Positions 1-32,667 of a DNA stretch of 32,667 bases are shown piece after piece. Position numbers and translations under genes: made by a program. The notes under the pieces were generated by a model, which made no database searches, was not told the DNA's origin, and saw nothing but the letters and a program-made list of their open reading frames with translations. The stretch spans positions 1-32,667 of the forward strand of contig CANRQG010000003.1 in the NCBI GenBank assembly GCA_947632735.1, read 5' to 3'. The first letter of the stretch is position 1. The number at the start of each line of letters is the position of its first letter. This stretch comes from an uncultured Bacilli bacterium (lineage in GTDB: Bacteria > Bacillota_I > Bacilli_A > RF39 > UBA660).

Positions 1-471
1 CATTATAAACTAAAGAAGTACTATGTGGATATTTCCCCATTACTGAACTTAGTAAAATAATTCTTGACCCCCCCCCCCATAGCATTTTTTGAGCAAGTCT
101 TTTAGACTTTGAATTATATAGAAGGGACAATTTAAATTAACGTTCATAGCATTTTCCCAAGCAAATTTATCTATTTTGCCAAATTCACTTTTTTCAGTAA
201 TACCACAATTTAAAACTAGAACTTTTATTTCATCAGTAATTTCTTTGACCTTTTCACAAAAAGACAAAGCATTTTCATAGCTATTTAAATTAAGTTTAAT
301 ACAATTAATTTTATCTTTGTATTTAGCATTTTCTTGTAAAAATTTTTGATATGCTTCATCATCATTAGCATAATTAATTATTACGTGATAACCATTTTCT
401 AGTAGTGATTTAGCTATTTCTTTTCCTATTCCTTTAGTGGAACCAGTTACAACTGCATACATATTACTCAT
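1..471 (-). pseudogene. SDR (FabG-like) oxidoreductase, frameshifted at a G11 tract; runs off the window edge (possibly a phase-variable OFF allele)
   Basis: N-terminal TGSTKGIG (TGxxxGxG) and VLNCG motifs. The ORF stops at 49 after YGGGGQELFY, but another frame continues GSRIILLSSVMGKYPHSTSLVYN, the expected SDR strand and catalytic Tyr region. C11 on the + strand at 68-78. Confidence 0.85.
68..78. repeat. C11/G11 homopolymer tract in the SDR gene
   Basis: Eleven consecutive C in very AT-rich DNA. G9 or G12 on the coding strand would restore the frame. Confidence 0.95.
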
Positions 472-1735
472 ATAGTTCCTCCATAATTTTACTTACAAAT
501 TTAGATTCACTTACAAATATCTTTTGATAATTATTTTCCGATAAAACAGTATTTAGAAAATCTGATAGTTCATAACGAATTCCTTCTTCATCAAAATCGA
601 AGCAATGTTTTCTCGTCTTTTCTCTATTATAAATAGTGAATGTTTCTGTCTTCCACCAAGGCTTTTCAACAATAGCATAACCATTAGTACCTATAACAGT
701 AAGTTCATCATTCAAATTCATTCCTTGACTAATTTGAATAGTCGCAATGGCATTATCATATTCAATTATCAATTTTCTATAAGTAACTTTATTATTTTCA
801 TAGACATCAAACTTATCTATATTTTTATAATTAGTACCTAAAATTTTAGCAATAGCCATTAAAGGATATATTAGTGCATCTTTAATTGTTTTTTGTTCAT
901 TACTATAAGTAATATCAATACTTTTTACATTTCCAATACTACCAGCTTTAAGCATTGAAGAAAGTCTTGAAAAACCAGGACAGTAAAAAGTATTAATTGC
1001 TTCAAATAAAACAAGATTATTTTCTTTAGCTAAGTCATATAATTCTATCATTTCTTGTTCACTTAAATCGCTATTTCTTTCAAAGAGAACTGATTTTTTA
1101 TTTTGTAAGGCCTTTTTTATATAGTCATATTGATTATCCATTTGAGACATATAGACAGCATCTATTTTCTTTAAAAATTTGTCATAATTAGAAGTATATG
1201 TTTCAAGCATATTTTCCTCACATACTTTAGAGGCCATTTTCTCATCTTCATTATAAGAAATAGTAAATTCTAAACCACTAACATATTTACTTTCTAAAAT
1301 AATAGCTTTTGATTTTCTAATAGAACCAGCATAACCTATTCTTAATATTCCAAATTGGTCTTTACGCAACTGGGTACTAGAAACACCTTTTGTTCTTTCA
1401 AGATAAACAACGTCACAATATTCTTTTAAATAATCAAATTTGCCTAGCCAGTCAGAGCCAAGAACAAGTTCATCAACATTGTATTTAATAATATCATCAA
1501 TTTTTTGACCCATATATTCTTCAACGATAATCTTATCGGCAAGTCCAGTTTTCTTTACATTTTCAATTCTTTCACTAACAGATTGCTTAACATTTAATTT
1601 ACCTCTTGTTTTATCATAAAAATCAGAAGTAACTCCTACAATTAAGTAATCTCCTCTTTCTTTAGCTCTTTTTATAATATTATAATGTCCTGTATGAAAT
1701 AAATCATAAGTCCCATAAGTAATTATTGTTTTCAT
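464..1735 (-). CDS. TagD-like polyol-phosphate cytidylyltransferase fused to a Gfo/Idh/MocA oxidoreductase-like domain
   Basis: ITYGTYDLFHTGH (HxGH) and RTKGVSSTQ in the first ~125 aa. The C-terminal part has a degenerate Gfo/Idh/MocA layout (LRIGYAGS, KSVLFE, LVLFEA, IGNVKSI). Confidence 0.8.
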   Translation of the reverse strand: MKTIITYGTYDLFHTGHYNIIKRAKERGDYLIVGVTSDFYDKTRGKLNVKQSVSERIENVKKTGLADKIIVEEYMGQKIDDIIKYNVDELVLGSDWLGKFDYLKEYCDVVYLERTKGVSSTQLRKDQFGILRIGYAGSIRKSKAIILESKYVSGLEFTISYNEDEKMASKVCEENMLETYTSNYDKFLKKIDAVYMSQMDNQYDYIKKALQNKKSVLFERNSDLSEQEMIELYDLAKENNLVLFEAINTFYCPGFSRLSSMLKAGSIGNVKSIDITYSNEQKTIKDALIYPLMAIAKILGTNYKNIDKFDVYENNKVTYRKLIIEYDNAIATIQISQGMNLNDELTVIGTNGYAIVEKPWWKTETFTIYNREKTRKHCFDFDEEGIRYELSDFLNTVLSENNYQKIFVSESKFVSKIMEELYE

Positions 1736-1852
1736 TCTATCACCTAATCATCATATTATTAGATTCCTTTCCTTTATATTTTTACTTATAATTAATTAGC
1801 TAATACTTAAATAGAAGTTTTAATGATATTATAATTTTATCATAAATATCTA

Positions 1853-3004
1853 TCAAGCTTTTAAAGAAATTTTATATTTTTTAATTTTTATTTTTAACTT
1901 GAAATAAATTTTCTTTAGTAAGCTATCTTTTCTTTTATATTTTTTATTTAAACTTTCGATAGATAATGTATCAATATCTTTTAAAAACAGCTTTCTTTTA
2001 AATGGTTTAATTGCTGAGGCAATAAGTGATTTATTATTCTCAAAGATATTCTCTATTTGGCATTCTTTTAGGATTAAATCTTTTTTTATTTCTTCTAACA
2101 TTTTTCTTCCTTTAGCACTATTAATGATAAGAGACGAAACACCTGTTTTATCATACATATCAGGATATACTTTTTTTATTCCCCAAAAGTCTCCTGAAGT
2201 TATATCTGAATATTTATTTCCTAACTTAAAATTACAGTTATAACAGCTTTCTCTTAAAGCTTTATCTGATAGGAATAAATTCATATAACTATTATCTTTA
2301 GCTCGTTCTATATGCTTTGAAGTTTTAAATATCATAGAGTTAGAATAAGTGTCCCAACCTGTTTCTTTATCTCTAAAGTTATAACTTATAAGTTTATCAT
2401 TATATTTTTCTTCTAGTTCTTTAACATATTTTTGAAATAACTTTGGTGTTGGAACACCGTGACATATAAAATCAATAGTAAACAAGTTCTCATTATCTTT
2501 TATAATTCTTTTTAGTCCAGCTACCTGACAGGGCGTTCCAACAAATAATATTTTTCTATCTTTTATATTTTTCTTTATAAAACTAAAGATATTTCCTAAA
2601 TCACTTTGTAAATACTTGGCTCTTCTTAATTGTTCTAAATCTTTAACTTCAGATATAGCTTTATGTATCAATTTATTATTTTCAAAAGTAGCTCCAATTA
2701 CAATTCCATCTTCCTTCAATATTTTTTGCGCTATTAGAGTAAATAGTCCTGATGAAGATGATTCTAAAGCTATCTTTTTATTTTTATTGATAGTGGCATA
2801 ACATTCATTCAAAGCAAAATTACTTTTAGTATTTAAAACAGGACAAGTTTTTTTACATAAGCCACAGTTTATACATTTATTCTGATTTATTATAGGGTAT
2901 TTAAAACCATCTAAGTCTTCACTCATTTCTATTGCTTGAACAGGGCAGATAGAAAAGCAAGCTGTACAACCAGTGCACTTTTCACGTTTTAGTACTTCCT
3001 CCAT
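1853..3004 (-). CDS. 4Fe-4S dicluster plus coenzyme F420 hydrogenase beta-subunit (FrhB)-like protein
   Basis: CTGCTACFSICP and CINCGLCKKTCP ferredoxin motifs; SSSSGLF, FVGTPCQV, ICHGVP, RESCYNC and GDFWG. Confidence 0.88.
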   Translation of the reverse strand: MEEVLKREKCTGCTACFSICPVQAIEMSEDLDGFKYPIINQNKCINCGLCKKTCPVLNTKSNFALNECYATINKNKKIALESSSSGLFTLIAQKILKEDGIVIGATFENNKLIHKAISEVKDLEQLRRAKYLQSDLGNIFSFIKKNIKDRKILFVGTPCQVAGLKRIIKDNENLFTIDFICHGVPTPKLFQKYVKELEEKYNDKLISYNFRDKETGWDTYSNSMIFKTSKHIERAKDNSYMNLFLSDKALRESCYNCNFKLGNKYSDITSGDFWGIKKVYPDMYDKTGVSSLIINSAKGRKMLEEIKKDLILKECQIENIFENNKSLIASAIKPFKRKLFLKDIDTLSIESLNKKYKRKDSLLKKIYFKLKIKIKKYKISLKA

Positions 3005-3005
3005 T

Positions 3006-4199
3006 TTAGTGCCTCTTTACTGTTCTTGCCAATTTTTCTTGAGTATTAGTTGGTAATACCTTTTTTAAAAAAGTTAATATTACTACTTTAATTTTATAGA
3101 TAATTGAAACAGAAAAATCTGTTCTCTTAGATAAAACTGAATATACAGGTTCATTCATTTCACTTTTTCGATAATGTTGTTTCCAAAGCCAGTTATAATA
3201 TTCTTTTCTATGCTCTTGATAGTATTTTATATCAAAAACAGTAGAGAAGTTTTCTAATTTATTAATGGCATCTAAACTGACTAATGTTCTACGACATTTA
3301 CTACAAACCCCACAATTATAAGGTTTATTTATGCAAACGTGTAGATGTTTATTAGCTGGTTCAAAATCAGAAATATTAATTGTTTTTTCTAGTCTTGTTT
3401 TTTCCCCTGATTCAGAATAGATTCTTAAACCTTGATGTGAAAAACATTGTAATGTTAATAAATCATAGTGAGCACTATCTTCTAAATCATTATCAATAAT
3501 TGTAAATCTAGAATAGTCCAAACCAACAGATGCCAAATAATACCTTTTCCATAGTTTTTGTAAAATATATATGGCAAAGCAACAAGAATACGTGTTAGTC
3601 AGATAATGATTTTGTGGGATTTCTGTAGCAAAATTAGAGTCAGTTTCAATAAGTTCAATGCCTAACTCTTTTGCGACTATAGCGGCTTGTTCATATCGTT
3701 CTTTTTTTACTTTATCAATGCCATAATCTTTATAACAATTATTAAAAGCACCTACATTGTTTAGACATAAATGAGTTAAGTTCATACTTTGATATTCCGA
3801 ATTTAAATGATTCTTAATCGCATCAAAAGAGTCTACCCCACAAGAACAACCAGTACCAACTGCGGTTCCTTCTGTTATCGGTTTTATCATAGGGGCTTTT
3901 ATATTAATACTTTTTAAATTATGACCATATCTAGAAAGACTTGGTATTAAAGTTGTTCTAATATTATAAAGTAATTCTTCAGTGATAGGATAATCACTTT
4001 CAATATCTTGGCCCTCACGCATAGCATAATTTAATAAACCTATTACATAAGCATCTATTCTGTCATCAACTAGATATTTACCATATTTTTTATCTACTTC
4101 AAAGAAGATAGAATGTTTTTTATTATCAATAAAAATATCACAAATACATCTCGTTTTATCATTTTTACTAATAATATATGGCTTTTCTATTCTTATCAT
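3006..4199 (-). CDS. Hypothetical polysaccharide-locus protein with a PP-loop-like motif and Cys cluster
   Basis: GCSCGVDS resembles the SGGxDS PP-loop; LHVC and NCGVCSKCRRT form a Cys cluster. Directly abuts its neighbours. Confidence 0.55.
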   Translation of the reverse strand: MIRIEKPYIISKNDKTRCICDIFIDNKKHSIFFEVDKKYGKYLVDDRIDAYVIGLLNYAMREGQDIESDYPITEELLYNIRTTLIPSLSRYGHNLKSINIKAPMIKPITEGTAVGTGCSCGVDSFDAIKNHLNSEYQSMNLTHLCLNNVGAFNNCYKDYGIDKVKKERYEQAAIVAKELGIELIETDSNFATEIPQNHYLTNTYSCCFAIYILQKLWKRYYLASVGLDYSRFTIIDNDLEDSAHYDLLTLQCFSHQGLRIYSESGEKTRLEKTINISDFEPANKHLHVCINKPYNCGVCSKCRRTLVSLDAINKLENFSTVFDIKYYQEHRKEYYNWLWKQHYRKSEMNEPVYSVLSKRTDFSVSIIYKIKVVILTFLKKVLPTNTQEKLARTVKRH

Positions 4200-5716
4200 T
4201 ATACTAACCTCCTAAACTTTCCAATAAACTTATCAGCAATACCTTTTTCATAATTATTCATTAAAGTAAAATATATTGTAATTAAATAAATAATAGTATA
4301 AATAGACCCATAAACTAATAAACTAATTATTCCTTCTAGTTTCGTTAAATAAATAATTATCCAAATGATAGACACTGGCAATAAGCAAACAATAAGCATT
4401 TTAATAATGTTCTTCCAAAAAAGAACCATATTAAGTTTTAAATAAAATTGATAATATAAATTGATTATAATTATTGATACTATCATTCCTATACCTGTTC
4501 CTAAAGCTGAACCTATTGCGCCATAATATTTAGCCAAAAAGATAGAACAAATAAAATTTATTAAGGCAACTACAATATTAGTAATAGTCGCAAAGCGGTG
4601 TTTATTAAGTGCTTGTCTTATACTTATTCCAAGATTTTGAATTAGTGGTATAGATACAGGTAAAATTAAAAGTAAAGCACAGTAGTAAGAGTCAATATAT
4701 TTTTTTCCTACCCACCAAATTATAAATTCTTTACCAAATAATACTAAGCCACTGGTCATTAAGAAAACAACATAAAACTGTAATCTTCCAACTTTTATAA
4801 ATTCAGCTGTTAATTCTTTAGTGGTAGCATTTTTGGCAATCATTTTTGATATTTTTGGTAAAAGGACACTACTTATAGCTGTAGAGAGTCCAACAAATAA
4901 AGTATTAATTTGTGAAGCAACAGCATAAACAGAAACAGCAATTGTACCTACAACAGCGCCTAAAATAAACTGGTCAATACTCCAATTAATCTTGTCAACT
5001 ATAATGCCTAAAAAAATCCATATAGAATAACTTAAAATTACCTTAAATAATGAAAAGTCAAAACCCATAAATTTAATTTTTATTTTTAATTTTCTTCGAC
5101 AATATAAATAATTAGATAGTAAAATTAATACATTTACTAATGTAATTACTATAACCATAGTAACTGATTTCAAACCCATAAATAATAACGGTATCATAAT
5201 TAATGGTTTAAGAATAGTTCCCAATATAGAGAGTATTTTTTGATAAACAAATTTCTCATAAGCATTTAATATTGAAGAATAAATACTAAAGACAAATGAA
5301 ATAACTAAATTAAAAGTTAAAATTAACATCATTATTTTAGCTTTATGTAATTCCAAAGATGTCATAGTATTACCAAATAAATTATCTACATTAAAATATA
5401 AAATTAAACCTATTACTCCGGCAATTAAACCTATAATGGTAAATATTAAAGCAAACATTCCGTGAAGTTTTTTTTCTTCTTCATATTTTTTTTGAGCTCG
5501 ATACTTAGATGTATAAACGACAATAGCGTTACCAAAGCCTAAATCTAAAACAGTTAAATAACCAACAATAGAATTAACAAGAGAATAAAGTCCATATTCA
5601 CTTTGACCTAATTGTCTTATTAGAAAGGGCGTGTACAATAGCTGAATAAGTGTTGAAGCTATAATGGAAACATAAGATAAAATGGCACCTAATTTTCTAT
5701 TAGTACTTTCATTCAT
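4199..5716 (-). CDS. wzx: Wzx-type oligosaccharide flippase
   Basis: 505 aa with many hydrophobic segments; YTPFLIRQLGQSEYGLYSLV...LDLGFG is a typical MOP flippase N-terminus. Confidence 0.9.
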   Translation of the reverse strand: MNESTNRKLGAILSYVSIIASTLIQLLYTPFLIRQLGQSEYGLYSLVNSIVGYLTVLDLGFGNAIVVYTSKYRAQKKYEEEKKLHGMFALIFTIIGLIAGVIGLILYFNVDNLFGNTMTSLELHKAKIMMLILTFNLVISFVFSIYSSILNAYEKFVYQKILSILGTILKPLIMIPLLFMGLKSVTMVIVITLVNVLILLSNYLYCRRKLKIKIKFMGFDFSLFKVILSYSIWIFLGIIVDKINWSIDQFILGAVVGTIAVSVYAVASQINTLFVGLSTAISSVLLPKISKMIAKNATTKELTAEFIKVGRLQFYVVFLMTSGLVLFGKEFIIWWVGKKYIDSYYCALLLILPVSIPLIQNLGISIRQALNKHRFATITNIVVALINFICSIFLAKYYGAIGSALGTGIGMIVSIIIINLYYQFYLKLNMVLFWKNIIKMLIVCLLPVSIIWIIIYLTKLEGIISLLVYGSIYTIIYLITIYFTLMNNYEKGIADKFIGKFRRLV

Positions 5717-6923
5717 TTAAATCACTTCCATTTAGTTTTTTATATATCCAGTTAACAACTTTTTTCGATGCATCGCCTCTATCACATACACCAAAATTAG
5801 TAAAAAATATTTTAACTTTTTTCTGATATAAATCATTATTAAATTCTTCTATATTTTTAATTAATTCATTATTGTTTGTTGAAATAGGAAAAGGCAAAGA
5901 CATATAATCAAAGTAATAGCCACGTTCTTTTTGAAATGTTTTTAAATCTGATGCATAAAGAAAAATTGGTCTTTTCAAATAAGCATAGTCAAAAATAATA
6001 GAAGAATAATCTGATATAACTATATCAGATGCAATAAGCAATTCAGAAGAATCATCATAGCTACTAACATCAATTATTTTTTCACTTTTAAAAGATAATA
6101 AATTGCTTAAATTAGCAATATCAGGATGTAGTCTTAATAAAATCACCCATTTTTCATTATTCTTTTCTAAAGTACTTAGTAATCTTTCAAAATCGATATT
6201 ATAATTTTCTAAACTATAGTCATTTCTAAAGGTCGGTGCATACATTAAAATTTTAGTATCATTTTTAATAGAAAGTTTTTCTTTAACTTCAGCCTTTATT
6301 TTGTGACAAGCTTCTTTATCAAAATAAATATCACATCGAGGGAGACCTGACTCAAGTATTTCACCATCATACCACCAACTTCTTCGATATTGTGAAGTTA
6401 ATTCTTTATTATTGGAGATAAATAAATCAGCCATTTTAGAATCTTTTTTAGCAAATTTTACATACCATTTTGGCAAATCTTTTTCTATATCTTTTTCAGC
6501 TTTTTTTAATGAAATACCACCGTGCCAGGTTTGAATATAGTATTGATGTTTTCTTTTAGGTGGATAAAGTGACTTTCTAACATTGTCTATCCAAAACTTA
6601 GCTGTTGCCATTTCATATAAAGATTTAATTGAATTATATTTTACTTTTTTTACTTCTTTAGGTAATTTAGATGTATCAAAATATCTAGAATTTACAAGCC
6701 AAACAATTTTTAATTTATTATCTTTTAAGAGCTCTTCGATGATAAATTTACCACTATCTCCATAGCCTCTGCCACCAAAATTATCAACGACCACTTTATC
6801 TTGAAGAGGAAAAATATTGAATATTGCACCTAAAGAATAATTTCTAAAGCATAAAGCATAATGATAAATATCTAATAAAAAAGTCTTTTTTAATTTTGAA
6901 ACTAATTTATTCATAGTAAACAC
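5709..6923 (-). CDS. CDP-glycerol glycerophosphotransferase family (TagB/TagF-like)
   Basis: QTWHG, GLPRCD, YAPTFR, LRLHP and SDYSSIIFD motifs. Start may be the ATG at 6914. Confidence 0.9.
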   Translation of the reverse strand: MFTMNKLVSKLKKTFLLDIYHYALCFRNYSLGAIFNIFPLQDKVVVDNFGGRGYGDSGKFIIEELLKDNKLKIVWLVNSRYFDTSKLPKEVKKVKYNSIKSLYEMATAKFWIDNVRKSLYPPKRKHQYYIQTWHGGISLKKAEKDIEKDLPKWYVKFAKKDSKMADLFISNNKELTSQYRRSWWYDGEILESGLPRCDIYFDKEACHKIKAEVKEKLSIKNDTKILMYAPTFRNDYSLENYNIDFERLLSTLEKNNEKWVILLRLHPDIANLSNLLSFKSEKIIDVSSYDDSSELLIASDIVISDYSSIIFDYAYLKRPIFLYASDLKTFQKERGYYFDYMSLPFPISTNNNELIKNIEEFNNDLYQKKVKIFFTNFGVCDRGDASKKVVNWIYKKLNGSDLNE

Positions 6924-6939
6924 ATTCCCTTCTAGTTAT

Positions 6940-7989
6940 TTAATTTAAGTTATCCTTTAAAAAACTTAAAGCTATTTTTTGTTCTTGGTTTAGCAGATTA
7001 AAGGTTTCTTCAGAATAGAGTTTTAAATTTTTTTCATTAATTATTCCATTATAAACTCTATCATTTAAATTAAACTTTTCTACTAATGTATCAATTCTTG
7101 AAGTCATATCAACTTTATCATCTTCCCTTTTAAAAATAAGAAGAGGTCTATTAAAAATAAGAGCAAATACCGAAGAGTGAAAAGAATCAGTACAAATCAT
7201 AAAAGCATTTTGTTCTAAATATAAAAATTCACTTGGACCAGTATTATAAAAAGGGTCATTTTTATCTAAAAGATTAATAATAGTACAGTTATTTTTATCA
7301 GCAAATTTTTGGATTTCTTGTTTTCTTTTTAGAGAAAGATTTCCTAAAAAATAGCATAAAATATATTTATTGTCTTCTAACATTTTTGGTTTCTTACTAA
7401 CTTTTTGCCATTCTTCTTTTGATAAGAGCATAGTTGGGTCAACTAAAAGTTTAATATCTTTCCTTTTAGTTAATTTTTCAACTATTTCTTTACCACTATT
7501 TTCTCTAACCGAAATAGCTTTAAAGTTTTCTAGATATTTTTTAGCAAATTTTTCTTCTTGAGGACTTAACTTTGATATTCCAAAACTAGCTGATAAAGCT
7601 ATTTTTTGTTCATTTTTAGCAAAAGATAGAAAATCAACATCACGCATTCTGTTATAAGTTGGCTTCCATACCTGGTCACTTCCAACAACAAAATAATCAA
7701 ATTTTTTAGCTAATGAAGAATAAGGTGTTACTAACTTTTTATTAAATTTTATATTTTTATTAAATTCAGAAAAGCATTTATCTCTTTCTGATACTTCTTT
7801 TTTATTTTTATTAAGTAATAAATATTTTAAATATCTAAAAGCAAACATTTTTTTAGTATTAAGAAGTGGTATATTGCGTAAAGTAATGGCATCATTTCCT
7901 AGTTTTTTTAAAACTTCTTGAACAGCATAATTTTGAAGTCTATTGCCATAATTATTGAAGTCATTAATTGTTACTATTCCTACTTTCAT
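6940..7989 (-). CDS. Polysaccharide pyruvyl transferase family protein
   Basis: NYGNRLQNYA, VGSDQVW, ISVRE, DPTMLL and TDSFH motifs. Start reassigned to the ATG at 7989 (MKVGIVT), which follows an AGGGGGG RBS. Confidence 0.9.
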   Translation of the reverse strand: MKVGIVTINDFNNYGNRLQNYAVQEVLKKLGNDAITLRNIPLLNTKKMFAFRYLKYLLLNKNKKEVSERDKCFSEFNKNIKFNKKLVTPYSSLAKKFDYFVVGSDQVWKPTYNRMRDVDFLSFAKNEQKIALSASFGISKLSPQEEKFAKKYLENFKAISVRENSGKEIVEKLTKRKDIKLLVDPTMLLSKEEWQKVSKKPKMLEDNKYILCYFLGNLSLKRKQEIQKFADKNNCTIINLLDKNDPFYNTGPSEFLYLEQNAFMICTDSFHSSVFALIFNRPLLIFKREDDKVDMTSRIDTLVEKFNLNDRVYNGIINEKNLKLYSEETFNLLNQEQKIALSFLKDNLN

Positions 7990-8006
7990 TTTTGATACCC
8001 CCCTAA

Positions 8007-9155
8007 TTAATTTAACCACGGAAATGTAGTTGAGCTATATGGAAAAGCTTCATTATTTTTTTGTATAGGATATTTCCAATACCAAAATGTAAATAACATT
8101 AGAAAAACTGTAATATGGCTAATTATTCGATTTTTTTCTTTTTTAAATGAGTTGGCAAAAGCGGGAACACAGTAAAGCATACCTATATAGCGATAGTAAT
8201 AACCTACTCTTTCTCCATTAAGTAATCTAAAACTAATTACATATAAAATAATTTCTACTAAAATTAAATAAAAGTATTTAGTAAATTCTCTATTATCTGT
8301 ACTTTTAGAAAACATAAGCATCGTTACTCCAAAATAAAGACAAATAAATCTATATATTAATTCAGAATAGCTTGTACTAATATCACTAGAATAGTAATCT
8401 GAATTTAAATAATTAGCATATTTTTCTGGTAGTAGTTTAAGAGTATTAGAAAGGAAGTATAGAATTTTATCGTAGTACATTATGAAAAATGAAAGAGCTA
8501 TTAAAATTAAAGATAAGAATATAAATTTATCCTTATTAGAGATTTTTTCAGAGTTAAAGATTAACATAACAGGAATAATAGGAACAGCTAGAATGGTACT
8601 ATCGTGGAAAAGGAAAGCTAAAAGATAAAAAATAAAAACTTTGAAATATTTCTTTTCATTTAAAAAAACTATTCCTAGCAAAACAAAGCCAATTGAAATA
8701 CTTTGTCTCATAACTGTAAAAGAACGACAATACCATAGCAATAAATATGTGGCCATTACAAGAGGCATACTTAACTTTTCACGATATTTATAAGCAAATA
8801 TAAATACACATAGACACGGTATAAGTTGAAGAAAAAATAGGGAGACTTCTAATCTATCTGAAATAAAATGCGTTACTGCATAAATAAGTATACGATAACC
8901 AACTTCAACATAATTTGCTCCTCTAAAAAATTCAAGAAATGACCTAGCGTTTTTGGATCTAGCAACTACTGTTGTTACATAAACATTAATATCTCTTCCA
9001 ACGCCAATAGCTCTAACGCCAGCAATAAAACTTGGAACTACTACAGTAAGGATAGAATAAAAAATTCCAAGCTTTTTTTTATCATTTTTAAAAGCTTTTT
9101 GAGCATTAAAAGCACATAGTATTGTCAATAGGAAACAAAGTATATAAGCTTTCAT
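8007..9155 (-). CDS. wzy: EpsG-family Wzy polymerase
   Basis: Polytopic membrane protein with GVRAIGVGRD, EVGY, MRQSIS and FHDS motifs typical of EpsG. Confidence 0.82.
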   Translation of the reverse strand: MKAYILCFLLTILCAFNAQKAFKNDKKKLGIFYSILTVVVPSFIAGVRAIGVGRDINVYVTTVVARSKNARSFLEFFRGANYVEVGYRILIYAVTHFISDRLEVSLFFLQLIPCLCVFIFAYKYREKLSMPLVMATYLLLWYCRSFTVMRQSISIGFVLLGIVFLNEKKYFKVFIFYLLAFLFHDSTILAVPIIPVMLIFNSEKISNKDKFIFLSLILIALSFFIMYYDKILYFLSNTLKLLPEKYANYLNSDYYSSDISTSYSELIYRFICLYFGVTMLMFSKSTDNREFTKYFYLILVEIILYVISFRLLNGERVGYYYRYIGMLYCVPAFANSFKKEKNRIISHITVFLMLFTFWYWKYPIQKNNEAFPYSSTTFPWLN

Positions 9156-9174
9156 TTAACCTCTTCCTTTCTTT

Positions 9175-10170
9175 TTATTTTTCAAAACTAGATTTTTCAG
9201 GTAAAATTTTTTCAAAGCTTAATTGTAATTCTTTTTTGGCTTTTTCAAAATCTAAGTTTGGATTATCATTTATACATATGACTTTATATTTTTGTTTTTC
9301 TATAGCATTACATAAAGTTTCATTATTATCTTTAACAGAATAAACTTTGCCAAATTTAAAACTTCTTGGGTAAAAGTTACCTTCTAATATTTGCCAGTAG
9401 CGAAAGGTATATTGACTAAAATCATTTATTGAACGGAATTTATGAGAACAAGTAGTATCAAAAGCATCATATTCCTTATTCCAGACTTTCTTTAAGGTTT
9501 CTTTTTTTAAAGATACAGGTATATGAGTATCATAAATTAAAGAAAAATTATTCCAAGGCAAGAGAAGTAAAGTTCTAAAGTTTTTCATTCCATATCTTAA
9601 ATTAAAGTATTTTGTAAAATGCTCTTTCAAAAATTTTCTTTTAGAAAAATTTTGATTAATTAAAGACATATTATTTAGGAGAATATGGCTAAATATTGAT
9701 TTATTATTTTCCCCTACTAAAGCATTTTCAGCAAAAGAATCACGTGGTAAATTATTTTTGAAAAAATCAGTATCTTCTACTTTTCGTATCAAAAACATAT
9801 CATCGTTAAAATAAACAAAATTTTCAGATAAATCTTTAATAAGATGCATATTATTTTCAATTGGATGAGAATTAAATGTTGGCAAATATTTTTTAGGAAT
9901 ATAATCTTCGTGTTTTACAATATCTAATTTTTTATTATCTATATTTAGCCACTCTGGTAAATGACCATACGTAATAAAATGAATTTTTCTAACCCAGGGA
10001 GCAAATTTTTCTACTCCTCTGAACCAATACTTTAAAAGTTCCCAATCACGATACCTAGAATTCTTACTATCTGAAGTTTTATCAGGAATATATTTATCTT
10101 TTTCTTTTTGCCATTTAGAATCATTTCCATCTACCCAAGTAATTACAAAATCTATATCTAAATTTCTCAT
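9175..10170 (-). CDS. Stealth-family hexose-1-phosphate transferase
   Basis: CR1 IDFVITWVDG, CR2 LPTFNSHPIE and YFNDDMF, CR4 CIND. The ATG at 10170 after GAAGGA is preferred over the ORF-track start at 10188. Confidence 0.92.
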   Translation of the reverse strand: MRNLDIDFVITWVDGNDSKWQKEKDKYIPDKTSDSKNSRYRDWELLKYWFRGVEKFAPWVRKIHFITYGHLPEWLNIDNKKLDIVKHEDYIPKKYLPTFNSHPIENNMHLIKDLSENFVYFNDDMFLIRKVEDTDFFKNNLPRDSFAENALVGENNKSIFSHILLNNMSLINQNFSKRKFLKEHFTKYFNLRYGMKNFRTLLLLPWNNFSLIYDTHIPVSLKKETLKKVWNKEYDAFDTTCSHKFRSINDFSQYTFRYWQILEGNFYPRSFKFGKVYSVKDNNETLCNAIEKQKYKVICINDNPNLDFEKAKKELQLSFEKILPEKSSFEK

Positions 10171-10189
10171 AAAATCTTCCTTCTGCAAA

Positions 10190-10975
10190 TTAGTTATTTA
10201 TTAAATCAATAGTTTTACAAATTTCTATTTTGTTGTCATCTCGTAGTTTTTTCAAATACTTACAAAATTCCAAAAAATCATTGTAATCCCAAGTAAATAA
10301 GTCATCGTAAAATGGTTCATCTTTTTTTAGAATACTATGAAAACAAATGATATAAGATTTATCATTTTTGATAGCATCTGATACTAATCTTTTTAACTCT
10401 TTTAATTTTGTATCTTTAATAGCGCCAGAAGAATATAATAAAAATTCATCAGTATTTTTAATATCTGAGTCTTTATAACTCCAACTAAAGATACTTGGTA
10501 TATTCAATTTTCTATTTATTTTTCGAACAGCTTTTCTCATAAAAACATTGTTAGCAAAATTCTTACCTACTCGCAAATAACATATATTATTATCCTTTAG
10601 TTTTTTAATTACATTAGGTAGTGTATCAGTATCAAATTCACTATGTGGAGATACTATACCTAGCTTTTGTTTATCACTTATATTTAAAACTTTTCTTAAT
10701 TCATTTACACCTTTTATTAAATTATCAACGTCATTGTTATGTTCATAGCCGTGCCCAGCTATTTCAAAGAGATTATTATTATTATTATATAAATCTTTTA
10801 ATTCATCAATACTCATAGGTATATGTTCTGAGGGTTTTTCGATATTAGGTGTTTTTTCAACATAACCAATAGTAATATTAAAAGTAGCAGGAATATTTAG
10901 TGGTTCTAGTATTTCTTTAGCCGCAACATAATTATCTTTGCGACCATCATCAAAAGATAAAGATATTTTAGTCAT
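10190..10975 (-). CDS. Polysaccharide deacetylase (NodB/CE4-like)
   Basis: SLSFDDG, PATFNI, EIAGHGYEH (HxxxH) and ICFH. Confidence 0.85.
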   Translation of the reverse strand: MTKISLSFDDGRKDNYVAAKEILEPLNIPATFNITIGYVEKTPNIEKPSEHIPMSIDELKDLYNNNNNLFEIAGHGYEHNNDVDNLIKGVNELRKVLNISDKQKLGIVSPHSEFDTDTLPNVIKKLKDNNICYLRVGKNFANNVFMRKAVRKINRKLNIPSIFSWSYKDSDIKNTDEFLLYSSGAIKDTKLKELKRLVSDAIKNDKSYIICFHSILKKDEPFYDDLFTWDYNDFLEFCKYLKKLRDDNKIEICKTIDLINN

Positions 10976-10976
10976 T

Positions 10977-12047
10977 TCAAGATGCTCCTTTCATTGTTCT
11001 TTGTTTTTGAAAATATCTTAATTTCGCAATTAAGTTAATCAAGTAGAAAAATCTAAATTTTATAAAATATATAGTAAGTTTACGTGTAAAAGACATATCT
11101 AAAAAATACAATTTATCTAGGGCTAATTTTATATCACTATCATTTAGATAATTCTTATACTTTGCCTTTTTTACCTTATACTTGTCTTCATTAGTAGGGC
11201 TAAAATAACCACTTATTGCTGCAGTATTAATTGCGTAAAGCAAACGATTATAAAACATTATGTATAGTTTTTCTTTATTGTCTGACTTTTTTATTGTCTT
11301 TTTTATTTCTTTTAAACCCTTTAGTGTTAGTTTTATATTTTCTTCATTAAATGTTTCTGTAATTGATTTATCATTATAAACATAATGGTATATATACTCT
11401 TTTAAAAATAGAACACTTTTAGCTTTTTCGTAGAGTCTTATTCCAAATTCTATTCCCTCTACTCCAAATTTTAAATCTTCATTATGATATATATTATTTT
11501 CTATTAAGAATTCTCTTCTCATTATCTTCACATTAGCAGATGAAACATTACCATTAAAATCAAGCATTTCTTCTTGCCAAAATTTAACTTCATCATCTAA
11601 ATATTCTTTTTTATCTATGAATTTAGAATAGTCAAATTTTACAATTTTATCTTTAAATTGCTTCATAGCACAAGCATCTACAATATCATATTTTCTCTTT
11701 TTAGTACTTTCATATAAAACTTCGCAAGAAAATGGTTCTAGAAAATCGTCACCATCTAAGAGCATTACGTATTCACCGGTTGAATTTCTAACTCCAGTAT
11801 TCCTAGCACCTGACAAGCCTTTGTTTTTTTGGTGAATCACTTTTATTCTTTTATCTTTCAAAGCAAATTCATCACATATTTGACCGCAATTATCGGGAGA
11901 ACCATCATCAACTAAAATTATTTCTATTTCTTTTAAGGTTTGATTAAGTAAACTATTAATACAATTATTTAAAAATTGTGTAGGAACTTTATATACAGGA
12001 ACAACAACACTTACTTTTGCTTTATTAGTCATTTTATAATCTTCCAT
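10977..12047 (-). CDS. GT2 glycosyltransferase
   Basis: VSVVVPVYK, EIILVDDGSPD, GLSGARNTG and LDGDD. Start may be the ATG at 12032. Confidence 0.93.
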   Translation of the reverse strand: MEDYKMTNKAKVSVVVPVYKVPTQFLNNCINSLLNQTLKEIEIILVDDGSPDNCGQICDEFALKDKRIKVIHQKNKGLSGARNTGVRNSTGEYVMLLDGDDFLEPFSCEVLYESTKKRKYDIVDACAMKQFKDKIVKFDYSKFIDKKEYLDDEVKFWQEEMLDFNGNVSSANVKIMRREFLIENNIYHNEDLKFGVEGIEFGIRLYEKAKSVLFLKEYIYHYVYNDKSITETFNEENIKLTLKGLKEIKKTIKKSDNKEKLYIMFYNRLLYAINTAAISGYFSPTNEDKYKVKKAKYKNYLNDSDIKLALDKLYFLDMSFTRKLTIYFIKFRFFYLINLIAKLRYFQKQRTMKGAS

Positions 12048-12141
12048 TCTAGGCTACTGTCATTTTGGTGAATATCTAATGTTGACATATTTATTGTCCT
12101 TTTTTTTAAAGTTCCATATGTAAAGTTTTTCAAAAAAATCA

Positions 12142-12918
12142 CTATCCTTTATTTTCTATTTTTCTAGTGTTGTTTATGGCCTTTAAAATATATTTTGTAA
12201 TCATCAAAAGGCTTGAAGCAAAGTAATATAAGAAGCAATATATTACAACTAAATCTACAAAGTTAAAAATAATACCAAATAAAACTAGAAAAGGTAAAAT
12301 CCCACCAATTCCAAAATCAGCTTCAATTCGCACTATTAAAGATGTTGTTTGATTTATGTCTGTTCTTTTTTCTTTTTCAACTTCCATCTTGCCCATATCA
12401 GCAAGACCACGCTCACAAGCTTTATATTTTTGATATATAAGTCGCATCAAGGTATCAGAACTAGATGCTAAAGTGCCTAGTAAAACTAACCATATAACAC
12501 CGCTTTCAAAAATAACTCCTCCATTAAAGTAACCGTTTATACCAAGAGATGTACATAATAAACCAACTAGGACATAGCTACTTATACTATCTGCGAACTC
12601 TCCAAATGGTTGCTTTTTCACTGAACGAGCGATATTTCCATCAGTACTATCTGATAAAACCCAAACATTAACTAGAATAGCTCCTATGATATTACATATT
12701 CTGTTTGGAATAATTATGAGAATACACGCTGATAATGCTATTAAAATAGAAAAATAAGACACTTGATTAGCTGTTATACCAATGTTAGAACATATACTAG
12801 AAGTTACAAAAGATAAAGGTCTATAAAATACTTGTGTAACTATTGAATCTTTTTTTCTTTTCCAATCTGGTAAGTTCTCTTTAAAATATTTAGGTGTATA
12901 TTTTTTATTAGTTTTCAT
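12142..12918 (-). CDS. CDP-alcohol phosphotransferase family membrane protein
   Basis: ITANQVS and DSTDGNIAR...GEFADSISS match the DxxDGxxAR-x-G-xxxD signature; the last Asp is replaced by Ser. Confidence 0.85.
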   Translation of the reverse strand: MKTNKKYTPKYFKENLPDWKRKKDSIVTQVFYRPLSFVTSSICSNIGITANQVSYFSILIALSACILIIIPNRICNIIGAILVNVWVLSDSTDGNIARSVKKQPFGEFADSISSYVLVGLLCTSLGINGYFNGGVIFESGVIWLVLLGTLASSSDTLMRLIYQKYKACERGLADMGKMEVEKEKRTDINQTTSLIVRIEADFGIGGILPFLVLFGIIFNFVDLVVIYCFLYYFASSLLMITKYILKAINNTRKIENKG

Positions 12919-14032
12919 CTACTCTACCTACTTTCATATAAAATCTTTCTAGTTTTTTTGCTTCTACTTTTATATTGAAGCCTTTTTTTGATACTTCATT
13001 GAAGGCATTACTACGATTATATTTATGGTTAACTTTTGAAATGGTTTCTGCCCAAGAAAGTTCTTTTTGCTTTAATGATAAAAAAATAGTTGAGTCCAAT
13101 ATTTTAGACTCTTTAGTCATAGAGGTTGAAAATACACATAAAAGGCCACTAGTTTGGGCTTCTATTCCTACAACTGGTAGTCCTTCATAAAGACTTGGTA
13201 ATAAAAAAACATCCATTACTTGATATAATTCATTAACATCTTCTCTTTGACCTAAAAAAAATACATTTTTTTCGAGTCCTAGTTCTTTTACTTTTTTTTC
13301 TATCATTTTCCTAATTGGTCCCTGCCCAACTAGCAAGAGAATTGCATTTTTATTTTGCTTGTAAATTTCGCTAAAGATATCTATTAAAAAAGTATGATTC
13401 TTTTGAGTGACAAATCTTCCTATATGACCTATTACTATCTGGTTATCATTAATTCCTAATTCTTTTCTTTTTAGTTTTCTTATTTTTTCATCATATTTAA
13501 ATTTATCTATATCTATGGCATTATTTAAGAGATATACATTTCCTTTAGCAAATTCTTTATTTCCAAAAAGCCATCTTCCTGCATATTCACTACAACAAAA
13601 ATAATTTGTGGCATAAACTTTGCTAAAGGGTCGTAAAATTTGCTTTAATAAATTTTTCTTCCATTCTTTTTTGTTAGATGTTGAGTGTGAGTGAGCTATA
13701 CGAATTGGTATATTAGCTTTTTTAGCTACTCTTAGAGGAAACACTGATAAGGTATTTATATGAGAATGTACTATTTTGTATTTTTCTCTTTTAAATATTT
13801 TCAACAATTCTTTGTTGTATTTAAATATTTTTTGATAAGGTGGAATTAAAAAAACTCTTCCTCCAAGTTTTTCTATTTCTTCATAAGCTATATTGGTAGA
13901 GTCTTCATCACAGATAAAATCAAATTGAATTTTATTTCTATCTATATGTCGATAGTAGTTCATAACTACTGACTCAACGCCGCCACCATTCCATTTGCCA
14001 ATTATGTGAGCAACTCTAATAGGCTTTTCCAT
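12908..14032 (-). CDS. GT4 glycosyltransferase (EpsF-like)
   Basis: GGVESVVMNYYR, RIAHSH, GHIGRFVTQKNH and PSLYEGLPVVGIEAQ. Confidence 0.92.
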   Translation of the reverse strand: MEKPIRVAHIIGKWNGGGVESVVMNYYRHIDRNKIQFDFICDEDSTNIAYEEIEKLGGRVFLIPPYQKIFKYNKELLKIFKREKYKIVHSHINTLSVFPLRVAKKANIPIRIAHSHSTSNKKEWKKNLLKQILRPFSKVYATNYFCCSEYAGRWLFGNKEFAKGNVYLLNNAIDIDKFKYDEKIRKLKRKELGINDNQIVIGHIGRFVTQKNHTFLIDIFSEIYKQNKNAILLLVGQGPIRKMIEKKVKELGLEKNVFFLGQREDVNELYQVMDVFLLPSLYEGLPVVGIEAQTSGLLCVFSTSMTKESKILDSTIFLSLKQKELSWAETISKVNHKYNRSNAFNEVSKKGFNIKVEAKKLERFYMKVGRVDEN

Positions 14033-14056
14033 TTTATTACCTTCTTAACTTATTAT

Positions 14057-14737
14057 TTATTTAGCTCCGCTTTTTGTAATTACTGCTTTGATTGTGTCAA
14101 TGATGCATCTAATATCAAGTGATAAACCCATATTCTTTATGTAGTAGTATTCTAGTCTTAATCTTTCTTCATATGTAGTTGCACTTCTTCCGTGCGAAGC
14201 CCACCAACTCGTGATACCTGGTAGCACCTGCCAATAAATATCAGGATTACCGTTATGAGACTCAAGTTCACCTCGAACAAGTGGTCTAGGTCCTATGAAA
14301 CTCATCTTTCCACCTAATACATTCAAAACCTGCATTAGTTCATCTAGAGAAGATTTTCTTAATAAGTTGCCTAACTTAGTAATTCGTGGATCTTTATCTA
14401 ATTTTTGATTTTCTTCCCATTCTTTTCTATATTTTTCATCTTTTAGTAATTCCTTCAACTTTTCATCAGCATTAGGTACCATAGTTCTAAATTTATATAG
14501 ATTAAATGGTTTTCCATTCTTTCCTATTCTTTCTTGCTTATATATTATTGAATGAAAATCACCAGTTAACACATAGCTTATTTTAACTATTATTGCTAAA
14601 GGTATTAAGAATACTAAACCAACTAAACTACATATGATATCAAAACATCTTTTAATAAAGAAATAAGTAGCTCTTTTAACTTTACTAATAGTACAAATAC
14701 TACTAGTGTTTATTTCCATACTTTTTTCATCTATCAT
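14057..14737 (-). CDS. Priming phosphoglycosyl transferase (small Bac_transf type), first gene of the left locus
   Basis: IKRCFDI, RIGKNGK, KFRTM, DPRITKLG, SLDELMQ, GPRP and PGIT. Confidence 0.93.
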   Translation of the reverse strand: MIDEKSMEINTSSICTISKVKRATYFFIKRCFDIICSLVGLVFLIPLAIIVKISYVLTGDFHSIIYKQERIGKNGKPFNLYKFRTMVPNADEKLKELLKDEKYRKEWEENQKLDKDPRITKLGNLLRKSSLDELMQVLNVLGGKMSFIGPRPLVRGELESHNGNPDIYWQVLPGITSWWASHGRSATTYEERLRLEYYYIKNMGLSLDIRCIIDTIKAVITKSGAK

Positions 14738-14841
14738 TAATGCTCAACTCCTAGCCATATAATACTATATAATTGATTCTTACTACTATACATCTGAACC
14801 ATAAAACTCACTTCTACTCCCCTTTGTAAATAGTCCACGAT

Positions 14842-14870
14842 ATTATAACATAACTTACTTATAAAAGCAA
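14842..14870 (-). promoter_or_regulatory. Sigma-A promoter P1 for the left locus
   Basis: Minus strand TTGCTT-17 bp-TATAAT with an extended -10 TG. Confidence 0.7.
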
Positions 14871-14934
14871 TAAAAATGTTTAAATTACCAATCATTACTA
14901 ATTATTACTTTCACATCTTGTTACTGTCTAGTAA

Positions 14935-14964
14935 ATTATATCACATACTTTGGGATAAAGACAA
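14935..14964 (-). promoter_or_regulatory. Sigma-A promoter P2 (leftward)
   Basis: Minus strand TTGTCT-18 bp-TATAAT with an extended -10 TG. Confidence 0.6.
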
Positions 14965-15082
14965 TTATATTTAAATATAACTTTACACTAACTTACATTT
15001 CTACTCAATATATATTATGTAATTAGCCCATATTGTGAAATAAATTTTAGCTTTAAAAACCACAACTTTTATGTCCTTAGAA

Positions 15083-15111
15083 ATTATATCATTTCCAAAA
15101 ATTTAAGTCAA
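15083..15111 (-). promoter_or_regulatory. Sigma-A promoter P3 (leftward)
   Basis: Minus strand TTGACT-17 bp-TATAAT with an extended -10 TG. Confidence 0.75.
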
Positions 15112-15122
15112 CGGATATCCGT
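15111..15122. promoter_or_regulatory. Perfect 12-bp palindrome ACGGATATCCGT, candidate XRE operator
   Basis: Touches the P3 -35 box and lies about 50 bp upstream of the divergent XRE gene. Confidence 0.55.
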
Positions 15123-15174
15123 AAATAAAAAATAGGCATTTTCGCTAAAATAAAAATGGAAATGAGGTGTTTAA

Positions 15175-15414
15175 ATGGTATTTAAAGAAGCAGTAAGTAA
15201 AAGAGTCTATGAATTATGTGACAAAAAACATTACTCTCCAAACAAACTAGCCGAATTATCTGCTGTAGCACCTTCCACTCTAGAGGGAATACTTTTACTA
15301 AAAGTAAATAATCCTAGTTCTTATGTAATCTATCAATTATGTAAAACCCTAAAAATAACAATAAAAGATTTTTTCGATAGTGACCTTTTCTTAGAAGAAA
15401 ACTTAGACGATTAA
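15175..15414 (+). CDS. XRE/Cro-C1 family helix-turn-helix regulator
   Basis: 79 aa; SPNKLAELSAVAPSTL...NPSSYVIYQLCKTLKITIKDFF; GAGGTG RBS. Confidence 0.9.
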   Translation: MVFKEAVSKRVYELCDKKHYSPNKLAELSAVAPSTLEGILLLKVNNPSSYVIYQLCKTLKITIKDFFDSDLFLEENLDD

Positions 15415-15415
15415 C

Positions 15416-15443
15416 AATTCCAACTAATACTTGGAATTTTTTT
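15416..15443 (+). terminator. Intrinsic terminator after the XRE gene
   Basis: AATTCCAA-7 nt-TTGGAATT followed by a T run. Confidence 0.6.
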
Positions 15444-15517
15444 AAATATTTTTTGAAATTATTTTATTTTTTTTCTATTTTCCTTTATAATATACACTTT
15501 AACGAGGAGGTAAAAAG

Positions 15518-16846
15518 TTGAAAAATAAAATTTGGAAAGTAGGAGTTTACATACGTATTTCTAGAGATGATATGTACTCTAAAGAAAGTAATAGTATAAT
15601 AAATCAGAGAAATTACTTAACAGAATACTTACTACAAGAAAAAATGGAAATATATGACTATTATGTAGATGATGGTTACACAGGAACAGATTTTAATAGA
15701 CCAGCTTTTATGCGAATGTTTAACGATATAAAAGAAGGAAAAATTAATACAATTATTGTAAAAGACTTATCACGTTTAGGCAGAAATTATATCTTTTTAG
15801 GAGAATATCTTGAGCATATTTTCCCACTTTATGACTTAAGAGTAATCTCTCTCAATGATAATTTAGATAATTTTAAAGATCCAGAATGTTTTAATAATAT
15901 CTTGGTTCCCTTTAAAAATCTTCTTAATGATGAGTATGCTAGAGATATATCCATTAAAGTAAAATCATCGCTAAACGCTAAAAGATATAATGGAGAATTT
16001 GTTGGTAGTATTGCCCCTTTTGGTTATTTAAAAGATCCTAATAATAAGAATAAATTAATTATTGATAAAGATGCCTCTAAAACAGTAGAATTAATTTTTT
16101 CTTTAGCTTTAAAAAATTATAGTTATAGTAAAATAGCTAGTTACTTAAATGAAATGCATATTTTAAATCCTGCTACTTACAGAGAAATTAACTTCAACCA
16201 AAGAAATAATCGCAATTACTTAAATAAGAATAATACTTGGAGTTCTTCTTCTATAAGCTCTATTTTAAAAAATCGTGTCTATTGTGGTGACTTAGTACAA
16301 TCTAAAACTAAAACCATTTCTTATAAAGTACATAAAATTGTGCGCAAAGATTTAGAAGATATGATTATTGTTGAAAATACTCACCCACCTATTATTAATA
16401 GAACAGATTTTAAAAAAGTTCAAGAAATTGTAAAGGAAAGAACAAGAGCAGCTAATACAACTGGTAGTACTTCTTTGTTTACTGGATATTTAAGATGTTA
16501 TGAATGCCAGTACAAAATGCGTAAGTCAAAAGCCGGTTATAAAGATGATCATAAAACTAGAGATTATTACTATTATTGCTCTACTTATCGAAATAAATCA
16601 AAAGAGTTATGCTCATCTCATCGAGTTACAGGTAAGTTTTTAGAAGAAAAAGTCTTTGAAGAAATTAATAAAAAAATATCTTCTTGTTTAAGTAATAGTG
16701 AAAAAATAGATGATTACTGGCTAAAAGAGTTTAAAAAATACCATAATTTAGATAAATTAAACAAAAATATGCTAGATTCTTTAGTAAAAACGATTTATAT
16801 TCATAATAATCTTGATGTAACAATTGTTTATAAATATGAACAATAA
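15518..16846 (+). CDS. Large serine recombinase 1 (resolvase, recombinase and Zn-ribbon domains; coiled-coil apparently absent)
   Basis: YIRIS catalytic Ser, YVDDGYTGTDFNRP, KDLSRLGRNY, APFGY and CYEC...YYYCSTY...C. TTG start after GAGGAGG. Confidence 0.93.
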   Translation: MKNKIWKVGVYIRISRDDMYSKESNSIINQRNYLTEYLLQEKMEIYDYYVDDGYTGTDFNRPAFMRMFNDIKEGKINTIIVKDLSRLGRNYIFLGEYLEHIFPLYDLRVISLNDNLDNFKDPECFNNILVPFKNLLNDEYARDISIKVKSSLNAKRYNGEFVGSIAPFGYLKDPNNKNKLIIDKDASKTVELIFSLALKNYSYSKIASYLNEMHILNPATYREINFNQRNNRNYLNKNNTWSSSSISSILKNRVYCGDLVQSKTKTISYKVHKIVRKDLEDMIIVENTHPPIINRTDFKKVQEIVKERTRAANTTGSTSLFTGYLRCYECQYKMRKSKAGYKDDHKTRDYYYYCSTYRNKSKELCSSHRVTGKFLEEKVFEEINKKISSCLSNSEKIDDYWLKEFKKYHNLDKLNKNMLDSLVKTIYIHNNLDVTIVYKYEQ

Positions 16847-18335
16847 ATGGTCATTTGGTATTTACCTGCGTCTATCAAATGAAAATACTAGTAATAGTAT
16901 TAATAATCAAAGACTAGTCATTAATAACTTTCTTTTAAAAAGACAAGATATTGAAATATATAATACTTATATAGATGAAGGTTTTACTGGTACTAATTTT
17001 GATAGACCAGCTTTTAAAGCTCTTCTTGAAGATATTAGATTAAAAAGAATCAACGGTATTATTGTTAAAGACTTATCTAGACTAGGACGTAATTACATTA
17101 GTGTCGGGACTTATATAGATGAATTCTTTCCTGCTAATAATATTCGATTTATTTCTATAAATGATAATATTGATACTATAAACTCCCTAAATCAAAATGA
17201 AAGTATTACGACATCATTTAAGAATATTATTAATGAACTTTATGTTAAAGATATTTCTACAAAAGTTAAAGCAAACATATCTTATAAAAGAAAAACAGGT
17301 AAATTCATATCAGGAAACACTCCTTATGGTTATAAAATTAATCCTAATAATAAATACCAATTAGTAATTGATGAAGCTGTTTATAAAAACGTTGTTTATA
17401 TCTTTTCTCTTTATTTAAAAGGTTATGGTATCAATAGAATAGTTAAGCAATTAAATAAAAAGCGAATTGTTTGTCCTGCCAAATATAAAAAAATTAATAT
17501 TAAAAAAGAAAACATTTATTGGACAAATACTACTGTTCATAATATTTTAACTAATCGTGTTTACTGTGGAGAGTTGAATAACTTAAAACATATTCATCAA
17601 CCTATTATTCAGGAAGAGACTTTTAAAAAAGTTCAAAATCTTTTAGAAATAAAAAGAATTGGCGCCAATAAAAGTAGAGAGAAATATCTTTTTTCTGGCT
17701 TTATCAAATGTTTTTCTTGTAAAGCTTTTATGCTTATTAAAAAAAGTAACACTACTAATTATGAAATATATTGTTCAACTTATGCTAGGATAAATGAAGA
17801 ACTATGTAGTAGTCATTATATTACTAGTAGATATTTAGAAAAAATTGTTAGTATTAATATTAATAATAGAATAAAAGATTTATTTATTATAAAGAAAAGA
17901 CTTTTAAATATAAAAAATTATATGAAAAGAAATAATTATTTAACTATTCTATTTAATGATAAAGACTTGATAAAAAAATACCTTTACAATGCCAATTTAG
18001 GAAAGAAACTGGTCTATGAAAAATGGAAACTAAAAAAATTTTGCTTGAGTGATTATTTCTTTTTTATTGATATCATAAATAAATATATATTTTTAGTAGA
18101 AAGATTAAAAAAGCTTCTTCTTAAAATAATAAGCTCTATTAATAATAGTATTGATGGTATTAGTTATTTAAATAATTATTTAAAATATAGAGATAAAGCT
18201 TTGAGTAGAAAGATGCTAGAATTATTTATTGACGTTATTTACATAAAAGAAAACAGTAAGATAAGCATTATATATAAAGATGAAGATAAAATTAAAAGTT
18301 TAAAAAATTTTATAGAAGATTTTTTTAGTGAATAA
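16836..18335 (+). CDS. Large serine recombinase 2
   Basis: YLRLS, YIDEGFTGTNFDRP, KDLSRLGRNY, TPYGY and CFSC...IYCSTY...C. The ATG at 16836 overlaps the end of recombinase 1 (ORF track starts at 16824). Confidence 0.92.
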   Translation: MNNKWSFGIYLRLSNENTSNSINNQRLVINNFLLKRQDIEIYNTYIDEGFTGTNFDRPAFKALLEDIRLKRINGIIVKDLSRLGRNYISVGTYIDEFFPANNIRFISINDNIDTINSLNQNESITTSFKNIINELYVKDISTKVKANISYKRKTGKFISGNTPYGYKINPNNKYQLVIDEAVYKNVVYIFSLYLKGYGINRIVKQLNKKRIVCPAKYKKINIKKENIYWTNTTVHNILTNRVYCGELNNLKHIHQPIIQEETFKKVQNLLEIKRIGANKSREKYLFSGFIKCFSCKAFMLIKKSNTTNYEIYCSTYARINEELCSSHYITSRYLEKIVSININNRIKDLFIIKKRLLNIKNYMKRNNYLTILFNDKDLIKKYLYNANLGKKLVYEKWKLKKFCLSDYFFFIDIINKYIFLVERLKKLLLKIISSINNSIDGISYLNNYLKYRDKALSRKMLELFIDVIYIKENSKISIIYKDEDKIKSLKNFIEDFFSE

Positions 18336-19914
18336 AGATAATATAGGTGCTTATCTTCGAATATCTCAAAGCGACAATACTGATTGTAGTAATAGTATAA
18401 TTAATCAAAGAAAAATTATAAATAATTTTAGTAAGGAAAAAGGCTTAAAAAACATAAAATTCTATATTGATGATGGCTATTCTGGTAGTAGCTTTCAAAG
18501 ACCTGGTTTTAGAATGCTCTATAAAGATGTTATTACAAGAAAAATAAAGACAGTTATCGTGAAAGATTTATCTAGATTAGGTAGAAATTATTTGGAACTG
18601 GGCAAGTACTTAGAGGAATTTTCTTCTTATGATGTTAGGGTTATTTCTATAAATGATAATATTGATACAGAAAATGATAGGAAGGAAAATGGTTTGCTGA
18701 TACCTATTAAAAATATTTTAAATGATGCTTACATAAAAGATATTTCTGCTAAAATAAAGGCTTCTTTACAGACAAAGAAGAAACGTGGAGAATTTGTTGG
18801 AGCTTTTACTTGCTACGGATATAAAAAGGATGATAAAGATAAGCATAAGTTGGTAATTGATAAAGAAGCTAGTATGATAGTTAAAAAAATATTTCAGTTG
18901 GCGAATTTGAATTATAGTTTAAAAGATATAGCTGATAAGTTAAATAATGACAATATCTTGTCTCCCCTTCTTTATAAAAAAGAAAGATTAAATTGTAATA
19001 TTCCATCTAGGTGGGAAAATACTAATTCTTTATGGAATGTGACAAGTGTTTCTAGAATATTACAAAATGAGATATATTGTGGTACTTTAATTCAGAAAAT
19101 TAATAATGAGAAAATTAGGATTGAAAATAATCATCCTTCTATTATTGAAAAGGATTTATTCTTAACCATTCAAAAAAAATATTTTAATAGTTACAGTAGC
19201 AGTTGCACTAGTAGTTATATGGGCAGTTATATTAACAATTACAATGGCAATTATACTGGCCGTTGTACTAATAATTACAATGACAATTATACTAGCAATT
19301 CTAAAAAAGGAAATATATTTAGTGGCTTTTTAAAATGTGCAAGATGCAATAAGGCGATGATTAGATATGCAGTAAAGGATGATTATATTTATTATTGTAG
19401 TACTTATCGAAAATCAAATAGAAAGAAATGTCAAAAAGTTCGTATTTATAATAGTTCATTAGAAATGCTTGTTTTAAATAAATTAAAGGAAAGAATTGAT
19501 AATATAGAGAACTTAAAGAAAAGTGCTTGTGTAACTATTAATGAAAAAAGATGGTTAGAAGAATTAAGAAATAGTAGAATATTATTTTATAAAAAGAGAT
19601 TAAAGGAAAAAAGTTATATAAAAATGCAGCTGTTAAAAGACTATGAAAAGAAAATTTTAACTAGAGATGAGTACCTTTTCTTTTTGAATGAGTTTTCAAT
19701 AGAGATAAGTGATATTGAAGAAAAACTATGTAGTTTGAATGATGTTTACTATTATCACTTTATTGATTTGTTTTTAAAATATAAAAATGTAAAAGTCGTT
19801 TCAAGAGAGCTTCTAGTAGATTTGGTAGAAAGTATTTATGTTTTGGAAAATGAAACTATTAAGGTTGTTTTCAAGTATGACGACAGATATAAGGAGATGA
19901 GTTCACTTTATTAG
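18328..19914 (+). CDS. Large serine recombinase 3, with a tetrapeptide-repeat insertion
   Basis: YLRIS, YIDDGYSGSSFQRP, KDLSRLGRNY, CYGY and CARC...YYCSTY...C, plus a coiled-coil-like C-terminal segment. GTG start overlaps recombinase 2. Confidence 0.92.
   Translation: MNKDNIGAYLRISQSDNTDCSNSIINQRKIINNFSKEKGLKNIKFYIDDGYSGSSFQRPGFRMLYKDVITRKIKTVIVKDLSRLGRNYLELGKYLEEFSSYDVRVISINDNIDTENDRKENGLLIPIKNILNDAYIKDISAKIKASLQTKKKRGEFVGAFTCYGYKKDDKDKHKLVIDKEASMIVKKIFQLANLNYSLKDIADKLNNDNILSPLLYKKERLNCNIPSRWENTNSLWNVTSVSRILQNEIYCGTLIQKINNEKIRIENNHPSIIEKDLFLTIQKKYFNSYSSSCTSSYMGSYINNYNGNYTGRCTNNYNDNYTSNSKKGNIFSGFLKCARCNKAMIRYAVKDDYIYYCSTYRKSNRKKCQKVRIYNSSLEMLVLNKLKERIDNIENLKKSACVTINEKRWLEELRNSRILFYKKRLKEKSYIKMQLLKDYEKKILTRDEYLFFLNEFSIEISDIEEKLCSLNDVYYYHFIDLFLKYKNVKVVSRELLVDLVESIYVLENETIKVVFKYDDRYKEMSSLY
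19186..19305 (+). repeat. In-frame degenerate 12-bp minisatellite (~10 units) in recombinase 3
   Basis: Encodes NSYS SSCT SSYM GSYI NNYN GNYT GRCT NNYN DNYT SNSK. Confidence 0.8.
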
Positions 19915-19998
19915 TAAAAAATCAGTAAAAAGATTTTCTTATTTTTGACTTGTTTTAATCTTAATTGGTGTTATAATTATTTAGCAAGTGAGGAAAAT

Positions 19999-20499
19999 AT
20001 GAGAAAAAAAAGATTTTTAATATTGGGAATATTTGTCGTTATATGGGCAGCAGTAATATTTACTATGTCTAATATGAATACACAGCAATCTAATAGTAAA
20101 AGCAAACTAGTTATATATCAGTTGTTAAGTTATAGTATAAAGGCAACTAATAAGCTTGGTATAACTAACAAACATCCTAGTGATGAAAGAATTTATCAAG
20201 TGATAAATTTATTAAATAAGCCTTTAAGAAAGTTGGCTCACGCTACTGAGTATTTTGTATTAATCATACTAGTTATTATGGCTTTACAAAGTCTAGGCAT
20301 AAGTAGGAAAAAAATTTTTTCCTTGGCAATTATTTTTTGTTTTATTTATGCTTGTAGTGATGAATATCATCAATCATTTGTAAATGGACGAACTGCACAA
20401 TTTAGCGACTCTTTAATTGATGTTTTCGGCGGATTAGTTGGATGTAGCGTTTATTTAATGACTAGCAAATTACTTTTTGGAATAAAGAAAGATAATTAA
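19999..20499 (+). CDS. VanZ-family membrane protein
   Basis: WAAVIFTMS, LRKLAHATEY and YACSDEYHQSFVNGRTAQFSDSLID. ATG at 19999 after GAGGA; extended -10 TGTTATAAT at 19969-19977. Confidence 0.9.
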   Translation: MRKKRFLILGIFVVIWAAVIFTMSNMNTQQSNSKSKLVIYQLLSYSIKATNKLGITNKHPSDERIYQVINLLNKPLRKLAHATEYFVLIILVIMALQSLGISRKKIFSLAIIFCFIYACSDEYHQSFVNGRTAQFSDSLIDVFGGLVGCSVYLMTSKLLFGIKKDN

Positions 20500-20521
20500 A
20501 ACTTATATGGATTTATATTCG

Positions 20522-20615
20522 GGTACTGGCTGATTAGCCAGTACCTATTTTTGATTACATACTGGCTGTATAGCCAGTAGTTGGTTTTGATTATATGCTA
20601 GCTACAGAGCCAGTA
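20522..20615. repeat. Three palindromic units in a 36-bp-period tandem array; the first can act as the vanZ terminator
   Basis: GGTACTGGCT-gatt-AGCCAGTACC (20522-20545), TACTGGCT-gtat-AGCCAGTA (20560-20579) and TGCTAGCT-acag-AGCCAGTA (20596-20615). Both linkers contain TTTTGATTA. Confidence 0.92.
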
Positions 20616-20939
20616 TTTCTGTATTTAAAATTACAATGTTATGGTTTGATGCTATATGTATATGAATAAAAAGTAATATTCTTTTTATAAACCAGTAAAT
20701 TTATCTGTTTATCAAAACAAAAAAATATTAAATTATTAATAGTAAAACATAGTAAGTTAAAGATTTGGCCTTAACTTTCTTTCAAAAATACCAGATATAC
20801 TGCTTATAAAAAAATTAAGAATGATATCTTGAAGAATGATGAAAAATTCTAAAATATAATTTATCATTTTTGCAAAAGTGTTATGAAATACTCTTATATT
20901 AATATTAATTATTTTTGATAGTAGACTATATGTAAAAAT

Positions 20940-20981
20940 AATAAAGTATGGAATAAAGTGTGGAATAAAGTGTGGAATAAA
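20940..20981. repeat. 12-bp tandem repeat (AATAAAGTGTGG) x ~3.5 just upstream of a promoter
   Basis: aataaagtatgg aataaagtgtgg aataaagtgtgg aataaa. Confidence 0.9.
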
Positions 20982-20982
20982 A

Positions 20983-21011
20983 TTGATAAAATTTAAACTT
21001 CATAGTATAAT
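20983..21011 (+). promoter_or_regulatory. Sigma-A promoter of the AlbA_2 remnant
   Basis: TTGATA-17 bp-TATAAT, followed by a GAAAGGAG RBS before the ATG at 21043. Confidence 0.75.
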
Positions 21012-21042
21012 GTAAATGTATTATGAAAGGAGCACTTATTTA

Positions 21043-21230
21043 ATGAATATTGGTATGGAAAATCAGGCTCTTGAATAAAAAGTAATGTGAATTAAAAGAA
21101 TGAATTGTTTCAGTAAGTTTAATACTAAACAAATACAGTGAAGGAACATTGTATTTTAGTGTCAAAATAATAGAACAGTAATCAAAGTTATGTAGTGAGG
21201 TTATTTTAAGAGATATTTCAAAATAGAAAT
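21043..21230 (+). pseudogene. Decayed N-terminal fragment of an AlbA_2 (Schlafen-like) domain gene
   Basis: MNIGMENQALE*K, then after a frameshift ELKE*IVSVSLILNKYSEGTLYFSVK...LRDISK*. This matches the AlbA_2 pattern (E..EFK...LN..GG.LYFGV) with stops and frameshifts. Confidence 0.7.
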
Positions 21231-21262
21231 GTGTATTAGAAAACAATTAAATAATTATAATT

Positions 21263-21290
21263 AAAAACACCTTAATTTTAGGTGCTTTTT
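21263..21290. terminator. Likely bidirectional terminator between convergent units
   Basis: AAAAACACCT...AGGTGCTTTTT hairpin flanked by A and T runs. Confidence 0.55.
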
Positions 21291-21346
21291 ATATTGTGCA
21301 TTAATTTGGAACAATTTTGTTTTTTAAGTCTATGCCATTTACAAGA

Positions 21347-22657
21347 TTATTTAATTAAAAACACAGCATATAATGGTATGGATTTAATTTTTGTAGTGGG
21401 ATTATAACCAAACTCTTTTGTACTTATTCGAATTGAATATTTTGGACTATACTCATTACTATAAATATTTAGACTTTTTGATTTAGTATTATCGGACGCC
21501 TTAACTTCTATTGGAATAATACCATCTTTATTATATATAAGAAAATCAACTTCAGCAGTGGCATCACTTTTCCAATAATATAAATTATGATTATTAGCCA
21601 GTAATTGATTAGCAACATAATTTTCTGCTATTACTCCTTTGTAAAGAGAAATATTATCATTTAATACATCTTCTATGCTTAAATTTAATATATTGTTAAG
21701 TATACCCACATCACTTAAATATAATTTAAATACATCTTCATCAACAAAGCCTTCCAAAGGGATTTCTGGATTTTTTACACAACGACAACAATTGACCATT
21801 CTACTAGCTTTTAACCAATCTAATGCAGTAGCAAAATCTCTAGCTCTAGCATTTTTTGATATATTAGAATACTGGAATTTTTTTGAAGCATTTGCTAATT
21901 GTGATGGTAATGAATTATAAATCCTATTTATTTTCAAAGCTTCTGCATCATTTGAAACATATTTATTCATATCATTAAAATAAGAAGATAAAATATCTTT
22001 TAAAATCAATTTATCATAATTAAAATAGTCATTAGATTTTAAAACCATATCTTTAACACTTTCAGGCATACCGCCAGTAATTAGATAAGTACGATAATAA
22101 TTTAGAGCTTTTCTATGAAGTGATTCAGAAATTGATTTATTTTTTTCATAGCAATTTCTAATAGTTTCTATAAGCATTTCTTCTTTAAAAGCAAGTAAAA
22201 ATTCTTCAAAATCCATAGGATACATATCAATCATTTTTACTTTACCTACTGGAAAAGATGCATTAGTTCTTTTTAGGCTTACTCCTAACAAAGAACCAGC
22301 ACATATTATTCTAACATTATTATGTTTTTCACAAAAATATTTTAATTCAGATATTAAATTTTCACATTGTTGAATTTCATCTATAAAAAGAATTGAATCT
22401 TTTTTGTCTAAGTCATAATTTAATAAGGCCTTTAATTGATTATATTTTTCATCTGATGTTAAACTTGAATTGTATAAATCTACTACATCAGTTCTCTCAA
22501 ATAAATTTACTATAATATGTTTTTTGAATTCAGATTTGCAAAATTCTTCTATTATATAAGTTTTTCCTGATTGCCTAACTCCTAAAACCATTAAAGGCTT
22601 AATAGAAGTCGTATTGTTTTTCCAATCTAAAAGATCATTATATATTTTTCTTTTCAT
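21347..22657 (-). CDS. AAA_14 ATPase with DUF4143 and PD-(D/E)XK-like C-terminus (ATPase 1)
   Basis: Walker A GVRQSGKT, Walker B LFIDEIQ, GGMP, KLYLSDVG, ENYV and EVDF...PIEVK. Confidence 0.92.
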   Translation of the reverse strand: MKRKIYNDLLDWKNNTTSIKPLMVLGVRQSGKTYIIEEFCKSEFKKHIIVNLFERTDVVDLYNSSLTSDEKYNQLKALLNYDLDKKDSILFIDEIQQCENLISELKYFCEKHNNVRIICAGSLLGVSLKRTNASFPVGKVKMIDMYPMDFEEFLLAFKEEMLIETIRNCYEKNKSISESLHRKALNYYRTYLITGGMPESVKDMVLKSNDYFNYDKLILKDILSSYFNDMNKYVSNDAEALKINRIYNSLPSQLANASKKFQYSNISKNARARDFATALDWLKASRMVNCCRCVKNPEIPLEGFVDEDVFKLYLSDVGILNNILNLSIEDVLNDNISLYKGVIAENYVANQLLANNHNLYYWKSDATAEVDFLIYNKDGIIPIEVKASDNTKSKSLNIYSNEYSPKYSIRISTKEFGYNPTTKIKSIPLYAVFLIK

Positions 22658-22700
22658 AATTACATCACCACATTAATGATATCATATTATATAATAATTA

Positions 22701-22853
22701 TCACGTTTTTCAAAGGAATATTTTGTAAAATTTACACGTTTTTCAAAGGAATGTTCAATGAAATCTTCACGTTTTCCGAAGGAATATTTAATTAAATCTT
22801 CACATTTTCCGAAGGAATGTTTAATAAAACTATCACGGTTTTGTAAGGATTTT
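22701..22853. repeat. Five 33-bp-period direct repeats upstream of ATPase 1, overlapping its -35 box
   Basis: CAC starts at 22702, 22735, 22768, 22801 and 22834; core TCACGTTTTYCRAAGGAAT. Minus-strand promoter TTGAAA (22713-22708)-16 bp-TATAAT (22691-22686). Confidence 0.92.
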
Positions 22854-22929
22854 TCTGTTTTTGTTGATAAAACTGTGTGTAGTTTTTATTAAATATTTAC
22901 TTAAAATTTGTTGTTTTTTTTATGTCTTG

Positions 22930-22951
22930 GTACTGGCTATATAGCCAGTAC
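22930..22951. repeat. Perfect 22-bp palindrome GTACTGGCTATATAGCCAGTAC (copy 4), followed by T6
   Basis: Read directly; identical to 25388-25409. Confidence 0.95.
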
Positions 22952-22957
22952 TTTTTT

Positions 22958-23645
22958 GTGCGAGAAAACTCCCAGATAGTCTGGGAGTTCGGTAGAGCTT
23001 TAGCGATGAGTCTTTAAAATAAAAGCTCCTTTTGCTATACTGAATTTGGTCTGTCAGTAATAAAAAAGCAAAAGGAGGTCAAACCAATGGATGACAAACA
23101 TACTTTATCACATACAACGTGGAATTGCAAATACCATATAGTATTTGCACCAAAATATAGGAGAAGAGTATTCTATAGTGAAAATAGATTAGAGATAGGA
23201 CAAATACTAAGAGAATTATGTAAATGGAAAGGTGTGAATATAGTGAATGCAGAAGTATGCCCAGACCATATACATATGTTGTTAGAAATACCACCGAAAA
23301 TAAGTGTATCAAGTTTTATGGGATTTTTGAAAGGAAAAAGTAGCCTAATGATATATGAGAGATGGGGAAATATGAAATTCAAATATAGAAATAGAGAATT
23401 TTGGTGTAGAGGATACTATGTTGATACAGTAGGAAAAAATGAACAAAAAATAAAGGAATATATAGATAAGCAATTAAGAGAAGACCATATGGCAGAACAA
23501 CTAACATTAGAAAAGTTAGACCCGTTTACGGGAAGCAAGTATTAGAAATGCAAATGACAGACCACGGAGCGCTGTAAAGCGTGCAGTTGCAGAAAGCCTT
23601 ATAGGCTTGGGAGAAAATCTACCAGCTTAGCTGGTAGATTTTTAT
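22958..23645 (+). mobile_element. IS200-group insertion sequence (tnpA only); ends approximate
   Basis: Y1 transposase flanked by subterminal hairpins AACTCCCAGA-tag-TCTGGGAGTT (22967-22989) and AAAATCTACCAGC-tta-GCTGGTAGATTTT (23614-23642). No terminal inverted repeats. Confidence 0.88.
23087..23545 (+). CDS. tnpA: IS200/IS605-family Y1 HUH transposase
   Basis: YHIVFAPKYRR, DHIHML (HUH), FLKGKSS, FWCRGYYVDTVG and IKEYIDKQ (catalytic Tyr). Confidence 0.96.
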   Translation: MDDKHTLSHTTWNCKYHIVFAPKYRRRVFYSENRLEIGQILRELCKWKGVNIVNAEVCPDHIHMLLEIPPKISVSSFMGFLKGKSSLMIYERWGNMKFKYRNREFWCRGYYVDTVGKNEQKIKEYIDKQLREDHMAEQLTLEKLDPFTGSKY

Positions 23646-23870
23646 CTGATTAATATAATAAGTTTATTAGATCGTGATGCGTTTATTTTTTGCATAAGTG
23701 TACAATATTTCTTCTGAAAAGTGTACAATCTTAGTAATAATATATTTTTATTGAAGAAAATGAATTATAATAACTTAGTAAAAAAAAAATATAAAACTAG
23801 ATTATTTAGCTAAATTAAGTTATTTTACAATTTTTTAGGAAAATATTTTCAAAAGTTATATTATTTATTT

Positions 23871-23953
23871 ACTGAACAAAAATGTTAAATAGTCAAAAAT
23901 TGTTCACTTAACTGAACGATTTTGTTGACTTTAGTAAAATTGTTCACTATAAT
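23871..23953 (+). promoter_or_regulatory. ATPase 2 promoter overlapped by two 40-bp direct repeats with TGAAC/GTTCA inverted half-sites
   Basis: ACTGAAC at 23871 and 23911; TGTTCACT at 23901 and 23941; TTGACT (23925)-17 bp-TATAAT (23948). Confidence 0.8.
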
Positions 23954-23976
23954 TTAGTTGTGAGGTGATTAGAAAC

Positions 23977-25170
23977 ATGATTGTTAGAGAAAAATATTTG
24001 AATAAGATAAGAGGCTTTTATGAATCTGATTTAATTAAAATAATAGTTGGTATTCGTAGAAGTGGTAAATCTATTATTTTAGAACAAATAATGAATGAAA
24101 TAAAACAAAAATCAAATAATATTATATATTTGAACTTTGAAGATGAACGTGTTGTTTCTAATATTTATGATGATGAAAAATTACTCAAATATGTAGAAGA
24201 AAATAGAAAAGAAGGAAAATGCTATATATTTTTAGATGAAATACAAGAAATTACCAATTGGAATCTTGCTGTCAAAACATTAAGACTTCATAATAATTCA
24301 GTTTTTATTACTGGTAGTAATTCAAAGCTTTTATCGAAAGAATATACTGATGCATTTAGTGGAAGATATGTATCTTTTAGAGTAAGGCCATTTGTCTATA
24401 AAGAAATATTAGAATATTCCGAAGAGTTAAAAAAAGAAGTTTCTATATCTGATTATTTGATATGGGGTGGTTTTCCAAAAAGATTTGAATTTAATAATAA
24501 TGACATGATAACCTATTTAACAGATTTAAATAATTCTATAATAGTTAAGGATTTAATAGTCAGATTTAAAATAAAGAATGAAGAATTATTTAAAAGAATT
24601 GTTAATTACGTATTAGTATCTAATTCTAGAGTCTTCTCTTCCAGGTCGATTGAAGCATATCTAAAAAGCAATAATATTAAAGGTTCTATTAATACGATAA
24701 TTAAATATTTAGAATATTTGGAAAAAGCATACGTTATTAATAGAATAAAACCATATTCTAGAAAATCAAAAGAAGAATTAGAATATTATTATAAAATATA
24801 TAATGAAGATGTATCCTTTAATTCATTAAGATGTTTTAATAATAGATATGATTTAAGTCATAATTTAGAAAATATAGTTTATAATGAATTAATATTTATG
24901 GACTATGATTTAAAAGTTTTAAATAATGAAAACAATGGTAAAGAAATAGATTTTATTGCTGCTAAAGATGGTAAGGAATATTATATACAAGTAGCATATA
25001 GTGTTGAAGATGAAAAAGCTTATAATAGAGAATTTAGTGCTTTTGCAAACATTGATAATAACCAGAAGAAAATATTGATAACTAATGATGAAATAGATTA
25101 CTCTACTAGTACTGTTACACACTTAAAATTAAAAGATTTTTTACTACTTGATTCTCTTGATAAGATTTAA
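23977..25170 (+). CDS. AAA_14 ATPase with DUF4143 (ATPase 2, divergent from ATPase 1)
   Basis: GIRRSGKS, IFLDEIQ, TGSNS, GGFP, ENIV and EIDF...YIQV. The ATG at 23977 after GAGGTG is preferred over the GTG at 23965. Confidence 0.92.
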   Translation: MIVREKYLNKIRGFYESDLIKIIVGIRRSGKSIILEQIMNEIKQKSNNIIYLNFEDERVVSNIYDDEKLLKYVEENRKEGKCYIFLDEIQEITNWNLAVKTLRLHNNSVFITGSNSKLLSKEYTDAFSGRYVSFRVRPFVYKEILEYSEELKKEVSISDYLIWGGFPKRFEFNNNDMITYLTDLNNSIIVKDLIVRFKIKNEELFKRIVNYVLVSNSRVFSSRSIEAYLKSNNIKGSINTIIKYLEYLEKAYVINRIKPYSRKSKEELEYYYKIYNEDVSFNSLRCFNNRYDLSHNLENIVYNELIFMDYDLKVLNNENNGKEIDFIAAKDGKEYYIQVAYSVEDEKAYNREFSAFANIDNNQKKILITNDEIDYSTSTVTHLKLKDFLLLDSLDKI

Positions 25171-25235
25171 TAAAATTATTTATACATAAATATTTATATA
25201 GATAGAAAACAAATTCATAAATACTTTTACTCACG

Positions 25236-25260
25236 AGGCGTTTACTTTAGACGCTTTTTT
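25236..25260 (+). terminator. Intrinsic terminator after ATPase 2
   Basis: AGGCGTTTA-ctt-TAGACGCTT followed by a T run. Confidence 0.7.
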
Positions 25261-25265
25261 GTTTT

Positions 25266-25414
25266 TCATTTTTCAAAGGAATATCTAATTAAAACCTCAT
25301 GTCTTTGAAGAAATATTTTATTCTAGTTGAAAAAAGCCTATAATTCTTTGTAAATAATTTACCTAAATTAGTTTTTTTTATGCTTAGGTACTGGCTATAT
25401 AGCCAGTACTTTTT
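25266..25414. repeat. Degenerate copy of the 22770-22957 module: two worn 33-bp units, AT spacer, palindrome copy 5 (25388-25409)
   Basis: TTTTTCAAAGGAATATCTAATTAAA matches the 33-bp unit. AAATAATTTACCTAAATTAGTTTTTTTTATG..GGTACTGGCTATATAGCCAGTACTTTTT parallels 22891-22957. Confidence 0.85.
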
Positions 25415-25483
25415 CCATTTTTAAACTTTAAACACCAGCATGGGCTTGTTATCTAAAAAATAACTTTAAGGAGGTAGTTTACT

Positions 25484-26158
25484 ATGGATAGTGATATGAC
25501 TATAAACGATGTTTCAGTATTTATAACTATAAAAAAAGTGACTTACTCGTTTATAAAAAGATTATTTGACATAGTTTGCTCTCTTGTGGGAATCATCTTC
25601 TTAATACCGCTATCAATAATAATTAAAATTTCTTATATTTTAATGGGTGATTTTCATTCTATTTTCTTTACGCAAAATAGAATTGGTAAAAATGGTAAAG
25701 AATTTAAATTTTTCAAGTTTAGAACTATGGTAGTTAATGCTGATGAAGTTTTATTCAAACTTTTAAAAGAAGATAAAGAAATGGCTAAGGAATATAAGAA
25801 AAATAGAAAATTAAAGAATGATCCTAGAATTACAAAATTAGGAAAAATATTAAGGAGAACATCAATTGATGAACTACCACAATTAATTAATGTTTTTCTT
25901 GGCAATATGACTATGATTGGAAATAGACCTTATTTACCAAGAGAAAAAGAAGATATGGGCAAATATTATAAAGATATCATAAAAACAAAGCCAGGAATAA
26001 CAGGATATTGGCAAGTATCAGGAAAGAAGAATGCTACATTTCAAAAAAGACTAGAACTTGAAAGTTTTTATTCCAAAAATTGTGGTTTAAAGATGGATAT
26101 CAAAATATTTTTTAAAACATTTGGAGCTGTCGTTAAAGGCCACGGAGCTGATGAGTAA
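25484..26158 (+). CDS. Priming phosphoglycosyl transferase, first gene of the right locus (paralog of 14057..14737)
   Basis: IKRLFDI, KFRTM, DPRITKLG, SIDELPQ and KPGITGYWQVSG; AAGGAGGT RBS. Confidence 0.94.
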   Translation: MDSDMTINDVSVFITIKKVTYSFIKRLFDIVCSLVGIIFLIPLSIIIKISYILMGDFHSIFFTQNRIGKNGKEFKFFKFRTMVVNADEVLFKLLKEDKEMAKEYKKNRKLKNDPRITKLGKILRRTSIDELPQLINVFLGNMTMIGNRPYLPREKEDMGKYYKDIIKTKPGITGYWQVSGKKNATFQKRLELESFYSKNCGLKMDIKIFFKTFGAVVKGHGADE

Positions 26159-26160
26159 TT

Positions 26161-27294
26161 ATGAAAATAGCAATGATAGGTCAAAAACGAATACCATCTC
26201 GTGAAGGTGGTGTTGAAATAGTAGTAGAAGAATTGGCTACGAGAATGGCCAAATTAGGATATGAAGTTACTTGCTACAATAGAAAAGGAAAAAATGTTTT
26301 GGATAAAAATGAGAAAGTTCAAAAAATAAAAGAATACAAAGGAGTAAAAATAAAAGAAGTTTTAACAATAGATAAAAAAGGGCTAGCTGCTATGACCTCC
26401 TCTTTTTTTGGAACGATAAAAATTCTTTTTTCAGATGCCAATGTTGTTCATTATCACGCTGAAGGTCCGTGTGCTATGATACCACTTATCAAATTTTTTT
26501 CTAGAAAAAAAATAATTGCAACAATACACGGATTAGATTGGCAAAGAGCTAAATGGGGAACAGGTTTTGCATCTAGATATATAAAATTCGGCGAAAAAAT
26601 GGCTGCAAAATATGCTGATGAAGTAATTGTTTTGAGTTTAAATGTTCAGAACTATTTTAAAGAAGTATATAATCGTGAGACAAAATTTATATCAAACGGA
26701 GTTAGTAAACCGAATATTTTGAAAGCAAATATAATAACACAAAAATATAATATAAAAAAAGATGATTATATTTTATTTCTAGGAAGGATTGTACCTGAAA
26801 AAGGTATTCATTACTTAATAAATGCATTCAATAATATTAAAACTAATAAAAAATTAGTTATAAGTGGAGCTGCAAGCGATACAGAATCTTATTATATGAA
26901 ATTAAAAAAGCTAGCTAATAATAATGAAAATATAATTTTTACGGGCTTTGTCAAAGGCAGAGAATTAGAAGAATTATATAGTAATGCATATTTGTATGTA
27001 TTACCAAGTGATTTGGAAGGAATGCCCCTTTCACTTCTTGAAGCAATGAGTTATGGAAATTGTTGTTTAACATCTGATATTCCAGAATGTAGCAATGTTA
27101 TAGACAATTATGGAATTACTTTTAAAAAAGGAAATGAAAAAGATTTGCAAAAGGAATTAGCAAATTTATTAGATAACAAAAAGCTTGTTGATAAATATAA
27201 AGAAAATTCAAGAGACTATATTCTTAGCAAATATAACTGGAATAAGGTTGTTGAAACTACTATCGAACTTTACAATGAGGTGACTTCTAAATGA
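26161..27294 (+). CDS. GT4 glycosyltransferase
   Basis: PSREGGVE, HGLDWQRAKW, GRIVPEKG and PSDLEGMPLSLLEAM. Confidence 0.92.
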   Translation: MKIAMIGQKRIPSREGGVEIVVEELATRMAKLGYEVTCYNRKGKNVLDKNEKVQKIKEYKGVKIKEVLTIDKKGLAAMTSSFFGTIKILFSDANVVHYHAEGPCAMIPLIKFFSRKKIIATIHGLDWQRAKWGTGFASRYIKFGEKMAAKYADEVIVLSLNVQNYFKEVYNRETKFISNGVSKPNILKANIITQKYNIKKDDYILFLGRIVPEKGIHYLINAFNNIKTNKKLVISGAASDTESYYMKLKKLANNNENIIFTGFVKGRELEELYSNAYLYVLPSDLEGMPLSLLEAMSYGNCCLTSDIPECSNVIDNYGITFKKGNEKDLQKELANLLDNKKLVDKYKENSRDYILSKYNWNKVVETTIELYNEVTSK

Positions 27295-28445
27295 TAGACA
27301 TTATCTTATTTTTCATTTATGTAACAGTTTATACAACTGTTGTCTCAATTTATAATTTTGGTCACCCAGTAGCAAATTTAAGATATTATGTTCTTTTTTT
27401 GCTATGCATCTTATCTGCAATAGTTTATCTGATTTCAAAAAAAACAAAGAATAAAAAAATATTTGGTAAAGAAAATTTATATTTGATAGTTGTATCCTTA
27501 GTATTTTTAGTTTTTTCATATATAAAAGCTTGTAGTATATCTATGAGTTTAAATTTAAGGACATTTGTACAAATCTCCTTATTTCTGTTACCAACATTAT
27601 ATTCTTTTTATGTAGTTAATTTCATTTCAAAGAAACATATATACGCAATGTTAAAAATTGCGTTAGTCATAATAATAATCACTTATTTTTTTGATATGCA
27701 GGAAGTGAAGCATAATATTTTAGAATTTTTTAGGATAAGTAATTGGCTTTCTATAGATTATCTTCATTCAGTTAGTTTTACTGAAAGTCACAACTGGGCT
27801 GAAACATTTCTACAACTATTTCTATTCTTTTTCTTTGCTTATCATAAGGATAAGAATGATAAATCATTGAAAAGATATTGTATCACTTCATTAATATTTA
27901 CCCTTTTGGCTTTTAAAAGATTAGGTATGTTGTTTGCACTGTTCATTTGTTTTTTTGGTAAGAAAATTATTGAAAAAAACAATTTCAAAAAAAATCACAA
28001 AATACTATTGACTTTTACTTTTGTCATATCAACAATTTTTTACATATCCTTTATGCAAGGGAAGATATTTGATTACAATACAGTTTTCAGTTTAACAACA
28101 GGGCGAAATTGGATATTAAAACTTTGGGAAATGAAAGGTTATTTATCTTATGGATATGGGACAAGTATGTTAGTTATTGGTAGATACTTGGAAATGGATT
28201 TAGTGGAAATATATATGGAGTTAAATATTTTTTGCTTAATAATTTTTATATATAGTTATTTTAATATATGTAAAAAAAACATTTATGCAAATATAATTAT
28301 GATTTATGTATTAGCAAATATGTTAACTGCTTCTAGTCTTCCGTGGCAAATTTCTTGGGTTATTATGATGATAAACATTTCATTTATAGTAAATTTTGAT
28401 TCTATAAGTAATAATTCAATAAAGAAAGGATATTTATATGAATAA
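27291..28445 (+). CDS. Probable Wzy polymerase of the right locus
   Basis: Polytopic membrane protein (~10 TM segments) between glycosyltransferases, with LTTGRNWI...GYG loop motifs. Confidence 0.7.
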   Translation: MIDIILFFIYVTVYTTVVSIYNFGHPVANLRYYVLFLLCILSAIVYLISKKTKNKKIFGKENLYLIVVSLVFLVFSYIKACSISMSLNLRTFVQISLFLLPTLYSFYVVNFISKKHIYAMLKIALVIIIITYFFDMQEVKHNILEFFRISNWLSIDYLHSVSFTESHNWAETFLQLFLFFFFAYHKDKNDKSLKRYCITSLIFTLLAFKRLGMLFALFICFFGKKIIEKNNFKKNHKILLTFTFVISTIFYISFMQGKIFDYNTVFSLTTGRNWILKLWEMKGYLSYGYGTSMLVIGRYLEMDLVEIYMELNIFCLIIFIYSYFNICKKNIYANIIMIYVLANMLTASSLPWQISWVIMMINISFIVNFDSISNNSIKKGYLYE

Positions 28446-29415
28446 AAAAGTTAGTATTGTAGTTCCTATTTATAATGTTGAAAAATATCTTGATAAGTGC
28501 ATAAATTCGGTAGTAAATCAAACATATAAAAATATTGAAATACTTTTAATAGATGATGGTTCTACTGATAATAGTGGAAAAATTGCGGAAAAATGGACAA
28601 AAAAAGACGATAGAATAACTGTTTACCATAAGGCAAATGGTGGTTTATCAGATGCAAGAAATTATGGAATAAAAAAGGCAAATGGAAATTATATTTGTTT
28701 CATAGATTCTGATGATTGGGTAGAAAATAATTATATTGAAAGATTACTATTGAAAATTTGTGAAAACGATTGTGATATTTCGATTTGTAACCCAATTTAT
28801 GATTTTGAAGATAGTATAAGTAAAGTAAAACAAAAGAAAAATAGTAAAAACAATTATATTATGAATTCTGAAGAAGCTATTTTACAACTAAATAATTTTA
28901 GATATTTTGATATGTCTGCTTGGTGTAAACTTTATAAAATTGAGCTTTTTAATAATATAAAATTCCCAAAAGGAAAATATTGTGAAGATTTTTATATAAT
29001 GTATAAATTATTTGATAAAGCAAATAAAATAATTTATTTTAATGAATACTTGTATCACTACATTCAAAGAAAAGGCAGTATAACAAATAGTAAAAATTTA
29101 AGATATGACTTTATTTATGCTGCCTATCAGCAAATGATTTTTGTAGAAAGAAAATATCCAAAATTAAAAAATGTAGTTAGAAGTGCTTATGCCTCATCAA
29201 TTTTAACAATTTACAATAAATCAATAGAAAACAAAATACTATTAAAACCAGATATAAAAGAAAAATTTATTACAGAGGTAAAAAATAATTATAAGTATGT
29301 AAAAGAAAATTCTCAAATACCACTGATTAAAAAGTTTCAAATTTTTCTTTTTTCGAAAAACAGAACTATTTACAAAATTTTTTTTAAGTTATACAAATTA
29401 GTATTCAAAATATGA
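28438..29415 (+). CDS. GT2 glycosyltransferase
   Basis: VSIVVPIYNVE, DDGSTD, GLSDARN, FIDSDD and ED motifs. Confidence 0.94.
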   Translation: MNKKVSIVVPIYNVEKYLDKCINSVVNQTYKNIEILLIDDGSTDNSGKIAEKWTKKDDRITVYHKANGGLSDARNYGIKKANGNYICFIDSDDWVENNYIERLLLKICENDCDISICNPIYDFEDSISKVKQKKNSKNNYIMNSEEAILQLNNFRYFDMSAWCKLYKIELFNNIKFPKGKYCEDFYIMYKLFDKANKIIYFNEYLYHYIQRKGSITNSKNLRYDFIYAAYQQMIFVERKYPKLKNVVRSAYASSILTIYNKSIENKILLKPDIKEKFITEVKNNYKYVKENSQIPLIKKFQIFLFSKNRTIYKIFFKLYKLVFKI

Positions 29416-29472
29416 GAATACTCTAAAAAAATATTAAAAAAACACCAACTAAATTTAAAGGAGGTAGTATTA

Positions 29473-30021
29473 TTGATTACCACATATAAAGAATTAAAAG
29501 AATGGTTAAAATATGAAAAACAAAATTATCCGATGAAACTGTTTGATATAGTAACTAGAAACCAAAAATACTACAATTGGAAATATCTAAAGCTTTTGCG
29601 ATACTGTGAATATTATAGAAATAGTAAAAACATACTTTTATTCCCTTTTTATGTTTGTACAAGACTAAGACGAAATCTTTTGGGTAAGCAAATTGGTATT
29701 GAAATTGGAGAAAATTGTTGTGATAAAGGATTAAATATATATCATAATGGTTCAATTGTAATTAATGGTAATTCTAAAATTGGAATGAATTTGAAATTAC
29801 ACGGTTGTAACTGCATTGGAAATCTAGGTGAAAAAAATATGAAATGTCCAACTATTGGTAATAATGTTGATTTTGGTGTGGGAGCTATTGCTATTGGAGA
29901 TATAAAAATTGCAGATGGTGTTACGATTGGAGCTAATGCTACCTGTGTTAAGGATTGCTTAAGTAAAAATACAACTCTAGTGGGGACACCTGCTAAAGCG
30001 ATAAAAAAGGATAATATTTAA
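29473..30021 (+). CDS. Hexapeptide-repeat (serine-acetyltransferase-like) O-acetyltransferase
   Basis: LNIYHNGSIVING, PTIGNNVDFGVGA, IGANA and VGTPAK; TTG start after AAGGAGGT. Confidence 0.85.
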   Translation: MITTYKELKEWLKYEKQNYPMKLFDIVTRNQKYYNWKYLKLLRYCEYYRNSKNILLFPFYVCTRLRRNLLGKQIGIEIGENCCDKGLNIYHNGSIVINGNSKIGMNLKLHGCNCIGNLGEKNMKCPTIGNNVDFGVGAIAIGDIKIADGVTIGANATCVKDCLSKNTTLVGTPAKAIKKDNI

Positions 30022-30023
30022 TT

Positions 30024-31133
30024 ATGAAAAAAGTTATTTTTGCGGAAACACCATATCAAGTTATTGTTTCCCTATATATAAAAAAACAATACTCAAAAAA
30101 AGATGATATCGTAGATTTAATTATTACAGATACATTTAATGGCCACATTAACTTATATAATAATTTAGTTAATAAAAATATCTTTAATAATGTCTTTATT
30201 GCTAAAGCAGAAGACTTAATCTTGCCTAAATCAATTAAAAAAAGGATAAAAAAGTTATATTACATTCTATTACCACAAAAAATGATAAAAAAATCTTTAG
30301 GAACAATAGACTTCTATGATGAAATATATTGTTGGAATTATGATGCATTTATTGCTAACATAAGAAGTTATTTTGCCTTAAACAATAAACCTGCACGCTT
30401 ATTTATATATGATGAAGGATATGTATCCTACTTTCCATTAAATAAAGTGATTCCAAAAAAGGGTTTTTTAAAAATTATTGAGTTCAGAAATAAACTTGCA
30501 GGTATATCAAATGTAATAAGAGAAAATATTGATGGTATTTTATTGTTTGAACCAGAGCTTTTAATATATGAACCAAATTGTCCTATTTTAGTCTTAAATA
30601 AAACTCAAGGCTTAACCAATGAATTCAAAAAACTTATTGAGGAATTATTTAATACATATAACATAATACAAAACTATGATAAAAAATATATTATTTTTGA
30701 GGAAGCAATGTTTTCTAATTCAGATGAATTTGATGATGAAAAAATAATTTTGGATATAGTAAATAAAGTTGGAAAAGACAATGTATTAATAAAATTACAC
30801 CCAAGAACAAAAGAAGATAGATTTTCAAAGTTAGGAATAAAAACATTAGGAAGTGATGGCATACCTTGGGAAGCTATAACTTTAACTGGTGATTTTTCCA
30901 ATAAAATATTAATCGCAATTAGTAGTGGTAGCATTGTTAATTATAGACTTACTTATGGAAAAAATATGAGAGCTATTTTGTTGTTTAAACTTTTTAAGAC
31001 AAATTTAAAATATTTAAGTAGCAACTATGATAAATTCTGGAACAAATTAAAATCAACTTATCCTGAGAGTGGCATATATATGCCTGAAACTATGGAAGAG
31101 CTAGATAAAATATTAACTGAAATTAGAAAATAA
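30024..31133 (+). CDS. CMP-ulosonate-dependent (sialyl/Kdo-transferase-like) glycosyltransferase
   Basis: TPYQ, YDEG, IKLHPR, IPWE and ISS resemble the (D/E)EG, HP and SS motifs of bacterial sialyltransferases. Lies next to a CMP-sugar synthetase. Confidence 0.65.
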   Translation: MKKVIFAETPYQVIVSLYIKKQYSKKDDIVDLIITDTFNGHINLYNNLVNKNIFNNVFIAKAEDLILPKSIKKRIKKLYYILLPQKMIKKSLGTIDFYDEIYCWNYDAFIANIRSYFALNNKPARLFIYDEGYVSYFPLNKVIPKKGFLKIIEFRNKLAGISNVIRENIDGILLFEPELLIYEPNCPILVLNKTQGLTNEFKKLIEELFNTYNIIQNYDKKYIIFEEAMFSNSDEFDDEKIILDIVNKVGKDNVLIKLHPRTKEDRFSKLGIKTLGSDGIPWEAITLTGDFSNKILIAISSGSIVNYRLTYGKNMRAILLFKLFKTNLKYLSSNYDKFWNKLKSTYPESGIYMPETMEELDKILTEIRK

Positions 31134-31259
31134 AATCTGCTCAACATAGATTAAATAAGACATCAAAATTATAAAAGTTTTTAATGTTGGTGAGTTGGTT
31201 TTAACGCTAGTATTTTTAAAATATTAAAAAATAAAAAAAGAAATGGAGAATGATAGAAA

Positions 31260-31934
31260 ATGAAAACAGTTGCCTTTGTACCAATAAAACTAAATAATCA
31301 AAGAACCCCCGGAAAAAATACAAAAAAATTTGATGATGGAACACCATTGATAACAGTATTTCTTAAAACATTAGTTAAGTGTACTGAAATTGATGAGCTA
31401 TATGTTTTTTGTAGTAATGAATCAATTAAGGAATATTTAATACCAGGTGTTAAATTCTTAAAAAGACCAGAATTTCTTGATACACAAGAAGCGACTCCAC
31501 AAGATATTATTTCTGAATTTATGAAATTAATCGATGCTGACATTTATGCTGTATGCCACTGCACATCACCATTTGTTAGTGTAAAACATATTAATAAATG
31601 TTTTAATTCTGTTAAGGAAGGCAAATACGATTCTGCTTTTACAGGTGAAAAAATACAAAGATTATTGTGGAATGCTGAAAATAAGCCTATTAACTTTAAT
31701 GCTGAAAACATTCCTAGAACACAGGATTTAAATCCTATATATAGCGAAGTTTCTGCAACTTATGTTTTTAGAAAAGAAGTCTTTACGAGATATAAAAGGC
31801 GTATCGGTATTAACCCATTAATTGTAGAGGTAAGTGGGATAGAATGCGTGGATATAGATTATCCGGAAGATTTTGAAATAGCTAATGCAATATATATGAT
31901 GATTATAAATAATAGAAAGGACGATAATAAATGA
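31260..31934 (+). CDS. NeuA/KdsB-like CMP-ulosonic acid synthetase (cytidylyltransferase)
   Basis: FVPIKLNNQRTPGKN, HCTSPF, PRTQDL and DIDYPEDF. Confidence 0.88.
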   Translation: MKTVAFVPIKLNNQRTPGKNTKKFDDGTPLITVFLKTLVKCTEIDELYVFCSNESIKEYLIPGVKFLKRPEFLDTQEATPQDIISEFMKLIDADIYAVCHCTSPFVSVKHINKCFNSVKEGKYDSAFTGEKIQRLLWNAENKPINFNAENIPRTQDLNPIYSEVSATYVFRKEVFTRYKRRIGINPLIVEVSGIECVDIDYPEDFEIANAIYMMIINNRKDDNK

Positions 31935-32667
31935 AACACATACAACTACTAGATTGCACGTTAAGAGATGGAGCTTATCTAATTGATAAGAAGTTTGGTG
32001 ATAATGTAATAAGAGGTATTATTGATGGATTATTAAAAACAAAAATAGATTTCATTGAAATTGGTTTCTTTCAAAATGATGGCTTTGGAGAAGGAAAAAC
32101 AGTTTTTAGAAATTCCCAAGATGCTAAAAAATTTATTCCTAAAAATAAAAACGGAACTATGTTTACTGTATTAGCTGATTATAGTAGATTTTCTGTAGAT
32201 AATTTAGATGAGTGTGATAATCAATCAATAGATGCAGTTAGAGAATGTTTCTTTAAAAATGAAAGATTTGGTGCTATAGAAGCGTGTAAAAAAATTAAAG
32301 AAAAAGGTTATAAATTATTTGTTCAACCAGTTGATATTTTGGGATACACAGAGGAAGAGCTTATAGAATTTATTAAACTTATCAATGAAGTTGAACCATA
32401 TAGTTTTTCTATTGTTGATACTTTTGGATCTATGTACCCTGAAGATTTAACTAAAGTATTTGAAATAATTGATAAATATTTAATTTCTTCTTGTAAAATT
32501 GGATTTCATTCACATAACAATATGCAATTATCTAATGCTCTTTCTCAGGAATTTACTAGAATTTCTGCGGGTAAAAGAGAGGGTGTTATTGATGGAACTA
32601 TTTCTGGTATGGGCAGAGGAGCTGGCAATACGCCAACCGAATTAATTGTACAATACTTAAATACTAA
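31931..32667 (+). CDS. HMGL-like (DRE-TIM) aldolase, 4-hydroxy-2-oxovalerate aldolase-like; truncated by the window end
   Basis: Absent from the ORF track because it has no stop in the window. The ATG at 31931 gives MKHIQLLDCTLRDG...VDTFGSM...GFHSHNN...GMGRGAGNTPTE. Confidence 0.88.
   Translation, partial: MKHIQLLDCTLRDGAYLIDKKFGDNVIRGIIDGLLKTKIDFIEIGFFQNDGFGEGKTVFRNSQDAKKFIPKNKNGTMFTVLADYSRFSVDNLDECDNQSIDAVRECFFKNERFGAIEACKKIKEKGYKLFVQPVDILGYTEEELIEFIKLINEVEPYSFSIVDTFGSMYPEDLTKVFEIIDKYLISSCKIGFHSHNNMQLSNALSQEFTRISAGKREGVIDGTISGMGRGAGNTPTELIVQYLNT

Follow-up and report, generated by a model that had tools for sequence, protein, structure and literature searches.

A large serine recombinase triplet with vanZ between two divergent polysaccharide clusters in an uncultured RF39 bacterium

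We analyzed a stretch of 32,667 nucleotides (referred to here as the window) from the genome of an uncultured Bacilli bacterium (GTDB lineage RF39; UBA660), which holds two polysaccharide clusters transcribed away from a common 10.7-kb core, each opening with a gene for a Bac_transf priming transferase (PT). According to Pfam, the body of the left cluster (49..14032, minus strand) encodes GT4, CDP-alcohol transferase, GT2, deacetylase, Stealth, EpsG-type polymerase, and pyruvyl transferase proteins, as well as glycerophosphotransferase, Wzx flippase, FrhB-like, cytidylyltransferase, and SDR proteins. The right cluster (26161..32665, plus strand), which continues past the contig end, encodes GT4, a membrane ORF, GT2, a polysialyltransferase-like protein, a cytidylyltransferase, and an HMGL-like protein. 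Contig C4 of a related genome, G001, carries a syntenic relative of the left cluster (37.8-51.8 kb) and a relative of the right one (9.8-19.2 kb). Wzz, Wze, CpsB, and LCP domains were found in none of the 29 window ORFs scanned, in agreement with a first-pass annotation that had seen no wzz, wze, or LCP genes at the 5′ end of either locus. The wzz-wze-cpsB genes of the source genome (G000) are carried by a separate contig, C82, whose end is 91 nt past cpsB, and the LCP homologs of this genome are on contigs C17 and C75. G000 contains at least four polysaccharide clusters with one common leader. The two back-to-back clusters are part of a larger multicluster region.

The left (PT_A, 14057..14737, minus strand; PF02397, 193.6 bits) and right (PT_B, 25484..26158, plus strand; PF02397, 204.8 bits) priming transferase genes, the former divergent from the first recombinase gene, are inverted paralogs, as annotated earlier, and share 114 of 223 residues (51%; E 7e-79). 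The exact reverse-complement stretches reported between them are present: 14550-14563 matches 25646-25659, and 14477-14491 matches 25718-25732. Both fall within a 246-nt, 71%-complementary stretch of the PT coding regions and, as read by eye, encode the family motifs GDFHS and FRTMV. They are a product of paralogy rather than crossover sites. Apart from this PT paralogy (71%), no long inverted repeat was found at the core ends, where the earlier search had likewise seen no long perfect one. A further copy of PT_B (93% amino acid identity) lies at the end of contig C31, and PT genes are generally mosaic.

The core consists of a 5-kb module (∼15450-20512) and ∼4.9 kb of later insertions. The module is operon-like, with sharp bounds, and contains three overlapping genes for TnpX/TndX-like large serine recombinases, followed by vanZ, all on the plus strand. 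Rec1 (15518..16846, 442 amino acids), Rec2 (16824..18335, 503 amino acids, overlapping Rec1 by 23 nt), and Rec3 (18328..19914, 528 amino acids, overlapping Rec2 by 8 nt) each have Resolvase, Recombinase, and Zn_ribbon_recom domains, and the last gene (19945..20499) encodes a VanZ-family membrane protein (PF04892, 77.5 bits; NCBIfam vanZ_1, 102.3 bits). Upstream of the module, a small Cro/C1-type HTH (XRE-like) gene (15175..15414, plus strand; HTH_26, 26.5 bits, cutoff of 22) is found in G000 only, since the homology to G001 and G004 begins at ∼15450. These domain matches bear out the three recombinases and the XRE gene of the first-pass annotation, and the domain scan of the window ORFs upheld its view that phage, relaxase, and T4SS families are missing. 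Relaxase, Mob, oriT-like, and conjugation genes are likewise absent from the window, so transfer would require help in trans. Rec1 aligns to the catalytic domain of TnpX (2mhc_A; E 6.4e-28), including the RxS catalytic serine, and its closest annotated relative is TndX (39.4% identity over 91% of Rec1). Its DUF4368 tail is weak (22.6 bits, under the cutoff of 25).

The insertion part of the core comprises two DUF4143 ATPase genes, one IS200 element, 33-nt repeats, and a genus-wide palindrome, (G)GTACTGGCT-NNNN-AGCCAGTAC(C). Two terminator-like copies of the palindrome stand directly past vanZ (20521..20579, plus strand). Another copy is at 22929..22952 (plus strand), where the surrounding 44 nt share 93% identity with the copy at 25371-25414, and the palindrome also precedes PT_B, together with a T run and a conserved 72-nt leader (25386..25483, plus strand). 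The hairpin annotated earlier ahead of this gene is thus real, with a stem at 25386-25411 and a T run, 72 nt before the ATG. The leader contains a short relic of PT codons (∼173-186), and the same leader is found ahead of PT genes in G001 and G004 as well as on C31 (98.7% over 75 nt). A repeated spacer (20595..20863) matches, in reverse, positions 1-270 at the end of contig C27 (92% identity), where it is likewise placed past the last gene of a cluster and a palindrome. The first AAA_14/DUF4143 ATPase gene (21347..22657, minus strand; domain match) has paralogs on contigs C35 (60% amino acid identity), C27, and C15. Five tandem 33-nt repeats lie upstream of it (22663..22860), with one more copy at 25268-25309, and similar repeats occur in G004 (contig C47, 5160-5232) and upstream of a DUF4143 gene on contig C4 of G001. 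The IS200 element (22953..23647, plus strand) carries tnpA at 23087-23545 (Y1_Tnp, 133 bits; NCBIfam transpos_IS200, 147 bits, cutoff of 55). Its 5′ leader is similar to Rfam STnc490, scoring 50.8 bits and so short of the gathering score of 56, and the element has 99% identity at both ends with the ends of contigs C55 and C97. The unit of the second AAA_14/DUF4143 ATPase (23854..25285, plus strand; gene at 23965-25170) has its own terminator-like site (25235-25257) and is 97% identical in nucleotides to contig C46 of G001 (9860-11290), while the neighboring DNA is ∼75 to 80% identical. vanZ, both ATPase genes, and the IS200 transposase gene had been absent from the first-pass annotation.

Three promoter-like minus-strand sites are present within 14738-15174 (15111-15083, 14964-14935, and 14930-14901), in line with the three left-locus promoters annotated earlier. 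Such matches are no more frequent in the region 14000-26200 than in shuffles (102 versus 95.1, standard deviation 10.6). A candidate extended −10 element read by eye, TGTTATAAT (14842..14850, minus strand), lies ∼105 nt upstream of PT_A and may act as a promoter; a similar motif was seen by eye upstream of the Rec1-side PT in G001 and G002.

We compared eight genomes of the genus. Several related rabbit-gut bacteria keep the 5-kb module between two back-to-back polysaccharide clusters: the trio and vanZ stand at a PT/PT joint in three of the eight (G000, G001, and G004), with vanZ kept beside the trio in both relatives and the Rec1 side of the G004 module ending at a contig end. G002 retains a frameshifted N-terminal stump of Rec1 at the same joint, beside the PT gene; the trio was not found in G003, G005, G006, and G007 (66 to 95% complete). 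G001 has a second, divergent copy (68% amino acid identity) on a 3.2-kb contig. The module extends from ∼60 to 70 nt upstream of Rec1 to ∼13 nt past vanZ. Between G001 and G004, identity is 90.0% over 4,951 nt; the alignment begins 62 nt upstream of Rec1 and stops 13 nt past vanZ (for comparison, their gltX-cpsB region is 85.5% identical over 4,102 nt). The alignment of G000 to each of them covers 15450 to 20472 at 67 to 76%. In a quick tree, each triplet position forms a 100* clade across the three genomes. None of the 10 recombinase copies compared has an internal stop. The pN/pS ratios of the recombinase genes are 0.24 to 0.49 between G000 and G001 or G004 and 0.11 to 0.32 between G001 and G004, similar to those of gltX (0.15 to 0.35), and their dS between G000 and G001 is 0.96 to 1.07 (gltX, 0.85). 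All three recombinase genes have thus stayed intact, with purifying selection acting on them, and the triplet has a genuine, conserved link to the polysaccharide clusters.

The best Rec1 relative outside the genus is 46% identical, and tandem recombinase arrays there (30 to 47% identity) sit in unrelated contexts of mobile-element type, with a homolog of PT or another cluster gene beside none of six loci in the family and none of 46 metagenome loci. In other genera of the family, recombinase pairs terminate element-like regions with HTH, toxin-antitoxin, and restriction genes, and adjoin housekeeping genes, e.g., for an RbgA-like GTPase. 

We read the core as accessory DNA that has piled up where two back-to-back clusters meet, rather than as a single device. 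We give an even chance to the trio and vanZ being a resident integration/excision module of mobile-element type, as opposed to a demonstrated antigen switch. By this account, a mobile-element lineage's integration/excision machinery would have been at the PT/PT joint since before the species split. By analogy to TnpX and to the streptococcal triplets discussed below, the three proteins most likely work together, and may cut out and reinsert a DNA segment beginning just upstream of the Rec1 promoter, minimally the 5-kb module and perhaps also the co-oriented polysaccharide-cluster block behind it. Any effect on surface polysaccharide would then come from gain, loss, or rejoining of clusters, and not from flipping of the core. 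The patchy distribution of the trio is as expected of accessory DNA. Counting against a mobile module, we identified neither att sites nor a target duplication, and neither an empty site nor a circular joint; in addition, the presence of all copies at the same type of joint, with dS tracking a housekeeping gene, fits long vertical residence with no direct sign of movement.

A rival reading, which we consider unlikely, makes the trio the integrase set of a 20- to 30-kb integrative island whose cargo is the co-oriented cluster block, inserted between cpsB and PT of a canonical wzz-wze-cpsB-PT operon. If true, excision would restore this operon and remove the extra clusters. Gene order points in this direction, and in G001 and G002 also toward the module reading above: in G001, the 7.9- to 36.6-kb interval from the cpsB terminator to Rec1 reads from a single strand, the trio being its first operon, and sits between wzz-wze-cpsB and a codirectional PT and cluster; the order in G002 is cpsB, palindrome, Rec1 stump, PT, and cluster; a reversed leader relic lies directly past cpsB in G004; and cpsB of G000 is at a contig end. 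The first, inward-reading gene of Tn4451 is likewise its recombinase gene, tnpX. However, the block behind vanZ differs in content between species (a PT-Ugd fusion and an AbiE gene are all that G004 has there), so that only the 5-kb module, and not the island, is conserved as a unit. Moreover, the search near cpsB turned up no boundary sequence, and the deletion in G002 does not have the precision of an excision. The recombinase pairs of other genera in the family are directed outward, toward the end of the element; on that pattern, the cargo would be the left cluster.

It is similarly improbable that the trio is a functionless integration module stranded from a decayed ICE or IME, in a region that simply collects insertions. 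The IS200 element and two DUF4143 genes that entered the same interval, the lack of transfer genes in the window, the decay in G002, and the absence of the trio from four of the eight genomes are consistent with this idea, but three ORFs of 1.3 to 1.6 kb have remained open in three species at a dS of ∼1, with pN/pS (0.11 to 0.49) similar to that of gltX, and their overlapping stop/start arrangement is preserved.

The surface-antigen switch proposed in the first-pass annotation, in which inversion or excision of the core by the recombinases would place either the left or the right cluster under a promoter and make surface polysaccharide phase variable, is very unlikely: the selected trio between outward-facing PT genes in three species, the candidate conserved −10 on the Rec1 side, the terminator-like hairpin ahead of the vanZ-side PT, the common leader of the clusters, and an exchange of PT types on the two sides of the module between G000 and G001 are in its favor, but neither the core nor any promoter-sized segment is flanked by inverted repeats other than the PT paralogy, the recombinases belong to neither the Mpi nor the Hin type of invertase, and the exchange leaves the module orientation unchanged among generally mosaic PT genes, so that one inversion cannot account for it. 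The predicted mixed orientations did not appear either. All visible joints (PT next to a divergent Rec1 in G000, G001, and G002; vanZ-hairpin-PT in G000, G001, and G004) share one orientation, and the G000 contig crosses the entire core in it. Metagenome contigs, which cannot reveal rare variants, gave no credible alternative joint, all those listed having <30 nt on the shorter side. What stands of the proposal is the conserved link of triplet and polysaccharide clusters, while inversion and switching are unsupported. Two of the three observations it had named as telling against it were found in part, namely, a single visible orientation and arrays in unrelated contexts.

Mpi is the master invertase for the invertible promoters of capsule loci in Bacteroides fragilis. 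Common to both cases is a serine-family recombinase whose genome has several polysaccharide clusters that share an upstream leader. However, the proteins described here (442 to 528 amino acids) have recombinase and zinc-ribbon domains, Rec1 and Rec3 score 28.8 and 39.2 bits against an Mpi family cutoff of 272 (Rec2 has no match), and no inverted-repeat-flanked promoter segment was found in the sequence. The CcrA, CcrB, and CcrC recombinases of SCC elements are several coencoded large serine recombinases that move a chromosomal cassette, and SCCcap1 carries a capsule locus, making SCC a possible model for a polysaccharide island. Still, the scores here are far below the family cutoffs (CcrA, 67.9 versus 700; CcrB, 144.5 versus 900; CcrC, 70.9 versus 900), and no rlmH-type target was found. 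The clostridial elements of TnpX (Tn4451/Tn4453) and TndX (Tn5397) are similarly compact and provide the closest solved structure (TnpX) and the closest annotated relative (TndX), but they have one recombinase instead of three, and a Mob gene is missing here, at an identity of ∼39%. The Tn4451 recombinase is described as carrying out both excision and integration without an RDF (PMC5704250).

Triplets of serine integrases have been described as an integration module at the ends of streptococcal ICEs, where they leave 2- to 8-bp direct repeats (Ambroset et al. 2016, PMC4701971). Unlike the triplets of that description, the trio here has no nearby conjugation or mobilization genes, no disrupted target gene or direct repeats were found, and the unit is 5 kb, with vanZ as its sole cargo, between priming transferase genes. 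In the quick tree, the Rec1 to Rec3 paralogs cluster together (SH-aLRT 92, not starred), apart from the position-matched members of two metagenome triplets, so that common descent from the published module is not demonstrated. The features shared with that account are three tandem, co-oriented genes with Resolvase, Recombinase, and Zn-ribbon domains, additional coding sequences sometimes present between the triplet and its target or flank (PMC4701971), and a trio that is orthologous by position among the close relatives G000, G001, and G004.

The contig (C3) belongs to a 1.42-Mb assembly of 126 contigs (93% complete, ∼25 to 30% G+C), and rabbit-gut metagenome runs contain the same stretch. Its left polysaccharide cluster (positions 49 to 14737, minus strand) has the priming transferase gene PT_A (14057 to 14737) at its 5' side, and its right cluster (25484 to 32665, plus strand) starts with the priming transferase gene PT_B. 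In the core DNA between PT_A and PT_B, the first gene after PT_A is a Cro/C1-type HTH open reading frame (15175 to 15414), followed by three large serine recombinase genes, Rec1 (15518 to 16846), Rec2 (16824 to 18335), and Rec3 (18328 to 19914), which overlap by 23 nt (Rec1/Rec2) and 8 nt (Rec2/Rec3), and by a VanZ-family gene (19945 to 20499). Beyond these lie two palindromes (20521 to 20579), DUF4143 ATPase gene 1 (21347 to 22657, minus strand), five 33-nt repeats (22663 to 22860), a further palindrome (22929 to 22952), an IS200 element (22953 to 23647), DUF4143 ATPase gene 2 (23965 to 25170), and one more 33-nt repeat (25268 to 25309), which precedes a palindrome with a T run (25386 to 25411) and then the conserved 72-nt leader ahead of PT_B. 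No gene remnants were found in the intergenic core DNA, no tRNA genes were found, and the IS200 leader was the sole match in an Rfam search. Three tandem 12-nt repeats (AATAAAGTGTGG-like; 20940 to 20981) adjoin a promoter-like site with 11 of 12 matching positions (20983 to 21011), downstream of which no obvious gene is seen until the end of ATPase gene 1.

Among the eight genomes of the genus in our collection, the recombinase trio and vanZ are present in the window's own genome (G000), in G001 (contig C4), and in G004 (contig C47). G001 has a second, partial trio copy (contig C76, 3.2 kb), and G002 carries a frameshifted Rec1 stump of about the first 121 codons, while the trio was not found in G003, G005, G006, and G007 (66, 87, 95, and 72% complete, respectively). 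The arrangement is identical at every joint visible: a PT gene lies divergent from Rec1 in G000, G001, and G002, and vanZ is followed by the palindrome, the leader, and a PT gene in G000, G001, and G004. The alignment of the G001 and G004 copies (4951 nt, 90.0% identity) begins 62 nt before Rec1 and breaks off 13 nt after vanZ (85.5% identity in the gltX-cpsB region), and G000 aligns to both over 15450 to 20472. Because the alignments stop at its ends, the conserved unit is a discrete 5-kb module with variable flanks. The trio's recombinase copies are all open, with pN/pS ratios of 0.24 to 0.49 between G000 and either G001 or G004 and of 0.11 to 0.32 between G001 and G004 (gltX, 0.15 to 0.35). 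Between G000 and G001, dS was 0.96 to 1.07 for the recombinases versus 0.85 for gltX; between G001 and G004, the trio has a dS of 0.35 to 0.39, roughly half the gltX value of 0.71, which leaves room for some later exchange.

The catalytic domain PF00239 was detected in Rec1, Rec2, and Rec3 (74.2, 80.8, and 90.7 bits, respectively), and all three proteins exceed the cut-offs of PF07508 (Recombinase) and PF13408 (zinc ribbon). Rec1 has a match to the solved TnpX catalytic domain (E value of 6.4e-28), in which its RIS serine aligns with the RLS serine of TnpX; the candidate nucleophilic serines of Rec2 (RLS) and Rec3 (RIS) were read from the translations. TndX was the best annotated relative among 72,556 plasmid records (39.4% identity), no phage record matched at more than 60% identity, and the curated cut-offs of Mpi, CcrA/B/C, and XisF were all missed by a wide margin. 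In a tree from a quick search on 45 rows (20 of the 65 collected rows were omitted), the triplets of the genus cluster by position among themselves (support of 100 each), and their three positions group together (SH-aLRT of 92), apart from the position-matched members of the metagenome triplets L055 and L056.

Relatives of Rec1 at an E value of ≤1e-30 occur in 125 of 201 genomes of the family (G000 counted), with at most 46% identity, and relatives at ≤1e-105 occur in 3 of 401 genomes of the order (G000 counted; best identity, 46%). Searching the genome contig collection with Rec2 gave two loci, one of them close, and two metagenome scans gave none and 46 distant loci, respectively. The first-pass annotation proposed to test whether recombinase triplets are conserved beside cps loci in relatives. 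They are so within the genus (3 of 8 genomes) and not at the loci examined outside it: homologs of the window's polysaccharide genes (E value of ≤1e-8) lay near the recombinases at 0 of 6 family loci, all single or paired recombinases, and at 0 of 46 metagenome loci, which include several pairs and triplets. At three Pfam-annotated family loci (L028, L030, and L031), a recombinase pair comes after restriction, HTH, or toxin-antitoxin genes, and it is directly followed by housekeeping genes, e.g., an RbgA-like GTPase gene, at L030 and L031 and by a ParB-like gene at L028. An unverified 5.9-kb fecal-virome scaffold holds three full tandem recombinase open reading frames and the start of a fourth. 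On this evidence, tandem arrays of this recombinase family belong to the common equipment of mobile elements; judged from the loci examined, only this genus has such an array beside polysaccharide genes.

The genes wzz, wze, and cpsB are absent from the window and lie beside gltX on contig C82, which stops 91 nt past cpsB, and LCP homologs are found on C17 and C75. On a 64-kb contig of G001, gltX-wzz-wze-cpsB on the plus strand are followed by 28.7 kb all on the minus strand, comprising a relative of the right cluster with a PT gene, another cluster with a PT gene, vanZ, Rec3, Rec2, and Rec1; beyond Rec1 come a plus-strand PT gene and a cluster related to the left one of the window. In G002, cpsB is followed by the palindrome, the Rec1 stump, and a plus-strand PT gene with its cluster, and an LCP gene lies downstream. 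G004 has a reversed leader relic directly after cpsB, and the genes after cpsB in G006 are unrelated. G000 itself has at least two additional clusters, one on C31, headed at the contig end by a 93% copy of PT_B with the same leader, and one on C27, which begins with the leader joined to the 3'-terminal 51 codons of a PT_A-like gene. Together, these layouts indicate that the trio marks the border of oppositely oriented blocks within a large, rearranging polysaccharide region. No contig-end overlaps joining C3, C27, C31, and C82 were found. The right end of the window (32559 to 32667) matches the right end of C27 (16927 to 17035) in reverse over 109 nt at 96% identity, and C27 may continue the right cluster. 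That cluster encodes (30024 to 32665) a polysialyltransferase-like protein (PF07388), a CMP-sugar-type cytidylyltransferase, and an HMGL-like enzyme, a possible sign of a polymer containing nonulosonic acid; genes for Stealth, glycerophosphotransferase, and pyruvyl transferase proteins are present in the left cluster.

The PT genes at the module's flanks are exchanged between genomes: G000 has type A by Rec1 and type B by vanZ, and G001 has the reverse, with the module orientation unchanged. In the PT proteins, the first ∼60 alignment columns sort independently of the remainder. The leader and PT_B (25373 to 26157) are 94% identical to C31:14568-15352, and the differences between the two PT_B copies are concentrated in a ∼105-nt patch that covers the ribosome-binding site and the first few codons and has identical flanks; both variants of this patch also exist in G001. 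From these sequence patterns, ordinary recombination among paralogous cluster heads would explain both the swap and the mosaic. Each PT leader contains, just 5' of the ribosome-binding site, a short relic of PT codons ∼173 to 186 (GITxWWASHGRS), at 25412 to 25483 in the window, C27:8842-9100, G002:C3 (L014) 5565-6056 and 6760-6861, and G001:C4 ∼37000-37097. The relic lies inside a small upstream open reading frame ending at the PT start in G001 and G002 and is continuous with the PT_A 3' end on C27, and G002 has a PT_A 3' remnant directly after an intact PT_B; these features resemble an ancient nested insertion, or a replacement, inside a PT gene. In G004 (C47, L013; 5533 to 7170), a 545-amino-acid open reading frame joins PT residues 1 to 167 in frame with UDP-glucose dehydrogenase; it may represent a genuine fusion, the outcome of a deletion, or a misassembly. 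We also considered whether site-specific insertion had left the PT truncations and rejected this, since the breakpoints on C27 (codons 176 to 226), in G004 (residues 1 to 167), and in G002 lie 10 to 20 codons apart and thus do not define one precise site; the leader/PT_A junction on C27 has 7 nt of microhomology.

The palindrome TACTGGCT-NNNN-AGCCAGTA has eight exact copies in the 1.4 Mb of G000 (20524, 20560, 22931, and 25389 in the window; C27:250, 9025, and 11160; C31:15317), while the reversed control has none. It is conserved in sequence and not in structure alone, and on G002:C3 four copies stand in tandem at a cluster end (20996 to 21161). Terminator-like sites are enriched (8 versus 2.4 expected; standard deviation, 1.3), and four of these eight are copies of this one palindrome, which on its sequence looks REP-like or terminator-like. 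As an att site it was rejected, given its presence in 6 of 8 genomes of the genus, its eight copies in the trio-less G006, and its score as a terminator. The 33-nt repeats upstream of ATPase gene 1 share a TTCACGTTTTYCRAAGGAAT core with TTGAAA on the minus strand, recur in G004:C47, on C27, and ahead of a DUF4143 gene in G001:C4, and could be a regulator-binding array. The IS200 element carries a Y1 transposase gene (tnpA; Y1_Tnp, 133 bits; NCBIfam, 147 bits versus a cut-off of 55) and a structured, STnc490-like 5' leader (50.8 bits, under the gathering score of 56), and it occurs in multiple copies, both of its ends being 99% identical to the contig ends of C55 and C97. The unit of ATPase gene 2 (DUF4143/AAA_14; 23854 to 25285) is 97% identical in nucleotides and 98.5% in amino acids to G001:C46:9860-11290, against ∼75 to 80% for other DNA shared here by G000 and G001, suggesting a recent transfer. 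DUF4143 ATPase genes recur between polysaccharide clusters, with two on C27, one on G001:C4, and one in G006.

The reading that best fits these comparisons is that the module is a resident integration/excision unit of the TnpX/TndX type, kept functional by selection; att sites, the defined sequences between which such enzymes recombine, were not identified in repeat and sequence searches. Such a unit might move only itself, or it might move a co-oriented polysaccharide block, and excision of the block in G001 would then rejoin cpsB to a PT gene. Alternatively, the host might have co-opted it to rearrange clusters. In its fullest form, which we consider unlikely, this idea makes the triplet a recombination system retained by the host: with targets in the conserved leader or PT 5' modules heading every cluster, it would capture, excise, or reorder whole clusters between wzz-wze-cpsB and the canonical PT gene.

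Least well supported is the surface-antigen switch through inversion or excision of the core proposed in the first-pass annotation; the inverted exact stretches and the promoter asymmetry that spoke for it are explained more simply. Every feature that it described was confirmed in the sequence. The 14- and 15-nt inverted stretches lie inside the coding regions of PT paralogs that are 51% identical (246 nt, 71%) and so need no further explanation, and promoter-like hits are at chance level for A+T-rich DNA (102 versus 95.1; standard deviation, 10.6). No inverted repeats flanking a promoter-sized segment were found in searches spanning 14600 to 15600, 20450 to 21400, 22600 to 23100, and 25100 to 25520, and none were found flanking the core; nor was an alternative core orientation seen among species. 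Read-level data consisted of Logan contigs from four runs of two studies, which cannot show rare variants. Contigs of run X1 are collinear with the window (14195 to 16016, 16014 to 19218, 19223 to 20047, and 20020 to 20648), and the 15 metagenome-contig joints displayed all have 20 to 28 nt on the shorter side, are flagged as unreliable, and are usable in neither direction. One contig of run X5, from another study, follows the window to the right of 14859 but departs from it on the left, and its 30-nt loose-end consensus has no match at ≤3 mismatches in the window or 84 loci; the flank on the Rec1 side may differ in another strain.

If the module moves only itself, it is an ordinary, tidy small mobile element, and the finding mainly documents the mosaicism of the region. 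If whole clusters move, Firmicutes-type bacteria would have a new way to diversify their surface polysaccharides, and the module would supply recombinases whose natural targets lie in polysaccharide loci. A host-retained triplet, if true, would amount to a capsule cassette system driven by large serine recombinases in a small-genome gut lineage of the Bacillus class, for which a narrow literature search of titles and abstracts found no published counterpart.

Against the Mpi family of small serine invertases (NCBIfam PRK13413; cut-off, 272), Rec1 and Rec3 score 28.8 and 39.2 bits and Rec2 has no hit, and the Mpi system has promoters flanked by inverted repeats, whereas here there are only short, A+T-rich, imperfect pairs. 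According to one account (PMC5704250), the Tn4451 recombinase needs no directionality factor either to excise or to integrate; Tn4451-family elements combine a TnpX-like recombinase with a Mob relaxase and oriT, whereas the window has a TnpX-like recombinase and no hit to a Mob/relaxase family. Triplets of serine integrases have been described at streptococcal ICE ends, where they form the integration module (PMC4701971) and insert into a target gene with direct repeats of 2 to 8 bp, and three tandem, co-oriented large serine recombinase genes are likewise present here. Those triplets end elements with a conjugation module, whereas no relaxase, coupling-protein, or type IV secretion family was detected among the 29 open reading frames of the window. 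Serine-integrase triplets are known from conjugative elements, which they serve as integration modules; the triplet of this window is a solitary 5-kb unit with vanZ that is fixed at a polysaccharide-cluster joint and has stayed intact in different species of an uncultured lineage from the rabbit gut.
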